This document shows, piece by piece, positions 1 to 64,000 of a DNA stretch of 64,000 bases. The DNA lies in the IMG/VR virus record IMGVR_UViG_2912740531_000001, positions 8,142-72,141 of that record; one strand, given 5' to 3'. A program made the position numbers and the translations under genes. This DNA comes from a virus (Duplodnaviria > Caudoviricetes). Each line of letters opens with the position of its first letter. Position 1 is the stretch's first letter. The notes under the pieces were generated by a model. That model was not told where the DNA came from, made no database searches, and worked only from the letters and a program-made list of their open reading frames with translations.

Positions 1-149
1 CTACCGACGCCGTACGAGGCATCCCGGATCAAATTGCTCTTCACATCCTGGCCGTGCTGCGCAGCCTTCCGTGCAGCCCACACGCGCAGGCCTCGGATCC
101 AACGCATCCATGGATGCGTTGGGGTGGGGGCATTGCTAGGCTTGCTCAC
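1..149 (-). CDS. Small hypothetical protein, runs off the left edge
   Basis: Purine-rich RBS (GAAGGGAACACC) then GTG at 149; reads VSKPSNAPTPTHPWMRWIRGLRVWAARKAAQHGQDVKSNLIRDASYGVG with no stop before position 1. Confidence 0.45.
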   Translation of the reverse strand, partial: MSKPSNAPTPTHPWMRWIRGLRVWAARKAAQHGQDVKSNLIRDASYGVG

Positions 150-830
150 GGTGTTCCCTTCACTTCCTTTCACTACCTGATTGGGTGGGGCATCACGCAG
201 AGAGCCCCCTGACGCTGGCCTGAGAAACTCGCGTTATGGCGGGGCTCCTGCTGTTTCAGCAGTGTAGTGAGCGGCGAAGCCAGCGTGGTCAGTCGGCGTA
301 ACACAACTACCCTCTGCGCTCCTGACTGTGACGTTGCGTCACCTTTTTCGCGTTGATTCGCGACGCAACACGGCGGAACGCAGCTCTCCATACTTCTGCT
401 GTGCGTCTCGTCACACTTGGCGGGGCCCTCCTCCTGTGGCGGGACGACGTACACCGTAGGGAGTCGGATCGGCCACCGCACAAAGCCGCCGCCACTCTCG
501 GCCACCAGCTACCTTTTCGCACGTCACAGCGGGGGAGTAGCGGCGAGTTTCATCTAGTTACCGCGAGGGAGCGAACTGAGGCCAACTAGAGCTAGGTAGG
601 GTCAACTGCGGTTTTCCAGAATGGCTGAATCGCGTAGGAAAGCCTCATAGTGAGACCCCGGGGGTGACCGTGAACACCTCGTCTGCGTCCCACTCGCCGA
701 GAACCTCGTCAAAGTGCCTGGATTCAGCATGTTTTCGCGGCGCCACGCGTACTCTGCCTCGCAGGCCTAGGCGTCGGGTCAGAAGACCGTTCGGGCGTCA
801 CAGAGCTGACCTGTCAATAGCGTCTCCTCG

Positions 831-1475
831 TCATCCGTCGACCACCTCGGCGTCGACGACGTCGCCGTTCTCGAGCTGTGGCGGGTACTCCACCGCGAAC
901 AGGCTGCGGTCTAGGCGCTCTGCGAGGGCGGCCAGGTCGACGACCTGTTCCTCGGGGCCGACGGGTACGTCGCCCAGGCCGTTGATCTCGACCGCGACGA
1001 CAGCGTCTTTGCCGTAGTGCTCGCGGTGCTGGCGCTCCAAATACCAGGCGTCGGCGCGCCAGTCGGGCGATGTGCGGTCCTCTACGGTCTCCTCGACGAT
1101 CTCGCCGGTCACGGAGTCGCGGAACCGGCGGGTGGTGACCTTGGTGACGATGCCGCCGTCGGCGACGCGGCGGATGTTCATCATGGCGCGCGCGGCCGCC
1201 GTGGCGCGGGCGGTGCGGACTTTCTCGTACAGGGCTGCGTACTCCTCCTCGTCGGGGTCCGGGTCTTCGCCTGCCTCGCGGGCTTCGACTTCGGCGCGTC
1301 CGCGGGCCATCCACGCCAGGAAGCTCGAGCGGGAGACCCCGGCCATCTCGGCGGCCAGCTCGACGGCCACGCCCGTGCGCGAGGCGCCGACGAGGCGCGC
1401 CTCGACCTCTTCGGAGAGCAGGCGTGGGCGACCGCTGCGGCTCTGCGGCCGGCGTGCCTTGCGTCGGGTGGACAT
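831..1475 (-). CDS. HTH protein, probable terminase small subunit
   Basis: GRPRLL then HTH (VELAAEMAGVSRSSFLAWMARG) and C-terminal DWRADAWYLER; start re-called at MSTRRK after GAGGAACACC; lies downstream of a ParB-like gene, a common phage arrangement. Confidence 0.6.
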   Translation of the reverse strand: MSTRRKARRPQSRSGRPRLLSEEVEARLVGASRTGVAVELAAEMAGVSRSSFLAWMARGRAEVEAREAGEDPDPDEEEYAALYEKVRTARATAAARAMMNIRRVADGGIVTKVTTRRFRDSVTGEIVEETVEDRTSPDWRADAWYLERQHREHYGKDAVVAVEINGLGDVPVGPEEQVVDLAALAERLDRSLFAVEYPPQLENGDVVDAEVVDG

Positions 1476-1495
1476 GGTGTTCCTCGGAGGGCGGG

Positions 1496-2134
1496 TCAGC
1501 GGCTGGAGGTGAACATGTGCCCGCACGCGGGGCACGTGGCGTGGGGAGCGCGGCCCTCGCCGTCGGGGCTGAGCTTGTCGCCGTCGCGTTCTCCGTCGTC
1601 GGGCAGGTGGAGCAGGGGCGTCTCGTCCTCGCGGCCGCCGCCGGGGAGGGTCTCGGGGTCGACCTGGCCGAGCATCTTGTCGATCTCTTCGTGCGGGATG
1701 GCTAGGGAGTCGAACAGCTCCGCCTCGTTGGTGGCTAGGTCCTCGAGGACCTCGGCGAGTTCGCGGGGGTCCCATCCGCCCTCGCCGGGCAGTCGGTTCA
1801 ACTTGATGGCCAGGGCCTCGGCTTCGGCATCGTTCTTCGATGACCAGCCGCGCAGGATGGGAACGAGCCAGCCGCCGTCCTCGTCGATGGCGATGCCGCT
1901 CGGCGCGCGCATGCCGCGGGACTGCATCTCGATCAGGGACTCACGGCGGCCGTGGCCGTGGAGGGTTTGCTGGGTGCGCTCGTCGACGACTGGTATCTCC
2001 ACTAGGCCGTGCATGTCGATCGACGCGATGATGAGCTCGAGTTCGTGCCGCTTCGGGTTACGGGCCGCCGGTGTCAGGTCGGTGAGCGGCACGTAGGCGA
2101 TGAAGCGCGGCGGCCTGGCGATCGTCTCGGTCAC
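1496..2134 (-). CDS. ParB/Srx N-terminal domain protein
   Basis: LTPAARNPKRH, SIDMHGLVEIPVVD, LHGHGRRE motifs; C-terminal CPACGH zinc knuckle; start re-called at GTG 2134 after GGGAGAGG. Confidence 0.75.
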   Translation of the reverse strand: MTETIARPPRFIAYVPLTDLTPAARNPKRHELELIIASIDMHGLVEIPVVDERTQQTLHGHGRRESLIEMQSRGMRAPSGIAIDEDGGWLVPILRGWSSKNDAEAEALAIKLNRLPGEGGWDPRELAEVLEDLATNEAELFDSLAIPHEEIDKMLGQVDPETLPGGGREDETPLLHLPDDGERDGDKLSPDGEGRAPHATCPACGHMFTSSR

Positions 2135-2368
2135 GGCTGGTGCGGTCCTCTCCCATGCGTCGGTGTCCGGCAGCGGGAGAGGGCTGCGAGCCCGCGGACT
2201 CCTACCGCGGCGCCCCGCCTCGCAAGCGGGGCATGCCGTCATGGCCGGCCCTCACCCGCCGCCGGGCCGGTTCCGCCCTCGTACCGGATGGGGCGGAGCC
2301 GGAGCTCGGCCGCGTTCGGTGACGTCGCCGAATGCTGCAGAGCCGCAAGGAAGGTAGGAGGGCGCGCT

Positions 2369-2380
2369 GTTAGCGTCGCG
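2369..2380 (-). promoter_or_regulatory. Phage promoter motif copy (CGCGACGCTAAC-N12-TACCTT)
   Basis: Matches the 13-copy consensus; upstream of the ParB/terminase-small operon. Confidence 0.65.
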
Positions 2381-2420
2381 TCCTCCACAAGGCGTTGCCC
2401 TGGGTGTACTATTCGGATCG

Positions 2421-2439
2421 GCTGGGAGAGCAACCCAGC
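2421..2439 (+). promoter_or_regulatory. Leader hairpin GCTGGG-AGAGCAA-CCCAGC
   Basis: Follows a TACTAT -10-like box; the same 13-nt core recurs at 7292-7304. Confidence 0.45.
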
Positions 2440-2563
2440 TACCTGGGCCTAGGTGTAACAAAAAGCGGCCGGCGGCGTACCTCAAAGCGACGCCCCGAGA
2501 CACCCCGCCCGGGAGGACCAAAACCCTGGGCCACGGCGTCCGGGGAAAGAGAGGAACACCCAG

Positions 2564-3166
2564 ATGTCGAACGACGTCGCCGACGGCACCCCGGTTGAGG
2601 AGCCGAAGGAGCTCCCCCTGCCGTCTCTTGCGCTGATTGGTGCGCTTGCCCGCGCCATGGAAGAGCATCAGGAGGTGGTCATCAAGCCGCGGAAGGACGC
2701 GCCGAAGGTGCCTCTGGTCGAGGGCTTCTTGAAGGAGAGGCGCAAGGACCTCGTCGTGGATGTCGATGGCGTAGAGGTCGGGTACTACAAGGTCTCCACC
2801 ACCAGGGACCGGTTCGAGGTGGCCGACCGGTCCGCGTTCGACGCCTACGCAGAGGGCAAGGGCGAGATCGACATCGTCATCACCGCGAAGCCTGCGTTCG
2901 AGAAGGCGGCGCTCAAGCACGCCACTGTCAGCCAGGAGACCGGCACCGTCTTCGACCGGCGGACCGGTGAGGAAATCCCCGGCGTCAAGTTCGTCCCGGG
3001 CGGGCAGCCCACTGGCAATGTCACCTGGACATGGAAGAAGCGCAATGGGGAGCCGGTCGGTAAGGACGTACTGCTGAGGGCTTACCGGGGCGGTCGACTC
3101 GACGAACTGCTGAAGGAGACGCCGGAGTTGCTGCCCACGAGGCAGCCCGGCGCGAGCGACGAGTGA
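2564..3166 (+). CDS. Hypothetical phage protein
   Basis: 200-aa ORF with RBS GAGAGGAACACCCAG and host-like codon usage; first gene of the replication operon. Confidence 0.75.
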   Translation: MSNDVADGTPVEEPKELPLPSLALIGALARAMEEHQEVVIKPRKDAPKVPLVEGFLKERRKDLVVDVDGVEVGYYKVSTTRDRFEVADRSAFDAYAEGKGEIDIVITAKPAFEKAALKHATVSQETGTVFDRRTGEEIPGVKFVPGGQPTGNVTWTWKKRNGEPVGKDVLLRAYRGGRLDELLKETPELLPTRQPGASDE

Positions 3167-3225
3167 CGACGGCCGCTTGGGTCCGGCCTCCTGCGGCCGG
3201 GCCCCTCTCCCCAGGAACCCAGACC

Positions 3226-3507
3226 ATGACCACGACTGCGACCGACCGGAGTCGGAACTTCTCCGACCGAGCGCACCGCATTCTTTTCGAGCTCGCCATG
3301 CATCCCGACGGCGAGTGGGTCGGCGTGACGTCCATCTACACCAGTCTCGGGCTGAACTCTCACGAGGTTCGCGGCGCCCTCACCGAACTGCGCAACGCGG
3401 GCATGGCCGAGAGGAAACGGCGCTACGTGCGCGACGAAAAGACCGGCCGCCGGACACACCGCACCTACTTCCGCCTGACCGACACCACCAGCGAGGCATC
3501 CGCATGA
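3226..3507 (+). CDS. Winged-helix DNA-binding protein
   Basis: IYTSLGLNSHEVRGALTELRNAGMAER wHTH pattern; ATGA overlap with next gene. Confidence 0.65.
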   Translation: MTTTATDRSRNFSDRAHRILFELAMHPDGEWVGVTSIYTSLGLNSHEVRGALTELRNAGMAERKRRYVRDEKTGRRTHRTYFRLTDTTSEASA

Positions 3508-4556
3508 CCAGCCGCCTAGCGAGCCCCACGGCGGTCCGTCACAACCGGCGTCGCCCCTACTACGTCCACGTAGAGTCGACGACCGTCCGCAACACGCGCC
3601 TCAGCTACCGGGCGCTCGGGCTGTTGACCTATCTCCTCGATCAGAAGGAGGGGTGGCAGGTTCGGTCCGACCAACTCTCCAAAGGAGAGGGCCGCGAGGG
3701 ACGTGAAGCCATACGGACCACGCTGCGCCTGCTCGCGGCTGAAGGCCACTACCGCCTCGAGCGGCGCCGACTGCGCAACGGCAAGGTAGTCATGGGCACG
3801 GCGGTGTCGGAGTATCCCGTGGAACAGTGGATCAAGGATCACGAGATTTTCAGCACCCAGAAGGATCCGGCCGTCCCCGTCGTCGAGCAGGAGGACGGCA
3901 CGTTCTTCGTCGAGTACCCCGACGGCACCCTCGGCAGTGACGGGTTCGAGATCGACCCGTACGACGACGCGGAACCCCCCGCCGACCCGGAACCTGAGCC
4001 GGGTAAGGGCTTGGCTGAAGAGGAGCCACCCGCCGAGGAGCAGCAGCCCGCCACACCGCCGAAGAACGCCACCCGTACGCGACGCCCTCGCCGAACTCCA
4101 GCACAGAAGGCCGCCGATGACGCGAAGAAGGAGGCTGCAGCCAACCAGAAGGCCGAGGAGAAGGCTGCCCTGGACGCGGCCGCTGAGGAAGTCGCCAAGT
4201 GGTGGTGGGACGACGCCGAGAAGCACCTCGGCCCATTCGTCGGCAAGACGAACGGCTACGTCGCCATGCGCGGCATGGTGAAAAAGGCGCTGGAGAAGGG
4301 CTACACCAAGCGGCAGTGCGCGGACGCCCTCCGGCACGCACGCAAACACCTACCAAGCGCGCAGCAGTGGCAGAACGCCCTTGGGGTCATCACCAACCGC
4401 ATTGTTCCGAACCAGTCCAACGGGCGGGCCCCGTACAGCGACTCGGCGACCTGGGGCTACCAGGGCGACGATCCGCCAAGCACGCCCGTCGGCACCACCA
4501 GCACCCCGGCAGACGACCTTGACGACGCCACCTTCGGCGTCCTCGCACGACCGTAA
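3504..4556 (+). CDS. Phage replication initiator (HTH, O-like)
   Basis: RLSYRALGLLTYLL and REAIRTTLRLLAAEGHY typical of phage initiator HTH; directly upstream of a DnaC-like ATPase; start re-called at ATG 3504. Confidence 0.7.
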   Translation: MTSRLASPTAVRHNRRRPYYVHVESTTVRNTRLSYRALGLLTYLLDQKEGWQVRSDQLSKGEGREGREAIRTTLRLLAAEGHYRLERRRLRNGKVVMGTAVSEYPVEQWIKDHEIFSTQKDPAVPVVEQEDGTFFVEYPDGTLGSDGFEIDPYDDAEPPADPEPEPGKGLAEEEPPAEEQQPATPPKNATRTRRPRRTPAQKAADDAKKEAAANQKAEEKAALDAAAEEVAKWWWDDAEKHLGPFVGKTNGYVAMRGMVKKALEKGYTKRQCADALRHARKHLPSAQQWQNALGVITNRIVPNQSNGRAPYSDSATWGYQGDDPPSTPVGTTSTPADDLDDATFGVLARP

Positions 4557-4567
4557 GGAGCGCCACG

Positions 4568-5386
4568 ATGTCGGTCACCACGGACACCCGAGCCCCCGCT
4601 CCGGCGCGCGGCCTGAACGCCCTTGGAGATTTGAGCGCTCATCTCCTCGGTGTCCTCGAGCGCGGCGGCGCCGACATGTCCCAACTCGGCGTGCCCGCCC
4701 AGCCCGAGCCGGAGGACGGCCTCTGGGAAGACGTGGCCGTACCGCAGGCCCGCGCGCGGCGGAACATATGGCGGAACAGCATCCTCGATGCCTCGCACGA
4801 CGAGTACCTGTCGTTTCGGCTCGACCACCTGGACGAGAACCAGAAGCCGAACACGCTTCGGAAGTGGCTCAAGTCGCTGGTGGAGGCTAAGAAGCTCGGT
4901 GCGCGGCCGTCGCACCTCAACCTGATCATGACGGGCAACATCGGCAGTGGGAAGACAGCCGGGGCAATAACGATCGGCAACGAGGCAGCGGAGCGGGGCC
5001 TGTGGACCCTGTTCGTCAAGCATGCCACCTACCTGACTTGGCGGCGCCCGGACTCTGCACCACGCAACTTGAAGGCATGGGAGGTGCGCAAGCAGTTCGT
5101 GGAATGCGACCTGCTCATCCTCGACGAGCTTTGTGGCGAGATGGACATGACTGCCACCGAGTTCGCTCGCAGGGAGACCATCGACCTGATCGAATCCCGG
5201 ATCGCGTCCGGTCGGCCCACGGCGTACACCACGAACCTGCGCAGCCGCAGGCAGCCGGGCAGTCAGGGCATGGGCGTGGTGGACATCCTGGGGGAGCGGC
5301 TGCTTTCCCGGCTCGAGTCCTCCGCCCACCTGGTGAAGGTCGTGGGCCCGGACAGGCGGAAGCCGGCGAAGCCGCTCGACTGGTGA
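4568..5386 (+). CDS. DnaC/IstB-like helicase loader ATPase
   Basis: Walker A GNIGSGKT, Walker B DLLILDEL, PTAYTTNL, GERLLSRL, GPDRR. Confidence 0.9.
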   Translation: MSVTTDTRAPAPARGLNALGDLSAHLLGVLERGGADMSQLGVPAQPEPEDGLWEDVAVPQARARRNIWRNSILDASHDEYLSFRLDHLDENQKPNTLRKWLKSLVEAKKLGARPSHLNLIMTGNIGSGKTAGAITIGNEAAERGLWTLFVKHATYLTWRRPDSAPRNLKAWEVRKQFVECDLLILDELCGEMDMTATEFARRETIDLIESRIASGRPTAYTTNLRSRRQPGSQGMGVVDILGERLLSRLESSAHLVKVVGPDRRKPAKPLDW

Positions 5387-5540
5387 CCACCGGAGCGAAT
5401 AGGCCTATGTGTCCTGGAAACTGACGAGGTGGGAGTTGCAGACGCAGGCGCAAGAGGCGAAAGACGCTATATCGTTTAGTCGATCCGGAAGGCTATGAGC
5501 ATACGCCGACCGGGGAGACCCGAACGAGAGGAAAGGTGTC

Positions 5541-6719
5541 TTGAAACGTCTGTCCGCCCGCTCAGACACGGATGAGGAGCCAAAAGCTCTCGATGACTCC
5601 GATGTACCGCCCCTCAGTGGCCGGGAGCGCTTTGGTGCTGGGCTGACCGCCCTGGGCGGGGCCGCCGTCGGAGGCCTCGGTTTCTATGCATCGTTCGACG
5701 CTGTGTCCAAGGCGGCCGCGTCCTGGGGCTTCACCGAACCGTGGGTCCTGCCCACCGCCATCGACTCAGCCATCCCCGTCTTCACCGGGGCGTATCTCTT
5801 TCTCATCCGTATGGACATGCCGCTGTGGTGGGCGCGGCTCGTTCCCTGGGCCCTGAGCCTGGTCACCTGCGCGCTGAACGTCGCCTCCGGCGACTCCCTG
5901 TGGTCCAAGGTCGCCCACGGGGCCATGTCCCTGCTCTGGGTCGCCGTCTCCGAGATCGCCGCGCACACATACGCCGTCCGCATCGGCGCGGCCACCGGCC
6001 GCCGCCGGATGGACAAGGTGCGGCGGTCCCGTTGGTTTCTCGACCCTGTGGCCACCTTCCTGCTCTGGCGCCGCATGCAGTTGTGGGAGCTGTCGTCGTA
6101 CGACAAGGCCCTCGAGCTCGAGCAGGAACGGCTCGAGTACCGGGCGCTGCTGCGTAGCAAGTTCGGTCGGGCCTGGCGCAGGAAGGCGCCCGTCGAATCG
6201 CTGCTTCCGCTGCAGCTCGTCCGCCACGGCCGCCCACTCAGGGAGACAGCCGCCGCCGGCCTGCTCGCAGCGGGCATCGAGCCCACAGGCATCTTCGCCT
6301 CAGCACCTGAGCCGCCCGTGCTTCCGGCCCCGGCCCTTCCGGTTCCGGGGGTGCCCGTCGTGCCCGCCCCGGCCAAGCCCCCGACTCCGTCCGTTCTGCC
6401 AGCCGTCAAAAAGCCCCGCCCCGTCGCGGTCACCGCGCCTGCGCAGCAGGGCGGCATCCCGCAGTGGAGTACCGAAGGTGAGCTGTACGAGATCATCAAG
6501 GACGTCATCGACAACGGCCGCCGGGACGTGTTCAACGGACCGCTGACCGGCAGGGCGATCGGCCTGGTGCTCGGCAAGCACGAGGGCGAGGGGCGTAAGG
6601 TCCGTAGCCGCCTCATCAAGACCTATGCGGCGACGAAGGGCATCAGCATCCCGGACAAGGCCACCATGAACCAGGTCTTCGCCTTGTTTGGCCAAGCGCT
6701 GACGCCAGCCAACCCGTAG
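5541..6719 (+). CDS. DUF2637-like membrane protein of actinomycete plasmids and integrative elements
   Basis: Four hydrophobic segments, ASFDAV and LPTAID, FLLWRRMQLWELSSY, Pro-rich linker, C-terminal HTH-like region. Confidence 0.7.
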   Translation: MKRLSARSDTDEEPKALDDSDVPPLSGRERFGAGLTALGGAAVGGLGFYASFDAVSKAAASWGFTEPWVLPTAIDSAIPVFTGAYLFLIRMDMPLWWARLVPWALSLVTCALNVASGDSLWSKVAHGAMSLLWVAVSEIAAHTYAVRIGAATGRRRMDKVRRSRWFLDPVATFLLWRRMQLWELSSYDKALELEQERLEYRALLRSKFGRAWRRKAPVESLLPLQLVRHGRPLRETAAAGLLAAGIEPTGIFASAPEPPVLPAPALPVPGVPVVPAPAKPPTPSVLPAVKKPRPVAVTAPAQQGGIPQWSTEGELYEIIKDVIDNGRRDVFNGPLTGRAIGLVLGKHEGEGRKVRSRLIKTYAATKGISIPDKATMNQVFALFGQALTPANP

Positions 6720-6745
6720 GGCATCCTGCCCCTACCCGTACCGAA

Positions 6746-6777
6746 GCGGCGGGCTCCCCACCTGGGGTGCCCGCCGC
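6746..6777. terminator. GC-rich hairpin after the DUF2637 gene
   Basis: GCGGCGGGC-T-CCCCA-CC-TGGGG-T-GCCCGCCGC. Confidence 0.55.
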
Positions 6778-6799
6778 CTGCATGATCGGACCCTTCCAC

Positions 6800-7213
6800 A
6801 TGACACCGGAGATCCTGGCCCGGGTCGCTTCCGCTCGAGCGGCCCGTGACCTGTCCGACCTCGCCCGGCAGGCTGTCGCGACGACCGCACAGACCGCCAG
6901 CCCGACGGAGCGCATCCGAGAGGCCCGCCGACTACGGGAGTTGGCCAACCAGGTTGTCGAACTGGTCGTGCTCGCCGAGGCCCTGGGCGGTGCGTCCTGG
7001 GAGGAGATCACGGATGCACTCGGCCGGCGGGAGCCGGGCACCGTGGAGCGGGAGTTCGCCGAGGACGTCGCCGAGTGGGGCGCCAAGACCGAGGAAGAGT
7101 TGGAGTGCGCGGCCGAGGGGCACGACGCCATTGACGAGTGGTACGCCCGGCATCGGGAGGACCAGGACCCGGAGCGCCCAGCTCCTGTTGCGGATCTTCT
7201 CAACAGGCATTGA
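6800..7213 (+). CDS. Hypothetical protein (possible HTH)
   Basis: GASWEEITDALG pattern; host-like codon usage; start re-called at ATG 6800. Confidence 0.6.
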   Translation: MTPEILARVASARAARDLSDLARQAVATTAQTASPTERIREARRLRELANQVVELVVLAEALGGASWEEITDALGRREPGTVEREFAEDVAEWGAKTEEELECAAEGHDAIDEWYARHREDQDPERPAPVADLLNRH

Positions 7214-7237
7214 GCTACCCGACCAGGCGGGTAGAAT
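7210..7237 (+). promoter_or_regulatory. Housekeeping-type promoter candidate TTGAGC-N16-TAGAAT
   Basis: Near-consensus -10 upstream of the AAA gene; overlaps a CTACCCG/CGGGTAG hairpin. Confidence 0.45.
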
Positions 7238-7333
7238 AGTAAGCCGATGTCAACGGCGAGAGGTTAAGCCCTCCACCGTTGCATCCTCCGCGGGAGAGCA
7301 ACCCGGGGAACCACGAAGTGAGGGAACACCCAG

Positions 7334-9022
7334 ATGCCTGGTATCACCGCGCCTCAACGGCCGCGTACATCCCGGAAGCCGACCGGGCTGCCGAACCCGC
7401 CGATGATCCTCCTTGCGGGGGCTGAGAAGACCGGCAAGAGCCGTCTTGCTGCTGAGGGCACCGCCTCCGAGTTGCTCGGTATGACCTTGTGGATCGAGAT
7501 CGGGGGCTCGGAGGGAACCGCCGACTACTACGGCCGACTCCCCGGGGCCAACTACGAGATCGTCAACCACGATGGCAGCTACCAGGACATCCTCGACGCC
7601 GTCCGTTGGGCCGTCGCCCAGCCGCCCGCCGTCGAGGGCAAGCGGAACATGATCGTGCTGGACAACTTCACGAACCTGTGGGACATGCTCAGCGACGAGC
7701 AGGCCCTTTACGCCCGGTGGAGGGCGGAGAAGAAGGCGAACGAGCAGCGCCGCCGCGGCCCCAACCCCGACCTCCCCGTCACCGTGGACCCCGACCTGTG
7801 GAACCGGGCGAAGGACCGGTGGGGCGAGATCCTGTGGCATCTGCGGCGGCACTCCGGCCCCGTGATCCTCATAGCCCGCCAGGAACTCGTCACCGCGTTC
7901 GAGAACGACAAGCCCACCCGGGACAAGACCCGCAAGACCAAGGCGGAGAAGAACCTCCCGGCCGCGGTCGACGCCATCGTTGAGCTCCACGCCCTGGGGG
8001 AGGCGTACCTGACTGGCGTCCGTACGCTGCACTGGGATGTCATGCCCGGCCAGAGCGAGCGGTTCGAGGATTTCAGCATCGACGCCCTGCTACGCCGCAT
8101 GGGCTTCCAGGAGGCCGCCGCCGCTCGCCAGGTCACCGAGGCCCGGCCGGAGGCGTACCTGGACGAGCAGCAGAGGCAGCGCCCCCAGCAGAACCAGCAG
8201 CAGAGGCAGCGTCCCCCGCAGCAGAGGCAGGCTCCTGCCCAGCGGGGCGAGCGGCCGAAGCTGACCGGCGACCAGGCTGTCGAGCTGATTCGAAGGGCGC
8301 TCGCCGACGAGAGCAACCCGGAGGCCGAGCTGCAGGGCGTCCGGGAGACGTGGGGCATCGTCACCCTGCAGCAGATCCCAACCCGCACGCAGCAGTGGGG
8401 CGAGATGAGCGCGGACGACCTGATCACCCGCTCCCTCGCGTACGCCAAGGGTCGCGCCGAGTGGAAGCGGCAGCAGAGTGCCGATGGGCAGGCGGAGCAG
8501 ACCTCGGCCCCGGCGGCGCCCCCGCCTGGCGCGGCCGCGGCGGACGGGGCCCGGGAGCACCAGGTCCACGAGGAGTCGGAGCCGCCGGCCGACGACGACG
8601 CGCCCCCGCCGCCGGACCCGCAGGCAGAGGAGCCGCCGCTGGACGAGTCCCCGGAGGACACCAGCGCGGCCGAGGAGCCCCAGGACGTTCCCGCCGCCCG
8701 GCCTCCGGCTGTACCCCGCGCGCCCCGCAGGCCCCGGAACGAGGCCATCGCGCTCCGGGCGCTGAACGCCGAGGCGGACGTCCAGGCCCGGATCAAGATG
8801 ATGACTGTGGGTGAACACCTCGAGCCGATCTCCGAGGCGGGCGACCCGCCCATGACCGTGCTCCGGGACTACCTCCAACAGCACCGGCCCGCGATCATCG
8901 CTCAGCTCGAGCAAGAGGGACACACGGAGCTCGCCGCCTACTACCGGAACGCCCCGACCGTCGACCCACAAATTCAGGAGAAGTTCGCCCCGTACTTCGC
9001 GGGCGCGCCCGCCGGGCAGTGA
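7334..9022 (+). CDS. AAA_24/Sak4-like recombination ATPase with long low-complexity C-terminus
   Basis: Walker A GAEKTGKS, Walker B IVLDNFTNLW, VILIARQ; Gln-rich and Pro/Glu-rich tail. Confidence 0.75.
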   Translation: MPGITAPQRPRTSRKPTGLPNPPMILLAGAEKTGKSRLAAEGTASELLGMTLWIEIGGSEGTADYYGRLPGANYEIVNHDGSYQDILDAVRWAVAQPPAVEGKRNMIVLDNFTNLWDMLSDEQALYARWRAEKKANEQRRRGPNPDLPVTVDPDLWNRAKDRWGEILWHLRRHSGPVILIARQELVTAFENDKPTRDKTRKTKAEKNLPAAVDAIVELHALGEAYLTGVRTLHWDVMPGQSERFEDFSIDALLRRMGFQEAAAARQVTEARPEAYLDEQQRQRPQQNQQQRQRPPQQRQAPAQRGERPKLTGDQAVELIRRALADESNPEAELQGVRETWGIVTLQQIPTRTQQWGEMSADDLITRSLAYAKGRAEWKRQQSADGQAEQTSAPAAPPPGAAAADGAREHQVHEESEPPADDDAPPPPDPQAEEPPLDESPEDTSAAEEPQDVPAARPPAVPRAPRRPRNEAIALRALNAEADVQARIKMMTVGEHLEPISEAGDPPMTVLRDYLQQHRPAIIAQLEQEGHTELAAYYRNAPTVDPQIQEKFAPYFAGAPAGQ

Positions 9023-9355
9023 GGTGACGTGAGGTGACGCGCGCCCGACCTCCTTCGGGCGCGCCTCCCCGGCGTGCTTCCCCCTCCCACTCTCATCACC
9101 TCACCAGGGCGCGCCCGTGCTGCTCGCGCGCGCCCAGATCGTCCGCGCGCCGTTCCGCCCCTGCATCGCTTGTGTGCGCTCGGTCATTGACCGGGATGCC
9201 ATACGGTCCGCGGGTGTTACGCCTTCTCCGTCCACCCCAGGAAAACCGTGCGACGGTGAGGCCGGGAGCGCAGGATCATGTTGTTCGAAGGGTCGTCCGA
9301 ACCATCGAGACCCACGCCCCGACCAGGGCACGGCACGGCACGAAGGAACCTGATC

Positions 9356-10209
9356 ATGCGTCTGATCTTCATCGACGACAGCCGGCAGAGGAACTGCCCC
9401 CGCAAGGGCCTGGGAGACCTCGTCGCCCTCGGCGCCGTCAGCGTCCCCGAGAAGGCGATCTCGCCGTTCGCCGAGTCCCTGCAGGAGATCAGGAACAATC
9501 TCGGCATCCCCGACGACGAGGAGCTCAAGTGGAAGCCGGCGAAGGGGAGCTTCCTGGCGACCGCCGGGCGCGAACTCGTCACCCAGCTCCGCCGGCGCAT
9601 GCTCCAGGCTGCGATTGATCACGAGATCCGGTCGATGGTGGTCATCCTGGACCACTCCGCGGCCTACACCGGACGCACGCTGGCCCAGGTCGGCCAGGAG
9701 ATCCTCAAGTGGCTCTACGAGCGCATCACCATGCACCTGGGCGATAACGGGGAGATCGGCATCGTGATCGCGGACAAGCCTGGCGGCGGGCCAGCACAGG
9801 AGGGCAAGTGGCTCGCGGAAACACTCAAACTGACGAACGGCGGCACCGAGTACGTCAAGCCGGACAAGGTCGTACTGCCCATCGTCACGGCCCCAGCCAC
9901 CACATTCCGCACCTGCAGCTTGCCGACCTCGTCGTCGCGGCGTCCACCGCGGCCGTCGCCGGCATCCCGGCCGGACTCGCCCTCAAGGACCTGCTCTATC
10001 CGCTCGCCCACCAGCACGGGCTCGGAGCCATCAACGGCGCCGGCGTCGTCATCTTCCCGGACCACCCCAACCTCTACTACTGGGCGTTCGGGGAGACGCT
10101 CTACGCGAGGCCGTCCTACATGATGGGCTACGACCTCCCGCGTCCCGAGAGCACGTACTTCGAGGACGACGGCCTTCAGGGCGAGACACCGGCCCCGTCG
10201 CCGGAGTGA
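9356..10209 (+). pseudogene. DUF3800-family protein with a 1-bp frameshift near 9891-9894
   Basis: N-terminal IFIDDS in one frame, C-terminal HLQLADLVV in another; adding one C to GGCCCCAGC joins them as VTAPSHHIPHLQLAD. Confidence 0.75.
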
Positions 10210-10278
10210 GAACGGTTCCGAGGAGGTCAACGGCATCGGGCGCCCGATAGGTGCGGCCGTCGCGGACCGAGCCTCGGG

Positions 10279-11568
10279 ATGCCACCGTCGCGGTCATGGC
10301 ACGGACGGCCCGATGTCAGTGCCATGCCGCAGACTTGGAGGATGCACCGGAACGGCAGGCTGTTCAGCAGCGGGACTCTTCGCGACTATCTGCACAAGAA
10401 TCTCCAGAAGATCACCCAGGCGGTCGACGCATGGGATCCCGAGAAGTTCCTGATAACGACCGAGGCCGACGTCATCGAGGAACTGACGAACGCCTTCCGC
10501 ATCGTGGTGCCCACGCTCGACCGCGAGGGCGTCGGGATCGAGCCGCTGAAGCAGGGCTACGGAGTCGTCGAGAGACTCGGAGACTCCCTCAGGGTCGCCC
10601 AGAACACGGTCACACTGCTGGTTCCCTACACCGGAGACCGCGCCATCTTCGCCCTCCAGCCCAACCCCCACATGGAACCGGGACCACAGGGGACGGTGAC
10701 CGACACGGAGGTCAGGCTCGCCTGGACCGGCCAGAGCACGGACCACGAATTCGTACGCCGAGCCCTGGACGAGAGGATCAGCGAGATCACGAAGTGTCTC
10801 GGCTGGGCGCGGGCCAACGTCAACGGCTACAACGCACAGATCGAGCAGGTGATCCCTCAGAGGGTGCATGCCCGCAAGCAGGCTCTTCTTGCCAGCAGGA
10901 ACCTTGAGGCCTCGCTCGGGTTCCCGATCCGCAAGCGCACGGACGCCAAGACCTACGAGGTCCCGCTGGTCCGGAAGAAGATCAAGACGGAGTCCGCCGA
11001 GTCGTCCACGGACCCTTCGTTCAAGCCCGAGCATGTGCTCGCCGACGCGGACTACGAAGAGGCGCTGCGGGTCCTGAAGAACGCCCGTAATCAGCTGGAA
11101 CGCTCACCCTCGCTGGCCGGCAAGCTCGACGAGGAGGAGATCCGGGATGTGTTGCTCCTGGCACTGAACTCCCAGTTCGAGGGCACGGCCGCGGGCGAGG
11201 TGTTCAACTTCAAGGGCAAGACCGACATCCTCATCCGGGTCGAGGACAGGCACGTGTTCATCGGCGAGTGCAAGTTCTGGAAAGGCCCGAAGACCATCAC
11301 CGACACGCTGAACCAGTTGCTCGGCTATCTGACCTGGCGGGACACCAAGGCGGCCGTGCTGTTGTTCGTCAGGGAGAAGGCGTTCTCCGAGATCGTCTCC
11401 AAGGCCCTGGGGAAGCTGGAGGAGCATCCCAACTTCAAGCGGCGGGGCTCGACCAACGAGTTCGGCACCCGCCATGACTTCGTCTTCCATGTCGATGGAG
11501 ATCCGTCCCGCGAGGTCAAACTGGCCTTCCTTCCCTTCCACCTCCGCCAGGCCGACTCCGGCAGCTGA
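10279..11568 (+). CDS. PD-(D/E)xK restriction-like nuclease domain protein (start uncertain)
   Basis: C-terminal EEEIRD, GKTDILI, IGECKFW, NQLLGY motifs. Confidence 0.7.
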   Translation: MPPSRSWHGRPDVSAMPQTWRMHRNGRLFSSGTLRDYLHKNLQKITQAVDAWDPEKFLITTEADVIEELTNAFRIVVPTLDREGVGIEPLKQGYGVVERLGDSLRVAQNTVTLLVPYTGDRAIFALQPNPHMEPGPQGTVTDTEVRLAWTGQSTDHEFVRRALDERISEITKCLGWARANVNGYNAQIEQVIPQRVHARKQALLASRNLEASLGFPIRKRTDAKTYEVPLVRKKIKTESAESSTDPSFKPEHVLADADYEEALRVLKNARNQLERSPSLAGKLDEEEIRDVLLLALNSQFEGTAAGEVFNFKGKTDILIRVEDRHVFIGECKFWKGPKTITDTLNQLLGYLTWRDTKAAVLLFVREKAFSEIVSKALGKLEEHPNFKRRGSTNEFGTRHDFVFHVDGDPSREVKLAFLPFHLRQADSGS

Positions 11569-11616
11569 GACGGGCACGGTCAACGGTCAGACACAAGCCC
11601 CGTTCACAACGTTCCC

Positions 11617-12062
11617 GGCGCGCCCGTGCCGTCCCCCGGGCGCGCCGATCCGCGCGCACCCAGGCGCGCCTCGAGACCACGCGCCCTCACCCCGGCCGCG
11701 CCGCGCGCCAAAGCAGACGCGCCCTGGCGCGCGCCCTTGACCTGTACATTCCCGCAGGCGCGCCGCGCGCCTGATCGTGGCGCGGCTCGTCGAGCGCGGC
11801 CCCGGGAGATGACCGTGCGGGGCCCTGGTCGGCGCGCCTAGACGCGCGCGGGCTGCTCGAGGGTGAGCGCCCAGCGGCGCGGTGGGCCGCGCGGCCGCGC
11901 GCCGATCGACCGTTCCCGCACCGAGGACCGCGCCAGTCCCGCGCGCGGTCCAGCCTCCAGGCGCGCCCGGACATGACGAAGGGCGCGCCATCGGGCGCGC
12001 CCTGGGAGAGTGGACGATCGGTCGAGAGCGCGCCTACTGCGCGCCGGACCGGGCCGCGCGCC
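11617..12062. repeat. Dense cluster of GGCGCGCC/GCGCGC palindromic words
   Basis: GGCGCGCC near 11617, 11639, 11663, 11757, 11831, 11960, 11982 and 11994, with many variants, between convergent genes. Confidence 0.6.
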
Positions 12063-12855
12063 GGATGTCCCGACGGTCGCGGCGCTCCTGCTGCTTGGCG
12101 GCACGGTCCTCGCCGCGGACCTGGCGCAGGAGCGCGAGCAGTTCCTGGGGGTGGGCCTGGCCGAGGAGCTTGAGTGCCTGGAGCCGGTGGTTCGGCTCAC
12201 TCGGCATCCGCCCCTGGCGTGCGTCCGCGTACTGCACGGCGTAGCGCAGGAACGAGGCCTCGGTCTGCACGCGCTGCCGGAAGCCTTCGACCCGGCGCCG
12301 GTGAGTGGTACGGCTCTCGCCGGGCGCCGGCTCGGGCATGAAGCCGGCCGGATCCTCGAGCATCAGGCGGCAGATGTCCGCCGTCCTCCTGGCTACTCTG
12401 TGTGAACGGAACGCGAGCTCCTCGACCCGTGGTGACGTCGGCTCGGGCACCGGCTCCCCGAGGACCAATCCAGTCCACCGATCGGAGAAGGCGTCATCGT
12501 CCAGTGCCGCCAGTTCCTTCGCATGCTCGTGGGCCAGGTCGTCGACGACGTCCTGGATCGGGCCCATGGCGGCCTTGATCGCCGCCCGCCACGGCGCGAT
12601 ACGGGCCTGCTGCTGCCGCTTGGTCTCCCCCTCCTGGAGGGGGTTGTAGGTCTTCGCTCGCCGCCCGGCCGTCTCGAGGGCGAGGAGCGTACGCGGGGCG
12701 AGCAGGGGCGAACTGAAGGCTTCGCCCTGGACATCCCGAGGGACCCGCCGGTCGGTGCCGCCCGTGACGTAGGCGACGACCCTGTCCATGAATGCGTCGT
12801 CGCTCAACCGGGACAGACGCTGGATCTCGGCCGCGACCTTCCGCGCATCAGCCAT
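12034..12855 (-). CDS. Hypothetical helical protein
   Basis: Start re-called at MADARK after GGAGGAG; two similar halves (LSDDAF / LDDDAF; EGETKRQ / PGESRTT). Confidence 0.7.
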   Translation of the reverse strand: MADARKVAAEIQRLSRLSDDAFMDRVVAYVTGGTDRRVPRDVQGEAFSSPLLAPRTLLALETAGRRAKTYNPLQEGETKRQQQARIAPWRAAIKAAMGPIQDVVDDLAHEHAKELAALDDDAFSDRWTGLVLGEPVPEPTSPRVEELAFRSHRVARRTADICRLMLEDPAGFMPEPAPGESRTTHRRRVEGFRQRVQTEASFLRYAVQYADARQGRMPSEPNHRLQALKLLGQAHPQELLALLRQVRGEDRAAKQQERRDRRDIRRAARSGAQ

Positions 12856-13190
12856 AGGGGGTGCTCCTCCGTTTCGGGTAAGGCCCGTGCTCTCGGGCTC
12901 TGGGTGTGCCTGTAAACAGGGTGAGGTGGCCGCACGGTCGCGAAGAGGCGTAGCCGGATCATCGCAGGAGCATCCGCTCCCCGGCCCCGAGTGCTCTACA
13001 CGCACCCGGTTGATCGGCCCCGTCTTGGCCAAAGGCGACCACGGGCCGTAGGAACACCCTCTTCCGAGAGATGCGTGTCAGCCCATAAACCTTTGACCGG
13101 AGTCTCAGACGCGGTTCTTCGCGGCGGCAGTACGGCCACCTCGCTGCAGATGGTACCCGCCGGCCGGAGGACGGACGGGCGGCGTAGGCC

Positions 13191-13514
13191 TTACTCGGCC
13201 TGATGGGACGTCCTCTTGGTCGTCAGGGACTCGATCATCGGGGCGAGCTTGCTCGGCTTCCACACGAGGTCATAGCTCGTCTGGGAGGCAGCCAGTACAC
13301 CCAGGATCGTGACCATGGTCAGCTTGCTGTGCTGGAACTGATCCCAGCCTCCAGCCGCCGCCACGGCGAAGACGCCGGCCACGAGCGAGACCACGACCGC
13401 GACAGCCTTCTTGTACTTCGCCGACCAGGCCGGGCGCTGCACGACCGCGGTGAGCAGCGGGAGCACAGCGCCGACCTGACCGCCGGTGGAGAGAGCTTCG
13501 AGCGTTGGAGACAT
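13191..13514 (-). CDS. Holin
   Basis: About 107 aa, 2-3 TM segments, PLLTAVVQRPAWS pattern of actinophage holins; at the end of the virion module. Confidence 0.75.
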   Translation of the reverse strand: MSPTLEALSTGGQVGAVLPLLTAVVQRPAWSAKYKKAVAVVVSLVAGVFAVAAAGGWDQFQHSKLTMVTILGVLAASQTSYDLVWKPSKLAPMIESLTTKRTSHQAE

Positions 13515-13569
13515 GGTGTTGCCCTTCATGCGGGATTACGTGACGGGCGGACTGTGCGCGAGGTCGGTG

Positions 13570-13581
13570 CCTTACGTCGCG
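13570..13581 (-). promoter_or_regulatory. Phage promoter motif copy (CGCGACGTAAGG-N13-CACAGT)
   Basis: Upstream of the holin; one mismatch to consensus. Confidence 0.65.
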
Positions 13582-13588
13582 TCCTGAG

Positions 13589-13969
13589 TCAGCCGCTGGA
13601 CCCGTCGCCCAGGTCCTCGGCGATCTCCCGCGGCGGGGCAGGGGCGGGGCGCTCATAGAGCTTCACGACCAGGGCGCGGAGCTGGTGGATGTACTCGACG
13701 GCCGCGGCCTTCCAGCGCCTCCACTGCCGCTGTTCCTCCTCCAGACGTTCGACCCGGCTCTCGAGTGTGGCCACTCTGTCGAGCGTCTGCGCGTTCGTCG
13801 CGCGCTGCTGCTCGAGGAGCTGGGTGAAGCCCTGGGTCATGGTCTGTACCGAATCCACGGTGTCGGTCTTGCGCTGGTTCCCTCGGTACACCAGCCACGC
13901 CCCACCCAGCACGCCAGTCATGCCGAAGATCGGAGAGAGGACAGGCGCCAGAGAGGTGAGCAGCTCCAC
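13589..13969 (-). CDS. Membrane-anchored coiled-coil protein of the lysis region
   Basis: N-terminal TM helix then coiled coil; RBS GAGGAGG. Confidence 0.7.
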   Translation of the reverse strand: MELLTSLAPVLSPIFGMTGVLGGAWLVYRGNQRKTDTVDSVQTMTQGFTQLLEQQRATNAQTLDRVATLESRVERLEEEQRQWRRWKAAAVEYIHQLRALVVKLYERPAPAPPREIAEDLGDGSSG

Positions 13970-14070
13970 GGGGGCGCCTCCTCGGTCATCGGCCGTCGGT
14001 TGGGGTGCGCGGGAGCCGGGGCCCGAAGTCCCGCGGCTCCCCGCGACGATGACGTTGGAGGAGGGTGGTG

Positions 14071-14082
14071 GTTAGCGTCGCG
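14071..14082 (-). promoter_or_regulatory. Phage promoter motif copy (CGCGACGCTAAC-N13-CAACGT)
   Basis: Intergenic, consensus match. Confidence 0.75.
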
Positions 14083-14094
14083 TGCTGGCTGCCG

Positions 14095-15432
14095 TCAGAC
14101 TCCGTCGATCAGGCGCTCGGCGAGGTACGGGGAGAAGGTGCCTGCCGGGGTGTTGTCGGGAGCGATGCCACACTGGCCGTCCGAGTCGCCGGGGTACTTG
14201 ATCCACAGCAGGTACTCGGCTCCGCCGACGCCGACCGAGCTCGGGACTCCGAGACGGCGGCCGGCCGGGTTGCAGTAGTCGACGTGCTGCCCGTTGTCGT
14301 CCACCGCGCCGTTGCCGTTGCGGGCGGTGTCGATGACAAACTTCACGCCGGTCACGCCCGCGCTGGCGAGCTCGGTGACGACCTGGTGGCCGTAGCCGCA
14401 ACTGATGTCGGTGGCGTCGAAGTTGCTCACGCCGATCGCGATGCGCTCCGTCGACGCGATGCCGCCCTTGATGAGCCGGGCCGCCGTCTCCGCGGGCTTG
14501 AGCCACGTCGCGTTGCCGGCATCGAGGTAGGCCCGGACGAGCGGCTTGGCACCGAAGGCCTGCGCCGCGTAGGTCGACAGTTCATATCGCTTGTCGCGGG
14601 CCTCCTGGGTGGGCAGGGACTCGGCCTGGGCGAGGGAGTCGGGTTCGACGATGACGATGGCGGGCCGGTCCCCGATCCCGGCAACGAAGGCGTCGACCCA
14701 CGCCTTGTACGCCTCGGGGGTGAGCGCACCGCCGTGGGACTCGCCACCGTTGTCCCGCCAGTACATGTTGTACGCGGCTAGGATGGGCACCTTCCCGGCC
14801 GCGGCCGCCGCGGACACGTACGCGTCGACGTCGGCCTGGATGTTCTGATTCCAGTCGCCGAACCACTTGGCTCCGGGGCGCCGGGCTATCGCGTTGCGGA
14901 TCTTCGCGGCTCGCCCGTCGGTGGGGTTGAGGGCCAGCCACTTGAGTGCGTTGCTGTCGGGGTCGACGTAGAAGCCCTCTCGGACGGTCGACGTCGTCAG
15001 GCGGACCTCTGCGAGCGTGACGGTGACGGGCGTGCCCTGCCCCATCTGGAAGGACACCTGACCGGTGGTCGTGTCCAGGTCCGAGGTGAACGTGTAGACG
15101 AACGACGTGTCGACGGTGCCCAGGACGACGGTCTTGTCCAGGGCCGCAGTCCACGGGTCAGAGCCGAGGCCGACCTGGACGCGCAGCGAGGTGTTCACCT
15201 GGGAGGCGCGGGCGGTGAAGGTCAGGGTGTACGCGGCGCCCTTGCGCAGCACGATGCCGTCCTGCCCGAGCGGTGCGTCCCACAGGTTGACGGCGTCGGT
15301 CGTGGCGGTCGCGTCCATCCCGCCGGCGGAGCCCGCGGCGATGCTGACCTTGGCGGGGTCTCCCGCCCACCAAGAGGTGGTGCCGTTGCTGAAATCGTGG
15401 TTGCTGACGAGGTCGCCGTAGGTTCCGGCCAT
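14095..15432 (-). CDS. CBM4/9 plus glycoside hydrolase family 6 (cellulase-like), no signal peptide
   Basis: GH6 motifs YNMYWRD, IVIVEPDSL, FVIDTARNGNG, YCNPAGRRLG, LWIKYPGDSDG; N-terminal LVSNHDFSNG and YTLTFTARAS CBM4-like module. Confidence 0.9.
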   Translation of the reverse strand: MAGTYGDLVSNHDFSNGTTSWWAGDPAKVSIAAGSAGGMDATATTDAVNLWDAPLGQDGIVLRKGAAYTLTFTARASQVNTSLRVQVGLGSDPWTAALDKTVVLGTVDTSFVYTFTSDLDTTTGQVSFQMGQGTPVTVTLAEVRLTTSTVREGFYVDPDSNALKWLALNPTDGRAAKIRNAIARRPGAKWFGDWNQNIQADVDAYVSAAAAAGKVPILAAYNMYWRDNGGESHGGALTPEAYKAWVDAFVAGIGDRPAIVIVEPDSLAQAESLPTQEARDKRYELSTYAAQAFGAKPLVRAYLDAGNATWLKPAETAARLIKGGIASTERIAIGVSNFDATDISCGYGHQVVTELASAGVTGVKFVIDTARNGNGAVDDNGQHVDYCNPAGRRLGVPSSVGVGGAEYLLWIKYPGDSDGQCGIAPDNTPAGTFSPYLAERLIDGV

Positions 15433-15451
15433 GGGCGGGTGGTGCTCCTTG

Positions 15452-17908
15452 CTACTTGGTGAAGGTCACCCGCAACTTGGGCGGGTAGGTCTGGCCGGCG
15501 CCTCGGAAGATGCCGTAGTACGTGCGATTCGTGGTGTTGGGGTCGAGCGCGATTCCGCGCCATCGCGTCGAGTCGAAGACGCTGGTGATGTCGACCCACT
15601 TGCCTTGATTCCGGGCCCACGAAATGGTCTTGACCTCGCTGTCCGAGCTGAACGTTGCGGGTCGGGAGGTGTGTGGGTGGGCCTTGATGACGGCCTTGCC
15701 GCCGCTGGCGTAGTACCAGTGCTCGGCGTACAGGTAGACCTCAGCTTTGACGATCTTTGCGCCGGACAGGTCGGTGCCAAGTGCGGAGGGGAAGCCGATC
15801 AACGCGGACTGGATGCCGTTATTCGAGGAGTAGTAGCCCTGAACGCACTTGTTGCCGTAGTAGGCGTTGTAACCGGCGCGCTTGGCGTACGACCCGGACC
15901 ACGAGGCCGTGTAGGTCTTTGTGTAGGTTTGCACGGGTTCGGCGGCGCTTCCGCCGCCGGTGTTGTATCCACCGGTGACGGGGATCTCCGGGCCGGTGTC
16001 CTCGATGTAGAAGACATTGCTGCGGCCGGTCGTGCTCAGCCCAAGGTCGAGGGTTTGCCCGCTGCTGCCGCCTGAGTTCTCGAAGGAGAGCAGCAGGCGG
16101 TGCAGACCGCCGCCGAGCGTGGTGCCGCTGGCGTTGTACTCCAAGCTGACTTGCTGGTAGCGGCCGGTGTGGGCGGGCGTGTGGATCGAGGTCTGGCGCA
16201 GCGTCGAGGTGATGGTGGGCTTCGAGGTGCCCCCGTCGCGCAGGTAGAGGCGGATCTCTCCGTCCGTGGCGTTGTCGAGGTTTGCGGTCGCTCGGAACAC
16301 GACCCGGTAGAGGCGTCCGGCCTCGGCGGTGAACGGCAGCTCGTAGTAGCCCATTTCGCTGCCCGTTGCGGTGACCGTGGATGTGGGGTGTGCGCGCGCG
16401 ACGATGCCCTTGGGGCCGGCACCGATCAGGGCGGAGACGGGATCGCCGCCTACGGTGAGGTCACCCGCGACGTTGAGGTCGGCGAAGTTGCCATTCCCCG
16501 CGGTGTCGATGGTTGCCACGGCGGTGCCGTCGGTGCGCAGGGTGAGGTACTGCGGCGCGCCAGTCACCAGAGCGACGGCTTCTTGCCCGGTTTCGTCGAA
16601 CAGGCGCAGTCCCTGGGGGCCTACTTCGGCGCGGGCGCCGCCGATCGCGCGGCCGAAGACCGGATGTACTTCCGCGTTGTCCCACACGGCCCATCCGCGG
16701 GTGGCGGCCGAGGCCTCCAGACACAGCACGGCCTGCGTGGTGCCGGTCGGGGCGGCGACTTGCCCGGTGATGCGCTGCCATCGACCCGGCTCCGGTGTGG
16801 TCGTCTCCACCACGCCATAGCCGAGCACGGTGCCCGCTGCGCTCTCCCAGCGGGCGAGGATCTTCACCGCCTGGGCGACGATGTCCTGCGAGACCAGTAT
16901 GTCGACGCCGAGCCAGAGTTGCGTGCGGGACAGGACCGGGACCTTAGCCAACGGCAGTGTGAAGTATGTAGGGGTGTCGGCGGTCAAGTCGCAGTTGATG
17001 CCGACTCCGAAGCGGTTGCCGGGGGCCAGGGCCCAGGGCGCGCCGCCCGCGGCCACGATGTTCGCGGTCGCCGCGGTCTCGAAGGATGGGTCGGGGATCA
17101 GGTTGGTGCCCTGGCCTACGGCAATGTGTTCGGGCGTGACGGCCCCGACGGACAGGTGCGTGGTGTTCACGGCCCCTGCGGCGATTTTGCCGGCGGTCAC
17201 GGATTGCGCCTTTAGCTCTCGCGAGGAGATCGTGTCGGCGGCGATCTTCCCGGCGACCACGGAGTTCGCGGCAAGCAGGTCCGCACCGATGGTCTCCCTG
17301 ACCAGCTTGGATCCGGGTACGGACGCGTCCTTGAGCCACACGGCCAGGTCAAGCAGCGCGGACAGGTCGGGCCCGTCGACGGCGCGTGGGGTGCCGGCGA
17401 CTACGGGCGAAGCCTGGCCGGTGATCTCCGCGGTATTTGCGGCGACGAGCCGCACGTACACGGTGTTATAGGCGGCGGTCGCCACGGTGACAGTGCCGCC
17501 CGCGGTGTTGCTGATCGTCGCCGCGAGCGTCGTTGCATCAGGAGCGAAGTTCTCGGTGAGGCCGATGTGCACTTGGATGCGAGCGAAGTCGCTGGGGGTG
17601 GCGTAGGCGTCTTCCCATTGCCCGTCCCAGGTGACGATCAGTCCGGCGAGTACCGGCTCGAGAACCGGTGCCGTGGGGGTGGGCGGCGGGGTGGAGTTGA
17701 CCGCGACGACGGCCACCGCTCCGTCGTCCTGGACACCGACGGAGCCGCGCAGCACTCCGCCCTCGTCGTAGATGTCGAGGGAGCCGCCCTCGATGGAGGA
17801 GTAGCCGGCCTGCGCGGTGCGCTCTACGGCTTGTATCCGCCGCTCAAGGTCGGCCAGGACCTGGGCGAGGCGCCGTGCGTCCGACTGGATGTCCAGAAAG
17901 TTGGCCAT
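15452..17908 (-). CDS. Tail fibre / minor tail protein
   Basis: N-terminal coiled coil, FN3-like segment, VTAGKIAA repeats, NLIPDPSFE carbohydrate-binding-like domain. Confidence 0.8.
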   Translation of the reverse strand: MANFLDIQSDARRLAQVLADLERRIQAVERTAQAGYSSIEGGSLDIYDEGGVLRGSVGVQDDGAVAVVAVNSTPPPTPTAPVLEPVLAGLIVTWDGQWEDAYATPSDFARIQVHIGLTENFAPDATTLAATISNTAGGTVTVATAAYNTVYVRLVAANTAEITGQASPVVAGTPRAVDGPDLSALLDLAVWLKDASVPGSKLVRETIGADLLAANSVVAGKIAADTISSRELKAQSVTAGKIAAGAVNTTHLSVGAVTPEHIAVGQGTNLIPDPSFETAATANIVAAGGAPWALAPGNRFGVGINCDLTADTPTYFTLPLAKVPVLSRTQLWLGVDILVSQDIVAQAVKILARWESAAGTVLGYGVVETTTPEPGRWQRITGQVAAPTGTTQAVLCLEASAATRGWAVWDNAEVHPVFGRAIGGARAEVGPQGLRLFDETGQEAVALVTGAPQYLTLRTDGTAVATIDTAGNGNFADLNVAGDLTVGGDPVSALIGAGPKGIVARAHPTSTVTATGSEMGYYELPFTAEAGRLYRVVFRATANLDNATDGEIRLYLRDGGTSKPTITSTLRQTSIHTPAHTGRYQQVSLEYNASGTTLGGGLHRLLLSFENSGGSSGQTLDLGLSTTGRSNVFYIEDTGPEIPVTGGYNTGGGSAAEPVQTYTKTYTASWSGSYAKRAGYNAYYGNKCVQGYYSSNNGIQSALIGFPSALGTDLSGAKIVKAEVYLYAEHWYYASGGKAVIKAHPHTSRPATFSSDSEVKTISWARNQGKWVDITSVFDSTRWRGIALDPNTTNRTYYGIFRGAGQTYPPKLRVTFTK

Positions 17909-17935
17909 GGGCGCGGATGCTGGACGTTGGCCATG

Positions 17936-17947
17936 GTTAACGTCGCG
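17936..17947 (-). promoter_or_regulatory. Phage promoter motif copy (CGCGACGTTAAC-N13-CAGCAT), probably leaderless
   Basis: ATG of the tail fibre lies 8 nt after the -10 box. Confidence 0.75.
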
Positions 17948-17974
17948 CGCTGCCCGGCGAGGACATCCGCCGGG

Positions 17975-19189
17975 TTAGTAGTGGAAGCTGTCGGAGCGCT
18001 TCAGGAACAGGGTGCACAGGCCGTCTGCGCTGATTTCGTCGCTGACGATGCGGTGCCACACGTCGACGTCGCCGACCCATGGCACGTGTACTTGAACGCG
18101 GATGTCGTCGCCCAGGGCCCAGGAGCCCAACCGGGCGTTGGGGTGGTCGATGATCTGGATGGCGGGGATCTGCAGGGCCTGTGTTCGGCCGGCCAACTCC
18201 TGAGTGCCCCGGGTGCGCAGCGACTTGTCCGACGACAGTGTCTTGTCGGCGACGGTGGCAACCCGTCGCAGGCGCCCGTCGTAGCGGTAGACCTGCGCCC
18301 GCTTCATCTTCCGGCCCTCGCCTTTGCCGAGCACGATGACTTCGTTGGCGTACTCGTCGCCCATGCCCTCGGGCTTGGCGATGGCTGCGATGTTCTCGCC
18401 GTCGGCGAATCGCAGGTCTTTGCGCTTCCTGCCGATCCGCGGCTTCCCCAGGATCAGCCGGTGCTGGATTTCGTTGCCGCTGCCGGTCCAGGCGTGCGTC
18501 TCCATCCAGTCGAATGGGGTGTCCCTGGCAAGGGCGTCGAGGGCTTGGCCACAGTCGGGGGCGTTCCACCAGGCGAGTTCCCACGGGTCGGAGCCGTCCG
18601 CGGCGCCCAGCTTCTCGCCCAGGTCGTGGGTGTCGACCTTGAGCCCGATGTTCCCGTAAGGGCGTGACTGGACGTGGCTCCAGATGTTCCGGAAGGCGTC
18701 GTACACGTCGATGCGAGGGCCGCCGTACGGCTTCGGCGGGGGTGGCACCCGCTGCTTCCCCTTTTGCCCGTCCACCCAGCCGTCATGGTTCTTGTCCTTG
18801 CCTGCATACGGGTCCTTGGGCGTGATCAATGCGCCGGAAATCATGTAGCTCTCGTACGGGATGCCCTGCGGGTAGGCGGAGAAGCCCTCGCAGTAGATGG
18901 AGGCCTTCGGCCCGTCGTACGCCGTTTTCGTGACGATGCCGCCCCACCGGATACGGCCGTCGATCTCCAGGTACAGCTTGGTACCCCACTCCTGCAGGAT
19001 CGGCTTGCCGTCGGAACCGATCATGCGGGCGTACTCGGGTTCGATGGTGCCGTTCAACGACCCCGGCCCGGACAGATCCCGTCTCGGGTTCGAGGCCAGA
19101 GCGAGGGGTACCTCCCAGTCCAGGATGGGCTCGGTGGCGGCCCGTCCCCCGCTGGCCCGCTGCGCGATGTACCGCCAGCCCGTCGGCAC
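17975..19189 (-). CDS. Minor tail protein (siphovirus Gp37-like hub)
   Basis: RDLSGPGSL, IRWGGIV, YANEVIVLGKGEG, ALGDDIRV; position after the distal tail genes. Confidence 0.8.
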   Translation of the reverse strand: MPTGWRYIAQRASGGRAATEPILDWEVPLALASNPRRDLSGPGSLNGTIEPEYARMIGSDGKPILQEWGTKLYLEIDGRIRWGGIVTKTAYDGPKASIYCEGFSAYPQGIPYESYMISGALITPKDPYAGKDKNHDGWVDGQKGKQRVPPPPKPYGGPRIDVYDAFRNIWSHVQSRPYGNIGLKVDTHDLGEKLGAADGSDPWELAWWNAPDCGQALDALARDTPFDWMETHAWTGSGNEIQHRLILGKPRIGRKRKDLRFADGENIAAIAKPEGMGDEYANEVIVLGKGEGRKMKRAQVYRYDGRLRRVATVADKTLSSDKSLRTRGTQELAGRTQALQIPAIQIIDHPNARLGSWALGDDIRVQVHVPWVGDVDVWHRIVSDEISADGLCTLFLKRSDSFHY

Positions 19190-19190
19190 C

Positions 19191-20165
19191 TCAGATCTCC
19201 TCGTCGTCCGGGGCCTCGACGAACTCGACGTCGGCGATGATCGACGTCCCGGCGTCCACGGAGACGTCCCCCGTCTCCGCCTTGTACATGTAGGTCTGCA
19301 GGCGGAGGGTCTGCGTCGTGCCGCGCTTGGACGATGGCACGCTCATGTTGTCGGCCACCACGACGGTTTGGCGGCGAATATTGGCGCCTTGGTCGTCATC
19401 AATGACTGTGTCCTGGCCAGGGTCCCCACCAAAGACGCTGTGCATCTTGGCGAAGACGTCAGCCCTGGTGAAGCGCAGGCCAGCCACGGTGACGACGATC
19501 TTCGCGCGGGTGGCCCACAGCGGCACGTCAATGTCCCAGCTCGCCACACCGGGCCAGTTGTGCCACTTGTTATCGGAGTAGCCGAGCGTGCTCAGTGACG
19601 TAGGGAAGACGGTGTAGAGGCGACGGTCCCGCCGCGGACTCACCATCGACCGCAGATCCTTGATCATGGCCTGAGTGATGGCGCTGGTGTTGGCCGGGAT
19701 GTCGATACGGGCGAGCGCAATGGCGGAGTCCGATGCGCGCACTTGGCTGACGCGTGTTGTCGTGCGGGGCACGCCGCTGATGACCCGGGTGAAGATGTAC
19801 GGTCCCACCGTCGGATCCGCTGGATTGGGCCACGTCTCCCCGAAGGAGTACGGGTTCTCGACCCGAGCCACGATGAGATCGGAGCGGGGAGATACCCCAG
19901 TCGCAGCGATGTCGACACTGTCGGCCGTCGGCAACCGCCCCGCGTACGCCTGATACGCCGCGCCGGCGGCCCGGTTCACGATGGCGCACGCCCCGGTCGT
20001 CACCTGCACTTCGGCCCCGGGAGAGGACAAGGCTCTCACTCGCAAGTCTCTGGAGCCGACCACGCCCTCCGCCCCTCCGAACGCGGCGAACGCCAGCAGG
20101 CGCGCAACCTCCGAACTGTGCTGGGCGCCGCCCTCGGTGAACCACGGCACGCTGTCCCACGCCAT
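19191..20165 (-). CDS. Minor tail protein
   Basis: PRSDLIVARVENP and IALARIDIPANTSAITQAMIKDLR typical of actinophage minor tails. Confidence 0.8.
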   Translation of the reverse strand: MAWDSVPWFTEGGAQHSSEVARLLAFAAFGGAEGVVGSRDLRVRALSSPGAEVQVTTGACAIVNRAAGAAYQAYAGRLPTADSVDIAATGVSPRSDLIVARVENPYSFGETWPNPADPTVGPYIFTRVISGVPRTTTRVSQVRASDSAIALARIDIPANTSAITQAMIKDLRSMVSPRRDRRLYTVFPTSLSTLGYSDNKWHNWPGVASWDIDVPLWATRAKIVVTVAGLRFTRADVFAKMHSVFGGDPGQDTVIDDDQGANIRRQTVVVADNMSVPSSKRGTTQTLRLQTYMYKAETGDVSVDAGTSIIADVEFVEAPDDEEI

Positions 20166-20220
20166 GACTGTCTACCTCCGCTGCTCGATGCTTGGCAGCG
20201 GAATGTGGCCAGAGCCGGGG

Positions 20221-20232
20221 GCTTGTGTCGCG
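20221..20232 (-). promoter_or_regulatory. Phage promoter motif copy (CGCGACACAAGC-N13-CACATT)
   Basis: Intergenic, consensus match. Confidence 0.75.
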
Positions 20233-20242
20233 CCGTCGAGGA

Positions 20243-21184
20243 TCACAGGTAGGCGTAGGCGTCCCGCCAGGCCACCGTCATGTAGGCCGTGCCGGTTGCG
20301 TCAGTGCCACGCAGCACAAAGTCCTGCGTGCCCAGGGGGAGTTTCATGTCCTTCAGCCGCGGCGTGCCGCGGGTGAGGAGGCCGGCCACCGAGGCGTTGC
20401 CGTTACGCAGCACGGTCCGTGCCCAGGGGCGGGTGTCAATCACGACGCGTTCACCGACTCCGAGGGTCAGGTCGAGTCCGGCCTTCCAACGGCCGACGAC
20501 GTCACACACGGGATTCGTGATCGGGCCGTAGATCGTGATGACCGGCCAAGCGGGCTTCGTACCACCCACCGTGACTTCGCCAGCAACCTTCCCGGAGCCC
20601 TCCCCGGTCATCGTCAATGGCGTCGTGAGCGGCCCCACCAGGCCGTGGTGATCGGGTGGCACCAGATCGATGCGAACCTTCTGCTCGACATCGTCGTAGG
20701 CCGTGGAGTCCAGACATACAAACGTGCACACCACGGGTGTGTAGCCCTGCCGAGTCAGTTTCGATCCGGCCGGTGCCGCCTTCCGCGGGCGTCCGTAGAA
20801 GCGGCGGGCGCGGCCGCCCTGCGTGGTCCTGAGTACCGCTGGGGTGGCGAAGCGTCTACGGACCGCTTCGGCGTCCCAGGCCTGCAGCATTGTTGACACG
20901 GCACTGAGGTTCGCATCGTGTCGCCCGAGCTGGGTCGGGGCCTCGTCGACAGCGTCCACGCCCACCTCGAAGGTGATGGTGGCCTGGCCGCGGTAGTCCT
21001 GCCCGAGCCGGGCCCCGTCCTCCTGCGGCATGGGCACGTCGCCGGCGTCGACGTCGGCGTAGGTGATCTCGTACGGCTCGATCAGGTAGTAGCCGGACGC
21101 GATAGTGCCGAAGGTGAAGTTCGCGCCCGGGTGGACCTCGTTGGCGCTGTAGGAGAGGTTCCATTCGCCCTCACGCAGTGGCAT
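20243..21184 (-). CDS. Distal tail protein (Dit-like)
   Basis: Immediately after the tape measure; AWPVITIYGPITNP and VAWRDAY. Confidence 0.8.
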   Translation of the reverse strand: MPLREGEWNLSYSANEVHPGANFTFGTIASGYYLIEPYEITYADVDAGDVPMPQEDGARLGQDYRGQATITFEVGVDAVDEAPTQLGRHDANLSAVSTMLQAWDAEAVRRRFATPAVLRTTQGGRARRFYGRPRKAAPAGSKLTRQGYTPVVCTFVCLDSTAYDDVEQKVRIDLVPPDHHGLVGPLTTPLTMTGEGSGKVAGEVTVGGTKPAWPVITIYGPITNPVCDVVGRWKAGLDLTLGVGERVVIDTRPWARTVLRNGNASVAGLLTRGTPRLKDMKLPLGTQDFVLRGTDATGTAYMTVAWRDAYAYL

Positions 21185-24100
21185 GTGCACCTCCTCGACG
21201 GATACGGCGCAGCTCGAACAGGGCGCTGTTCAGGGCGTCGCCCGGAGTCATCGGGGCGCCGGTCATGGTCAGGTTGAGGTCACCGCCGACGAGTGCAGCG
21301 GCGGCCGGGGCGGTGCTCACCCGGGTGCGGGCTGCGCTTGCCGTGTTGGAGCTGCGGACGGCACCGGAGGCGTACTGGCGCATGGCTCCCTGGGCGAAGT
21401 ACACGACCTGGCCACCGAACATCTCCGCGACCCGCTGGAGGATGGCCTCGCTGCGCTTGCGTTTGCTGGGGGCCAGGGGGATGTACGCCTCGCCCTGTGT
21501 CTCCGGCTCATTCCATATGCGTATTTCACCCGGCTTTCCGATCTGTGCGATGTGCCGTTCGGCGCCGGCCGCGAATGCCTTGATCCGGCTGGCAGCCGCG
21601 CGGATGCCGCCGTTGGCGTAGTGGACGATGCCGCCGTCCGCATGCGTCCGCACAACGGAGGGCTTGCCTGACTCGCTGTACTGGACGGTGACGTGGATGG
21701 TGCGGCCGGTGAGTCCGTTGATGCGGTCCTGGATGCGCTGCACCTGGGCCAAGGGCGTGGCGTTGGGCGCCGTGATCTCGATCTTCTTGCCCTTGAGGTC
21801 CTTGACTTTGTAGCCGAGATCCTTGATTGCCTGCTGTGCTACCGCGGTCGGCGCTTCCATCTTGAGCTTCTTGCCGGGCGGCAGACCGGCGACCTTGTCG
21901 CGGATCGCCTGGAGATCGCCGGTGGCCTGCCTGATGATCGCCTGGACGGTGACCTTCTTCTTGTTCGGGGCGGTGGCGATGTCCTTGGACAGGGCGGCGA
22001 TGTTCACGCGCGCCCCGCCGGTCGGGGCCGTGACCGACACCTTCTTGCTGCCAGGAATCCGCTGCACGGTGAAGCCGAGGGCCGCGAGCTGTGCGCGCGC
22101 CTCGGCCGTGGGCGCCTTGATCTGTACGGCCTTGCCGGGCGGGAGGCTCTCCAGCTTGCTGCGCAGGCCGAGGACCTCGGCGGTTGCGGCCGGGATTCCC
22201 TGAGCGGTGACGAGGGTGGTGATGGTGTCCGGGATGAATCCCATCTGGTCGGCGAGTGCCTTGGCCTGGTCCTTGGGGATGCCCATGCTCGTGGCGAGTT
22301 CAATGGCCTTCGCACGGGCCCGCTCCATCGCCCCATTGCTCTGGTCCATGGCCTGGGACATCGGTATGAGGCCCTGCTCCCCGGCCTCCATCGCCCGGGT
22401 TGCCACGCCCAGCATGCTGTCGCGCAGCTCCTGGAGCTGCGTGTTGAGGGTCTGGCCATTCCGGGAAGCGGTGTTGACCAGTCCGTCGGCGCCGACGAGG
22501 GCCTTCCCCCAGCCTTCGGCACGCGTGATGTTGCCCTTCATGGTGTCATCGACCTGGAGCATCACGGCGTTGAGCTGGGCCTGAGCGTCATGGAAGCTCT
22601 GCGTGTTGCCGTTGAGGGCATCCAGTGCCCGCTTGAGGGCATCGGTGCGTTCGTCTGCCGTCTTGGTCTTGTCACTGAAGGTCTGCACCGCGGCCTGCAG
22701 GCGGGTGTAGGAGTCCGTGCCGGTGGTGCCCGACTTGTTGATTGCGTCGGCGAGTTCCTTGTGCTTCTTCTGGCTCTCCTCGAGCTCACCCTTCACGGCG
22801 CCGAGGGCGTCCTTCGCGCGGATCGCGGCCAAGCCCTCGTCGTCCCACGACTGCGCAGCTCCCTGCGCCGTGGTGATCCACTCTTCGTGGTCGTCGGCTG
22901 TCTGCTGGAGCTGCTTCTGCAGCTCTCCGAGGGTCGTGCCCTGGCCGAGGTAGGCGTTCGTCAGCTCGCCGAGGCTGACGCCCGCCTTGCGCATCATGTC
23001 GACCAGCTTTCCCTTGCCGTCGGCGAGCTCCGTGTCCTGCAGGAGCTGCGCGGCCTGGGCGCGGACGTTCGCGTCGATCGCGCCGCCGGACGCGACCAGA
23101 GCATCGGTCAGGGACTTCACTCGTTCCTGGTGAGCCTGGGTGGCACGGGCGGCTTCTTCCTGCCGGGAGGCGAGGAGGCCGAGACCGATGGTGATGCCCG
23201 CGATGGCGAGACCGAGCGGACCACCCAGGGCGGACGTGATGCCGCCGATGGCCCTGGAGGCAACCCTGTTGGCTGCGCCGATCCCCCGCAGTGTGCCGGT
23301 CAGCCGGTTGCCCTGCGCGGCCGCGCCGGAGTACGCCAGGCCCATGCGCTGCCACATGGTGATCTGCGGGCCCATTACCCCGGCGCCCATGGTGCCGCGC
23401 ATGGTGGTGCCGAGCGTGCGCACGGAGGTACCTGCGGCCGTGACCGAGGTGCCGAAGGAGCGCAGCATGCCGGCGACGCCGCTGATCACCTTCAGGGCGA
23501 GCATCGTGCCCAGGAACGTGGCCAGGACCGTGGTCGCCCCCGGGACGATGTTCATGATCGAGTTGAAGACCTCGAGTAGCCCGCTGAAGGCCAGGAGCAG
23601 TACACCGAGGCCGGTTCCGGCGGACGACAGGTTCCCGATCGCTGTGGCGATGTTCGAGATGACGGAGATGAGCGCGGGCCCGACGGATTGACCGAGGGCG
23701 TTGAAGAAGGTGCCGAGGGCAGGCATCAACTCGGTTCTGATCTGTCGGACCAGGTCGAGGATTCCGCCGTCCCGCATGGACCGACCGAGCCCGCGCATGA
23801 GGTCCCCGAACAGGGCGTTGACCTCGTGGAAGACGGGCGCCGCGTCGCTGAAAAACTGCTCCATGGCGCGCTGGCCGGCGCCCGAGGTCGCCCAGCGCTC
23901 AAACCTCAGCATGCTGCCCTCGAGCCCGTCGAGCAGCGCGTTGCCGGTGTCCATGGCCGCGCGGCCGACACCACCGAGTCCCTTGATCAGGCTGCCGGTG
24001 GTCCGACCGAGCTGCGCGGCCTTGTCTCCCGCGTGGTCTAGGAACTTGGCGAGGCTGCCGGTCTCCCGGCCGGCCTGCACGGACGCCCGGAACCACTGCG

Positions 24101-25208
24101 TCAGTCGCTTGCCGCCCTTGGCGACCCGCTCAGTGAACGGCCCGGAAGCCACCAGGAAGTCCAGAGTGGCGCGGCCCATGTTGGCCAGGCCGTCCGTCAT
24201 GTGGCTGATGACGCGGGAGTTGGTGCCCGCGATCGTCTTGAAGTCCCTGCGGAACGGACCGGTCTGCATGAACTTCGCGCCGCGCTCCGCCAGAGACCCC
24301 ATCTGGGAGGCCGAGTCGCCCAGGGCGTCCTCGAGGAGCGGGAACACCGACTTCGCCAGGGGCTTGATGTCGTCGGCGACCTTGCTGAAAAACCGCTCGC
24401 TGACGGCCATGCGGACCTTGCCCCACGCCACTTGCAGCGAGGACACCGCGGATACCGCCTCACGGGCCGAGGGAGAGAGCTTGTCCAGCGCCTCCTTGAC
24501 CTTCTTCTGCTGCGCCTCGGTGACCTTGCCGTCCCGGGCGAGCATCTGCTGCGCCTTGACCGACTCCTTGAGGGCGTCGCCGAAGCCCTTGAAGGCGACC
24601 GTCGTGCCGATCGCCGCGGTGGCGCCCGCTGTGATCAGGCCGGGTATCGCGCCGAGGACACCGACCGCGGGCGCGGCCGCGGAGACGAGGGCGGTCAGCC
24701 CGGCGCCGTACTGGCCGATGAGGGCGACCGCAGGCTGCAGCAGGGAGACGACGGCGCCGACACCGAGCATGCGCAGGCCACGGCCGCGGCCCGGCAGGCG
24801 GAAGTTGACCGGGACGTTGACCGGGTTGCGGTCGGCTTCGCCCTGGGCGCCCGCGATGAGTCCGCGGAGTCGGCCGAGGAGTCCACCGCCCGAGCCGTCG
24901 CCGTCCCCGTCCGGGCGGACGGGGAGGTTCAGGTCGGCGTCGTCGATGCGTCGTCGGATGCCGTCGAGGGAGGCGCGGAGCCGGTCCTCGTCGATCTCGA
25001 CGCGGATCTTTGCGGTGACGCCCTTGGACGCCTCCTTGACCGCTTCCTTGAGCCGTCGCTTGAGGCCCTTGGAGTCGACCTCGACTTTGACCTTGGCGGC
25101 CAGACCTTCGGCGGCCGTCTCGACTGACGTGCGGAGCTTCTCCGCGAAGCCGGCCAGGTTGGCGACGACCGGAACTTCGAGACGCCCGGCCTGCAGGCCC
25201 TCAGCCAC
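21171..25208 (-). CDS. Tape measure protein
   Basis: 1345 aa, Ala/Gly-rich helical, hydrophobic centre, C-terminal HADGG/YANGG and EPETQGEAYIPL. Confidence 0.92.
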   Translation of the reverse strand: MAEGLQAGRLEVPVVANLAGFAEKLRTSVETAAEGLAAKVKVEVDSKGLKRRLKEAVKEASKGVTAKIRVEIDEDRLRASLDGIRRRIDDADLNLPVRPDGDGDGSGGGLLGRLRGLIAGAQGEADRNPVNVPVNFRLPGRGRGLRMLGVGAVVSLLQPAVALIGQYGAGLTALVSAAAPAVGVLGAIPGLITAGATAAIGTTVAFKGFGDALKESVKAQQMLARDGKVTEAQQKKVKEALDKLSPSAREAVSAVSSLQVAWGKVRMAVSERFFSKVADDIKPLAKSVFPLLEDALGDSASQMGSLAERGAKFMQTGPFRRDFKTIAGTNSRVISHMTDGLANMGRATLDFLVASGPFTERVAKGGKRLTQWFRASVQAGRETGSLAKFLDHAGDKAAQLGRTTGSLIKGLGGVGRAAMDTGNALLDGLEGSMLRFERWATSGAGQRAMEQFFSDAAPVFHEVNALFGDLMRGLGRSMRDGGILDLVRQIRTELMPALGTFFNALGQSVGPALISVISNIATAIGNLSSAGTGLGVLLLAFSGLLEVFNSIMNIVPGATTVLATFLGTMLALKVISGVAGMLRSFGTSVTAAGTSVRTLGTTMRGTMGAGVMGPQITMWQRMGLAYSGAAAQGNRLTGTLRGIGAANRVASRAIGGITSALGGPLGLAIAGITIGLGLLASRQEEAARATQAHQERVKSLTDALVASGGAIDANVRAQAAQLLQDTELADGKGKLVDMMRKAGVSLGELTNAYLGQGTTLGELQKQLQQTADDHEEWITTAQGAAQSWDDEGLAAIRAKDALGAVKGELEESQKKHKELADAINKSGTTGTDSYTRLQAAVQTFSDKTKTADERTDALKRALDALNGNTQSFHDAQAQLNAVMLQVDDTMKGNITRAEGWGKALVGADGLVNTASRNGQTLNTQLQELRDSMLGVATRAMEAGEQGLIPMSQAMDQSNGAMERARAKAIELATSMGIPKDQAKALADQMGFIPDTITTLVTAQGIPAATAEVLGLRSKLESLPPGKAVQIKAPTAEARAQLAALGFTVQRIPGSKKVSVTAPTGGARVNIAALSKDIATAPNKKKVTVQAIIRQATGDLQAIRDKVAGLPPGKKLKMEAPTAVAQQAIKDLGYKVKDLKGKKIEITAPNATPLAQVQRIQDRINGLTGRTIHVTVQYSESGKPSVVRTHADGGIVHYANGGIRAAASRIKAFAAGAERHIAQIGKPGEIRIWNEPETQGEAYIPLAPSKRKRSEAILQRVAEMFGGQVVYFAQGAMRQYASGAVRSSNTASAARTRVSTAPAAAALVGGDLNLTMTGAPMTPGDALNSALFELRRIRRGGAHATA

Positions 25209-25647
25209 TGCGGACCATTCCTCTCTGCATGGCCGCCATGAGCATTTGCCTGTGGCCGGTCATGCGGGGTGCCTGCGGTTCCGGGGTGGGCTGCTGCGGC
25301 CGGGGTGGGCTGCCGTGGCCGCTGCGCGTCGTGGTGCCGGAGCGCGGCGGGCGAACGATGGTGGTGGGCTCCTCACGCCGTTTGTCGGCGGCGAGAATGC
25401 CGATCTCCTCGACGATCAGCGCCAGCAGCTCCAGGACGTTGTGCCAGCCGCCGAGCGGGGCGGACCGGACCCGGGAGTCGTCTGGGAGGCCGTCGACGAG
25501 GGAGATCAGTCGTCGGAGTCCAAGGAATGCGGGTTGTCCGGGACGAAGCCAGACGCGTCGGGCGTCGACTCCGTGGTAGTGGGAGAGGTCGGACTCGACG
25601 TCGCTCCAGCGGTCTCGGAGGAGTCGGCCGACCGAAAGAGCTTTCCC
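25201..25647 (-). CDS. Tail assembly chaperone extension (gpT-like), made by -1 frameshift
   Basis: Slippery GGGAAAG at 25641-25647; the -1 frame is open as ALSVGRLLRDRWSDVESDLSHYHGVD to TGA at 25201 and has no start of its own. Confidence 0.85.
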   Translation of the reverse strand, partial: GKALSVGRLLRDRWSDVESDLSHYHGVDARRVWLRPGQPAFLGLRRLISLVDGLPDDSRVRSAPLGGWHNVLELLALIVEEIGILAADKRREEPTTIVRPPRSGTTTRSGHGSPPRPQQPTPEPQAPRMTGHRQMLMAAMQRGMVRSG

Positions 25648-26036
25648 AACTCCACCCCGTAGACGCGGGCCAGGCCGGTCGTCAGCCGGACGTAGTCGGG
25701 TACGGACGGCTTCCGCTTGAGGAAGTCCTCGGTCTGGTCCTCGAGGAGGATGGCGTACGTCTCGCGGATCGCCTCGAGGAACTTGCGTGGCAGGGACGGG
25801 CGCCGGAACAGGGCGTTGACGACGTCCTTGATGCCGGCGTCGCCGTCGGCGGAGTTGATGACGTCGCCGAGGAGGCCGACCAGGTCCAGCTCGTCGGACA
25901 GGATCGGGTCGAGGGCCGCGGCCGGCAGCTCCGCCGGGAGGATGAACTGTTCGCCGCGGAACTTCACGGGGATGCCGTCGGGGTGCTGAACCTCGCGGCG
26001 TTCGGCGTCCAGGTCGATGACGAACGATGACGACAT
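25506..26036 (-). CDS. Tail assembly chaperone (gpG-like)
   Basis: Between major tail and tape measure; contains LGK at the slippery site. Confidence 0.85.
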   Translation of the reverse strand: MSSSFVIDLDAERREVQHPDGIPVKFRGEQFILPAELPAAALDPILSDELDLVGLLGDVINSADGDAGIKDVVNALFRRPSLPRKFLEAIRETYAILLEDQTEDFLKRKPSVPDYVRLTTGLARVYGVELGKLFRSADSSETAGATSSPTSPTTTESTPDASGFVPDNPHSLDSDD

Positions 26037-26110
26037 GTGCGTGACCTCTTCATGAGTGCGTAGCTGGGTTGCCGTGTTTGGCAGCGCGCGGACAGTGGCA
26101 GCGCTGCGCG

Positions 26111-26122
26111 GCTTGTGTCGCG
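26111..26122 (-). promoter_or_regulatory. Phage promoter motif copy (CGCGACACAAGC-N13-CACTGT)
   Basis: Intergenic, consensus match. Confidence 0.75.
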
Positions 26123-26176
26123 GCGTGCGGCCGCCCTCGCCTCACGGCGCGAGGAAGGGGCGGCCGCAGGCCTGGG

Positions 26177-27010
26177 TCACGCGTAGGTGAAGCCGCCGGT
26201 CTTGGTGACGCTGCCGCCCGCGGTCGTGACGATCACGTCCTTGGCGCCGGAGGTGCTGGCCGGAGTGGTGACGGTGAGCTTGGTGTCGCTCTCGACCGTC
26301 AGGTCGGTACCGGCCGTGCCTCCGAAGGTCACGGCGGTCGCGGTGTCGAGGTCGGTTCCGACGATCATGACGGCAGTGCCGCCCGCGACCGGGCCCGTGC
26401 TCGGCGTCACGGTGGCGATGGTGGGCACCGGGGGTTGGAATGCCGGGTCGTCCGTCAGCACGTACCACGGATCCGTGTCGTCGCCACCCTGGACGGCCAG
26501 GCGCAGCGGGAGCACGGACTCCTTGGTCTTGGCGAGATCCTTGGAGACGCCTTCCATCTGCATGGTGCGAGGGATGACGTAGCGGTAGTGCTTGCCGCCG
26601 TCGATGATCTCGATGCACCCGGCGATTTCAGTGCGGCCCCCGATGCGGGGCGGGGCGAACTTGAAGTGCTTCGGGCCGCCCCCGGAGGGGGTGACGGCCG
26701 TGATGCGGCCGCCGCCGTACACCGCCCGGAAGTTCTTGCCGGACCACTGCTGCAGGTCCACCTCGACGGTCGCGGCATCCGTCGTCTGGAAGGTCCGGGT
26801 GGGGTACGAGGACTGGGCGCTGCGGACCTGCTCGAAGTTCGGCTCAGAGTTGAACTTGAGCGAGTCTTCGGTGAACAGGCCGACTGTGTACCAGCCCGCG
26901 GGCATTGCCACCGTGGCATCGGCCGGGGCTGCCGTCCCGACGGGGGCCAGCCACAGGCGGCTGAGCTGAGGGATGAGAATCTCGTTGTTGTTCGTGGTCT
27001 CGCCAGCCAT
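26177..27010 (-). CDS. Major tail protein with C-terminal IPT/TIG domain
   Basis: LWLAPVGTAAP and GLFTEDSL tail-tube pattern; PTIATVTPSTGPVAGGT to GGFTY IPT domain. Confidence 0.85.
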   Translation of the reverse strand: MAGETTNNNEILIPQLSRLWLAPVGTAAPADATVAMPAGWYTVGLFTEDSLKFNSEPNFEQVRSAQSSYPTRTFQTTDAATVEVDLQQWSGKNFRAVYGGGRITAVTPSGGGPKHFKFAPPRIGGRTEIAGCIEIIDGGKHYRYVIPRTMQMEGVSKDLAKTKESVLPLRLAVQGGDDTDPWYVLTDDPAFQPPVPTIATVTPSTGPVAGGTAVMIVGTDLDTATAVTFGGTAGTDLTVESDTKLTVTTPASTSGAKDVIVTTAGGSVTKTGGFTYA

Positions 27011-27068
27011 GGCGGGCTTCTCCTTGGTGTCCGGTGCTAAGGCGCGGACACCTTGGAGAGCTGGGGTG

Positions 27069-27080
27069 GTTAACGTCGCG
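27069..27080 (-). promoter_or_regulatory. Phage promoter motif copy (CGCGACGTTAAC-N13-CAAGGT)
   Basis: Intergenic, upstream of the major tail gene. Confidence 0.75.
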
Positions 27081-27083
27081 TCG

Positions 27084-27509
27084 TCACGGGTGGAGGGTGA
27101 CAGAGAGGTTCATGACCCACCTGGGTTGGCCGTCGACGAGGGGGCTCCACAGCAGCAGGCCCGACGGCTTGATGCCGCTGATGACCGGCCGGCCGGGGAC
27201 ATGGGGCGCCTCCCCCAGATCCTGCGCGGCCGCGGCGCACCGCAGCAGGATCTGCCGCAGTTCGGCCTTGCCCGGCCAGCCGCCGGGATCGCCGTACACC
27301 TCGAGCGTCACCTCCGGGGCGATGGCCCAATTCAGGTCCCGCAGGTCCCCGCCGGGGCCGTGGTCGATGCGCAGGTGCGGCCAGGGTGCCTCTTGGATTC
27401 CGGACACACGGCCGGGGCCGCCGAGCGCGTCGGCGACCGCCGGGTGTTCCTGCAGCCAGGCGAGGATCGCGGAGACCGGATCCGCGTCCGCCAGGGTGAG
27501 CTCGCTCAT
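27084..27509 (-). CDS. Tail terminator / neck protein
   Basis: About 140 aa, immediately upstream of the major tail gene. Confidence 0.65.
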   Translation of the reverse strand: MSELTLADADPVSAILAWLQEHPAVADALGGPGRVSGIQEAPWPHLRIDHGPGGDLRDLNWAIAPEVTLEVYGDPGGWPGKAELRQILLRCAAAAQDLGEAPHVPGRPVISGIKPSGLLLWSPLVDGQPRWVMNLSVTLHP

Positions 27510-27787
27510 CAAACCTGGGTGGCGTAGCCCTGGCCGTGCAGCCGGTGGGCGTAGTCCGGGGAGACGAGGAGCTCGGCGCCCGGCGGGTAGTCGGTGCCGT
27601 CGATAGCGTGGTGGTGCGCCAGGGTGACGGTGACCGGTTCGACGCCGGTGGGCAGGGCGGGGCCGACGACGTCCGGGTCCGGGGCCGGCCTGCGGGAGGG
27701 ACGGGCCGGGGCAGCCCCGGAGACGTCCGCGGCGGACTCTTCCGCCGCGGCGTCCGCGGCGGGCTTCTTGGTGGTGTTCGTAGCCAT
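27509..27787 (-). CDS. Small hypothetical virion-region protein
   Basis: Start re-called at MATNTTKK, 7 nt after the motif-linked -10 box. Confidence 0.65.
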   Translation of the reverse strand: MATNTTKKPAADAAAEESAADVSGAAPARPSRRPAPDPDVVGPALPTGVEPVTVTLAHHHAIDGTDYPPGAELLVSPDYAHRLHGQGYATQV

Positions 27788-27812
27788 GGCGCGCACTGTG
27801 CGCGCCCGGCCC

Positions 27813-27824
27813 GCTTGTGTCGCG
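27813..27824 (-). promoter_or_regulatory. Phage promoter motif copy (CGCGACACAAGC-N12-CACAGT), probably leaderless
   Basis: Consensus match. Confidence 0.75.
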
Positions 27825-27827
27825 TCG

Positions 27828-28364
27828 TCAGCGGCGGGCGGCGACGATGGCGGCCGCGCGGGACATGAAGTGTGTGCCGTCGGCGCGCAGGTTGCCCGGG
27901 TAGACGGTGCCCACCTCGGCCTCGACAACCATGGGGGCCTGGACGGAGACGGTGACTGTAACCTTCTTCCCGGCGACGACCGGCTGCCCGGTGTTGATGT
28001 GCCGGGCGATGCCCTGCGGGTCCTTGTGCGCTCGGCAGCGGCAGTTCTTGAGGTTGGCGACGGCCCGAGAGCTCTCGTCGAGCGGCTCGAGCATGTACGT
28101 CGTGGGGCCCACGCCGCGGTGCACCATGTCCCAGCGCATGGAGTCGATCGAGAAGCGCAGGTTCCCGGGGACTTCCTGCCCGTTGGCGGAGACGTGGGTG
28201 GGGCGGACCTTGTCGTCGCCCATGGTCACCCAGCGCTTGGTAGGCGGGGCCAGCCGCTTCGCCTCCACCTCGACCTGGTGGGCGATCCGCTGCACCGCGG
28301 GGGCCAGCATGCGGGCGAGCTGCTCCTCCAAGCCCTGCGCGGGGGTGAACTTCGCGTCAGCCAT
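27828..28364 (-). CDS. HK97 gp10-like tail completion protein with an inserted MuF-like motif
   Basis: AKRLAP and VVEAEVGT gp10-like ends enclose KRWVTMGDDKVRPTH and NCRC. Confidence 0.6.
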   Translation of the reverse strand: MADAKFTPAQGLEEQLARMLAPAVQRIAHQVEVEAKRLAPPTKRWVTMGDDKVRPTHVSANGQEVPGNLRFSIDSMRWDMVHRGVGPTTYMLEPLDESSRAVANLKNCRCRAHKDPQGIARHINTGQPVVAGKKVTVTVSVQAPMVVEAEVGTVYPGNLRADGTHFMSRAAAIVAARR

Positions 28365-28705
28365 CACGGCACCTCGGGCGGGTTGAGCGTGGCAGTGGCC
28401 TGCACGTAATCGACATCCGGGACGCCGGGGACCGCGTGCTCGCGGGTGCTCGACAGCGTCCAGGACCGGCCGGTCTCGTCGGAGAGGGTGTCGCCCTCCT
28501 TGACCGGCCAGGCCTGCGGATCGAGCCGTACCGACCATGAACCGTCGGGCTGCTCGAGGACCGACCCGGGCCAGGTGCCGCGCGGGGCCGGCTTCTGGTT
28601 GGGGTTCGGCGGTACGGGCACGCCGTTGGCGTCGCGCACCCAAGGGTGAGCGAGCACGTACACCGTGAGCATGGCGTTCGGCAGCACGACGGCCACGGTC
28701 GTCAA
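28364..28705 (-). CDS. Head closure / head-tail adaptor
   Basis: Size and position; VKEGDTLSDETGRSW. Confidence 0.6.
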   Translation of the reverse strand: MTTVAVVLPNAMLTVYVLAHPWVRDANGVPVPPNPNQKPAPRGTWPGSVLEQPDGSWSVRLDPQAWPVKEGDTLSDETGRSWTLSSTREHAVPGVPDVDYVQATATLNPPEVP

Positions 28706-28715
28706 CTCTCTTTCG

Positions 28716-29573
28716 TCAGCGGCCGCGGCTCGAGGAGTACGGCCACGGCGGGCGGGCGGGCTGGTTCAGCGGCGCGAACAGGCGGCGCTTCCACCGGGAC
28801 AGGCTGTCGAGGGTGGGTAGGGCGCCGGCCTGGCCGGTGGTCGGCTCGGACTCGTAGGAGATCGACTGTCCCTCCGCACTGACGGAGGACACGCGGCGCC
28901 CCTGGGAACCCACGCCGCCGGGGCGGTTGCGTTCGGACTCCGCGGCGTGCGTGGTCACGTACCTGACGACAGGGTCGATCGCGGCACCGTCGAATCCGAC
29001 GAGGAAGTCAACGTCGTAGGTGCCATCTCCGCGCGGGCGGTAGGCGGAGACCTGCACCAGGTCGTCGGCCTCGAACGGCCACGACTTGGGATCCCCCAGG
29101 TCCTCGTCGCGGTGCCAGTAGGGGGTGAGGGCGGTGCGAGTGACGAGCTGGGGGATGGCGGGCTGGCCGAGGTAGGCGACGACGTCGGCCTGCGCCTTCC
29201 GGATGGCGGTCAGCAGGTCGTCGCGTTGTTCCGCGTCGAGCGGCAGGGGAACGCCGAGTTCCTTGGCAACCGCTTCGGGGGAGGTGACGAGACCCAGCCC
29301 GAGGGGCAAGTCCAGGCGTACGGACTGGTCCTTGACGGGCTGGGTGCCCTCGCTCGGGGTGAAGGTGACGGTGGCCCAGTAACGGCTGGGCGGCACGTCA
29401 GGCAGCGCGAACCGGTACACCCCGGCGCGCAGCCGGGTGGCTGGTCCCACTTCCGCCACAAGGGTGGAGCGGTCCGGTCCGTCGTACAGGGACAGGCTGG
29501 TGACCTGCCCTCCGGCCGGTTCGGGGTCGTAGTGCGCCCCGCCGTACATGGGCTTGTGGTCGTAGGTCGACAC
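28716..29573 (-). CDS. Head-tail connector protein with N-terminal extension
   Basis: AIRKAQADVVAYLGQ and SSVSAEGQSISY; start re-called at GTG 29573. Confidence 0.65.
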   Translation of the reverse strand: MSTYDHKPMYGGAHYDPEPAGGQVTSLSLYDGPDRSTLVAEVGPATRLRAGVYRFALPDVPPSRYWATVTFTPSEGTQPVKDQSVRLDLPLGLGLVTSPEAVAKELGVPLPLDAEQRDDLLTAIRKAQADVVAYLGQPAIPQLVTRTALTPYWHRDEDLGDPKSWPFEADDLVQVSAYRPRGDGTYDVDFLVGFDGAAIDPVVRYVTTHAAESERNRPGGVGSQGRRVSSVSAEGQSISYESEPTTGQAGALPTLDSLSRWKRRLFAPLNQPARPPWPYSSSRGR

Positions 29574-29584
29574 CCCGGGCTCCC

Positions 29585-30169
29585 TTACTGCTGGGTGGTC
29601 GCGTCGGCCTGGGAGGCGAGTCGCGCGGCCTGGGCTTCCAGGCGCTCCCGGATTCGCGCGGCGACGCTCTCGGAGACATGGGCGCCCGCGGGCTGCAGGA
29701 GGCGGTGAACTGGGTTGCGGTGTGGTCCGAGGAACGTCTTCTCGACCAGGCGCACGGTGCACACGAGGGTGGAGCCGTACGGGGTGAGGGGCACGAACAC
29801 GGAGTCCACGTCGGCCGGGGGTTCCTTGGTCGCGTCGTCGATGATGACCTCGGCGAGGTTCTCGTCGTCGGGGATGACCTCGGTCGGGGTGGCGTATGAG
29901 GGCGCCTCCGGGGCTGCCGGGGGTTCCTGGACGGCCGGCGGCTCGAGCGGAGCGGCGTCGGGCGCCTTCGGAGTGGCGTCGGCGGCCGGTGTCGACTCCT
30001 CGGGCTCCTGGGCAGTCGGGGCGGTCTCGTCGGTGGTCGCTGCACTGGCGTCCCCGGCGGGGGCGGTCGCCTTCGCCGGGGCGCCGGCCGTCGTGGTGGC
30101 CTCGGCGGTGGAGTCGGCAGCGGTGTTCTTGGTGGCCGCGGTCTTGCGAGTGCGGGCGGTGCCTGCCAT
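29585..30169 (-). CDS. Ala/Pro/Thr-rich hypothetical protein
   Basis: RBS GAGAGGGAGAG; low-complexity N-half. Confidence 0.7.
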   Translation of the reverse strand: MAGTARTRKTAATKNTAADSTAEATTTAGAPAKATAPAGDASAATTDETAPTAQEPEESTPAADATPKAPDAAPLEPPAVQEPPAAPEAPSYATPTEVIPDDENLAEVIIDDATKEPPADVDSVFVPLTPYGSTLVCTVRLVEKTFLGPHRNPVHRLLQPAGAHVSESVAARIRERLEAQAARLASQADATTQQ

Positions 30170-30229
30170 GAGTGGCTCTCCCTCTCGGGGTTGTGGTCCG
30201 GACGGCGCGTACCCTGCACGGCCGCGCGC

Positions 30230-30241
30230 GCTTGTGTCGCG
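30230..30241 (-). promoter_or_regulatory. Phage promoter motif copy (CGCGACACAAGC-N13-CAGGGT)
   Basis: Intergenic, consensus match. Confidence 0.75.
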
Positions 30242-30276
30242 CGCTGCGCTGGTTACCTCGAGAGGTTGTGTGAGCA

Positions 30277-30314
30277 GTGGAAAGCCCCGGGGTGCAGCCC
30301 TCGGGGCTTTCCAC
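30277..30314. terminator. Intrinsic terminator-like hairpin
   Basis: 13-bp stem GTGGAAAGCCCCG/CGGGGCTTTCCAC just after the stop at 30324. Confidence 0.75.
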
Positions 30315-30323
30315 CGTCAGGTA

Positions 30324-30788
30324 TCAGGAGTAGGTGAAGCCTCCCGTCTTGGTGACGTTGCCGGTGTCGGCCGCGACGACGACGTTGACGGCACCTGCCG
30401 CACCTGCGGGGGTCTTGACTTGCAACTCGGTCGCGGAGATGACCTTGAGCTCGGTGCCCGGTGTCGCGCCGAAGTTGACCGCGGAGACCCCGTCGAGCCG
30501 GGTGCCCGTAATGGTGATGGTGGTCCTGCCCGCGGCTGGGCCGGTCGTCGGCGTGATGGTGGTGACCGTGGCGGCGGGGTCGAAGTGTCGGTCGGTCTGG
30601 GACTGGGGGACGACGGTCCCGGCCTGGTAGAGCAGGTGGCGCCGGGAGCCCTCGGGTCTGCCGTCGCCGGGCCCGTAGGCCTTGGTCTCGTATACGTCCT
30701 CGCTGAGGCGCATGGGGGTGTCGCTGGCGGGGACTGCGGGGAACGCGGACTGCTCGATGCGTGTCCCGTCTTCCTTGTAGAGGCCCAT
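30324..30788 (-). CDS. IPT/TIG-domain protein (possible head decoration)
   Basis: TITPTTGPAAGRTTITITG to GGFTY; start re-called at MGLYKEDG after AGGAAGGA. Confidence 0.8.
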   Translation of the reverse strand: MGLYKEDGTRIEQSAFPAVPASDTPMRLSEDVYETKAYGPGDGRPEGSRRHLLYQAGTVVPQSQTDRHFDPAATVTTITPTTGPAAGRTTITITGTRLDGVSAVNFGATPGTELKVISATELQVKTPAGAAGAVNVVVAADTGNVTKTGGFTYS

Positions 30789-30870
30789 GGAATCCTTCCT
30801 GGGGTCGAGTGGCCGGCGAAGGATGGGGCACGGGGGTCGCTTGGGTCGCGTACTCGCTGGGGAGCGGGGA

Positions 30871-30899
30871 ACTTGCCCAATTGGGCAAGAACGATCTTG
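30871..30899. repeat. 29-bp element with 18-bp perfect palindrome CTTGCCCAATTGGGCAAG (copy 1)
   Basis: 28/29 identical to the reverse complement of 37731-37759. Confidence 0.9.
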
Positions 30900-30916
30900 A
30901 TGTGCCCCCGAGGCGG

Positions 30917-31657
30917 CTACGGCCGTCCGCCCCTGAACTGCTTGCCGGGGCCACGACGTCGCGCGTCCTGTTCCCGCTGCAGTTCGCTGAACCGTTTGTC
31001 GCCCTGCTTCTTCTTGAGGTGCTTGATGTTGTTCGCAGGGATGCCAACCTTCTGCGGGCCGAGCACGGACACCAAGCACCCCTCATCGGCCCGGGAGGTG
31101 TACCCGGCCTCGGTGAGGGAGTCCGCGTCGGGGAAGATGTCGACGTGCCGCTCGATGGTCACGTCGACCAGGTGGTCCTCGCGGCCCCCGAGTGAGTACA
31201 CCCACTTGAAGTTCTCCGGCGGGTCAGGCTCCACGACGTCCCGGAACAGAGAAACGCTCTTGGTGTACGCGTAGAACTTCACGCCCGGCGCGGCCCGCAT
31301 CACGCGCATCCACGCCTCGGTGTACTCCGTGGAGAAGAAGTCGCCGGCGTCGTGACAGCGAACCCACCGGCCTTGGTACCGCTTGTGCTGGAGTTCCGCG
31401 GTCATCTGCGCTTCCCAGCCGGGCAGATCGTCGAGCAGCATCATCAGATTCGCCTCGTGGCGCGCCTTGACGCCCGCGAACCGGTAGGCGCCCTGCCGCG
31501 CGTAGCAGAGCTGCGCGCAGATCCCCGCAGACGGGCACGTGTTGTAGGTGCGGCCGTCCGGCAGGGTCCCGGCCCACGCCGGGATGGACCAGTTCCATAT
31601 GCCCTGTCGCCGCAGGTCTGTGTTCTGGGTGAGTAGCCACCGTGGTTTGTCAGTCAT
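30917..31657 (-). CDS. GP88-like phage protein (Cys cluster)
   Basis: TCPSAGICAQLCYA, VRCHDAGDFFS, FYAYTKS; start re-called at MTDKPRW. Confidence 0.75.
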   Translation of the reverse strand: MTDKPRWLLTQNTDLRRQGIWNWSIPAWAGTLPDGRTYNTCPSAGICAQLCYARQGAYRFAGVKARHEANLMMLLDDLPGWEAQMTAELQHKRYQGRWVRCHDAGDFFSTEYTEAWMRVMRAAPGVKFYAYTKSVSLFRDVVEPDPPENFKWVYSLGGREDHLVDVTIERHVDIFPDADSLTEAGYTSRADEGCLVSVLGPQKVGIPANNIKHLKKKQGDKRFSELQREQDARRRGPGKQFRGGRP

Positions 31658-31695
31658 GCCCGGACCGTGGAGTTCTGGGATGGCTTGCGTCGCGC

Positions 31696-32943
31696 TCAGA
31701 GGATCCGCAGGTCGTCCCAGCCCTCGGGGCCGACGCTGAACACCAACAGGCCGGAAGTCGAGACCTCCCCGGAGCGGACGGCGTACCAGTCGCTGCCGTT
31801 GTCGAGGGTGGGGGCCTGGATCCACAGCCTCCCGTTGCCCATCTGCTGCGCGCGGAAGTGGTGGTAGTGGCCCGTGATCAGGATGTCGGCGTCCGCGACA
31901 GGCTGGCGGCCGAAGGTCTGCCCCCTCCACCAGTCGCCAGCTTTCTCAGGCCGCGGGTACTGGTGGCCGTGAGCCAGGCCTACGATGCGCCCGGCGATGT
32001 CGAGCGACACGGTGTCCCGCCACCGCTCCGGCATCACGAACGAGACGTGCCCGTAGGCGTCCTGGTTGCGGGCGTAGGCGTCGGCCACCTGGGACATGAC
32101 CTCGATGCCCCAGTCGTCGACGGGCGGGCCGACGGCGTCCTTCCCGCGACGAACACGGCCGTGGTTGCTGCCGCACGTCGCGGCGACGACACGGGCGAAC
32201 TTCCCGGCGAGGCGGTCCAGGCCCTCGAAGGTGACGCGGCGGTGGACGCGGATCATCTCGGTCAGGGTCAAGTCGTTGGTGAACGCCTGCTGCGTCGTGT
32301 TCTCGAAGCCTTCGACACAATCTCCGGCGTCGGCCCAGTAGGCGACGGACGGGGCGCGGCCGACGGCCTTGAGATCGCGGATGTGGTCGTCCAGCTTGTC
32401 GAACCGGTCGGCGACCCGGGCGATGAGCTCCGGAGTGCCGCCGTCGCGGCCCACCTTCCCGGCCTGGGCGTCGGCGTACACCACGACCAGGGCGCGCTCC
32501 GCGGTGTCGACGGCGGCGCGCGGCTTCCGGCGGCGGCGCATCGCGTCCCGTACGAGGGCGTCGACGTCGCCGGCGGACATCCACGCGGGCTCGGCCGGTT
32601 CGATGACGTACCGGCAGCGCCACACGGCGCGGGTGACGGCGTCCTCGCCCTGGGCGTCGCGGTGCCAGGCGGCCGGGTCGTGCTTGGCCTCGACGAGGCG
32701 GACGCGGAAACCGTCGGGGATGGTCAGCCCCATCTCCTCTACGCGCTTGCGCAGCTCGTCGTCACCGGCCGGTGGCTTGTCGGCGGGCGGGGCGGTGACG
32801 ACCATCGTGCCGCTCGGCTCGTAGCGCACCCCGCTCTCCCAGCCGCGAGGAACGGCCGGTTGGAGCCGCTGGGTCTGCGCGGGCTGGCTCTGTTCATGGG
32901 AGGCAGGCTCGAGGAGCGCCTGCAGCTCGTTGTTCAGGGTCAT
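31696..32943 (-). CDS. Calcineurin-like metallophosphoesterase / Mre11-like nuclease
   Basis: ADAQ, AGDCVE, GSNHG, AHGH, TGHYHH motifs. Confidence 0.8.
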   Translation of the reverse strand: MTLNNELQALLEPASHEQSQPAQTQRLQPAVPRGWESGVRYEPSGTMVVTAPPADKPPAGDDELRKRVEEMGLTIPDGFRVRLVEAKHDPAAWHRDAQGEDAVTRAVWRCRYVIEPAEPAWMSAGDVDALVRDAMRRRRKPRAAVDTAERALVVVYADAQAGKVGRDGGTPELIARVADRFDKLDDHIRDLKAVGRAPSVAYWADAGDCVEGFENTTQQAFTNDLTLTEMIRVHRRVTFEGLDRLAGKFARVVAATCGSNHGRVRRGKDAVGPPVDDWGIEVMSQVADAYARNQDAYGHVSFVMPERWRDTVSLDIAGRIVGLAHGHQYPRPEKAGDWWRGQTFGRQPVADADILITGHYHHFRAQQMGNGRLWIQAPTLDNGSDWYAVRSGEVSTSGLLVFSVGPEGWDDLRIL

Positions 32944-33215
32944 CGCTCGCACCGGCATCCGTTGGGCTTCCCACGTCGTCGGTGCCGATTGACGGTGTAG
33001 GCCGTGACGGCGTCGCCGTACCGGCTGAGGGTCTCGGCGATAGCCGTGGCGGAGACACTGGCCGAGTCCAGCACCGCGCGGAGGGATGCGGCCACGTCGG
33101 CATCTGCGGCTTCCAGGAGCGCGCCGACGCTGCAGCGGGGGCCTCGATGAGCGGCGGGAGCGCCCGCAAGCGCGTCCAACTCCTGAGCGAGGCCTATGGG
33201 TTGTTTCTCGATCAC
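32940..33215 (-). CDS. Small Cys/His protein coupled to the phosphoesterase
   Basis: RCSVG and HRRRGKPNGCRC; ATGA overlap. Confidence 0.65.
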   Translation of the reverse strand: MIEKQPIGLAQELDALAGAPAAHRGPRCSVGALLEAADADVAASLRAVLDSASVSATAIAETLSRYGDAVTAYTVNRHRRRGKPNGCRCER

Positions 33216-33297
33216 CAGCGTCCTCCGTCGTCGTGACTGTGGTACGTGGGAGGGGGCGCGCCCGTGGCCCGGGTGCACCCCCTCACCCCCGTCCGGA

Positions 33298-34593
33298 TCA
33301 CGGGGCCGGCGTGGTCCAGGTGCCGATGACGAAGCTCTCCGGCCGCGGAACCTCGAGCGCCAGGCGCTCGTCGGCGCGGAACGTGATGAGGCCCTGCTCG
33401 TAGTTGATGCCGTTCTCCGACGAGACGGTCACGGAGACGTTCTCGCGGTCGTGGAGCTGCGCGCCGAGACCGAACGCGCCGATGAGGAAGTCGGTGTCGG
33501 CCATCGCGGTCGTCTCGACGACGTTGAGGCGCCACACCTTCTTCTCGGCGCCGATCGCGACGGCGATGGCGACGCGGAAGGCGCCGTTCTTGTCCTCCTC
33601 GACCTCCACGTGCTCCCACATCGTGGGCGACAGGACGATGCCGGTCGGGTCGTATTCGGCCAGCAGCGCCCTGGTGATCGCGCGCCGAATCTGGACGCTG
33701 TACTGGTCGGTCGCGAGACCGGTGTACTGCTGGACGCCCGGCGTGTTGTAGATGCCGGTGATGGACTGGCCGTCGCCGATGCTGTGCAGAAGGTCCCAGT
33801 CCTCGGCGTACTTGACGCCCTCCACCATGCGTGTGTTGATGAAGGTCTTGAGCCTGGGTTCGTCGCTGAGGATGTTCTTGTGCGCATCGAGCAGGTGCGC
33901 GACCTCGGCCACCGGGTACATCACCGGGGTCAGCGTGAGCTTCGACCGTGGGGCGCGGCCCCAGGTGTCGGTGTCCGCCCCGGTCGCCGGCGACGTGCCG
34001 TCCGCGGCGTACCGCTCCTTGATCTGCTTGGCGCTGTTCGTCCAGCCGGTCTCTCGCGCGCCGTACAGGACGGCGTTCTTGGTCGTGCTCTTCGGGAACA
34101 GGTCCCTGATGTGGAACTTCCTGAAGGGCCTTTCGGCGATGCCGAGGTTCTGCGCGGAGCCGAGGACCTGGTGGGTCACCGTGCCCGCGGACAGGGAGAA
34201 GATGGACTTCCCCTCGATGTCGGCGCGGATGTACGGCTTGTCACGGAACCCTGCCTGCGTGGCGTTCTGGTAGGAGGCGGACTCGACGAACAGGTCGCCG
34301 AGGGACTTCTCCTCGATGCCGGGACGCTGGCCGTAGTGGGTGGCCGCGGCCGGCGGGTTCTCCGGGGCCTCGAGGTACTGCTTGATCTCGACCAGGCCCT
34401 GCTCGGCGTCGATCAGGCTCTTGATCTCCGCGGCCTCGGCAGAGACCTTCTTGAAGGCCTTCGCCTGCTCGCTGGAGACGACGAACTGACCGCCGTCCTC
34501 GACCTTGAAGGTCTGGCTGATGCGCTCGGCCTCGGCGGACTTGACCTGGAGCGCCTTCTGCAGCTCCTCGATACGTGTGGTGGTGGCGGGCAT
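33298..34593 (-). CDS. Major capsid protein (HK97 fold)
   Basis: N-terminal coiled-coil delta domain; EDWDLLHSIGDG and ITFRADERLALEVPRPESFV; start re-called at MPATTT. Confidence 0.93.
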   Translation of the reverse strand: MPATTTRIEELQKALQVKSAEAERISQTFKVEDGGQFVVSSEQAKAFKKVSAEAAEIKSLIDAEQGLVEIKQYLEAPENPPAAATHYGQRPGIEEKSLGDLFVESASYQNATQAGFRDKPYIRADIEGKSIFSLSAGTVTHQVLGSAQNLGIAERPFRKFHIRDLFPKSTTKNAVLYGARETGWTNSAKQIKERYAADGTSPATGADTDTWGRAPRSKLTLTPVMYPVAEVAHLLDAHKNILSDEPRLKTFINTRMVEGVKYAEDWDLLHSIGDGQSITGIYNTPGVQQYTGLATDQYSVQIRRAITRALLAEYDPTGIVLSPTMWEHVEVEEDKNGAFRVAIAVAIGAEKKVWRLNVVETTAMADTDFLIGAFGLGAQLHDRENVSVTVSSENGINYEQGLITFRADERLALEVPRPESFVIGTWTTPAP

Positions 34594-34695
34594 TTGGGGT
34601 GCTCTCCCTGATGCTGGGGGCGGTTGACGTGCGTCGCTCGCCCGGCCAGCACCGGGACGCCTCAACGCGAGGCGGAATGGAAAGGGGAGACTGGG

Positions 34696-34707
34696 GTTAA
34701 CGTCGCG
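34696..34707 (-). promoter_or_regulatory. Phage promoter motif copy (CGCGACGTTAAC; -10 less canonical)
   Basis: Upstream of the capsid gene. Confidence 0.7.
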
Positions 34708-34817
34708 TGCTGCCCGCTCGGGACGTCAAGAGTGGGCAGCACATGGGGTTTGACCTGCTGTTTTGTTGTCAGCGGTGCGGGAGCTCCGCGGGTTGGGTCC
34801 GGGTTGGGGGGTGCAAC

Positions 34818-36758
34818 TCAGCTCCGTATCAGGGCGAGTGCGGCCTTCACTTCGTCGGCGTCCATGCGCACGGTGTCCTCCGGTGCGCGGGCCGGCTCCG
34901 CGCCCTCGTGGTCCACGTCGTCTTCTCCGTCGTCGACGTCGCCGAAGGCGTCTTCGTCCCACAGGGCCAGTCCGAGCGGGGTGGCGGCCGCCGTACGCTC
35001 CGCAGGTGCGGCGTCGTCTTCGTCGGCGGCGATGTCGAGTCCCTTGGCGGACAGGGCCGCGATCAGGTCGCGTACCTTGTCGCGAACCTCCTCGAACTGC
35101 TCCGGGTCCGCGGTGCTGCTGCTGACGCGGGCGGTGGCGTCGGCAAGCGTCTCCACGGTGGGCTGGACGACCCGGGCGTCGACGTCTTCGGCCTCGGTGG
35201 CTGCTCGGTGGGCGGTGGTGCCCTCCGGTACGACGATGGTGGCAAGTTCGACGGGCTGCGGCTTCTCCAGGGTGATGTCACCGGTGGCCGTGACCGTGTA
35301 CGGAATCGCGTAGTGGCTGCTGCGTCGCTCGGTCGCCCCGTCTTCGCTGTGCACGGAGACGATGACGCGGTCCGGATAGGTGCCCTCGATGCACGTCCAG
35401 GTGCCGCCGTCCTGGTCGAGGAGTTCCCGGACCTTGTCGGAGAGGCGGGAGCGGAACTGTTCCTGCGACTCGGGCATGGGCTTGGGGGACATGGCGAGAG
35501 CCTCCAGGTGGGCGATGTGCTTGCTCTTGGCCTCGATGACCGTGGAGCGGGCGGACTTGTGCTCGATGCGAGGCAGGGCGCGGGCGGCCTGTACGGCGGC
35601 GCGCGCGGACTTCTTCTCGGTGGAGGTCACGCCGTCCCGGGTGGCGTTGATGATGCCCTCGAGGACGTTCTCGGAGATGGGACGGGTCGGCTTCGGTGCC
35701 GGGCCCTGCGGGAGGGCGGCGCCGGCCAGGAGCTCCAACGGAGTTTCGCGGCACTCAGGCCGCAGAAGCGCCATGTCGGGGAGGGCAGTGATCGGCCACC
35801 AGGCCGTGACCTCCGTCGCGTCGCCCTTGGGGTCATCGGGGTTGGCGATGCGGCGTTCGTCGTGCGGCACGTTGATCGGCACGGAATCCTCGGTCGGGAC
35901 GACCGCGACGAAGCCCCGGTAGATGCCGTTCGGGGCCGTCCAGGAGCCGATGACGCTTGCAGTGCCGGGCAGGGTCGAGCCGGTCTCCTCTCCCCACTCG
36001 CGTACCGCGGCCGTGAGGGGGTCTTCTCCGTCTTCCCTGTGTCCGCCGGGGAACTCCCACATTCCCGCGGCCGGATCGTCCTCGTCGAGCGTGCGCTGGA
36101 TCATCAGCACGCGTCCGGTATCGGCGGCCTTCACGACCAGGCCCGCGACTTTGATGGCGTCCTTGCCCTTCGACGAGGCGACGACGTCGATCTCGACATG
36201 GGAAGGCGTGGTCTTGTACTCGAGGCCGTCGTGCCCGCCGGTGGCGGACTTCACCTCGAGGCTGCGCGTCAGGGGGTGCGCTCCGTGCAGAACGGGCGAT
36301 ACCTCGTACAGGTCCAGGTGGTGGATGACGCGGACTCCGTCACCGCGCAGGGACGCCTCTCCTTCTCGTACGCGGTAGCCGATGGAGAACGCGGCCTGCC
36401 CGTGCTCATGCCACTGCTTGACCTGCTCGTAGGCGTCACGGCCCTGGCGGGTGCGCAGGTTGTAGATCACGGTGGCGACGAGGGCGCCGGCCTCGGCGGG
36501 CCAGTCGGGGATGTCGGCGAATCGAGGGTCGCCGGGCATCCACTCCTCGCACGCGGCGACGACGCCGACGGGATCCTTCCACCCGTGATGCCAGACTGAT
36601 TTGACGGGGCGTGAGGCCAAGGTGCGGGTGAAGGCGCCGGGCAGGACGAGGTCATTGACCTCGTCCACCACGCCGGTGACGGCATAGATTGCCCGGCTGG
36701 TGCCTCGCTGGGTGGTGCTGGGGCGTGCGGATCTGGTGGGTGGAGCAGCGCTCGGCAC
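34818..36758 (-). CDS. HK97-type prohead protease fused to a NUDIX hydrolase and an acidic C-terminal domain
   Basis: DLVLPGAFTRTL, VWHH, FSIGY, DLYEVSPVLHGAHP protease motifs; intact Nudix box GGHREDGEDPLTAAVREWGEETG. Confidence 0.88.
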   Translation of the reverse strand: MPSAAPPTRSARPSTTQRGTSRAIYAVTGVVDEVNDLVLPGAFTRTLASRPVKSVWHHGWKDPVGVVAACEEWMPGDPRFADIPDWPAEAGALVATVIYNLRTRQGRDAYEQVKQWHEHGQAAFSIGYRVREGEASLRGDGVRVIHHLDLYEVSPVLHGAHPLTRSLEVKSATGGHDGLEYKTTPSHVEIDVVASSKGKDAIKVAGLVVKAADTGRVLMIQRTLDEDDPAAGMWEFPGGHREDGEDPLTAAVREWGEETGSTLPGTASVIGSWTAPNGIYRGFVAVVPTEDSVPINVPHDERRIANPDDPKGDATEVTAWWPITALPDMALLRPECRETPLELLAGAALPQGPAPKPTRPISENVLEGIINATRDGVTSTEKKSARAAVQAARALPRIEHKSARSTVIEAKSKHIAHLEALAMSPKPMPESQEQFRSRLSDKVRELLDQDGGTWTCIEGTYPDRVIVSVHSEDGATERRSSHYAIPYTVTATGDITLEKPQPVELATIVVPEGTTAHRAATEAEDVDARVVQPTVETLADATARVSSSTADPEQFEEVRDKVRDLIAALSAKGLDIAADEDDAAPAERTAAATPLGLALWDEDAFGDVDDGEDDVDHEGAEPARAPEDTVRMDADEVKAALALIRS

Positions 36759-36817
36759 GGCGGGAAACCTCCGGCGGTGGACAGTGGGCCGCCGGGCACC
36801 GTGCCGTTCGCGTCTGC

Positions 36818-37027
36818 CTAGTGTCCTGTGCTGGCCACGGGCTGGAGCGGCCGCTGCTCAGCTTCGGAGCGGGCCATGGACCAACCGCGGTTCCAGTAGC
36901 GGTATCCGAACTGCTCCTCGGCGTTGCCGTACATGTTGTACGGGCAGGCGTCGGAGGGGTCTCCGGCCTCGTACGCGGCCTTGCCTTCGTTGAGCCGGTC
37001 CTGGAAGGTCTGGCGGTCGAGCTGCAC
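36818..37027 (-). CDS. Rmf/CrpP-fold small protein
   Basis: EGKAAYEAG, ACPY and WNRGW match the ribosome modulation factor pattern. Confidence 0.65.
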   Translation of the reverse strand: MQLDRQTFQDRLNEGKAAYEAGDPSDACPYNMYGNAEEQFGYRYWNRGWSMARSEAEQRPLQPVASTGH

Positions 37028-37039
37028 TCTCGGCTCTCC

Positions 37040-37669
37040 TTACTGGCTCGCGAACATCGGGTCTTGCACGCCGCGGTCTTCGGGCGGGGCCTGGCCGCCT
37101 GGGGCTGCCGGGTCGGTCGTGCCGTCTCCCCCTTCGGGGCCGTGCGATCGGGTCATCTGCGCCCCGTCCACGTCGATGGCCCACGCATCAGGGTCTGTGT
37201 AGCGCCACATCTGGCCCGTGGAGTCACGCACCCATCCGGTCAGTGTGCCGTCCGGGGCCTGGTCGAGCCAAGCCTGTTCCCCATCGCTGCCGGTGTACGC
37301 GGCGAAGGCGTTCTCTGGGTCGGTCTCGTCGCCCTCGTCGTACATGTCTCCGGCCCAGGGGCGGGAGTCGTCGTCGGGCAGTTCCGGGGCCGCGCCCGGG
37401 TCCTCTCCGACGCCTTCTCCCTCCGGTGGCGTGTCCGTTGCCGGAGGCGCAGCGTGGTCCTCCGCCGGTGCGGCGGGGGCCGCGGTCGGGTCCTCGGGCA
37501 GGTCCTCCACCGCGGGGTCTTCGGAGGGGTCGTTGTCGGAGACGCCGGGGCCGGCCGTCTCGAGTGAGGCCTCTTCGGTGCCCGCGGTGTCCTCGTTCTC
37601 GTCGTCTTCCTCCCCGAAAGGCTTGCCGCCCTGGGGGAGAGCCTTGATGGCGAATCCGTATCTGGTCAC
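37040..37669 (-). CDS. Acidic hypothetical protein
   Basis: Start re-called at GTG 37669, 6 nt after the motif-linked -10 box. Confidence 0.7.
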   Translation of the reverse strand: MTRYGFAIKALPQGGKPFGEEDDENEDTAGTEEASLETAGPGVSDNDPSEDPAVEDLPEDPTAAPAAPAEDHAAPPATDTPPEGEGVGEDPGAAPELPDDDSRPWAGDMYDEGDETDPENAFAAYTGSDGEQAWLDQAPDGTLTGWVRDSTGQMWRYTDPDAWAIDVDGAQMTRSHGPEGGDGTTDPAAPGGQAPPEDRGVQDPMFASQ

Positions 37670-37695
37670 GTGCGGAGCATGCGCACGGGGGAGCG

Positions 37696-37707
37696 GCTTG
37701 TGTCGCC
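37696..37707 (-). promoter_or_regulatory. Phage promoter motif copy (GGCGACACAAGC-N14-CATGCT), probably leaderless
   Basis: One mismatch to consensus. Confidence 0.7.
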
Positions 37708-37719
37708 GCCACCGCCCTC

Positions 37720-38037
37720 TCACCCTCTACCAAGATCATTCTTGCCCAATTGGGCAAGTCCGCCGGATCGGCTCCCCGGTACGCGCACCTGCCTCGGCAC
37801 GCTCCCGCTCTCCTCGATGACGTTGGTGTACTCGCGGAGGACCGCGAGGACGGACGCCTCGTCGCCCCCGGCAACGGCCGTCATGGGGCCGGTCGGTGAC
37901 AGGGCGACGGTCTCGCCCAGGTGGAGCTCCACCAGGGCCGCGGTCCGGTACGACCCGATCACCGGGCGGTCAGCCCGCCCGGTGATCTGCACTGTGTAGG
38001 TCGCACCGTCGTCGAACGAGCCGGTGACGGTGAGCAC
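37720..38037 (-). CDS. Hypothetical protein
   Basis: RBS AAGGAGG; directly after the giant gene. Confidence 0.65.
   Translation of the reverse strand: MLTVTGSFDDGATYTVQITGRADRPVIGSYRTAALVELHLGETVALSPTGPMTAVAGGDEASVLAVLREYTNVIEESGSVPRQVRVPGSRSGGLAQLGKNDLGRG
37731..37759. repeat. 29-bp element with 18-bp palindrome (copy 2, inverted)
   Basis: CAAGATCATTCTTGCCCAATTGGGCAAGT. Confidence 0.9.
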
Positions 38038-38048
38038 TGCATGCCTCC

Positions 38049-41000
38049 TTATCGAGTGGCCATCAGGCCCAGGAGGAACGCCCGCAGGTCGTCGTCCTGG
38101 TACCAGTCGCCGTTAAACATGGCCTGAACGGACCGCGCGAGACTGTCACCGGTCTCCGGTTGCGTCTGCTGCCGCCGCAGGAGTCGGTCCAGTGCGCTGC
38201 GCCGCATGCGGCGGGCGCCGGGCCGGCCGGTGTGCGTCCTGGTGAACCAGAACGCGCGCTGCGCGGCGTCCAGGTCGCCGAGGTGGCGGGCGAAGTGCTG
38301 CGCCAGGGCGTGCCCGGCGGTGCCCAGTCCTTCGTCGGCCAGGTCGGCGACAGTGATCCGCTGTCCCTCCGGCTCGTAGCGGCCCTGCGTGCCGTCGACG
38401 GCCGTCAGGCGGCGCGACTCGGGGGTGTTGAGCCACGCCCGAGGGATAAGGCGCTGCACGCCCCGTACGGCCCGTTCGGCGTCCGGGTTGGTGTCCGGGC
38501 CGAACACGATCGCGGCGTTGCCTTCGGGGCCCATGTCGCGGATGTCGGCAAGGGCTGCGGCGACGGCGTCGGGGACCGCGGCGGCGTACCGGGCCCGCAG
38601 GCCGGCGTACTCCCGGCGGGCGGCCGTCAACTCCATGCGGGCCGCGTCGATCTCGACCTCGAGGTCCGGGTCATCCGGGATGGTCGAGCCGCTGCGGGCC
38701 GCCTGCAGGTTGACCAGGCGCCGCTCGCTGGTGGCCACGTAGTCGTCAGCGTGCTGCAGCGTGGCGTGCGGGTCGTCGCCGAAGTCGTCGCCGAGGGCTG
38801 CGGACAGACGGCGGGTCACGTCCTGGTCGACGTCGCTGCCGGCCGCCCGCAGGGCCGCCATGTGGCGGAGCGCGGTCAGGCCGGGGCCACCGTCGGCCGC
38901 CCGGTCCGGCGCCCACTGGATACGGTCTGACCGGTCCGGGAGCCGTCCGGCTGCGAGCCGTCCCCACGTCGTCGGGCGCCGGAAGGTGACGCGCTGCTGC
39001 GCCTGCCCGAACCGCCCCGGTTCCGGCATCAGTCCGGCCCAATGAGAGATCCGCGCCGCCAGCGATTCGCCGTCCGCGTCGGGCAGGTTCACCGCACGGT
39101 GCAGACGCGCCAGGCGGCGTGACTCCGGCCACTGCCGGACACGGCGGACCATACGGCCGAGGAATGCCCGCAGGCGGGCCAGGCGCTCCCGTGCAGTGCT
39201 GTACTTCTCGGCGATCTTTCGTGCTCCGGCCTTCACTAGTTCCGCGAGGCGCTTGGTCATGCGGATCAGGAGAGCAACGATCCGAGCGAGGAGGCCCGGC
39301 TGTCGGCCGGCGTCCGGGGACGCCGCGGCGACCCGGGCGGCGATCCGGCGGGCCGTGGCCTGCCGGGAACCGGCCATGTGCTGGGTGAGGATGCGGGCGA
39401 TCCGCTCGGCGTCGCCCGGGTCCACGCCCGCGGCCTGGAGCTGCTGCAGGAGCGCGTTCACCGCGTCGTCGGCGTGCCCCGTGACCGCCTGCGTGACGTC
39501 CGGGTCGGAGTCGGGATCCGTCGTGGACGGTCGACCCGCCACCTGGTCAGGGATGAGACGCAGTAGGTCCCGTGCGCGGGCCGCCAGGTCCTCGTCGCTC
39601 TCGTCGGGGAGCGGCTCGAGGTCGTTGATGGTGCGCAGGGCTGCCCGCACGGTGTCCGTGTGCGCCTGCTCGCGGGTGTCGCGGAGACGCCGCTGGGCGG
39701 CGGCCCGGTCTCGTCCGGTGATGCCCGCGGCGTCGAGCGCGGCGGCCGCGTGGCGTCGGGTCGCCTGGCGGGCATCGCTCAGGGCCTCCGGGGTGAGGCG
39801 CTGGGCGATCTGCTCGCGCAGGGCATGGATGTCACCGGGCGGCTCCGTGCCCGCTGTGGCCTCGTCGATGATGCGCGCGGCCAGGCTGCGGGCGTGGTCG
39901 CTGACGATCCGGTCGACGTCGGCCTGCTGCACCTGGTTGGGATCGCGGGGCGTACCAACCGGCGGGAGGGCCGGGGTGGGCCGGTTCCGGTCGTAGACGT
40001 TCACCGTACGGCCGTTGTGCAGACCGAAGTCGTGGACGTTGCCCTCCTCGTCCATGCCCGTGAGCTGCGTCCACCAGCCGTTGCGCTGCGGCTCGCCGAT
40101 GATCGTCAGCCGCCGGTGGCCATTGAACTGGTAGCCGGTCCGGCTCACGGGCGCGTCGATGACGTCGCCGTCTCGCAGGCTTCCCGGGCGGACCCGGGCG
40201 ACGGGCACCGAGGGTTCGTCCGGCGAGCTCAAGGTGTCCGGGGTAGCCGGAGTGGTCGGGGCGTCCGGGGTGGTGTCCGTGTCGTCGACGTCGGGCGGGG
40301 TGACGGGGTCCGGCTCGGCCTCGGGGAGCTGCCACACGGGCATCGCCCCGTGGACGACGCGACGCCGCCACTGCTGGTTCTCCTGATCCTCCAGGAGGAA
40401 GCTGCGCACGCCGCCGGGGCCGTCTTCGGCGTCGATGATGCGGAAGACACGCACCTGGTCGCCGCGGCGCTCGTCGGGCATGGCCACCAGGTCGCCATCC
40501 CCAACCTGAGCGGCGTTCGACGGGCGAGGCCGGTCGAGGCCCTCGGGCGGGGTACGGCCGGCGGCTCGGTCGAGGTGGTCCGCGGCCCGCAGAGCGGCGC
40601 GGCCCTCGAGAGTCGACGGGTCCGCGGCCGCGCGCAGTTGGGTGGCGAGTGCCGAGGCCTGCTCCGGGGTGACGGGCAGATCCGCGGTGATACGTACGGC
40701 GGCCTGGTGGGCGTCGGGGTTGTCCTCCGGGCCGTCGGCGTGGTCGCCGATGACGTCCCGGTCGCCCGCGGTGAGGTCCGGGTCGACGGTCGGGCCGGTT
40801 ACCGGCTCCACCGTGTAAGGCGCGGGGTGCACAGTCAGGTCGTCGGCCGGTCGGGGGGCATCGTCCGGACCGAGCTCCGGGGCGCCGCCGTCCGGGCCCT
40901 GGGCGCGAGGCAGTACCGCGCGGGCATCGACGTCGATCTCGCCCATCTCGCCCGTCGTGGTGTCGGCGTATTGCAGGGTGACGCGGTCTCCGTCTCTGCT

Positions 41001-44000
41001 GGGCTCACCGGTGATCGCGACGGTGGCGAGGTGGCCGTCGAGGTCCAGGACCACGACGTCGCCGTCCTTGAGGTCCGCGGCCGCGGGCTCGTCGATGCCG
41101 GTCACCGGTTCCGGGGCGTCGTCGCGCACCTCGCCGGTGACGCGAAGGTCTCCGGCGCTGCGGGTGATGGTGCCGTCGGCCGTGGTGATGGTGACGGTGT
41201 CTCCATCGACGTCGTCGACGGGGCCGAGGAGGGCCCCGTCGTTGTCACTGACGACGCTCTGCGTGGTCACCCGGTGCCCGTCGGCGGTCCAGCCGTCGGG
41301 GCGCTGCCCGTAGGTGACGGTGACCGTCGTCGGCGAGACCGCGGTGTCGTCGTTGCCGTCGGACCAGTGCACCGAAACGGTGGTGTCGGTGGCGCCGGTG
41401 ACGGTTCCCCCACGGTCGTCGGTGCTGGTGACGGTGCTGCCGGGGAACAGACCACGGCCCCCGCCGTCGGTGGGGATCTGGTCGGGCAGGTCGCCCGAGC
41501 GGAGCGCGGCCTGGGCACCGCTGGCCGGGGACCCGGGCACAACGTCGTCCGGCGCCTCGGCGCGCGCCGCGGTCGCGTTGACCGATGTGTAGACGTTTCC
41601 GCTGGCGCCGGTGCCATCCGGGTTTTCCGTGACCCAGGTACGCCACATCTGATCGGTGCGACCGCGGCGGGTGACGTCGACCAGCACGGGCCCTTGGTGG
41701 ACGTACCCGGCGCGCTGGACGGGACGGCCGTTCTTGGTGGTGCCGTTCATGCGGACCATGTCACCGGGCACGAGGTCCTCGACTCGGGCCCAGTGTGCGG
41801 GCTGTCCGCCGATCGGCTCAGGGTCGGGCTCCGGCTCGGGCTCCGCCGGCGGACGGACGGTGTCCTCTGGATCCTTGACGGGCTCCGGCGTCGGCACCGC
41901 GGGGGACGGCGTGGTGCCGTCGCCCTGCGGCTCGTCCTCGGCGCGGGGCCGCTCGGTGTCGCTGTCCGGCCCGCCGAGGCCCTCGAGGAGGCGGCGGGCC
42001 CAGAAGGCGCGCGCGTCAAGGTCGTTGAGGACGTCGCGCTGCTCTCCTCCTCGCTGAGTGTCGGGCAGGAGGCCACGCAGCCATGCGAAGTCGTCGCGCG
42101 CCTGGACTAGGTCGTCCCTCAAGTCCCCGCTGGGCGACCGCTGGTCACGGAAGGCGTCGACCGTGCCGGTCAGCCGCTCATAGCGGGCGCGCGCCTCCGG
42201 ATTGTTGCGGAGGGACTCCGGCAGTTCCGGCAGCTCCCGCGTCATGCCCGCCAGGTGCACGGTCACGGTGTCCCACACGTCGTCGCTGGGGTTCGCCGGG
42301 TCCGCGGGGCCGTCCTGCAGGGCGCGGATGACCAGGTTGGCGATGGCCGTGTCACGGCTCTGGGAACGGCTGTTCAGGTCGTGATCCAGGCCGAAGAACG
42401 GGTGGGCGTCCCACACCGGTTCGCGGTCGGGGTCGGACCGGTAGAGGTTGGAGATGGTGCCGATCTGCTGGCCGTCGAGCCACACGGACTCGGATTCGCC
42501 TGCAGGGCGCAACTCGGCCCGGTCAGCGAACTCCTTCATCCGGTCATGTCCGCCGAACCGGAATGCGGCGTCTTCCTCGCTCTCGACATCCGCGGGGTTG
42601 AACGGCGGCGGCGGGGTGACGTCATCGGCCGTGAAGGGGGCCGTGTCGTCCGGGGCGCCGCTCTCGGTTTCGGCCGCGCGGCGCTGCTCCTCCTCGAACA
42701 GGTCTCGGTCTCTGCGGTCTCCGTCGCGGCGTGACTGCTTGAACTGTGCGAACGTCTGGCGGCCGCCGTTGTTGTCGAACCACTCCTGCAGTTCCTCGCT
42801 CGCGTACTGCCTCCACCGGTCGCGCGCCGACAGGCTGCCACCGGAGAACAGCTCTCGCTCGTCGAAGGGCAGAGCGCCGAACTTGTACTCGCGCTTGAAG
42901 AAGTAGCCGTTCGTGAAGTCGACAGCCTGGCGGTAGCGGGCCTCGTCCCAATCGGCGAACTCGGCACGCAAGACACGGTCGGCCTCCCGCTGCCGGTACT
43001 GCGGATACGTGAGCCGGCCGTGGCCGACGTTCTCGTCATCGCCGTCGATCCAGAGGTTCAGCTCAGGCGAGGCCAGTTCCTTCGCGCGCTTGTTGCTGTA
43101 CTTGGTGCCGGAGAACACGGCGCGCGGATCAATGCCCTGGGCCTCGGCCTCGGAGCTGAGCATGCGCCCACCAGTGGCCTCCATGGCTGCCTGGAAACGC
43201 TCCTCATCGAGGGCGTCGAACTCTCGGCGCAAGCGTCCGGGGGCGGCCGAAGCGGGCTGCGTGACGTCCGTGTCGCCGAAGCCGAGGGCCTCATCCATGG
43301 CACGGCCGCGGCGCTCCGCCTCTTCGGCGTCCGCCGGCGGAGTGTCCGGTACGGCAGCACGGATCCGCTCGTCGACGTAGCCGTCGCGGCGGTCCATCTC
43401 CGCCATGACGCGCAGTTCGTCATCCGGGCCCAGGCCCTGCCGGTAGGCGGCCTCGAGCTCCGGGTCGCTCAGGGTGGAGAGGTCCTCGGGCAGGGTGAAC
43501 GCACCGCTGCGCTCCTGCTCGTAGTCGTCCTGCACTGCGCGGAGCGCTTGGGGGAGGCTGCGGCCTTCCCCATCACGCCACGCGAGCGCGCTAGCCGGGC
43601 CCCACGGCTGGTGCCAGTCGAATGGGTCGCCGTTGCGGTCGGTTATCTCCTCGAACCGCCCGGCGAGGGTCCGCGCCTCTTCGGGGTCGTCCGAAGTCAG
43701 GGTGAGGCCGGGCAGGTTGGTGCCGTTGCGGGCCTGGGCGAAGCGCCACACGGTGGAGCCGTCGGCCTGCGGCTCGGGGTACACCGCCAGACCGCCCTCG
43801 GGCGACAGAGCGAGGCCTTCCCGGTCCGCCAACTCGGCCAGGTGGGAACGCCGCTCGGGGGTGTCCTCGGCCGCTGTGAGGTCCTCTCCGGTCCGCCAGG
43901 CGTTCCGCAGGGAGTCAACGTCGCGGTGACGGGAGCGGCGGGATCGGCCACCGTCACGGTTGCCGGAGGAACCGCTGCCGCCCTCGCCGCCGTCCCCGGT

Positions 44001-47000
44001 CGCGTCGGGGACGTTGAAGTCCGGCAGGTTCAGGTGCGGCAGGCCGGGCCCACCCGGACCGCCACCGCCGGGGCCGCCGTTGCCGCCACGGTCACGGCGG
44101 CGACGCCGACGCCTGCGCCGCTTCTCGTCGTCTTCGTCGCCCTCCGGGGCGTCCTGGTCGTTGTCCTCGCTCTCCGGGCCGTCGCCCTCGCCGCTGCTCG
44201 AGTCGTTGCTGTCGTCGCCGTCGGGCGTGCCTGCGTCGCCGCCGTCGGGCTCGCCATCAGGGTCGGCCGCACCGCCGTCGAGATCGCCGTCGCGGTTCCG
44301 CTGGCGGCGCTCCTCGTCGTCCTGGTCGTCGTTCTGCTGCTCGTCCTCCTCGCCCTCCTGGGCGCCCCCGTCCGTCGCCTCGTTGCGGTTGTCGTCGTCC
44401 TGGCCGTCGTTGGACGCGCCGTCGGTGCTGCGGTCGTCGTCCTGGCCGTCGGGGTCGTCGCCGCGGCGTTCATCGCTGTCGTCCTGCTCACCGCGAGCGA
44501 TACGTGCAGCGCGGCGGAATCGATCGGCGGCGAGCTCACCCTGCGGGCCTGCGAGCTCATACTGCTCGGCGAGCGCGTCGATCCGGTCTGCGATGTCGCG
44601 GAGCTCCGCATCCCGATCTTCGGATGAGTCGGCGCGGTCGAGACGGTCGACGAGCTCCTGCATCTCCGGCAGCGACTCGCCGCCCACGGCGTTCATGCCC
44701 TCGCCGAACAGGCCCTGCGCCCGGCCGGCACGGTCGTCGTCGTTCGGGCCGTCCAGGTCCGGGCCGTTGTCGGGGCCGTCAGCGTTTCCGTCGGTGTTCT
44801 GGAAGTCCGGATACCGAAGGTCGCGCTCGGCCTTCATGCGGGCTGCGGTGGCCCACGACCTGGTCCTGCGCGTCTCGTACGGCAGCTCAAGGTCCGGGTC
44901 GTCGAACTGGCTCTCCAGCCACGCGGCCTCGTCGCGGATCTGGCGGAGGTCGCCCTGCAGATCGTCCGTCTCGCCCCGGCTGACGCGCTGGATGAGGTCC
45001 TGCAAACGCTGGATGCGCTCCGGGTCCTGTAGGCCTTCCCTGCTCTGGAGGGTGGCGATGTCGTCGCCGATGTCGGCCATGCGGGCGCGGAGTTCGTGCC
45101 GCCATGCCGGCGTCGGCTCCGGCCGCGTACGGTCGCTGGCCCACGCGAAGGTGTCGTCGGGGTGGCTCAGGAAGACGGGGCTGATGTCCGAGCGGGAGCC
45201 GTCGAGATTGGAGACGGACAGGACCATCGTCCCGTTGTCGTTCCGGCTCACGCTGTTCACGCGGACCGGCTGCCTCCAGCCCACGGGGTACGGGCGGCCG
45301 TTCCCGTCCTGCCGCGTGATCGGCACGCGGATGACGTCGTTCTCGGCCACGTCGTCGCGGTCGCCGAGGGCCCACCCCTCGGGTGCCTCGCTGCGGGCCT
45401 GCTCCCGCCGGGCGTCTTCGTCGGCGTTCTCACGGCGGACGTCGCGGTTGCGGACGAGCGCGGCCACGGCCTCCGCGCGTCTCGCGTAGGAGTCGGGGGA
45501 ATCCTGCCCGTCAGCGTTGGTGTACCGCCACTTGCGAGCGAGTTGGCTGACGGTGCCGGCGTCCTCGCCGTCGACGGTCACCGGGTACGAGCCGTCATCG
45601 TTCCGCTTGCCGATCTCGGCCCGCGCGAGCGCTTCGGCCCGCTCCTGCTTCTTCTTCTCCTTCTTCTCACGGTCCCGGCGGGCGTTGTCGCGATTGCGCT
45701 GCTCCTCGTGCAGCTTGCCGCGGCGGCTGGCGACAGGGGAGAGCGCGAGCATGGCGTTGCCCTGAATGCGCGGGCCTTCCCCGGTGCGCGAGACGTGCCG
45801 GTTCTGCCACGCCTGCAGCTCCTCGAGCTCGGCCTGGATGTCCTCGTCGGTCATGTCCGCCGGCGACGTGTCCCGGATCGGCGCGTCGGGCGCCGTGGCG
45901 CTGTCGGCCGTGTCCCTGTCCTCGGACTGCCCCGGGCGCTGCCAGGCGTCCCACTGCTCGGGGGTGAACCGCTCCACGAGGCCACGGGGCGGCATGGTGA
46001 CGGTGTGCTGGGTCGGGTCGCCGGGCTCCCACTGCTGCCGGTCGTCGTTCCAGCGTCGCGACTGGTAGGTGACGAGAGTGCGGCCCTGGTCCCCGGACGC
46101 AGAGGCGGCCCGCCCCTTGAAGGTGCCGTAGTACGGGGCAAGGCTGCGGTCGCGGTCGGCAGGGTTCTCGGCGTCGAACCGGACGAGGTCGCCATCGCGG
46201 ATGTCCCACGGGTGGAACAAGGTCCCGCCGTTGGGGCCGTCGCCCTGGGGCTCCGGTTCCCGCTCGGGCAGCGCGGCGAGCGCGCGGTCGAGGTCCTGGC
46301 CCAAGTCGAACAGACCGGCCCGGACGGACTGCGCCTCGTCGGACTCGGGCAGGAGGTCCCGAGTCAGTCGTCCCGCGACGTAGTCGAGCTGTTCGCGGAC
46401 GCGCCGCAGGTCCTCGCGGGCGTCGCCGGTCGGCGGGTCTCCGGCGAGGATCCCATCGAGGGACTCGCGGATCTTGGCGTAGTCGCCGCGGATACGACGG
46501 ACGTCGTCCTTGTGCTGCCGGGACAGGCCCGTGAGGTTCGGCAGGGGCGGGAGCTCGGGCAGACGGTCGAGGACGGTGCGGGCGGTCTCCGTCTCGTCTC
46601 CCGGAGTGTCCGAGGTCTCGGGGCCGTCAGAGCCTTCCGCGGTACCGGGGGCCTCGGGGGTGTCCGGGGTGCCGTTGGTGATGAGGTCCGGCGTGCCGAA
46701 CTCGTCAGTCGGCCGGGGCGCGTTCGGGTCCGCGGTCGGGGCCGGACGCTCGTCCTGGCCGAAATCGTCCGGGGTCATCTGCGTCCACGGCAGGCCATCG
46801 CCGGCGTCGCTTGGCTCCCGGTCCGGCACTATGCCGGGCTTGGCCGTGCCGAAGGTGGCGTCGGTGCGGGGCACTTCGAGCTCGACGTCCTCGTCACCGC
46901 TGCGGCCGGTGATTAGGACCTGGCCCATGTCACCGCGGCGGATCTCGGAGACCTCTAGCGGCTCCGACCAGCCGGTCACGACGCGTCGACGGTTGTCTTC

Positions 47001-50000
47001 CGAGCGGCCCAGCTCGGGCACACGGATGGTGTCGTCCGGCTGCACGTCGTCCCACGCCGAGTGCTTCCAGCCCTCACCGGCCCGCTCATTGCGGGCGTCG
47101 GTGAGCTTGTTGAGCGCGGTGATGGCGGCCGCGCGAGTCTTGTACCGCTCACTGGTCGGGGTCCGGCCGTCGCGGTCGACGAACAGCCACTTCCCCTTCT
47201 TCTCCTGGTAGACGATCCCGATGGGTGCACCGTCTCGGCCCTGGACCTGCTCAGCCTTCTTCGCGGCCAGCGCGGCAGGGTCACGGACGAGGCTGGCCAG
47301 GGCCCGGCGGTGCGACTCGTCGCGTCGGCGCGCAAAGTTCCGTTCGGACCGAGCGGTGGTCAGGGCGTGGATGCGGGCGCTGACCTGCCGACGCACGGTC
47401 CGGGCCGCCGGATCGTTGCCCTCGGGGAGGGTGGCGCCCTCAAGGTGTGCCAACTCCGCCGCGATCTGGTCGTCCCGCATGGTCTTGGGGTCGGTGGCTC
47501 CCGGGCGGGGCGTGCCGTCGTCGGCAGGCTCGTCGAACATCGTCCTGATCTCGCCGCCGCGGCGGCGGGCGAGGACGCTGTCGTACGGAGTGGGCCCGCG
47601 GCCCTGCAGGCGCAGGTTCTTCGGGCCAATGGAGTCGACGGTGTCCCAGGAACGGCCGGTCCACACTTCGTCGCCCGGCAGGAAGTCGGTGACCGCCCAG
47701 GTCCCCGCCGGGGCGAAGTAGTGCCCCTGGAGCTGCTCGAGCTGCTCCTCGGAGAGCTCCGGCTTCTCGGTCGACTCTTCCGGGGCCTGGTAGGCGACAT
47801 TCCGCCCGTCCAGCCACTCCTTGAGTCGACGCACCTTGTCCTCGCGGCGGGACAGCGTCATGTTGCTGGGCAGGTAGAAGAACCGGGGTTGTGTCCTGTC
47901 CCGGCTGGCCTTGAATCCCAGGCTTCGCAGCACCGCGAACTCTTCGTCGCTGACCATGCCGTTCGGCGTGGGGAAGCGAACGACGGTCCCGGTGCCGCTG
48001 TGGTCGATGGTGACCTGGTTGGGGGCCGCGGCAGGCTCGGCGGCCGCCGGGGCATCGGCATCGCTCGGTGCGTCGGCAGCGTCCGGGGCCGGGGCCTCGG
48101 CCTCCGGCGTCTCGCCCGCCGGGGAGTCCGCGGACGGGGCGGCGCCCTCGGGGGCGTCTGTCTCGGGTACTTCGGGAGCGTCCTCGTCCGGGTGCAGTAC
48201 GCGCAGTTCTCGGTCCGCGGCGAGGAAGTGCTCGCCACCGTTCTCGTCGACGACGCGGATACGGCCTCGGGGGGTACGCAGCGGCGGCTCCGCCACGGTG
48301 TGCGTGCGCCCCTGAGTGTCGACGAACCGGTCTCCCTCCTCGAAGTCCATCGGCTTGCGGGACTGCGGGGGGCGCAGCTTGCTCGTGTCGCGGCCCTCGG
48401 CGTCGGCGAACATGTCCGGCGTGCCAAAGGGATCGTCGGCCTGGTCGTCCGGGTTGTTCGGGTCGGCCACGAACTGCTGCTGTTCCTCCGGGCCGACGTC
48501 GAACAGGCCGCCGGGCTCCTCCGCGGGCGCCTTCGGCTTGGGCTTCGGCTCCTCCTTCGGCTTCCGGCCGGCGCGGCGGGCCTCCTCCGCCTCGAGGACT
48601 CGCAGGCGGGTGCGGTCGACGCCGGACAGCTCGCCGCCGTTGGCCATCTCCCGCTCCATCAGGGAGACGATCTCGTCGCGGATCTCCCCGTCGTCCATAG
48701 AGGACGGGGCTTTGGAACCTTCGGGGCGTACCGCGTCGATCTGCGGGGACACCTCGTCGGGGGTGAGGGTGACGGTGGTGTTCGCCTCCGGGGCGTCAGG
48801 TTGGGGGACGTCCGGCTTCGGGGCGTCGGACTCGGCCGCCGTACGCTTCCGCTTCTTCTCCGTGATTGCGCGGGAGTCGGCCTCGAACCGGTCGGCGTTG
48901 TCGTCCAGGCCCTCCTCGAGCCGGTGCAGCGCCTTTGCCAGGTCCTGCGTGACGCCCTCGGTGTCCAGCTCGTGGAGAGCGGTCAGGGCGCCATGCATCG
49001 CGTCGGCGTTCTCCTGGTAGCCGTCAGTGCCCTTTGGGGTGTCCGTGACGTTCTGCATGTGCTGGGCCAGGGTGCGGAATTCCTCCGGCGCTCCGTCCGG
49101 CCACTGCTGCTCGGCGAGCTCGTTGACCTTGCCCCAGTCGCTGAGGACGCGCGCGGCCGCCCGCTTGGCGTCGCCACTGTTGGGGTGCTGCTGCGTGCGG
49201 TCGGGGACGTCGCGGAGAACATCCTCCGGCCGCCGGCGGGCCTTGGGTACTACGGTCAGTGTGTCGCCGGGGCGCGTGCCGAACTGGTCGATCTCGCCGC
49301 GGCCGCCGAGGTTGCGGGTGGTGAAGGTGCGGCCGCCCTGGTAGCGGTCGATACGCCCGACCACGTGCCCAAACTCCCCGCGTGCAATGACGTCCCCGAC
49401 CCGGACGCGGTCGGCACGGAGTTCCTCGGGCGTGAAGCCATCGGTGTGCCCGGACACGGCGACCTGGCTCGGCATACGCAGGACACGTGCGGTGTCCCCG
49501 GACACCATCACCTTGCCGTCCGGGCCAGTCAGCGTGACGTCCACCAGGGGAGCGCCACGGGTCCCCGGGCCCCCCGAGAACGTGGGGGCAACGGTGCCCT
49601 CAACGGTGACCGTTCCCGGCTTGGGCTGATTCCGAGTGCTCATCGGCCACTCGATGTCGCTGCTGGAGACGGTGACCTTGACGCGGTCGCCGGGCTTGAG
49701 GGCCTCACGACTGACCGGCGCGGCCGAACCAGCGTCTGCGGCCGGGGCCACAGGCTCGGACGGCCGTGGACGCGCGGCCGCGGGCTTCTTCGCCGCGGGC
49801 TTCTTCTTGCTGCTGTCGAACTCCTGGCGAGCCCGCTCGATCGCGGCCCGAATGTTCTCACCCCTGCTGGACTGCCACGTCCGGGCTACCTCGTCCAGGT
49901 TCGGGTCGGTGAAGTCGAACACTCGACTGTCAGGGCCGAGACCGTCACCCGTACCCGAACGCACGTGACGATCAAGGAAGTAGGCGAAGCTGCTGGCCTC

Positions 50001-50783
50001 GTTGCGGTCCTTGAAGTCGCCTGCCATGTCCATGCGCTGGCCGGTCCCAATGGCGGTCAGGTACCAGCGACGGGTTGTGTCGTCGCGGAGGGCGAGCAGC
50101 CTGCCATTCGCGGTGGCCTGCAGTTCCTTCTCGACGGCCAGGTGCCGCAGGAACGTGGCCATGGCGGGCTTTTGACCGGGGTGCTCAGCGAGCTGCAGAA
50201 GGTGCCGACGGACAGCAGCGATGTCTTTGAACCGGTGGTTTCCAGGCGAGTTGATCAGCCGATTAGGCAGGTGATCGATGTCAACGACCTCGGGCTGGTC
50301 ATCGTCGTCGTCGGGTCCGTCTCCGTCGTCGTCACCGATGGGGCGGCCCTGATCGTCGGTGTTGTGTGGATCGTTGGGGGTGTCGGGGTCCCCGTCGTCG
50401 TCCCGGCGCAGGCCGTTGCCGCGGCGCGGGTCCTTCGTGCGCCGCTCGTCCTCGGCAACGACCTTGTCCTCGTTGTCCGTGGGCGCGGTGCCGTCGGGCC
50501 GGGCAACCATGGACACCCACTTGGCGCTGGTGGTGTGCCGTCGGCCGCGGAACTCGTTCGGGCCACTCTGGTCCTGGACGAGGACGCGGTCGTTGGGAAG
50601 CGCACGGACAACGCGTGCGAGCTTGCCACCCCACAAGCGAACCGTTCCGCCGGTCTCGATAAACCTGCCCTTGCTGTCGCGTGGGTGCAGGGCGGGGTTC
50701 CACTTACGGCGGGCAGCCTTGACCTCGAGGTCGTCACTCAGGTCCTGCAACTCAGCGTGCGCAGCAGCGGGGCGATTCAGCAT
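38049..50783 (-). CDS. Giant 4244-aa multi-repeat head-associated protein
   Basis: Single 12.7-kb open frame with host-like codon usage; N-terminal WNPALHPRDSKGRF; many internal repeats; between portal-MuF and protease; start re-called at ATG 50783. Confidence 0.9.
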   Translation of the reverse strand: MLNRPAAAHAELQDLSDDLEVKAARRKWNPALHPRDSKGRFIETGGTVRLWGGKLARVVRALPNDRVLVQDQSGPNEFRGRRHTTSAKWVSMVARPDGTAPTDNEDKVVAEDERRTKDPRRGNGLRRDDDGDPDTPNDPHNTDDQGRPIGDDDGDGPDDDDDQPEVVDIDHLPNRLINSPGNHRFKDIAAVRRHLLQLAEHPGQKPAMATFLRHLAVEKELQATANGRLLALRDDTTRRWYLTAIGTGQRMDMAGDFKDRNEASSFAYFLDRHVRSGTGDGLGPDSRVFDFTDPNLDEVARTWQSSRGENIRAAIERARQEFDSSKKKPAAKKPAAARPRPSEPVAPAADAGSAAPVSREALKPGDRVKVTVSSSDIEWPMSTRNQPKPGTVTVEGTVAPTFSGGPGTRGAPLVDVTLTGPDGKVMVSGDTARVLRMPSQVAVSGHTDGFTPEELRADRVRVGDVIARGEFGHVVGRIDRYQGGRTFTTRNLGGRGEIDQFGTRPGDTLTVVPKARRRPEDVLRDVPDRTQQHPNSGDAKRAAARVLSDWGKVNELAEQQWPDGAPEEFRTLAQHMQNVTDTPKGTDGYQENADAMHGALTALHELDTEGVTQDLAKALHRLEEGLDDNADRFEADSRAITEKKRKRTAAESDAPKPDVPQPDAPEANTTVTLTPDEVSPQIDAVRPEGSKAPSSMDDGEIRDEIVSLMEREMANGGELSGVDRTRLRVLEAEEARRAGRKPKEEPKPKPKAPAEEPGGLFDVGPEEQQQFVADPNNPDDQADDPFGTPDMFADAEGRDTSKLRPPQSRKPMDFEEGDRFVDTQGRTHTVAEPPLRTPRGRIRVVDENGGEHFLAADRELRVLHPDEDAPEVPETDAPEGAAPSADSPAGETPEAEAPAPDAADAPSDADAPAAAEPAAAPNQVTIDHSGTGTVVRFPTPNGMVSDEEFAVLRSLGFKASRDRTQPRFFYLPSNMTLSRREDKVRRLKEWLDGRNVAYQAPEESTEKPELSEEQLEQLQGHYFAPAGTWAVTDFLPGDEVWTGRSWDTVDSIGPKNLRLQGRGPTPYDSVLARRRGGEIRTMFDEPADDGTPRPGATDPKTMRDDQIAAELAHLEGATLPEGNDPAARTVRRQVSARIHALTTARSERNFARRRDESHRRALASLVRDPAALAAKKAEQVQGRDGAPIGIVYQEKKGKWLFVDRDGRTPTSERYKTRAAAITALNKLTDARNERAGEGWKHSAWDDVQPDDTIRVPELGRSEDNRRRVVTGWSEPLEVSEIRRGDMGQVLITGRSGDEDVELEVPRTDATFGTAKPGIVPDREPSDAGDGLPWTQMTPDDFGQDERPAPTADPNAPRPTDEFGTPDLITNGTPDTPEAPGTAEGSDGPETSDTPGDETETARTVLDRLPELPPLPNLTGLSRQHKDDVRRIRGDYAKIRESLDGILAGDPPTGDAREDLRRVREQLDYVAGRLTRDLLPESDEAQSVRAGLFDLGQDLDRALAALPEREPEPQGDGPNGGTLFHPWDIRDGDLVRFDAENPADRDRSLAPYYGTFKGRAASASGDQGRTLVTYQSRRWNDDRQQWEPGDPTQHTVTMPPRGLVERFTPEQWDAWQRPGQSEDRDTADSATAPDAPIRDTSPADMTDEDIQAELEELQAWQNRHVSRTGEGPRIQGNAMLALSPVASRRGKLHEEQRNRDNARRDREKKEKKKQERAEALARAEIGKRNDDGSYPVTVDGEDAGTVSQLARKWRYTNADGQDSPDSYARRAEAVAALVRNRDVRRENADEDARREQARSEAPEGWALGDRDDVAENDVIRVPITRQDGNGRPYPVGWRQPVRVNSVSRNDNGTMVLSVSNLDGSRSDISPVFLSHPDDTFAWASDRTRPEPTPAWRHELRARMADIGDDIATLQSREGLQDPERIQRLQDLIQRVSRGETDDLQGDLRQIRDEAAWLESQFDDPDLELPYETRRTRSWATAARMKAERDLRYPDFQNTDGNADGPDNGPDLDGPNDDDRAGRAQGLFGEGMNAVGGESLPEMQELVDRLDRADSSEDRDAELRDIADRIDALAEQYELAGPQGELAADRFRRAARIARGEQDDSDERRGDDPDGQDDDRSTDGASNDGQDDDNRNEATDGGAQEGEEDEQQNDDQDDEERRQRNRDGDLDGGAADPDGEPDGGDAGTPDGDDSNDSSSGEGDGPESEDNDQDAPEGDEDDEKRRRRRRRRRDRGGNGGPGGGGPGGPGLPHLNLPDFNVPDATGDGGEGGSGSSGNRDGGRSRRSRHRDVDSLRNAWRTGEDLTAAEDTPERRSHLAELADREGLALSPEGGLAVYPEPQADGSTVWRFAQARNGTNLPGLTLTSDDPEEARTLAGRFEEITDRNGDPFDWHQPWGPASALAWRDGEGRSLPQALRAVQDDYEQERSGAFTLPEDLSTLSDPELEAAYRQGLGPDDELRVMAEMDRRDGYVDERIRAAVPDTPPADAEEAERRGRAMDEALGFGDTDVTQPASAAPGRLRREFDALDEERFQAAMEATGGRMLSSEAEAQGIDPRAVFSGTKYSNKRAKELASPELNLWIDGDDENVGHGRLTYPQYRQREADRVLRAEFADWDEARYRQAVDFTNGYFFKREYKFGALPFDERELFSGGSLSARDRWRQYASEELQEWFDNNGGRQTFAQFKQSRRDGDRRDRDLFEEEQRRAAETESGAPDDTAPFTADDVTPPPPFNPADVESEEDAAFRFGGHDRMKEFADRAELRPAGESESVWLDGQQIGTISNLYRSDPDREPVWDAHPFFGLDHDLNSRSQSRDTAIANLVIRALQDGPADPANPSDDVWDTVTVHLAGMTRELPELPESLRNNPEARARYERLTGTVDAFRDQRSPSGDLRDDLVQARDDFAWLRGLLPDTQRGGEQRDVLNDLDARAFWARRLLEGLGGPDSDTERPRAEDEPQGDGTTPSPAVPTPEPVKDPEDTVRPPAEPEPEPDPEPIGGQPAHWARVEDLVPGDMVRMNGTTKNGRPVQRAGYVHQGPVLVDVTRRGRTDQMWRTWVTENPDGTGASGNVYTSVNATAARAEAPDDVVPGSPASGAQAALRSGDLPDQIPTDGGGRGLFPGSTVTSTDDRGGTVTGATDTTVSVHWSDGNDDTAVSPTTVTVTYGQRPDGWTADGHRVTTQSVVSDNDGALLGPVDDVDGDTVTITTADGTITRSAGDLRVTGEVRDDAPEPVTGIDEPAAADLKDGDVVVLDLDGHLATVAITGEPSRDGDRVTLQYADTTTGEMGEIDVDARAVLPRAQGPDGGAPELGPDDAPRPADDLTVHPAPYTVEPVTGPTVDPDLTAGDRDVIGDHADGPEDNPDAHQAAVRITADLPVTPEQASALATQLRAAADPSTLEGRAALRAADHLDRAAGRTPPEGLDRPRPSNAAQVGDGDLVAMPDERRGDQVRVFRIIDAEDGPGGVRSFLLEDQENQQWRRRVVHGAMPVWQLPEAEPDPVTPPDVDDTDTTPDAPTTPATPDTLSSPDEPSVPVARVRPGSLRDGDVIDAPVSRTGYQFNGHRRLTIIGEPQRNGWWTQLTGMDEEGNVHDFGLHNGRTVNVYDRNRPTPALPPVGTPRDPNQVQQADVDRIVSDHARSLAARIIDEATAGTEPPGDIHALREQIAQRLTPEALSDARQATRRHAAAALDAAGITGRDRAAAQRRLRDTREQAHTDTVRAALRTINDLEPLPDESDEDLAARARDLLRLIPDQVAGRPSTTDPDSDPDVTQAVTGHADDAVNALLQQLQAAGVDPGDAERIARILTQHMAGSRQATARRIAARVAAASPDAGRQPGLLARIVALLIRMTKRLAELVKAGARKIAEKYSTARERLARLRAFLGRMVRRVRQWPESRRLARLHRAVNLPDADGESLAARISHWAGLMPEPGRFGQAQQRVTFRRPTTWGRLAAGRLPDRSDRIQWAPDRAADGGPGLTALRHMAALRAAGSDVDQDVTRRLSAALGDDFGDDPHATLQHADDYVATSERRLVNLQAARSGSTIPDDPDLEVEIDAARMELTAARREYAGLRARYAAAVPDAVAAALADIRDMGPEGNAAIVFGPDTNPDAERAVRGVQRLIPRAWLNTPESRRLTAVDGTQGRYEPEGQRITVADLADEGLGTAGHALAQHFARHLGDLDAAQRAFWFTRTHTGRPGARRMRRSALDRLLRRQQTQPETGDSLARSVQAMFNGDWYQDDDLRAFLLGLMATR

Positions 50784-50809
50784 GCCGCGGACCATGCACA
50801 CCGGAGGTG

Positions 50810-50821
50810 GTTAGCGTCGCG
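50810..50821 (-). promoter_or_regulatory. Phage promoter motif copy (CGCGACGCTAAC-N13-CATGGT), probably leaderless
   Basis: ATG of the giant gene lies 7 nt after the -10 box. Confidence 0.78.
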
Positions 50822-50855
50822 CCGTGCTGATCGGGCGCGACGCCGTGATCGCGGC

Positions 50856-51107
50856 TTACATGGTCTCGGTGAGGATGTGCAGCAGGAACCACGCCGCGCC
50901 TCCGCCCAGAATGACGGTGAACAGCGCGCGGCCCGCCTTGGAGCTGCGGATCCGGAACAGCTTGCGGGTGTTCTCGCTGAGCGTGTCGTCGTCCTTCTTG
51001 TTGAATAGCGCGATGGCCTCGTAGACGAAGAAGAACGCCGTCCATGAGCCCCAGAGAAGTGCGCTGGTGTTCCTGCGGATGAAGGCGAGGGTGCGTCTCA
51101 CAGTCAC
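50856..51107 (-). CDS. Small two-TM membrane protein
   Basis: GTGA overlap with the portal stop; DTLSE motif between two hydrophobic helices. Confidence 0.65.
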   Translation of the reverse strand: MTVRRTLAFIRRNTSALLWGSWTAFFFVYEAIALFNKKDDDTLSENTRKLFRIRSSKAGRALFTVILGGGAAWFLLHILTETM

Positions 51108-53566
51108 TCCTTGGGGCCGGTGTCGTAGTGCAGGCGGCAACGGCAGTTGATGGTCAGGGCGATCGGAGCGAAGGGGTCGCCGGGGTACCGGAGCTGGGCG
51201 CCGTCGATCTCGTACGGGGTACCAACGGGCAGGGTTTTGCCGTGCAGTGCCTTGTGCGCGGGCCGTACGCGGTCGTCCTGGCGCGTGATCCACGTCCGGA
51301 CGACTCCGGGCCCGGCACTCTCCGCCGCGGCGTCAGCGGCCCCGTTGATGGTCGACACGGCGCACGTCTCCGCGATCCGTTCGACCCAGCCGAGTCCGGC
51401 GCGCTCGTAGAACCGGCCGACCGTCCGCTCCAGGTCCTCGAGCCTGAGCTCCGCCTCCGGGATGGTCTGGAGACTGCGCAGTTCCTCGGCCAGGTCGCCG
51501 AGCAGCGCGGCTACGGCCTGGCCGGCGTACAGCGCGGTGATGAGAGCAGAGGCGACGGCAGTCGAGGGAGCCGTGTCGGTGCCGGCGATGGCCTGGCCGA
51601 GCCTGCGGGCTGTGGTGGTCGCGGCCTGCTGCAGGATCGGGGCGAGGGTGTTCGTCGTCTCCTCTTCCCAGCGGGCCGCACTGACGACGCGGTCTTCGTC
51701 GATATTCGCGTCGCCGACCCGGGTGTCGTTCTCGTTCTCCGGCTCCCAGAACCGCGTGTACTTGCGGATCTTCGGCGCGCGGAGCCGGGCGATGATGACC
51801 CCCTGCTGGCGTGCCAGAAGCGCAGTGAGGGCTGCCTGTATGGCCATGGAGAGGGCGTCGAAGTCGGTGTCGGTGACCTCGAAGCCCTCGACGGGCAGTG
51901 CCTTGGTCTCGAGATGGGCGCGCGCCTTCTCGACGTCCTCGGCGGCGGGGCCGGACTCGGGCTGGATGGTGGTGGCGAGGGCACGCGCCACATCGCCGGC
52001 AGCGTCTCCCGGGGCGGCTTCGGTGACTTCGGCGCGCGCCGCGGCAACGTCATCGGCCGCGGTCAGGGCCGGGCCGGAAGGCAGCTCGAGGGGCGCCTGC
52101 CCGCGGGCCATGGCAACGTCGTCAGCGGCGGTCGGGGCCAGTTCGAGTGCGCGGGCCTCGGCGACCGCCGCGGCGGCGGACTGGTCCCCGCCTGCTGCGG
52201 GCAGTGCGGCGTTCGGGTCGGCTCCAAGGCCGCCGCCGGCACCGGGTTCCGGGGCGAGGCCGAGCGCGGCGGCGTCCTGGTCGTTGGCCGGGACGGGGGC
52301 CTTCTGCGGGCTGATCCACAGGGCGCGGGACTGAGGAACGTTGAACCTGGGGCGCCCGGCGATGTCGCGGTACTCGTCGATGGTGATCAGACCCGCCTCG
52401 AACTCCTTGCGGGCCTCCTCGCGGGCCTGACGGCGGGGGAACTCGAGGGCCTGCACACCGCTGGTGTCGAAGCGGATCACCCAGTCGTCGGACAGTTCCG
52501 GGTCGAACGCCGACGCGATGAGGTTGAGGTGGGGCAGTTCGGTGTGGTCCCAGAAGTTCCACTCTTCGCGGTCGGCGTTGTTGAACGTCCGCTCGGAGGC
52601 GTTTCCGATGACGCTCTCGTAGACGCCGAACGAGGAGAGGATCTCGTTCTTCGCAGTGCTGGACAGCGTCTCGTAGGCCATCTCTCGCGGGCGGGCGGAG
52701 GTGTCGACGTAGGTAACACCACCGGGTCCTGTCCCGACGAGGGTGAGCTGCCCGGCATTGTGCGCGCCCGGGGCGAGGCGCTTCTGGATTCGCTCGACTT
52801 CGTTGGCGTCGACGCCGTCCAGGTCGATGCCGACGATGCCGCCGGGGCGGCCGTCGTTGTCGATAAAGCTGATGTTGTATGTGCGGGCCTTCACGTCCAG
52901 GTCGACCGACAGCCCGGCGGCCTCGAGCGGGGTCACGCCGCAGAAAGGATCGGTCGGGTGTGGATCACGCAGCCAGATGACGTACTTCGGCTTGAGCTCC
53001 CGGATGCTCCCGTTGTAATCCGTGAACTCGAAGTGCTTCACGTAGCTGGCGTTCTCGTCGTCCGGGATGATCTGGACGCGATCCGGTGGTAGCAGGTCAA
53101 GCCTGACCAGGACTCCGCCGCGGCTGTAGGTCTTCTCGATGAACACGCCCTTTTTGCTGAGTAGCAACTGGGCGCTGAGTCGCTTCTTGAAGACGTCGCC
53201 GGTCTCCAAGGGGTTGGCCTGCTTGTTCAGCAGCTTCAACAGCGGGTGGTCCTGGAGGACTTCCTCGAACTGCCGCTCGTCGCCGCCGCGGCCGATCTGC
53301 ACCGGCAGGGTGGAGGCGTGCTTGCTGATCGCCTCGACGCTCTTGAAGGTCCAGATGGAGCGTTCGTAGCCCTCGATGATGACGCGCTCGAGGTCCCAGC
53401 CGTCCGCGCGGCCGGGGGTGCCCCACACGTTCGTGACGCCGGCGTACGACATGGACGTGTAGACGCCCCCGGCGAGGAGGTCCTTAGTCTCCGCGGGTGC
53501 GGACGGCGGCTCGGCTGTTCTGGGGGCGAGTAGCCCGCGGAGAGTGGGGAGGAACTGGCGGGGCAT
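51104..53566 (-). CDS. HK97-family portal protein fused to a C-terminal MuF-like domain
   Basis: HPLLKLLNKQANP, LLPPDRV, GVTPLEAA, ITIDEYR portal motifs; RTWITRQDDRVRPAH and NCRC MuF motif. Confidence 0.9.
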   Translation of the reverse strand: MPRQFLPTLRGLLAPRTAEPPSAPAETKDLLAGGVYTSMSYAGVTNVWGTPGRADGWDLERVIIEGYERSIWTFKSVEAISKHASTLPVQIGRGGDERQFEEVLQDHPLLKLLNKQANPLETGDVFKKRLSAQLLLSKKGVFIEKTYSRGGVLVRLDLLPPDRVQIIPDDENASYVKHFEFTDYNGSIRELKPKYVIWLRDPHPTDPFCGVTPLEAAGLSVDLDVKARTYNISFIDNDGRPGGIVGIDLDGVDANEVERIQKRLAPGAHNAGQLTLVGTGPGGVTYVDTSARPREMAYETLSSTAKNEILSSFGVYESVIGNASERTFNNADREEWNFWDHTELPHLNLIASAFDPELSDDWVIRFDTSGVQALEFPRRQAREEARKEFEAGLITIDEYRDIAGRPRFNVPQSRALWISPQKAPVPANDQDAAALGLAPEPGAGGGLGADPNAALPAAGGDQSAAAAVAEARALELAPTAADDVAMARGQAPLELPSGPALTAADDVAAARAEVTEAAPGDAAGDVARALATTIQPESGPAAEDVEKARAHLETKALPVEGFEVTDTDFDALSMAIQAALTALLARQQGVIIARLRAPKIRKYTRFWEPENENDTRVGDANIDEDRVVSAARWEEETTNTLAPILQQAATTTARRLGQAIAGTDTAPSTAVASALITALYAGQAVAALLGDLAEELRSLQTIPEAELRLEDLERTVGRFYERAGLGWVERIAETCAVSTINGAADAAAESAGPGVVRTWITRQDDRVRPAHKALHGKTLPVGTPYEIDGAQLRYPGDPFAPIALTINCRCRLHYDTGPKE

Positions 53567-53913
53567 CAGGCCCCCTCGGACTCACGGCCGGTGGTGAGCG
53601 CCAGGCCAGCCGCAGTCACTGCGAGGGCGACGCCGATCCAGCCGAGGGGCACGCATAGCGCGAACGCGCAGCCGGTCAGACCGCTGTAACCGACGCCAAC
53701 GGCTGTCCAGCGCAGGATGTGGGCAGCGCGTGAGGCGTCGGGCTTGGGGGCGATCAGCAGGCCCGTGGCGAGGATCCCGCCCATGGCGGCGGAGAGGCCT
53801 GCGGCCCAGTGGAGTGCGCCCAGCGCCACAAGGACACCGAGCACGCCGAAGGCGGTGAGGCACAGACCGGCGGCTTCGCGGGCGAGGGCCCTGGAGGTTC
53901 GCTGAGTAGTCAC
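53566..53913 (-). CDS. Small membrane protein upstream of the portal
   Basis: Four hydrophobic segments; start re-called at GTG 53913. Confidence 0.7.
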   Translation of the reverse strand: MTTQRTSRALAREAAGLCLTAFGVLGVLVALGALHWAAGLSAAMGGILATGLLIAPKPDASRAAHILRWTAVGVGYSGLTGCAFALCVPLGWIGVALAVTAAGLALTTGRESEGA

Positions 53914-53939
53914 GCCGCGCACCATGAACAGCGGGCGGC

Positions 53940-53951
53940 GCTAGTGTCGCG
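53940..53951 (-). promoter_or_regulatory. Phage promoter motif copy (CGCGACACTAGC-N13-CATGGT), probably leaderless
   Basis: GTG lies 7 nt after the -10 box; first promoter of the head module. Confidence 0.78.
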
Positions 53952-53957
53952 TGCTGC

Positions 53958-54482
53958 TCAGCGCTTGGGGCGGGAGACCCCGGACATGTAGGCGCTGATG
54001 CCGCGCCGGTTGATCGTGCCGCCGGGGATGATCCGCGCGTTGGGTGGCGGGGTGGGGATCTTCCGCTTCGCACGCTGGGTCTTGTCCCCGCCGATCAGAT
54101 GGCTATTGTCGATCTTGGCGGCGCAGTCATCGCCCTTGACCTCGTCGTACGGCCGACGGCAGCCCTTGCAATAGACCTCGAGCGCGTCGACGCGCTGTCC
54201 CTCGGTGGCTTTGAACGAGCCGCGGTAGTCGGCGACGCTCGCGATCTTCGGCGTGACCTCGACCTCGGCGGCCACAACCCAGACGTGGGAGAGGTCCGGC
54301 GCTTCGGGTTCGGCGGCGGGCTCCGATGGGGGAGTGGTCTGCTGCTCGGGTGTGGGCCCCGGCGTGGCGGCCGGGGGCGCGACCGGCTGGGAGTCCGGCT
54401 CGGGTTCGAGCCAGGCGAAAAGGCTGTCCTGCAGATGGGAGCGGCCGGTCTCGGGCGAGAGGGGGGCTGTCGCGGTCGTCAC
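53958..54482 (-). CDS. Hypothetical protein with possible zinc site
   Basis: RBS GGAGG; YCKGC with further C and H, and a basic C-terminus. Confidence 0.7.
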   Translation of the reverse strand: MTTATAPLSPETGRSHLQDSLFAWLEPEPDSQPVAPPAATPGPTPEQQTTPPSEPAAEPEAPDLSHVWVVAAEVEVTPKIASVADYRGSFKATEGQRVDALEVYCKGCRRPYDEVKGDDCAAKIDNSHLIGGDKTQRAKRKIPTPPPNARIIPGGTINRRGISAYMSGVSRPKR

Positions 54483-54501
54483 CGTTCCTCCGGATCACTG
54501 C

Positions 54502-54525
54502 GGGGTTGACGTAAAGTGCAACCCC
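54502..54525. promoter_or_regulatory. Operator-like inverted repeat GGGGTTG-N10-CAACCCC
   Basis: Just upstream of the RBS of 53958-54482. Confidence 0.4.
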
Positions 54526-54600
54526 CTTCACTGCCGGAACGCCAACGGCCGTGTTCTGTTACACCTGCAGCCCGACGCACCGGAGTGCGCCGGGCACATG

Positions 54601-55116
54601 TCATTGAGACGCGAGCTCGGCGGGATACGAATTCTGCACAACACCGTCTTCCAGGTAGACGGTCTCGTCGATGGCAAGTGCCTGCAGAGCGAAAAGGACC
54701 CGCGGCCTCGCCATAGTGGGCAGCCGGCTAATGACGACATCAGTGGGCAACACACGCAGCTCCCCACGCGGATCTCGGTAGGTGAGCGGGGTAACGTCAC
54801 CGCGGGACATGGAAGCGGTCGCGAGGACGTGTGTGATGACCTTCCGCCGCCGCATCTGCTTCTGGTCCAGCACGACGCGCCGCAGAACAGGGATTCCGCT
54901 CATTGCGCCACCTAGAACGTGCTGGGCTGCCTGCCACGGACTCTCTCCCACGTGGACGGCGTCGACGGGTAACACGATGCTGCCCAGGGTCTCGGCCACC
55001 AGCAAGCAATCAGCCCCGACCGGGACGAGGAGCTGAACGCCGACCACCGGCGGCCGCCAGTTCTCGTATCCACCGCGACGGCGTGCCGCAGGTATCGCAG
55101 CCGTGGCCGGCATCAC
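54601..55116 (-). CDS. Degenerate NUDIX-fold protein
   Basis: LPVDAVHVGESPWQAAQ resembles an eroded Nudix box; C-terminal TVYLEDG. Confidence 0.55.
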   Translation of the reverse strand: MMPATAAIPAARRRGGYENWRPPVVGVQLLVPVGADCLLVAETLGSIVLPVDAVHVGESPWQAAQHVLGGAMSGIPVLRRVVLDQKQMRRRKVITHVLATASMSRGDVTPLTYRDPRGELRVLPTDVVISRLPTMARPRVLFALQALAIDETVYLEDGVVQNSYPAELASQ

Positions 55117-55886
55117 GCCGGATCGCCTTGTACTGCGGCCACGATCTCATCGAGATGCCGCGGCTGGCTGGTGCTGGGAATGGGCACCACGTGCGGGCCC
55201 TGGCCCAGAAGCCAGTGCAGAGGAGCAGCGGGCCCGTACGCCCGAGCCAAGTTTCCGGCGGCGAGCGGCCTGTAGGCCACGTAAGGGATGCTGAGATCCT
55301 GACACACCTCCACGACGGGATCGTCGCGGTCGATCTTGTTGAGGACGTTCTGCACCGCGGCGACCGGCTGATCCTTGAGCACCCTGCCGAGGTCCTCGGG
55401 TGTGACCTTCGACAGGCCGATGTGCCCGATCTTCCCCTCGTCCTGCATGGCCTGCATGACGGCGATCTGGTCGTCGAGGGCCACCTCGGGGTCGATGCGG
55501 TGCAGGTAGCACAGCTCCAGCCGGTCGACCTTCAGGCGGCACAGGCTGGCCTCGACGCACGCTCGCAGGTAGAAGGGGTTGCCGAGGGGCACCCACTGGC
55601 CTGGAGCGGGGCGGACCAGTCCGACCTTCGTGGCGATCAGTACGTGTTCCGGGTACGGGTAGAGCGCGTCCCGGATCAGGTGCTCGACGGTGTGGGGGCC
55701 GTACGCGTCGGCGGTGTCGATGTGGCTGATGCCGTGGGTGTGCACGGCGTGGCGGAGGACGCTGAGCGCAGTGTCGCGGTCCGTGGGGTCGCCCCAGGTT
55801 CCGGGGCCGGTCAGGCGCATGGTGCCAAACCCGAGCCGGGACACCGTCTTCCCAGCGATGGTGATGGTGCCTGCGGGCGGAGTCAT
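55113..55886 (-). CDS. Aldo/keto reductase
   Basis: RLGFGTMRL, IDTADAYG, IATKVG, YLHRID, GKIGHIGLS. Confidence 0.92.
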   Translation of the reverse strand: MTPPAGTITIAGKTVSRLGFGTMRLTGPGTWGDPTDRDTALSVLRHAVHTHGISHIDTADAYGPHTVEHLIRDALYPYPEHVLIATKVGLVRPAPGQWVPLGNPFYLRACVEASLCRLKVDRLELCYLHRIDPEVALDDQIAVMQAMQDEGKIGHIGLSKVTPEDLGRVLKDQPVAAVQNVLNKIDRDDPVVEVCQDLSIPYVAYRPLAAGNLARAYGPAAPLHWLLGQGPHVVPIPSTSQPRHLDEIVAAVQGDPA

Positions 55887-56482
55887 ACCAGCGCCTCCTT
55901 CAGACAGCGCTCAACGGCGACGTTGACGGCGTGGGCGTGGCTGTCGGGGTCACTGGTCACTCGCTGGTGGGGGATGCCGTCGTCGGCCAGGAGGCGGTGC
56001 GCGTGCTGGTCGACGAGCTTGCGGTAGCGGGGGTCGTAGTCGTGGCTCGTGTCGACGGGCACTTCCTCGTCGAGCATGGTCGCGAACAGCAGGTCATACT
56101 TCGGCAGTTGCGTGGCGGCGAGCGCCAACAGGCGTTCGCGCTCAAGGCGGGGCGCAGTCCCCCCGCGGAACTCCAGCGCGGCGTGCCAGTAGGCGAGGGC
56201 ATCGTACGAGGCCCGGTCGACGAGGACGACTTCCGCGCCCAGGGCGAGCGCGGCGATCTCGTCGGCGACTCCCTGCGTGATGATCCACTCGGTGGACTGC
56301 GCGGTGTGGTGCTGCATCTTCGGCAGGCCGGCTTCCGCAGCGCGCTTGCCGAGTCGACCGGTGCGGGCCACGGTCATGCCGTGGCCGCGCAGCTCCATCT
56401 CGATGCGCTTCAGGAGCGTCGTCTTGCCGGTGGAATGCGTGCCGAGCACGCCGATCCGGATGGGCTGGTAGGAGGTCACCAC
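55883..56482 (-). CDS. P-loop kinase (AAA_28 / dNMP-kinase-like)
   Basis: IGVLGTHSTGKTT and VLVDRASYDALAY. Confidence 0.8.
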   Translation of the reverse strand: MVTSYQPIRIGVLGTHSTGKTTLLKRIEMELRGHGMTVARTGRLGKRAAEAGLPKMQHHTAQSTEWIITQGVADEIAALALGAEVVLVDRASYDALAYWHAALEFRGGTAPRLERERLLALAATQLPKYDLLFATMLDEEVPVDTSHDYDPRYRKLVDQHAHRLLADDGIPHQRVTSDPDSHAHAVNVAVERCLKEALV

Positions 56483-57078
56483 AGAGTCGGGTCCTTTTCT
56501 GGTTCAGGGGCACCGGGCAGGCCGGGCGGCACAGCCGCGGCGATCAACTGGTCCCAGGTCTCGTATCGGGAGGCCATGGCGATGAGGAGCTGGGCCGTGG
56601 CGAAGGCGTCGAACGTGGCCCTGTGCCGCTGGGCGGGGGCCTCGCTCAGGTCGGGCTGCAGGTGCTTGATGAGGGCGTCCAGGCCATAGCCGCCCAGGCC
56701 CGGGAAGGTCTTCTTGGCGAGCCGGAGCGTGTCGAGGACGCCGGCGGGCTCCCAGCCCGGCAGGTGCGCACGCAGCACGCCGTAGTCAACGTGTGCGTTG
56801 TGCGCACAGATCCAGGCCGTTCCCATGAAGGCGTGCACCTGGTCCGCGATCTCCGACCATGCCGGCTTGTCGGCCAAGTCCTTGTTCGACAAGCCGTGCA
56901 CGCGGGTGGCGAAGGCGGTGACCGGCCGGTTGGGGCGGGTGAGCCACGCCTTCGCGGTAGTCTTGTCGAGGCTGCCGTCCCGGACGGGCAGGGCTGCGAC
57001 CTCGACGAGATCGGGCGGCGTAGTGCCGTTGCCTTCGACGTCGACGACGAGCAGCGCGGGCCAGGTGCCGAAGTTCAT
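56476..57078 (-). CDS. DEDDh 3'-5' exonuclease family protein
   Basis: VVDVEG, AHNAHVD, DTLRLA, HRATFDA; start re-called at MNFGTW. Confidence 0.9.
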   Translation of the reverse strand: MNFGTWPALLVVDVEGNGTTPPDLVEVAALPVRDGSLDKTTAKAWLTRPNRPVTAFATRVHGLSNKDLADKPAWSEIADQVHAFMGTAWICAHNAHVDYGVLRAHLPGWEPAGVLDTLRLAKKTFPGLGGYGLDALIKHLQPDLSEAPAQRHRATFDAFATAQLLIAMASRYETWDQLIAAAVPPGLPGAPEPEKDPTLW

Positions 57079-58265
57079 GGTGTGTCGGTTCCGTTCTCCG
57101 CCTCCCAGCCGATGGGGGCCCGGCCGTGCTGGCGGTAGAGATGGGGATGCTCGCGGGCGTGGCACTGGAAGCCGAACCCGTGCTGCAGGAAGTAACGGGG
57201 CGGCTCGTCCAGTCCCTCGACGACGATTGCACGGTCATTGACCTCAACGGCGCCAACTGCCCCGAGGGCGCGCGCCGCGCGCTCGACGTCCGCCAACTCC
57301 GGCTTGTTCCATGCCTTCTGGCACAGAGCGATCTGCTCGGGCGGACAGATGTTGCACAGCTCGCGCACCCCGAAGTGGCCGTTGTAGTCGGCCTCTCCAT
57401 GGGCGTAGGCGACTCCGCAGCTCGTCTTGCGGAACAGTGCCCCCCAGGGCAGGCCACCGGGCAGCCGGCTCGCGTCGAAGGTGTCCAAGATGCGCTGCTC
57501 CGCCAGCTCCGGCATGATCTTGCGCCGGGCCGTGTCCTCGTACGGCATCGGCAGGCCGTGCGCCTCGTAATAGGCGGCGATCTCTTTCCGGAAGAACAGG
57601 CCCGTGAACACCGTGGCGTGTGCATGCAGCGACAGCTCGCGGGCCCGCTCGATGTGCTCGTCGGAGTCGTTGAGGCCCGGCACGATCGGCCGCCAGTAGT
57701 TCACGACCCGATAGCGTTCGGCGTGCTCGTGCAGCATGCGCAGGCTGTCCGCCGCGTACGTGGAGTTGACGGGCTCGATCGCGGGGTCGTCGATGCCGGA
57801 GTGGGTGACGAGCACGGTGAGCCGCAGGTTCTTGAAGGTGTTGAGGACGGCGCAGTCTTCGGCATCCACCCGCCACCGGGTGATGATCAGCACGTGGTTG
57901 GTCAGGCCCTGGTCGTCGAGGAGCTGCAGCACGCGGAAGACGTGTGGCTTGACGACCGGCAGCATTGGGTCGGTGGCCCGGTTCAGGAGCTGGATCGGTG
58001 TCTTGTGCGGGCGGAAGTATTGGTGGTCGACGAGCTGCTTCACGGCGTCCTCGTCGCTCATCAGGCGCCGCGGGGTCTTCATGCCGAAGTTGTCGAACAG
58101 GTGGCGGACGCAGTAGCCGCACTCCAGCGGGCAGCCGACGATGTGGTTCACCGACAGGCCCGACTTGCGGTACTCGATCACGTCGGCGAGCTCGGGTTTG
58201 AGTTCAGCTATCTGCGCGGGGGTCAGCAGGGGCAGTAAGCGGCGGGCCGCGACAGGAGCAGTCAC
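57075..58265 (-). CDS. Radical SAM protein (spore photoproduct lyase-like clade)
   Basis: GCPLECGYC (CxxxCxxC), ATDPM, RPIVPGLND; extra C-terminal cysteines. Confidence 0.85.
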   Translation of the reverse strand: MTAPVAARRLLPLLTPAQIAELKPELADVIEYRKSGLSVNHIVGCPLECGYCVRHLFDNFGMKTPRRLMSDEDAVKQLVDHQYFRPHKTPIQLLNRATDPMLPVVKPHVFRVLQLLDDQGLTNHVLIITRWRVDAEDCAVLNTFKNLRLTVLVTHSGIDDPAIEPVNSTYAADSLRMLHEHAERYRVVNYWRPIVPGLNDSDEHIERARELSLHAHATVFTGLFFRKEIAAYYEAHGLPMPYEDTARRKIMPELAEQRILDTFDASRLPGGLPWGALFRKTSCGVAYAHGEADYNGHFGVRELCNICPPEQIALCQKAWNKPELADVERAARALGAVGAVEVNDRAIVVEGLDEPPRYFLQHGFGFQCHAREHPHLYRQHGRAPIGWEAENGTDTP

Positions 58266-58290
58266 TAGAGCCTCCGGAGGCTGGGGGCGG

Positions 58291-59334
58291 TCAGCGGTTG
58301 GTGTGCGTGGGCTGGGGCGGAACACCGTTCGAGGTGAGGAGCAGGCGGCGGCCGGCGCCGAACCAGGTGCCGAGGTCCCGGCGGGCCGCATCCGCGTCGT
58401 CCGAGGTGTGAACCAGGTTGTGGACCAGGCGTTTCTCGGTGAGGGCGCGTTCGAGGCTGTCGTTGCCGAGGTCGCCGCGGATCGTGCCGGGCGCGGCGTG
58501 GGGCGGGTCGAAGTGGCCGATGAGCTGGCGCAGCCGGTTGTGGATGCCTGGTTCCCCGTAGGCGAGAGCGACTGTCACGGCCTTGCCCGCGTAGGCGTCG
58601 TCCAGGCAGGCGGGGATGTCTCGGTCGGGGAACCAGCCGCGGTCAACGAGGAGATCCCAGTAGTGCACGTTGGCCTGCCATGCCTGCACGATGACGTCCT
58701 GGCGGTTGGCGATGGTGCAGCCGGCGGACTCGATCCGCTTGAGTACGGCGTCCACCAGGCCGCGCTCGACCGCGTCCGGCTTGCACAGGACGACGGAACA
58801 GCGGTCGAAGTCGGAGACCTGCAGGGGGCGGCCGGACCCGTACCAGGTGCCGAACTCGTGGCGGGCGCCGGCCGGATCGTCACTGGTGTGGACGAGGTTC
58901 CGCACGAGTCGCTTCTCGGCGCGTGCAGCGGCGAGGCTGTCGTCCCCGAGGTCGCCGCGGATCGTGCCTGCCACCGCCCGGGTCGGGTCGGTGTGGCCGA
59001 TGAGCTGGCGCAGCCGTGCATGGAGGCCGGGTTCACCGTGCGCGAGGGCCACGGTGATCTGCCGACCGGTGTACGCGGCGTCGAGGTAGGCGGGCAGATC
59101 CAGTTCCCTGGGGGCGGTGTCGGCGAGGAGATTTCGGTAGACGACGTGCGGCTGCCACGGCTCGGCGATCAGGTCCAGGCGATTCGAGACGGTGAAGCCC
59201 GTGTCGGAGATCATCCCGAGTACGCGGTTGACGAGGCCGCGCGCCACGGCGTCCGGCTTGCACAGGATGACCGCCCAGCGCTCGAAGTCGACGCCTTCCA
59301 CCACGGCGCCGCTCATCGGCCTTCCGCCGCTCAC
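58291..59334 (-). CDS. ndk: Nucleoside diphosphate kinase, two tandem domains
   Basis: KPDAV, GTIRGDLG and NLVHTSD each occur twice. Confidence 0.9.
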   Translation of the reverse strand: MSGGRPMSGAVVEGVDFERWAVILCKPDAVARGLVNRVLGMISDTGFTVSNRLDLIAEPWQPHVVYRNLLADTAPRELDLPAYLDAAYTGRQITVALAHGEPGLHARLRQLIGHTDPTRAVAGTIRGDLGDDSLAAARAEKRLVRNLVHTSDDPAGARHEFGTWYGSGRPLQVSDFDRCSVVLCKPDAVERGLVDAVLKRIESAGCTIANRQDVIVQAWQANVHYWDLLVDRGWFPDRDIPACLDDAYAGKAVTVALAYGEPGIHNRLRQLIGHFDPPHAAPGTIRGDLGNDSLERALTEKRLVHNLVHTSDDADAARRDLGTWFGAGRRLLLTSNGVPPQPTHTNR

Positions 59335-60356
59335 TTAGCACCCCCGGCCGCAGCCGCCGCGCAGGCCGGCCACTTGCGTTCCATGAGCCAGCGCAGGCCG
59401 GGGTCGAGCGCGGCCAGGACGCCCGGGTCGAAGGCCATGGTCTGGTCGTGCTGGACCTGCCGGTACAGCTCGAACAGCATCAACACCTGCTGCCAGTACG
59501 GATCCAGGCCCAGGCCGCGGATGTGTTCGGCGCTGTAGCGGAGTTGGTTCGTGCGCAGCGCCTCTTCGTGCATAAGGACGTGCGCGATGGTCGCTCCCTC
59601 GGTGCCCGCTGGCATTGCCGGGAAAGCGAATGAGGGCACGGTGGGACGTGAGTCGGCCTCGGCCAGGACGCGCTTGACGCGCTCGGCGTTGCGGTCGTTG
59701 ACGTGGGCGGACCCGATGAAGTGCGTGTACGTGCCGAGCTCCAGGCCGAGCTGGATGGCCGCGTACTCCTGGATCATCGTGAAGGAGAAGACGTCAGACA
59801 GCAGGCCGCAGTCGAGATCGTTCGCGCGCATGTTGCAGACCACGTGCAGATGCCCGTCGCGCGGGAGCAGATGCAGGCCGGCCAAGCATGCGACGTCGGG
59901 GTTGTTGTGGTCGGCGAGTTCCTTCGCCTTGAACACCGGCAGGTAGCCGCGCTTGCTGTCGGGCTCGGTCAGCAGTAGCTCCATCACTTGGTCGAACTGC
60001 GACTGCTTGGTGCTGCCGTTCGTGCTGAACAGCGCGTGGCCGTACGCGGAACCGCCGAGGCGGATGCCGTCGACGCTGCTGGCGCGCATGGACGGGGCGT
60101 AGTAGCCGATCATGTCCAGGTCGCGGCGTCCAGCGAGGTACCAGAGCGCTTCGGCGAACTGGAACACCGGGTTCGCCTTGCGCTCGGCGATGTACGGCAG
60201 GCGCTGGCGGGGGTTGGTGAGGCGGAACCCTACGCCGATGACCTCGCGGGCGTCGTTGCCGCGGGCCGAGATGTGGTGTTCGGCATCCTCGGTGGCCAGC
60301 CGGAGCAGGGCCAGGTAGGCGCCTTCCACACTGGTGAACTCGGGGGTGGTGAGCAT
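59331..60356 (-). CDS. Thymidylate synthase-fold enzyme, probable (d)CMP hydroxymethylase
   Basis: AEALWYLAG, AYG, DSKR, catalytic DVAC, MRANDLDCGLLSD, YTHFIGSAHV; Asp at the Asn177-equivalent site; start re-called at MLTTPEF. Confidence 0.85.
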   Translation of the reverse strand: MLTTPEFTSVEGAYLALLRLATEDAEHHISARGNDAREVIGVGFRLTNPRQRLPYIAERKANPVFQFAEALWYLAGRRDLDMIGYYAPSMRASSVDGIRLGGSAYGHALFSTNGSTKQSQFDQVMELLLTEPDSKRGYLPVFKAKELADHNNPDVACLAGLHLLPRDGHLHVVCNMRANDLDCGLLSDVFSFTMIQEYAAIQLGLELGTYTHFIGSAHVNDRNAERVKRVLAEADSRPTVPSFAFPAMPAGTEGATIAHVLMHEEALRTNQLRYSAEHIRGLGLDPYWQQVLMLFELYRQVQHDQTMAFDPGVLAALDPGLRWLMERKWPACAAAAAGGAK

Positions 60357-60478
60357 GGGGCTCCAATCGAGGGGGGTGGTGTACCTGCGCCATGACCTGG
60401 GATCGGATGTCGTCCGGGCCGCCGGGCAGGGGGCCTGCCCCCGGCTGTGGTTGCGCACAGGGCGCCGGGGGCAGGTGT

Positions 60479-61129
60479 TCATGCGGTGCTGGGTCTGATC
60501 GCCTCGGGGTGCGGATCAATGGGCCGGTTCGTAACGGCGAAGACCAGGTGCAATGAGTGCCCCGGAGTATCAGGGGTGCTGACGTCGTGCTTCATGCCGT
60601 GCGGCAGAACCATCACGTCCCCTGCCCGCATCACGATCTCTTGCGGAGCGGCCTGGGCGATCGGCCAGACCAGCCACCGCTTCACGCCCGAGAACTGCAC
60701 GATCAGGCCCGTCCAGGCGTCATCGTGCGGGCCCAGGTTGCGATCACCCGCGAGCGATTCGTAGGCCGTGCAGACCACTTCGCGCCGCAGCAAGCCGGCC
60801 AGATAGAGCGTTGCCAGGCTGACCCAGCTATCGCTCCGCACATGCAGGCTCTCGTACACCCGGGTCCTCGGCCGGTCTAGGTGGCACCCGGCGACATCGT
60901 CCGCGTGGTCAGGGCGGACGAAGCCGTCGCCGTCGGCCAACGCCACCGTCTGGCCCGGCTGTCGCGCGTCCGCCAGCGGCAACCGCCGATCAGCGAGCCA
61001 CTCCGCAGTGAACACGCTCCTCTCGCATATGAGACGGTCGGGCGCGAGCAAGATCCCCTGCACAGCCGTCGCCCACAGCGGAGCGAGAAAGGTAGTGGCC
61101 GTCGCGAAGGGCGAGTTCAACGTCAACAT
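60479..61129 (-). CDS. JmjC/cupin 2OG-Fe(II) oxygenase-like protein
   Basis: LGPHDD, GVKRWLVW, AGDVMVLPHGMKH (HxD...H triad). Confidence 0.8.
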   Translation of the reverse strand: MLTLNSPFATATTFLAPLWATAVQGILLAPDRLICERSVFTAEWLADRRLPLADARQPGQTVALADGDGFVRPDHADDVAGCHLDRPRTRVYESLHVRSDSWVSLATLYLAGLLRREVVCTAYESLAGDRNLGPHDDAWTGLIVQFSGVKRWLVWPIAQAAPQEIVMRAGDVMVLPHGMKHDVSTPDTPGHSLHLVFAVTNRPIDPHPEAIRPSTA

Positions 61130-61485
61130 GACTCGTCCTTCTGGTTGGCCATGACGTACCAGTGCGTGCCGTCCTTCTTCATGCAGTTGCTTGCGCGCGC
61201 CAGCAACGCGTACGTGTTGAGGGCGTGGTCGCCGGGGTCGAGGACCTGCGTCGCGTGAAGCACGTCCGTCCTGTCCAGCTCGGACAGCTTGTGCGGCCGC
61301 AACTCCACCACACGCCGTTCCGTGTCGACCGACTGAACGAGAACCTCGTCCGGGGCGAGGTCCAGGTCGTGAGGCGTGTGCATGAGCCGGAAGGCACTTC
61401 CAGCGGGGTGCTGATCCAGCAACCGGCTGATCTCACGGAACAAGTCGGTCTGGTGCTCGACCAACGTGGGACCCGTAACAGTCAT
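61123..61485 (-). CDS. Hypothetical protein heading the oxygenase pair
   Basis: 120-aa ORF, RBS GGAG, stop overlaps the cupin start. Confidence 0.65.
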   Translation of the reverse strand: MTVTGPTLVEHQTDLFREISRLLDQHPAGSAFRLMHTPHDLDLAPDEVLVQSVDTERRVVELRPHKLSELDRTDVLHATQVLDPGDHALNTYALLARASNCMKKDGTHWYVMANQKDESC

Positions 61486-61757
61486 CTGCTACTTCTCCAT
61501 GGTGTTATGAAATGAGATGGGATGTTCGAGGCGTGGCGCCCGCCCGCCAGGGGGGGAGTCGGACGAGCGCCACGCCAATGCGGGCGTCCAGCTCTCGGGA
61601 GTGGCATTGCGAAATCACTGGACGATCGTTGCGGCCCGGCGTGAGGGAACAGTGCCTTGTGCTGTGAGGGAGCAGTCGGATTGGCTCCCCCGCGCCGGGG
61701 GTGGGTGCCTGCCCGATGACCGCAGGCCGGATGGGCACCGGGTCACCGGGCAGGGGT

Positions 61758-62240
61758 CTAGGCGGCCAAGTCGTCGCTGTACAGCGGTACGCCCAGGAGG
61801 CAATGTTCGATGCGGCGCAGGGCGTGGTCGACGGCGAGGTCGCCCACGTTGGCGCGCTCGACCCAGCGTGCTTCGCCCAGACCGCCGGCCTTGGTGACGG
61901 CCGGCTCGACGTCGTCAGGGATGTCAACCCGGTAGACGTAGTTGGTGCCTTCGCGGTGCTGTCCCGGCTGCTCTGGGACGTGGTCGACGATGACCATGCG
62001 ACCGGCCGTCGCCCGAAGGGTCAGCCTCTCGGCGAGCAGGCGGCTGAGGGCGCGCCGGGGAAGTTCGTTTGCGGCTGCTGAACCTCCCGGCAGGCCCCAC
62101 TCGGAGACGGCGGCCCTGTACGGACGGCTGACCATGAGAACCTGTGTGCCCCTGGTGATGAGGGCGAGGGCCCCCACGCGGCGGGGTGGGGGGTCCTGGA
62201 ACCAGTCTCGTGCCTCTTCGTCCCGTGTCTCTTCGGGCAT
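61758..62240 (-). CDS. NUDIX-fold protein with degenerate Nudix box
   Basis: RRVGALALI and WGLPGG but no RExxEE; start re-called at MPEETR. Confidence 0.7.
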   Translation of the reverse strand: MPEETRDEEARDWFQDPPPRRVGALALITRGTQVLMVSRPYRAAVSEWGLPGGSAAANELPRRALSRLLAERLTLRATAGRMVIVDHVPEQPGQHREGTNYVYRVDIPDDVEPAVTKAGGLGEARWVERANVGDLAVDHALRRIEHCLLGVPLYSDDLAA

Positions 62241-62363
62241 GACGCTCCCTGGTCTCGATGATGACGGTGGTAGGCCCACTACGGCAGTCCGACAACTGCC
62301 GCACCGGGGTTGGTGCCTGCCTGGTGGCCTCATGCCGAACGTCATGGGTTACCGGACAGAGGT

Positions 62364-63050
62364 CTAGGCGGCGTCCCTCCACTTGGCCTCTTCTGCGGCC
62401 ATCGCGCGCAACTCCTCTGGAGACACGGCTTTGACCCCGTGAAGGCTGACGACGGTGAAGTTGGCCAGCGTCCAGCGGATTTCCTTATCGCCGACGTGGA
62501 CGTGCTGAAGATCGCCAGGCCGGGAGCCAGGACTGGGAAGAGGAGCCAGCGTCACCGGGTCGTGGACTACCCCGGCCACACCCCAGAGCGGGTTGTACTC
62601 AACGAGCGCGGCAGCGTGCCCCCGCCCGAGGGGAGGGCAATTCTCGATCGCCTCCACCGCGCAGAGAGGATGCACGGGCGGTGCGGCGGTGGTCTCCCCT
62701 TCGGCGATCGGGGTCGCGGCACCCACCAGGTGAAGCGTGCGCTCGTCATCGGCCCGCCACCCGAGCGCAGTGTCTCCGCACACCTGGCACAGGCTGTACC
62801 GCACGGCACGCTTCTGGCGGTGCGTATTTATCCGGTTGAAGTCCGGCCGGCCACGGCCCTGGGCAAGGCCGGAGCGCACCCACAGTGCCTCGTGGCGCCG
62901 GTCGGTCACCGGGTGCTCGTCCTCGTAGCCGATGCCCTCGCCGCCGCGTCCGACAATCCGGATGACGGGCGGCTGGGGCAGGACCTCCCCGGTCCACGCG
63001 GTGATGTACGGGACGCGCGTGCCGTTCCAATAGTGCTGTTGTTGCGTCAT
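62364..63050 (-). CDS. Hypothetical Cys/His protein
   Basis: VPYITAW, LCQVCG, PPVHPLCA; ATGA overlap with the upstream gene. Confidence 0.75.
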   Translation of the reverse strand: MTQQQHYWNGTRVPYITAWTGEVLPQPPVIRIVGRGGEGIGYEDEHPVTDRRHEALWVRSGLAQGRGRPDFNRINTHRQKRAVRYSLCQVCGDTALGWRADDERTLHLVGAATPIAEGETTAAPPVHPLCAVEAIENCPPLGRGHAAALVEYNPLWGVAGVVHDPVTLAPLPSPGSRPGDLQHVHVGDKEIRWTLANFTVVSLHGVKAVSPEELRAMAAEEAKWRDAA

Positions 63051-64000
63051 GGCTCCACCACCCCCGGGGGAAGCACCGCGCACACGGTCTTGCCGGAGCC
63101 ATCGTGGTGCAGGAACCAGCCGAGCATGGCCCCCAACTCCGCGACCCTCCGAAGGCCTCGCCCCTTTTCTCCTCGGGCTGCGGCTGTGAAGTCTGGGAAT
63201 GACGGATTGCGGTCGGACACGTCGATGAGGAGATCGCCCGCTTCGTCTACGGCGGCACGCACGAAGATTGTCTGCGTCTCCGCGTGGTCAGGCAGTCCAT
63301 GACGTACTCCGTTGTCAACAAGACGGGTGAGCACCTCCTCGGCTTGGAGAATGGCACCCACCCAACCGAGCGCGGGAAGGCAGTAGCGGATCCACATCCG
63401 TCCAGCTCTCAGGGCAGAGGTACTGCCGGGCAGTTCAGTCTGCAAGGCGGTAACGATCGGCGATGTCTGTACTGCTACTAGACGGTTTGCCCCAACATCC
63501 TGGACGGGCGGCTGCACTGTGCGAAGGAGCTGCGGCAGCGCCCGGTAGACCATGCTGGCCTGGGTGGGCGCTCCGCCGAGCAACTTCCGGGCGTGCGCGG
63601 CAATGTCGTCAACTTCCCAGATCGACACCTGGAGTTCGTCCAACGCGTACTGCTTCTGCGTCCTGCCGCGGGCCAGCGCCTGGATGTAGTGGAGGACGTC
63701 AGGAGGAAGCCAACCGGTGTCTTCAGGGTCTGGAACATCAAGAGCCCCATGGACACGCGCGCGGAAGATGAGTTCTGGTAGGCGCCCGTGCGACTGGCTG
63801 CGTTCGGCGCCGAGCTTCTTCGCCACCGCGGACCACATTCTTCCCAGGCCGGCCGCAGGAATGCGGTGCTTCTCCTCAGACAGCTTCTCCGTGATCCCCG
63901 AACTTCGAAGGCCGAGCGCTGCTAGTGCGAGCGCACGCCGTTCCGGCAGAGATAGAGACACGGCATCCGCTGGTAATTCGGGACGTACGAGGATCGTCAC
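63047..64000 (-). CDS. HTH-like plus HATPase_c (RsbW-like) ATP-binding regulator; 5' end at or beyond the window edge
   Basis: LTRLVDNGVRHG, IDVSD, GRGL, GKTV motifs in the C-terminal third. Confidence 0.7.
   Translation of the reverse strand: MTILVRPELPADAVSLSLPERRALALAALGLRSSGITEKLSEEKHRIPAAGLGRMWSAVAKKLGAERSQSHGRLPELIFRARVHGALDVPDPEDTGWLPPDVLHYIQALARGRTQKQYALDELQVSIWEVDDIAAHARKLLGGAPTQASMVYRALPQLLRTVQPPVQDVGANRLVAVQTSPIVTALQTELPGSTSALRAGRMWIRYCLPALGWVGAILQAEEVLTRLVDNGVRHGLPDHAETQTIFVRAAVDEAGDLLIDVSDRNPSFPDFTAAARGEKGRGLRRVAELGAMLGWFLHHDGSGKTVCAVLPPGVVEP

Follow-up and report, generated by a model that had tools for sequence, protein, structure and literature searches.

What does a cellulase that lacks an export signal do at the end of the tail genes of a Streptomyces prophage? 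The window considered here, the whole 64,000-nucleotide stretch of DNA that was analysed, belongs to a chromosomal prophage of ~115 kb that is collinear with Streptomyces phage Gilgamesh. On its minus strand (14095..15432) it carries an intact open reading frame with an ATG start (P0001, 445 aa), which encodes a signal-less protein made up of a CBM4_9 module and a GH6 catalytic domain. The orthologue in Gilgamesh is gp72 (QFG13264.1, 'glycoside hydrolase'; MN234216 / NC_073461), with 84% amino acid identity over its full length. It occupies the same place after gp71 and lies in the same tail module, and over the surrounding 18 kb the DNA of prophage and phage is 81.6% identical, with an additional small gene (gp73) behind the GH6 gene in Gilgamesh. 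Gilgamesh was isolated as a phage and grown on S. lividans; the copy in the window lies in an integrated prophage. Our literature search found no paper on Gilgamesh and none on GH6 in a phage, Erwinia phage S6 being the only functional precedent found; a paper on the Samy prophage and pellet dispersal makes no mention of glycoside, hydrolase, cellulose or cslA (PMC11302927).

The apical glucan of the host

CslA and GlxA can synthesise cellulose in vitro, and the apical glucan forms a layer outside the peptidoglycan (PMC11022532, PMC9040799), its in vivo identity being described as not settled (PMC11022532). According to one study, the glucan shields tip peptidoglycan from lysozyme and holds pellets together, and the glucan made by CslA is required for pellet formation (PMC9040799). 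The GH6 family member of the same organism that has been linked to the apical beta-1,4-glucan is CslZ, which that study describes as having no CBM and as not binding peptidoglycan (PMC9040799). In vitro, CslZ reduced the turbidity of peptidoglycan from S. coelicolor (PMC9040799, PMC11022532) and was also active on celluloses and alpha-chitin (PMC11022532). S. lividans is the species of the CslA/GlxA studies (PMC11022532). A CslA-made glycan and a GH6 enzyme of the host's own had been put forward by the first-pass annotation of this DNA, and a cslA-glxA-cslZ locus was indeed found in the host of the prophage, with CslZ at L030:6298-7488 beside GlxA and a GT2, so the proposed substrate is available.

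The gene and its product

The GH6 gene follows closely on the gene for the tail fibre. Between the TAG stop of the fibre (15452-15454) and the ATG of GH6 (15430-15432) there are 19 nt, and this gap holds an AAGGAG hexamer (15445..15450, minus strand), 12 nt before the ATG, which from its sequence may act as a ribosome-binding site. Upstream of the ATG the frame stays open for 11 further codons (456 vs 445 aa) without an earlier start codon, and the protein begins MAGTYGDL, which already belongs to the first CBM strand, with no signal peptide to be seen by eye. No promoter-like site was found across 11500-18000, and a simple scan of the minus strand gave no terminator after GH6. The folding of a GC-rich inverted repeat ~50 nt past the stop codon is no stronger than that of shuffled sequence (z -0.66), so an operon end after GH6 is not demonstrated. 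The GC3 of the gene is similar to that of its neighbours.

Pfam recognises only two domains in the protein, and PHROG gives no match. The CBM_4_9 module spans residues 7-131 (15040..15414, minus strand; 64.9 bits, cut-off 25.9, E 1.2e-17), has phmmer matches to 1gui and 1cx1, and in the AF2 model of the protein (pLDDT 88.6) is closest by Foldseek to 1gu3 (TMt 0.82) and 3k4z; sequence score and jelly-roll fold both place it in CBM4 (CBM_4_9, PF02018). The catalytic domain, of endoglucanase type by phmmer and Foldseek, covers residues 153-438 (14119..14976, minus strand), with the Pfam match to Glyco_hydro_6 (PF01341) at residues 172-423 (165.7 bits, cut-off 27, E 2.8e-48) and phmmer matches in the PDB to 6fao (3.4e-59), 1tml (2.2e-51) and 1up0 (1.4e-47). 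The model superposes on these same three endoglucanases with a TMt of 0.87-0.91 and on the exo-type T. fusca Cel6B with a TMt of at most 0.56, and is thus predicted to have the open endo form of the fold rather than the long-loop exo form. Identity in the structural alignment is 35-41% to 6fao, M. tuberculosis Cel6 and T. fusca Cel6A.

The catalytic residues are in place. D227, D265, D304 and D418 are all present and align to Asp residues of 1TML, with D265 (14638-14640) inside an EPDS motif (residues 263-266; 14635..14646, minus strand). On the strength of work on the T. fusca and H. jecorina enzymes, and with positions set by alignment, we take D265 to be the catalytic acid and assign the other Asp roles likewise. 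The first-pass annotation had noted intact GH6 motifs including the EPDS aspartate, no signal peptide and a start about 20 nt past the fibre stop, and each of these observations holds, that on the signal peptide as judged by eye. In comparison with seven relatives, dN/dS is 0.22-0.59, with constraint on both domains; the gene is intact and under purifying selection, and its product is probably an active enzyme.

A probable single capture from a secreted cellulase

Forty-seven further signal-less homologues form one clade with the prophage protein (48 in total; SH-aLRT support 99%), and the sister group (91%) consists of secreted Streptomyces CBM4-GH6 proteins. Within the phage-type proteins D227 is retained in 46/48, D265 in 47/48, and D304, D418 and K412 in 48/48; among the cellular homologues D265 is retained in 70/70. 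All 48 phage-type proteins open directly at the CBM, while most of the 70 listed cellular relatives have a hydrophobic leader of 20-50 aa (both judged by eye). Every one of the 70 cellular relatives has the cysteine pair C228/C272 and none of the 48 phage-type proteins does; the whole clade has lost this disulfide. Loss of leader and disulfide can be read as an adaptation to cytoplasmic synthesis, and we infer a single old acquisition from a secreted Streptomyces CBM4-GH6 enzyme. Thirteen of the 23 residues conserved specifically in the phage clade fall in the CBM, so its putative glucan-binding specificity may have shifted.

The likeness to the cellular enzymes remains close in design. Secreted CBM4_9-GH6 endoglucanases have the same two-domain architecture, 6FAO, T. 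fusca Cel6A (1TML) and M. tuberculosis Cel6 (1UP0) have the same fold, and the catalytic Asp, K412, R371 and a short catalytic domain of ~290 aa are shared with cellular and solved GH6 enzymes. The phage form differs from the cellular ones in its identity to them (about 50% at most), in its want of a signal or lipoprotein leader and of C228/C272, and in being a gene of a tail operon. Descent from the host's own CslZ is ruled out by an identity of 38% and by the position of CslZ on a distant branch of the tree; CslZ is a lipoprotein without a CBM, encoded beside glxA/cslA, whereas the phage GH6, which carries a CBM4, lacks a leader and lies in the tail module, falls outside the CslZ orthologue group.

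Linkage to the tail fibre

The fibre gene (15452..17908, minus strand) encodes an 818-aa tail (central) fibre with a CBM-like jelly-roll module (phrog_38009 tail protein, 2.3e-26), and its AF2 model is closest to the central fibre gp20 of mycobacteriophage Douge (8zdq/8zdp, E 4.5e-11) and next closest to a CBM22 tandem; the fibre has some 300 homologues. The remaining tail module (17975..25208, minus strand), assigned by PHROG matches and the Gilgamesh annotation of gp67-70, comprises the tape measure (21171-25208), a Dit-like protein (20243-21190) and two minor tail proteins (19191-20165 and 17975-19189). In those related loci that extend far enough, the genes follow one another in this same order, from the tape measure through Dit, the two minor tail genes and the fibre to GH6. 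GH6 closes the tail block in eight related loci and in Gilgamesh, and it starts 16-37 nt behind the fibre gene in Gilgamesh and in seven of the eight, the eighth having a 4.3-kb insertion between the two genes. Scans of loci with single proteins gave one genome locus and two viral loci, and the synteny comes mainly from loci of the genome search. The first-pass annotation had named a sporadic insertion that related phages do not share as a refutation of its idea, and this check did not refute it: Gilgamesh gp72, the 47 signal-less homologues and the adjacency to the fibre show the gene at the end of the tail module to be common to related phages.

Presence of the enzyme tracks the variant of the fibre rather than the downstream or lysis genes. 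In a sample of 400 genomes of the genus, GH6 accompanied 6/6 fibres that were at least 58% identical and 0/7 of those that were at most 55% identical. Seven related elements are without GH6, so it is not essential to the tail type. As in tail depolymerases, the gene sits in the tail module and is co-inherited with it; an anchor domain or a fusion to the fibre is absent. The protein, which begins at the CBM, has no recognisable virion-attachment domain of the N-terminal anchor or adaptor kind. Its best 50 matches in BFVD were all made through the CBM, and by these best 50, phage tail fibres commonly contain modules of CBM4_9-like type. Homology of this CBM to the CBM-like module of the fibre was rejected (hhalign probability 1.5%).

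Taken jointly, these observations lead us to favour, with less than even confidence, a phage depolymerase, the kind of enzyme that the first-pass annotation had proposed, which acts on the apical CslA/GlxA beta-1,4-glucan and travels with the tail. The protein would be a phage-adapted endo-beta-1,4-glucanase of CBM4 and GH6 that goes back to a single capture of a secreted cellulase from Streptomyces, has since lost its signal peptide and one disulfide, and is now encoded by the last gene of the tail operon in a Gilgamesh-like temperate phage. It would be made in the cytoplasm alongside the tail proteins, presumably late in infection, and would therefore reach the outside only with the virion or at lysis. 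Its likeliest substrate would be the host cellulose from CslA/GlxA at growing hyphal tips. The tip glucan is external to the peptidoglycan, and its cleavage would open the wall at the tips to the tail. We lean towards an enzyme that is carried along by the tail, accessory to the co-inherited fibre, rather than one that is purely free.

Downstream genes, lysis and other possible roles

A gene trio for proteins of 126, 112 and 332 aa lies downstream of GH6 (12034..13969, minus strand; Pfam, PHROG and hydrophobicity). The 126-aa protein has a single N-terminal hydrophobic segment and a coiled coil, with weak PHROG matches including 'hol-like', the 112-aa protein has one clear hydrophobic window and is a membrane protein, and the 332-aa protein is unknown. 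Two small membrane proteins follow the enzyme gene, and the holin label is plausible for a candidate, the 112-aa protein. The trio directly follows the tail gene in 6/7 of the relatives that are without GH6. The junction of tail and lysis genes is also a usual slot for accessory ('moron') genes and lysis accessories.

What follows GH6 varies by lineage. In the window and in Gilgamesh it is the trio, with the lysin 13-16 kb off, and in three other loci (L024-L026) it is a variable stretch of 1.2-1.4 kb and then a lysis cassette, separate from GH6, of an Amidase_2 lysin and an 88-aa membrane protein. The endolysin of the prophage itself is an Amidase_2+PG_binding_1 protein (G000:C1:3960275-3961333), 1.75 kb before window base 1 and ~16 kb from GH6. 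The remark that no amidase, peptidase or muramidase is visible is accurate for peptidoglycan hydrolases in the 32 window ORFs scanned with Pfam, in which the sole peptidase is the prohead protease; it fails just outside the window, where this amidase lies. The idea that GH6 stands where an endolysin would be expected finds no support in view of the same canonical amidase. The GH6 protein has no endolysin domain, and a role for it as endolysin replacement is ruled out by that lysin and by the coexistence of GH6 and Amidase_2, 1.2-1.4 kb apart, in at least three relatives: GH6 is no lysin substitute.

These surroundings bear on a second reading, in which the enzyme is soluble and not part of the virion. 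It would be freed by holin and amidase at lysis and would strip glucan from neighbouring hyphae or loosen pellets, so that progeny escape to fresh tips. The poly-gamma-glutamate hydrolase PghP of Bacillus phages is an analogue of such a lysis-released enzyme. We regard this reading as possible, if rather doubtful. The protein has the architecture of free cellular enzymes minus the leader and no domain for attachment, a tail-fused form was not found among 19 longer homologues (weak evidence; all 19 are cellular GH9-GH6 or GH6 proteins of at most 51% identity), in L024-L026 GH6 lies at the junction with the amidase cassette, and pellets depend on the CslA glucan (PMC9040799). Yet GH6 stays within 16-37 nt of the fibre even where the lysin is 13-16 kb away, a variable stretch separates it from any nearby amidase, and its presence follows the fibre variant and not the downstream genes.

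It is unlikely that GH6 acts on peptidoglycan, either as a tail-associated enzyme that pierces the wall or as a second endolysin. The effect of CslZ on the turbidity of S. coelicolor peptidoglycan (PMC9040799, PMC11022532) speaks for such an activity, as does the want of any other peptidoglycan hydrolase domain in the tail genes or the 32 scanned window ORFs. The phage enzyme, however, shares only 38% identity with CslZ and groups in the tree with classical secreted endoglucanases, and its CBM4 is nearest to the glucan-binding CBM4 of 1gu3 and 3k4z, whereas CslZ is described as having neither a CBM nor peptidoglycan binding (PMC9040799); a canonical amidase endolysin, moreover, is already in the prophage. 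Least likely of all, and very improbable, is that GH6 is cargo in an accessory-gene slot, released by the lysing fraction of lysogens to help a saprophytic host digest plant cellulose, or has no current role: its ancestry in secreted cellulases of saprophyte type, the seven elements without it and a copy on plasmid NZ_CP054917.1 whose CBM is cut off by a 4.3-kb insertion would suit this, but signal peptide and disulfide are gone in 48/48 copies, no promoter-like site was found across 11500-18000, the fibre gene is only 19 nt away, its GC3 is like that of its neighbours, and it forms a deep clade with a fixed position under purifying selection.

Comparison with phage systems

The tail-borne glucanase that we favour would have one counterpart in function. 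Infection by Erwinia phage S6 depends on bacterial cellulose, and the phage encodes glucanases of GH48 (gp094) and GH5 (gp095), phage beta-1,4-glucanases directed against host-made cellulose (PMC9544554), which is the principle proposed for the prophage GH6. These belong to other GH families, in an N4-like podovirus of a Gram-negative host, and gp095 has extra N-terminal domains; the case of S6 is backed by experiment (PMC9544554), whereas the prophage GH6 is known from its sequence.

LysB of mycobacteriophages is an esterase within the lysis cassette and serves as an accessory lysis enzyme. Like GH6, it is an enzyme for a layer other than peptidoglycan, encoded by the tail/lysis junction of a phage with a separate peptidoglycan hydrolase. 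Unlike LysB, the phage GH6 keeps its place beside the fibre gene where the lysin lies in another part of the genome.

Implications for Streptomyces phages

How phages pass the Streptomyces envelope, and the reason why they infect only young, growing hyphae, are poorly known. A conserved cellulase without an export signal that is locked to the fibre gene would, for the first time, point to an enzymatic handling of the apical glucan by actinophages. It is conceivable, and we put it forward tentatively, that temperate Streptomyces phages or phage-plasmids of 115-150 kb, a widespread family, target growing tips through apical CslA/GlxA cellulose, which the CBM-like modules of the fibre and the tail-carried CBM4-GH6 would bind and then cut, making bacterial cellulose the primary receptor and barrier in a Gram-positive, filamentous host. 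Such use of cellulose as a receptor would explain the two extra CBM-like modules in the fibres of GH6-less relatives. The idea is directly testable, as Gilgamesh, with its gp72 orthologue, grows on S. lividans, and the enzyme itself could serve to remove tip glucan or disperse pellets. Such a cellulase would extend the view of bacterial cellulose as a phage receptor or barrier beyond Erwinia phage S6.

The GH6 gene and its protein

The gene is a single ORF on the minus strand (14095-15432, ATG start) encoding 445 aa, in which Pfam places a CBM_4_9 domain at residues 7-131 (E 1.2e-17) and a Glyco_hydro_6 domain at residues 172-423 (E 2.8e-48), both far over the curated cut-offs; the PHROG families gave no match. 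In a search of solved structures, residues 153-438 align with the GH6 endoglucanase 6FAO (3.4e-59), T. fusca Cel6A (1TML, 2.2e-51) and M. tuberculosis Cel6 (1UP0, 1.4e-47), and the N-terminal module with 1GUI and 1CX1. The AlphaFold2 model (75 input sequences, mean pLDDT 88.6) has a predicted catalytic domain that matches endoglucanases at TMt 0.87-0.91, as against <=0.56 for the exo-acting T. fusca Cel6B, and an N-terminal module that matches C. fimi CBM4 (1GU3) at TMt 0.82. The EPDS motif lies at residues 263-266 (14635-14646, minus strand), and D227, D265, D304, D418, K412 and R371 are all present, each aligning to its 1TML counterpart; by these aligned positions they would hold the catalytic roles described in the GH6 literature.

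The protein begins MAGTYGDL, already within the CBM, and upstream of the ATG the frame stays open for just 11 more codons with no earlier start codon, so that, on inspection by eye, a signal peptide would not fit. Upstream, the 818-aa gene ends with a stop (15452-15454, minus strand) 19 nt ahead of the ATG, and an AAGGAG (15445-15450, minus strand) lies in the gap. The first-pass annotation, which had described a signal-less CBM4-GH6 enzyme with an EPDS motif some 20 nt after a fibre stop, was accurate on each point, coordinates included. By all the features that could be checked from sequence, the gene is a member of GH6 with a CBM4. A classical tailspike was considered and rejected, as the protein has neither an anchor nor a beta-helix.

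A Gilgamesh-like prophage and its tail module

The window corresponds to G000:C1:3963087-4027086 of the host genome, a single contig of 9.96 Mb. Gilgamesh (MN234216, 129 kb), a phage isolated on S. lividans, covers 99% of window positions 12000-30000 at 81.6% DNA identity, and BLAST of its pieces outlines a collinear prophage at ~G000:C1:3957110-4071946. The window enzyme shares 84% identity with Gilgamesh gp72 ('glycoside hydrolase' in the annotation), which occupies the matching position behind gp67 (tape measure), gp68, gp69, gp70 and gp71. In the window, PHROG matches on the minus strand mark the tape measure (21171-25208), a Dit-like protein (20243-21190), two minor tail proteins (19191-20165 and 17975-19189) and the 818-aa tail fibre (15452-17908; phrog_38009 'tail protein', E 2.3e-26), with the tail tube (26177-27010), capsid (33298-34665) and portal-MuF fusion (51104-53566) further upstream. 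In the AF2 model of this 818-aa protein (pLDDT 76.6), low-confidence fibre segments link several beta domains that fold well, and roughly residues 268-420 make up a CBM-like jelly roll. Of the PDB entries, the model most closely resembles gp20, the central fibre of mycobacteriophage Douge (8zdq/8zdp, E 4.5e-11), and next a CBM22 tandem; 'tail fibre' is therefore a fair label.

Many Streptomyces assemblies have Gilgamesh-like elements on contigs of their own (125-150 kb), and in one further case such an element is the named plasmid NZ_CP054917.1. Together with the ParA/ParB and two tyrosine integrases encoded by Gilgamesh, this suggests a phage-plasmid family, here integrated in the chromosome. 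Between the portal-MuF fusion and the capsid genes is a 4250-aa ORF (38049-50801, minus strand) with no Pfam family at E<=0.001; its Gilgamesh counterpart gp48 (4624 aa) is annotated 'hypothetical', and the product may be a very large protein of the virion or one that is ejected. A 646-aa protein (34818-36758, minus strand) joins a prohead serine protease (Peptidase_S78) to a NUDIX domain, and its counterpart gp52 bears the bare label 'hydrolase'. The prophage also carries an aldo/keto reductase and a thymidylate-synthase-like gene (55113-55886 and 59331-60482, both minus strand).

A phage-type clade of GH6 proteins

Among the matches listed, there are 47 further phage-type proteins (P0002-P0048; 432-445 aa, 58-85% identical), all from Streptomyces, and two shortened forms (P0049, P0050). 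The next tier, at ~50% identity and 450-510 aa, comes from Streptomyces, Myxococcus-type genera, Nonomuraea and Micromonospora. By eye, the CBM stands at the very N-terminus in 48/48 phage-type proteins, and a leader of 20-50 aa, hydrophobic or lipoprotein-like, precedes it in most of 70 cellular relatives; the few leaderless ones, such as P0079 and P0087, perhaps reflect start-site calls. The cysteine pair 228/272 (query numbering) is found in all 70 cellular relatives and in none of the 48 phage-type proteins, which retain the pair 387/421. The loss of leader and disulfide fits cytoplasmic folding.

A maximum-likelihood tree of the GH6 domain was built from 65 rows (every second phage-type and cellular protein, P0049, gp72 and three host GH6 paralogues), with host CslZ as outgroup. 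The 27 phage-type rows form one clade (SH-aLRT 99), whose sister clade (91) consists of secreted Streptomyces CBM4-GH6 proteins; the long branches leading to CslZ and to another of the host paralogues make the deepest joins unsure. Host CslZ is distant in the tree and 38% identical, and the window gene was rejected as its orthologue. Estimated roughly by Nei-Gojobori in a genome with codon bias, dN/dS against seven relatives is 0.22-0.59, with constraint on both domains.

In a collection of 50,697 phage records, the only matches were Gilgamesh (two accessions) and one gut scaffold, and the best 50 structural matches in BFVD all came through the ~150-residue CBM, none through the GH6 domain. 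The scaffold (MT836874.1, 'Bacteriophage sp.', human faeces) is unannotated and of unverified viral nature; its 297-aa ORF (L059:742-1635) lacks a CBM and shares 41% identity with the catalytic half. The phage-type proteins already bear the label 'glycoside hydrolase (family 6)' in GenBank and RefSeq, so the domain call itself is not new. Our literature search found no published account of a GH6 in a phage, of a signal-less, disulfide-less phage clade, of its fixed place behind the tail fibre, or of any connection of the apical glucan with infection by actinophages.

Linkage to the tail fibre

Synteny was compared in eight related loci (one from genome contigs, one from IMG/VR and six from a genus sample) and in Gilgamesh. 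The order tape measure, Dit, two minor tail proteins, fibre, GH6 is retained in every locus that extends that far, and the GH6 gene starts 17-37 nt past the fibre gene in 7/8 loci and 16 nt past it in Gilgamesh; the genes after it differ among lineages. In the eighth locus (L027, on NZ_CP054917.1, 151,949 bp) a 4.3-kb block of four opposite-strand ORFs (L027:10236-14168) separates fibre from GH6 and has removed most of the CBM, and a 325-aa catalytic remnant is the sole annotated part. With its 47 homologues, single clade and constant place, the gene is a shared feature of these prophages and not a sporadic insertion.

The genus sample comprised 400 other genomes from a larger set, with phage-type GH6 scored at E<=1e-100. 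Six carry it (62-71% identical), three carry a cellular-type homologue (48-51%), and 13 carry the C-terminal 600 residues of the fibre (49-76%). The six GH6-bearing genomes are precisely those with the most similar fibres (58-76%); the seven without GH6 have fibres at 49-55% and longer fibre ORFs (870-1321 aa of open frame). In 6/7 of the latter, the fibre gene is followed by one small ORF and then by homologues of the three window genes for proteins of 126, 112 and 332 aa (p126, p112, p332), and hence the downstream genes can be the same with or without GH6. On this genomic pattern, GH6 behaves as the last gene of the tail block, apparently passed on with one particular type of fibre and not tied to the lysis genes. 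The fibre family (P0134, P0152 and others) occurs in forms of ~760-855, 980-1010 and 1300 aa. The CBM-like module occurs three times in the long forms, which in the genus sample are those without GH6; as the genomes are few and mutually related, this anticorrelation is a lead and not a statistic.

Endolysin and lysis genes

The enzyme had been placed where an endolysin would be expected, and this reading fails. Gilgamesh gp88, 12.6 kb past gp72, is annotated as lysin A with an amidase domain, and its prophage counterpart (352 aa; G000:C1:3960275-3961333, or L009:5276-6334 in the host locus) has Amidase_2 (5.2e-12) and PG_binding_1 (5e-05) domains. It lies 16 kb from GH6 and 1.75 kb before the first window base, and so was invisible from the window alone: the statement that no amidase or muramidase is visible stands for the window ORFs scanned with Pfam, 32 in number and without a peptidoglycan hydrolase, but not for the prophage. 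Three related loci (L024, L025, L026) encode an Amidase_2 protein of 289-318 aa 1.2-1.4 kb downstream of GH6, followed by an 88-aa membrane protein, the intervening stretch being variable and lower in GC3, and a fourth (L010) encodes a 488-aa protein with a PG_binding_1 match ~1 kb downstream; GH6 and a canonical lysin thus coexist. This coexistence and the separate prophage lysin rule out GH6 as an endolysin substitute, and by its domain content, CBM_4_9 and GH6 alone, it is not an endolysin in its own right.

The prophage endolysin adjoins an SSB gene, 16 kb from the tail module and with no obvious holin near, a placement that is unusual among actinophage lysis genes. The p126-p112-p332 trio (12034-13969, minus strand), downstream of GH6, follows the tail genes in GH6-bearing and GH6-less relatives alike; p126 has an N-terminal hydrophobic segment and a coiled coil, p112 is a membrane protein and p332 has no family. 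These three genes may form the true holin or lysis-control unit, or they may serve as an accessory of the tail.

Host substrate and proposed role

The host genome has three other GH6 genes: one in a GH10/GH62/GH43 cluster (L028:6732-7838, 47% identical), one at L029:5974-7179 (41%), and one at L030:6298-7488 (38%), adjoining genes for a GlxA-type oxidase and a GT2 cellulose-synthase-like protein. The last is the cslA-glxA-cslZ locus, so the host does encode its own CslZ. According to the available part of one study, the CslA glucan is laid at hyphal tips exterior to the peptidoglycan, shields against lysozyme and is required for pellets, and CslZ is a lipoprotein without a CBM (PMC9040799). 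A second source, also available in part, describes in vitro production of cellulose by CslA-GlxA, the in vivo polymer not being finally settled, and CslZ activity on peptidoglycan, celluloses and alpha-chitin (PMC11022532). Since the apical beta-1,4-glucan is located where the phage must get to the wall, it would be the evident substrate for a CBM4-bearing GH6 of endo type.

Tail association is our tentative first choice for the role of the enzyme, since it is the fibre variant, rather than the lysis genes, that its presence tracks. GH6 as a free enzyme set loose at lysis is somewhat less likely, a reading favoured by the lack of an anchor domain and of any tail-fused form among the 19 longer homologues. 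Another substrate, for example a different beta-1,4-glycan, takes what probability the other readings leave. Peptidoglycan itself is an improbable target, though the available text on CslZ reports that it lowered peptidoglycan turbidity in vitro (PMC9040799), and we give slightly less credence still to GH6 as cargo or without a current role.

Given its gene position and the 19-nt spacing, the enzyme would be synthesised in the cytoplasm together with the tail proteins. Being unable to export itself, it would reach the hyphal surface via the virion, or via lysis by the amidase and membrane proteins. There the CBM4 would bind beta-glucan chains and the GH6 domain would cut them endo-wise. Erwinia phage S6 offers a precedent for this way of working: the accessible part of the report describes cellulose as its first receptor, although its enzymes are GH48 and GH5 and not GH6 (PMC9544554). 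In Streptomyces, cutting the glucan would uncover, at the hyphal tips, either the wall or a receptor.

What the first reader, a model, noticed from the sequence alone, without database searches (positions are those of the whole stretch)
54601..61485. Nine-gene modified-cytosine nucleotide pathway beside the phage head genes
Seen: a minus-strand run, mostly joined by overlapping start/stop codons: unknown, JmjC oxygenase, TS-fold enzyme, double NDK, radical SAM, DEDDh nuclease, P-loop kinase, aldo-keto reductase, NUDIX-like. Known: TS-fold enzymes modify pyrimidine C5 at the monophosphate level, and NMP kinase plus NDK raise products to triphosphates. Inference: this is a full route from (d)CMP to a tailored triphosphate, with radical, redox and oxygenase steps and two sanitising or self-protection enzymes. 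It could supply a new DNA base to the phage, or make a toxic or chain-terminating nucleotide for antiviral defence (viperin-like logic). No DNA polymerase or glycosyltransferase is present in the window, unlike T4-type hmC systems, which makes the free-nucleotide option credible. I do not recognise this combination as a characterised system.
Basis: partly seen in the sequence, partly recalled or inferred. Interest (0 to 1): 0.92.

Follow-up and report, generated by a model that had tools for sequence, protein, structure and literature searches.

The report
Mobile modified-cytidine nucleotide gene cassette
A prophage in a Streptomyces-type chromosome carries a widespread but uncharacterised gene cassette that probably makes an unusual cytidine nucleotide for conflicts with other viruses, rather than a new base for the phage's own DNA.

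Summary
The nine minus-strand genes exist as described and are tightly coupled (7 of 8 junctions overlap by 4 or 7 nt). They are not one nine-gene unit, though.

- **Conserved cassette.** It has seven genes: a MilA-like CMP 5-hydroxymethylase, NDK, an uncharacterised radical SAM enzyme, a DEDDh exonuclease, a nucleoside/nucleotide-kinase-fold protein, an aldo-keto reductase and a degenerate NUDIX-like protein.
- **Co-occurrence.** In 80 actinomycete loci chosen by the radical SAM gene, the exonuclease was present in 80, the kinase in 71, NDK in 63, MilA in 62, AKR in 55 and g9 in 32. JmjC and its small partner were in 0, and a portal gene in 1.
- **Wider spread.** The radical SAM–exonuclease–kinase core also sits on alphaproteobacterial plasmids beside CBASS, an anti-phage dGTPase, TIR and toxin–antitoxin genes; a Nostoc plasmid has the radical SAM gene and the AAA ATPase, with no exonuclease annotated.
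- **Cultured phages.** The radical SAM and kinase proteins gave no match.

Best reading (0.45): a mobile conflict module that makes a modified cytidine ribonucleotide, with a possibly clamp-tethered exonuclease as self-protection. The product is unknown. This scan noted the same module before on other DNA.

The parts
59331..60356 (-). MilA-like CMP 5-hydroxymethylase (TS fold). The ORF could also start at 60482.
   Evidence: PDB 5jnh E 9.1e-76 and 5b6d E 1.2e-74; the next best TS is 1.2e-10 and T4 dCMP hydroxymethylase 7.1e-5. Over 62 sequences: Cys155, Lys133, Asp186 and His216 in 62/62; Ala176 as 58 A and 4 G; Tyr218 never Tyr.
58291..59334 (-). Tandem (double) nucleoside diphosphate kinase
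   Evidence: PF00334 E 6e-35 with two stretches. An HTSD motif is conserved in both halves. NDK found in 63/80 loci.
57075..58265 (-). Uncharacterised radical SAM enzyme with a CxxxCxxC motif and four further conserved Cys
   Evidence: Invariant C44, C48, C51, C282, C303 and C306; C314 at 90% or more. AF2 pLDDT 91.7. Best folds: spore photoproduct lyase Z 16.1 and PFL-AE Z 15.7. No PDB sequence match.
56476..57078 (-). DEDDh 3'-5' exonuclease with a conserved extreme C-terminal tail ending in Leu-Trp
   Evidence: RNase_T E 1.8e-17. Exo I-III motifs conserved. Adjacent to the radical SAM gene in 80/80 loci. Tail ending conserved in 84 of 85 loci.
55883..56482 (-). Nucleoside/nucleotide-kinase-fold P-loop protein (AAA_28)
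   Evidence: PF13521 E 5e-11. AF2 pLDDT 92.4. NadR RNK domain Z 16.3/16.1, thymidylate kinases Z 14.4-16.0. Found in 71/80 loci.
55113..55886 (-). Aldo-keto reductase
   Evidence: PF00248 E 2e-47. Found in 55/80 loci. Also follows the triad on Gluconobacter and Nocardia plasmids.
54601..55116 (-). g9, a probable divergent NUDIX-fold protein with a degenerate Nudix box
   Evidence: No Pfam, PHROG or NCBIfam match. Profile against PDB gives NUDIX entries from E 0.013. ESM features give NUDIX at 0.93. Found in 32/80 loci.
60479..61129 (-). Small JmjC/cupin Fe(II)/2OG oxygenase; a lineage-specific add-on, not part of the conserved cassette
   Evidence: JmjC_2 E 1.8e-9. HxD...H aligned to MINA53. 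Found in 0/80 loci. Short-type homologues in 5 of 300 other genus genomes; in the 3 with 20 kb fetched, no cassette gene was nearby.
61123..61485 (-). g1, 120 aa, no family; conserved partner upstream of the JmjC gene
   Evidence: The g1-then-JmjC order recurs in L090, L091, L092, L094 and L100.
61486..61757 (-). 272-nt intergenic region upstream of the run; likely promoter region (inference)
   Evidence: Gap measured. The sigma-70 consensus scan found nothing.

Best explanation
The conserved part is a seven-gene mobile accessory cassette carried as cargo near the integrase-proximal end of a roughly 75-kb prophage.

Its invariant core is a radical SAM enzyme of an uncharacterised family, a DEDDh exonuclease and a nucleoside/nucleotide-kinase-fold protein. 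Actinomycete versions add a MilA-like CMP 5-hydroxymethylase with an NDK, an aldo-keto reductase and a NUDIX-like protein.

Proposed mechanism (all steps inferred):
1. CMP is hydroxymethylated at C5.
2. The product is raised to the di- and triphosphate by the kinase and the NDK.
3. The radical SAM enzyme alters the nucleotide, most likely on the sugar. This may leave a carbonyl that the AKR reduces. In alphaproteobacteria an HD phosphohydrolase takes the fourth place instead.
4. The product poisons nucleic-acid synthesis by competing phages or other mobile elements.
5. The exonuclease, whose C-terminal tail resembles beta-clamp-binding motifs, trims the analogue from DNA made by the host replisome. 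That protects the host and the polymerase-less prophage.

Shown here: family assignments, gene coupling, co-occurrence, mobility and defence-island neighbours. Inferred: substrate order, the chemistry of the radical SAM step, clamp binding and antiviral function.
For: **Co-occurrence and fixed order.**
- In 80 loci: exonuclease 80/80, kinase 71, NDK 63, MilA 62, AKR 55.
- The radical SAM gene and the exonuclease are together in all 8 viral contigs found.

**Rosetta-stone fusions.**
- Radical SAM + RNase_T (P0152).
- TIR + radical SAM (P0259).

**Mobility.**
- 36 plasmid records match: 18 Streptomyces, plus Rhizobiales, Gluconobacter, Nostoc and Nocardia.
- 19 of 300 other genomes of the genus carry it, some as fragments.

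**Defence-type neighbours on annotated plasmids.**
- CBASS genes and TcmP/DUF5131 in S. meliloti.
- Anti-phage dGTPase, GIY-YIG, WYL and TIR genes in A. vitis.
- ABC-three-component system and VapC in Rhizobium.
- N6 methylase in Labrenzia.
- Toxin-antitoxin pairs.

**Nucleotide chemistry.**
- MilA homology, E 9.1e-76, with the ribo-type Lys/Ala signature.
- The kinase fold matches NadR-RNK, TMPK and dNK.
- NDK is present.
- The fourth gene is either an HD-domain protein or an AKR. This parallels OxsB/OxsA plus the missing aldehyde reductase of oxetanocin biosynthesis.

**Exonuclease tail.**
- 84 of 85 loci end in LW, LF or DL.
- One tail ends QLTLDL.
- Alphaproteobacterial tails end Q-x-S/N-F/L-L.
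- The mycobacterial ImuB clamp motif is QLPLWG.

**Absence from cultured phages and from the element's replication genes.**
- No radical SAM or kinase match in 50,697 cultured-phage records.
- No family-A DNA polymerase in or near the element.
Against: - No product, substrate or phenotype is known.
- The radical SAM enzyme's nearest fold is spore photoproduct lyase, which acts on DNA. It may act on a polymer rather than a free nucleotide.
- 18 of 80 loci lack MilA, so 5-hydroxymethylation is not essential to the core.
- PADLOC gave no match for the radical SAM enzyme, the kinase, MilA, NDK or AKR. It also found no known defence gene among 10 flanking proteins of this window, apart from a weak NUDIX candidate match at E 3.1e-6.
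- The actinomycete flanks are mostly regulators and unknowns. The defence-island evidence comes from 9 hand-inspected plasmid contexts, not a statistical test.
- In this window the run is co-oriented with, and immediately upstream of, late morphogenesis genes. That would also fit lytic-cycle expression.
- Clamp binding rests on motif resemblance only. An SSB-tail-like reading of the acidic C-terminus is equally open.
Confidence: 0.45

Rival explanations
1. Phage DNA hypermodification. The cassette supplies a 5-hydroxymethylcytosine-derived nucleotide that is built into the prophage's own DNA during lytic growth, protecting it from restriction.
For: - TS-family hydroxymethylase plus kinases is the classic phage route to modified pyrimidines (recalled for T4; passages of PMC5175136).
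- Here, and in 2 of the 5 viral contigs and 1 of 80 genome loci, the cassette abuts the portal gene.
- It is co-oriented with the late genes.
- NUDIX genes that could cleanse the pool lie nearby.
Against: - The Lys133/Ala176 signature is the ribo-type. Reversal to dCMP needs Ser/Arg.
- The same cassette sits on plasmids and on loci with no portal within 10 kb.
- No family-A polymerase is in the element.
- No aGPT-Pplase/AADT or glycosyltransferase is among the nine proteins.
- No cultured phage carries the radical SAM enzyme or the kinase.
- The core occurs without the hydroxymethylase in 18 of 80 loci.
Confidence: 0.15
2. Nucleic-acid-directed system. The SPL-like radical SAM enzyme acts on DNA or RNA, either repairing or modifying the cell's own polymer or damaging or unmasking modified phage DNA. 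The exonuclease and the P-loop protein process the polymer ends.
For: - Spore photoproduct lyase is the top fold match, Z 16.1.
- JGI names the family 'DNA repair photolyase'.
- The exonuclease tail looks like a replisome-tethering motif.
- A radical SAM enzyme acting on DNA bases is known in phage M6 (passages of PMC8989533).
Against: - PFL-AE is tied with SPL (Z 15.7), so the fold match is generic.
- The kinase resembles small-molecule nucleoside/nucleotide kinases, not polynucleotide kinases.
- MilA, NDK, AKR and HD partners all point to free nucleotides.
Confidence: 0.15
3. Small nucleoside natural-product cluster. The cassette makes an exported 5-hydroxymethylcytosine-type nucleoside antibiotic, as in mildiomycin or bacimethrin biosynthesis.
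For: - The closest characterised enzyme is MilA of mildiomycin biosynthesis.
- Neighbours on a Streptomyces plasmid are named 'natural product biosynthesis' DUF6415 and DUF6193 proteins.
- A divergent HTH regulator recurs upstream in 33 loci.
Against: - No MilB-type hmCMP N-glycosidase, transporter or sugar-tailoring gene is among the nine proteins.
- The core occurs in Rhizobiales, Gluconobacter and Nostoc plasmids among defence and toxin-antitoxin genes.
- An always-present exonuclease is not typical of such clusters.
Confidence: 0.1
4. Counter-defence cargo. Mobile elements use the module to overcome host immunity, for example by altering or removing nucleotide signals or by making their replication insensitive to nucleotide depletion.
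For: - It is carried by prophages and conjugative plasmids.
- NDK, kinase and NUDIX-like genes could rebalance pools.
Against: - It sits among defence genes rather than in anti-defence loci.
- The TIR fusion is typical of immune effectors.
- It was not found in cultured lytic phages.
Confidence: 0.07

Closest known systems
MilA, CMP 5-hydroxymethylase of mildiomycin biosynthesis (Streptomyces rimofaciens; PDB 5jnh, 5b6d)
   Same: - Full-length sequence match, E 9.1e-76.
- Keeps the catalytic Cys155, Glu68, the cytosine-specifying Asp186 and the ribo-preference pair Lys133/Ala176.
   Different: - Tyr218, which binds the 2'-OH of CMP in MilA, is never Tyr here: N 40, G 16, C 3, A 3 of 62.
- No MilB glycosidase and no other mildiomycin genes are present.
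- It is embedded in a radical SAM/exonuclease/kinase cassette on mobile elements.
Prokaryotic viperins (pVips) and viperin/CMPK2: radical SAM enzymes that make ddh-nucleotide chain terminators (recalled)
   Same: The logic is shared: a radical SAM enzyme sits next to nucleotide kinases, on mobile or defence loci, with cytidine nucleotides as the likely substrate.
   Different: - It is a different radical SAM family. Viperin scores only Z 13.2, against 16.1 for SPL.
- PADLOC gives no match.
- It has extra conserved Cys (C282, C303, C306 invariant; C314 at 90% or more).
- It always has a DEDDh exonuclease partner, with optional hydroxymethylase, NDK, AKR or HD genes.
Oxetanocin A pathway: OxsB radical SAM + OxsA HD phosphohydrolase + an unidentified aldehyde reductase
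   Same: - A radical SAM enzyme acts on nucleoside phosphates together with an HD-domain protein and a needed carbonyl reduction (passages of PMC7074753).
- Here HD or AKR genes follow the triad.
   Different: - OxsB is cobalamin-dependent. No B12 domain was detected here.
- The likely substrate is cytidine, not deoxyadenosine.
- The resemblance is by analogy only, not homology.
T4-type hmC pathway: dCMP hydroxymethylase gp42, dNMP kinase, host NDK, dCTPase, glucosyltransferases (recalled)
   Same: A TS-fold cytosine C5 hydroxymethylase is followed by phosphorylation to the triphosphate.
   Different: - The match to T4 dCMP hydroxymethylase is only E 7.1e-5.
- The sugar-specificity residues are ribo-type.
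- No glycosyltransferase is among the nine proteins, and no family-A polymerase is in the element.
- The cassette is also found outside phages.
Phage thymidine hypermodification clusters: 5-HMUDK + aGPT-Pplase/AADT with or without radical SAM, PLP or FAD enzymes
   Same: They combine a TS-family hydroxymethylase, a P-loop kinase and a radical SAM enzyme (passages of PMC8989533).
   Different: - No aGPT-Pplase/AADT or PLP enzyme is present.
- The radical SAM and kinase proteins have no tblastn match in the cultured-phage collection.
- The enzyme is cytosine-type, not uracil-type.

Membership tests
MilA/BcmA-type CMP 5-hydroxymethylase (TS superfamily) | Full-length homology to MilA with the catalytic Cys and Glu | tested here: met
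   5jnh E 9.1e-76 over residues 46-381. Cys155 in 62/62 and Glu68 in 61/62.
MilA/BcmA-type CMP 5-hydroxymethylase (TS superfamily) | Cytosine-specifying Asp186 in place of the TS Asn | tested here: met
   Asp in 62/62. The rule comes from PMC5175136.
MilA/BcmA-type CMP 5-hydroxymethylase (TS superfamily) | Ribo-preference pair Lys133/Ala176 (Arg/Ser in deoxy-specific enzymes) | tested here: met
   Lys in 62/62; Ala 58 and Gly 4, never Ser.
MilA/BcmA-type CMP 5-hydroxymethylase (TS superfamily) | Tyr218, which hydrogen-bonds the ribose 2'-OH | tested here: not met
   Never Tyr: N 40, G 16, C 3, A 3 of 62. The sugar pocket therefore differs from MilA.
Mildiomycin/bacimethrin-type nucleoside antibiotic cluster | A MilB/BcmB hmCMP N-glycosidase next to the hydroxymethylase | tested here: not met
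   None of the nine proteins matched such a family in Pfam at E up to 0.1.
T4-type hmC DNA pathway | Deoxy-specific hydroxymethylase (Ser/Arg) with glycosyltransferase and the phage's own polymerase | tested here: not met
   Residues are Ala/Lys. No glycosyltransferase among the nine proteins. PF00476 hits lie only at 2.64 and 9.52 Mb. Other polymerase families and a dCTPase were not searched.
Prokaryotic viperin (pVip) | Radical SAM enzyme of the viperin family | tested here: inconclusive
   No PADLOC match at E up to 0.01 (that PADLOC holds pVip models is recalled). Viperin Z 13.2 is below SPL at 16.1 and PFL-AE at 15.7.
Radical SAM superfamily | CxxxCxxC cluster motif on a partial TIM barrel | tested here: met
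   C44, C48 and C51 are invariant in 39 sequences. PF04055 matches 21 of 39 members. Fold matches reach Z 16.
Spore photoproduct lyase | SPL-specific radical-relay Cys/Tyr residues and a DNA-binding hairpin | not tested
   Only an overall fold match: Z 16.1, rmsd 3.7, 254 aligned, 11% identity.
DEDDh (DnaQ/RNase T) exonuclease | Exo I DxE, Exo II D, Exo III Hx4D | tested here: met
   The motifs VVDVEGNG, AHNAxxD and HRAxxDA are conserved at 90% or more in 86 sequences. RNase_T E 1.8e-17.
Beta-clamp-binding proteins | A functional clamp-binding motif that binds DnaN | not testable with these tools
   The C-terminal tail is conserved in 84 of 85 loci. One tail ends QLTLDL, and alphaproteobacterial tails end Q-x-S/N-F/L-L.
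Phage thymidine hypermodification cluster | aGPT-Pplase/AADT together with a 5-HMUDK | tested here: not met
   No such Pfam family among the nine proteins. The kinase has no tblastn match in cultured phages.
NUDIX hydrolase (g9) | Nudix box GX5EX7REUXEEXGU | tested here: not met
   No PF00293 match. The consensus lacks the REUXEE glutamates. The fold-level link is weak.

The most novel reading that the evidence does not exclude
A viperin-independent, radical-SAM-based immune pathway. It would convert CMP, via 5-hydroxymethyl-CTP, into a sugar-modified nucleotide that blocks polymerases. An obligatory exonuclease tethered to the beta clamp would excise the poison from host-replisome DNA, giving toxin-immunity logic at the level of a nucleotide. 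The pathway would be spread by prophages and plasmids across several phyla.
Probability: 0.25. Interest if true: 0.9.

Novelty: new variant of a known kind. Interest (0 to 1): 0.72.

Why it matters
- **A possible second antiviral radical SAM route.** If the cassette makes an antiviral or anti-replicon nucleotide, it would be a second radical-SAM route to such molecules, unrelated to viperin. It would come with a built-in self-protection enzyme.
- **A new nucleoside analogue.** It would be a source of a new 5-substituted cytidine analogue.
- **An unassigned family gets a testable role.**
  - The radical SAM family spans 649 clusters at 50% identity.
  - At least 381 relatives were found in one-genome-per-species contigs.
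  - The family has no assigned function.
  - Its fixed pairing with an exonuclease offers a concrete genetic test: is the rest of the cassette toxic without the exonuclease?
- **An annotation lesson.** A gene run that looks like part of a phage's head region can be portable cargo.

Tried and rejected
**Tried without result**
- DNA search of the 6.9-kb run against cultured phages gave only a 59-bp chance-like hit.
- phmmer of the radical SAM enzyme against PDB sequences gave 0 matches at E up to 1.
- phmmer and a profile of the kinase against PDB gave only P-loop-level hits.
- The sigma-70 promoter and terminator scan of 53000-64000 found nothing above shuffles: 0 promoters, and 4 terminators against 3.9 expected, all on the + strand.
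- RNA-seq: no RNA holder was listed.
- TerL_ATPase (PF03354) was not found anywhere in the genome. The terminase of this element remains unidentified.
- Pfam on 10 ORFs right of the window gave only GGACT, PIN_12 and pentapeptide repeats.

**Literature.** No paper describing this gene combination was found.
- 'radical SAM' + hydroxymethylase + 'nucleoside diphosphate kinase' + Streptomyces: 0 papers.
- 'radical SAM', DEDDh, anti-phage and 'thymidylate synthase', 3 of 4 terms: 3 papers. I read passages of one (PMC10853773), which were not relevant. The other two were judged by title and abstract only.
- 5-hydroxymethylcytidine, 'radical SAM', triphosphate and defense, 3 of 4 terms: 106 papers with 20 listed, none on this module by title or abstract.
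- 'CMP hydroxymethylase' + phage + Streptomyces: 3 papers, all on MilA, MilB or T4.
- Papers read as passages only: PMC5175136, PMC10853773, PMC10421592, PMC8989533, PMC7074753. Supplements were not opened. Their supplementary alignments and gene tables could bear on the residue rules and on phage clusters.

**Rejected readings**
- A nine-gene unit, because JmjC and g1 were found in 0 of 80 loci.
- Membership of the viperin, OxsB, thymidine-hypermodification or T4 systems (see the membership tests).

**Method caveat.** My GC3-based ORF caller produced antisense shadow ORFs (families f5, f8, f9, f17, f20). These were ignored. The co-occurrence counts rest on tblastn at E 1e-6, which can miss divergent genes.

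Full report
**Setting.** The window is bases 3,963,087-4,027,086 of a single-contig, 9.96-Mb, high-GC chromosome.
- Named close relatives of its proteins are from Streptomyces.
- The minus strand from about 12 to 61.5 kb carries a phage morphogenesis arm:
  - capsid, 33298-34665;
  - a prohead protease fused to NUDIX, 34818-36758;
  - a 4,250-aa ORF with no Pfam family, 38049-50801;
  - a portal-MuF fusion, 51104-53566.
- The plus-strand genes at 4.5-9 kb include an IstB/DnaC-like protein, a DUF2637 protein and an AAA_24 protein.
- Tyrosine-recombinase matches lie about 8 kb left of the window and at about 68.2-68.6 kb in window coordinates. The latter is a partial match.
- This suggests an element of roughly 75 kb, the size of the related IMG/VR contig.
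- No family-A DNA polymerase lies in or near it.

**The observation.**
- Junction distances are -7, -4, -4, +25, -4, -7, -4 and -4 nt. The run is bounded by 272-nt and 118-nt gaps, so it looks like one translationally coupled transcription unit.
- There are two corrections.
  - The MilA-like gene probably starts at the internal ATG at 60356. That start has a GGAG upstream, and homologues are about 340 aa. This would open a 122-nt gap after the JmjC gene.
  - The ninth gene is NUDIX-like only at fold level, by weak evidence (E 0.013; ESM features). It lacks the catalytic Nudix glutamates.

**What is conserved.** I took the radical SAM protein as the probe because it is the least common family.
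- It belongs to a large unnamed family.
  - 649 clusters at 50% identity match at E up to 0.001.
  - 2,040 of 8,000 scored candidates match at E up to 1e-5. Their names are only 'radical SAM protein' or, from JGI, 'DNA repair photolyase'.
I analysed the best 80. They come from Streptomyces, Kitasatospora, Actinacidiphila, Streptacidiphilus, Planobispora, Streptosporangium, Kribbella, Nocardia, Crossiella, Kibdelosporangium and Actinophytocola, plus three uncultured Actinomycetota bins.
- By tblastn at E 1e-6 the neighbours, always in the same order, were:

| Gene | Loci of 80 |
|---|---|
| exonuclease | 80 |
| kinase | 71 |
| NDK | 63 |
| MilA-like | 62 |
| AKR | 55 |
| g9 | 32 |
| x239 | 12 |
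| NUDIX195 | 4 |
| g10 | 4 |
| portal | 1 |
| JmjC | 0 |
| g1 | 0 |

- All eight IMG/VR contigs found hold the radical SAM gene next to the exonuclease.
- Only two of the five contigs have the portal next to the cassette.

**The JmjC pair.** JmjC and g1 form a separate pair.
- Short JmjC homologues occur in 5 of 300 other genomes of the genus.
- A g1 homologue lies directly upstream in four of those five genomes.
- An x239 homologue lies upstream in two of them.
- In the three genomes where I fetched 20 kb, no cassette gene lay in the fetched region.
- The JmjC_2 family is known to me as protein hydroxylases (recalled). I therefore do not count it as a nucleotide-tailoring step.

**Mobility and neighbours.**
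- In the genus, 19 of 300 other genomes carry the radical SAM gene, several as fragments or frameshifted copies.
- Thirty-six plasmid records match it: 18 Streptomyces, 1 Nocardia, 16 Alphaproteobacteria and 1 Nostoc.
- I read nine annotated plasmid contexts:

| Plasmid host | Module | Neighbours |
|---|---|---|
| S. meliloti pSymA | radical SAM-exonuclease-AAA-HD | patatin / DncV-like / ThiF CBASS set on one side, TcmP/DUF5131 on the other |
| A. vitis | triad | 'anti-phage deoxyguanosine triphosphatase', GIY-YIG nuclease, WYL protein, TIR protein |
| Rhizobium | triad + HD | VapC and an ABC-three-component system |
| Labrenzia | triad + HD | large N6 methylase |
| Mesorhizobium | triad | integrase, VapBC and a nucleotidyltransferase-fold protein upstream; a DEAD/DEAH helicase downstream |
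| Gluconobacter | triad + AKR | toxin-antitoxin pair |
| Nostoc | radical SAM + AAA | toxin-antitoxin pair, integrase |
| Streptomyces NBC_01544 | full seven-gene order | integrase, MazE/Doc, GNAT, HTH regulator |
| Nocardia | split radical SAM, exonuclease, AAA, AKR | no clear defence neighbours |

- The actinomycete chromosomal flanks are mostly regulators and unknowns. A divergent HTH-TPR-like protein of about 450 aa recurs in 33 loci.
- PADLOC found nothing convincing in this window's own flank.
- In cultured phages the radical SAM and kinase proteins have no match. The hydroxymethylase matches only distant pyrimidine hydroxymethylases, at 36% identity or less.
- Two fusions in the family point the same way: TIR + radical SAM, and radical SAM + RNase_T.

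**The enzymes.**
- **Hydroxymethylase.**
  - It is a close MilA relative (E 9.1e-76, against 7.1e-5 for T4 dCMP hydroxymethylase).
  - The MilA structure paper shows three things (passages). Asp186 marks cytosine enzymes. Lys133/Ala176 mark ribo-preferring enzymes. The A176S/K133R mutant reverses the preference to dCMP.
  - In 62 cassette sequences Asp186 and Lys133 are invariant, position 176 is Ala (58) or Gly (4), and Tyr218 is always replaced.
  - CMP, or a cytidine nucleotide with an altered sugar, is therefore the favoured substrate.
- **Kinase.** The model (pLDDT 92.4) is closest to the NadR ribosylnicotinamide kinase domain (Z 16.3, rmsd 3.2, 178 aligned) and to thymidylate kinases.
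- **NDK.** It keeps its His motif in both halves. 25 of the 85 loci gave a match covering at least 60% of the tandem form.
- **Radical SAM enzyme.**
  - The model has pLDDT 91.7.
  - C282, C303 and C306 are invariant and C314 is conserved at 90% or more, in addition to the SAM-cluster cysteines. This suggests a second metal site.
  - Its best folds are spore photoproduct lyase (Z 16.1) and PFL-activating enzyme (Z 15.7), with viperin at 13.2. This does not decide the substrate.
- **Exonuclease.**
  - It has intact DEDDh motifs.
  - After a Pro-rich linker it has an acidic tail ending in Leu-Trp in most actinomycete loci. 84 of 85 loci end in LW, LF or DL.
  - One distant viral version ends QLTLDL. 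Six alphaproteobacterial versions end Q-x-S/N-F/L-L.
  - These resemble beta-clamp-binding motifs. The pentapeptide and hexapeptide consensus is recalled. The mycobacterial ImuB motif QLPLWG is documented.
  - An SSB-tail-like role is an alternative.
I could test it only by motif conservation.

**Mechanism.**
- Shown: a portable, translationally coupled module whose parts are nucleotide enzymes, plus an exonuclease that never leaves the radical SAM enzyme.
- Inferred:
  - CMP goes to hmCMP, then to the di- and triphosphate.
  - A radical step on the sugar follows.
  - Reduction by the AKR, or dephosphorylation by the HD protein in other lineages, completes the product.
- The pairing of a radical SAM enzyme with an HD protein or a reductase mirrors oxetanocin biosynthesis, where the aldehyde reductase is unidentified. 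From memory, it also mirrors the AprD4/AprD3 and cordycepin deoxygenation logic.
- The exonuclease would remove the analogue from 3' ends made by the clamp-using host replisome. This prophage, which has no family-A polymerase gene (other polymerase families were not searched), would share that protection.
- I put 0.45 on the general statement and about 0.25 on the full chain-terminator-plus-immunity version.

**Comparison and novelty.**
- The module is not a member of the T4, mildiomycin, thymidine-hypermodification, viperin or oxetanocin systems (see the membership tests). It works most like the viperin and oxetanocin logic.
- I found no paper on it.
- This scan had already noted the same module on other DNA (e1-5766674, e1-5766683, e1-4223879). 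My results agree with those notes.
- My results add the following:
  - the actinomycete seven-gene form;
  - the residue survey of the hydroxymethylase;
  - the kinase fold;
  - the TIR fusion;
  - the separation of the JmjC pair.
- I class it as a new variant of a known kind (nucleotide-based conflict systems), with interest 0.72.

Noticed in passing
window 38049-50801 (-): A 4,250-aa ORF lies between the portal-MuF gene and the prohead protease. It has GC3 of 0.88 and no Pfam family at E up to 0.001. Homologous 'giant' ORFs follow the portal in related contigs (family f47 in L006 and L030).
   Followed up: partly
window 34818-36758 (-): A prohead serine protease (Peptidase_S78) is fused to a NUDIX domain with a good Pfam match (E 6.7e-16). 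This would be a packaged or capsid-associated Nudix enzyme.
   Followed up: no
window 60479-63083 (-); L101 10686-12910: x239, g1 (sometimes duplicated) and a small JmjC oxygenase form a recurrent module of unknown function. It occurs without the nucleotide cassette nearby in other genomes of the genus.
   Followed up: partly
proteins P0259, P0152, P0220: Members of the same radical SAM family are fused to a TIR domain, to an RNase_T exonuclease, or to a family-2 glycosyltransferase.
   Followed up: partly
L007 10631-12523 (+), about window 74.6-76.5 kb: A 630-aa pentapeptide-repeat protein sits in a low-GC patch (0.55-0.63). A PIN_12 protein lies at L007 13543-15003 (-). Together they suggest a further foreign island to the right of the element.
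   Followed up: no
whole genome G000: No TerL_ATPase (PF03354) match was found anywhere in the genome, and no terminase was recognised next to the portal. The packaging enzyme of this element is unidentified.
   Followed up: partly
L104, L109, L112 (plasmids of Labrenzia, S. meliloti, Rhizobium): In Alphaproteobacteria a 476-478-aa HD-domain protein takes the fourth position of the module, where actinomycetes and Gluconobacter have an aldo-keto reductase.
   Followed up: no
window 61758-62345 (-): A canonical NUDIX gene lies upstream of the run and outside the finding. It is conserved next to the cassette in only 4 of 80 loci and gives a weak PADLOC candidate match (PDC-S07, E 3.1e-6).
   Followed up: partly
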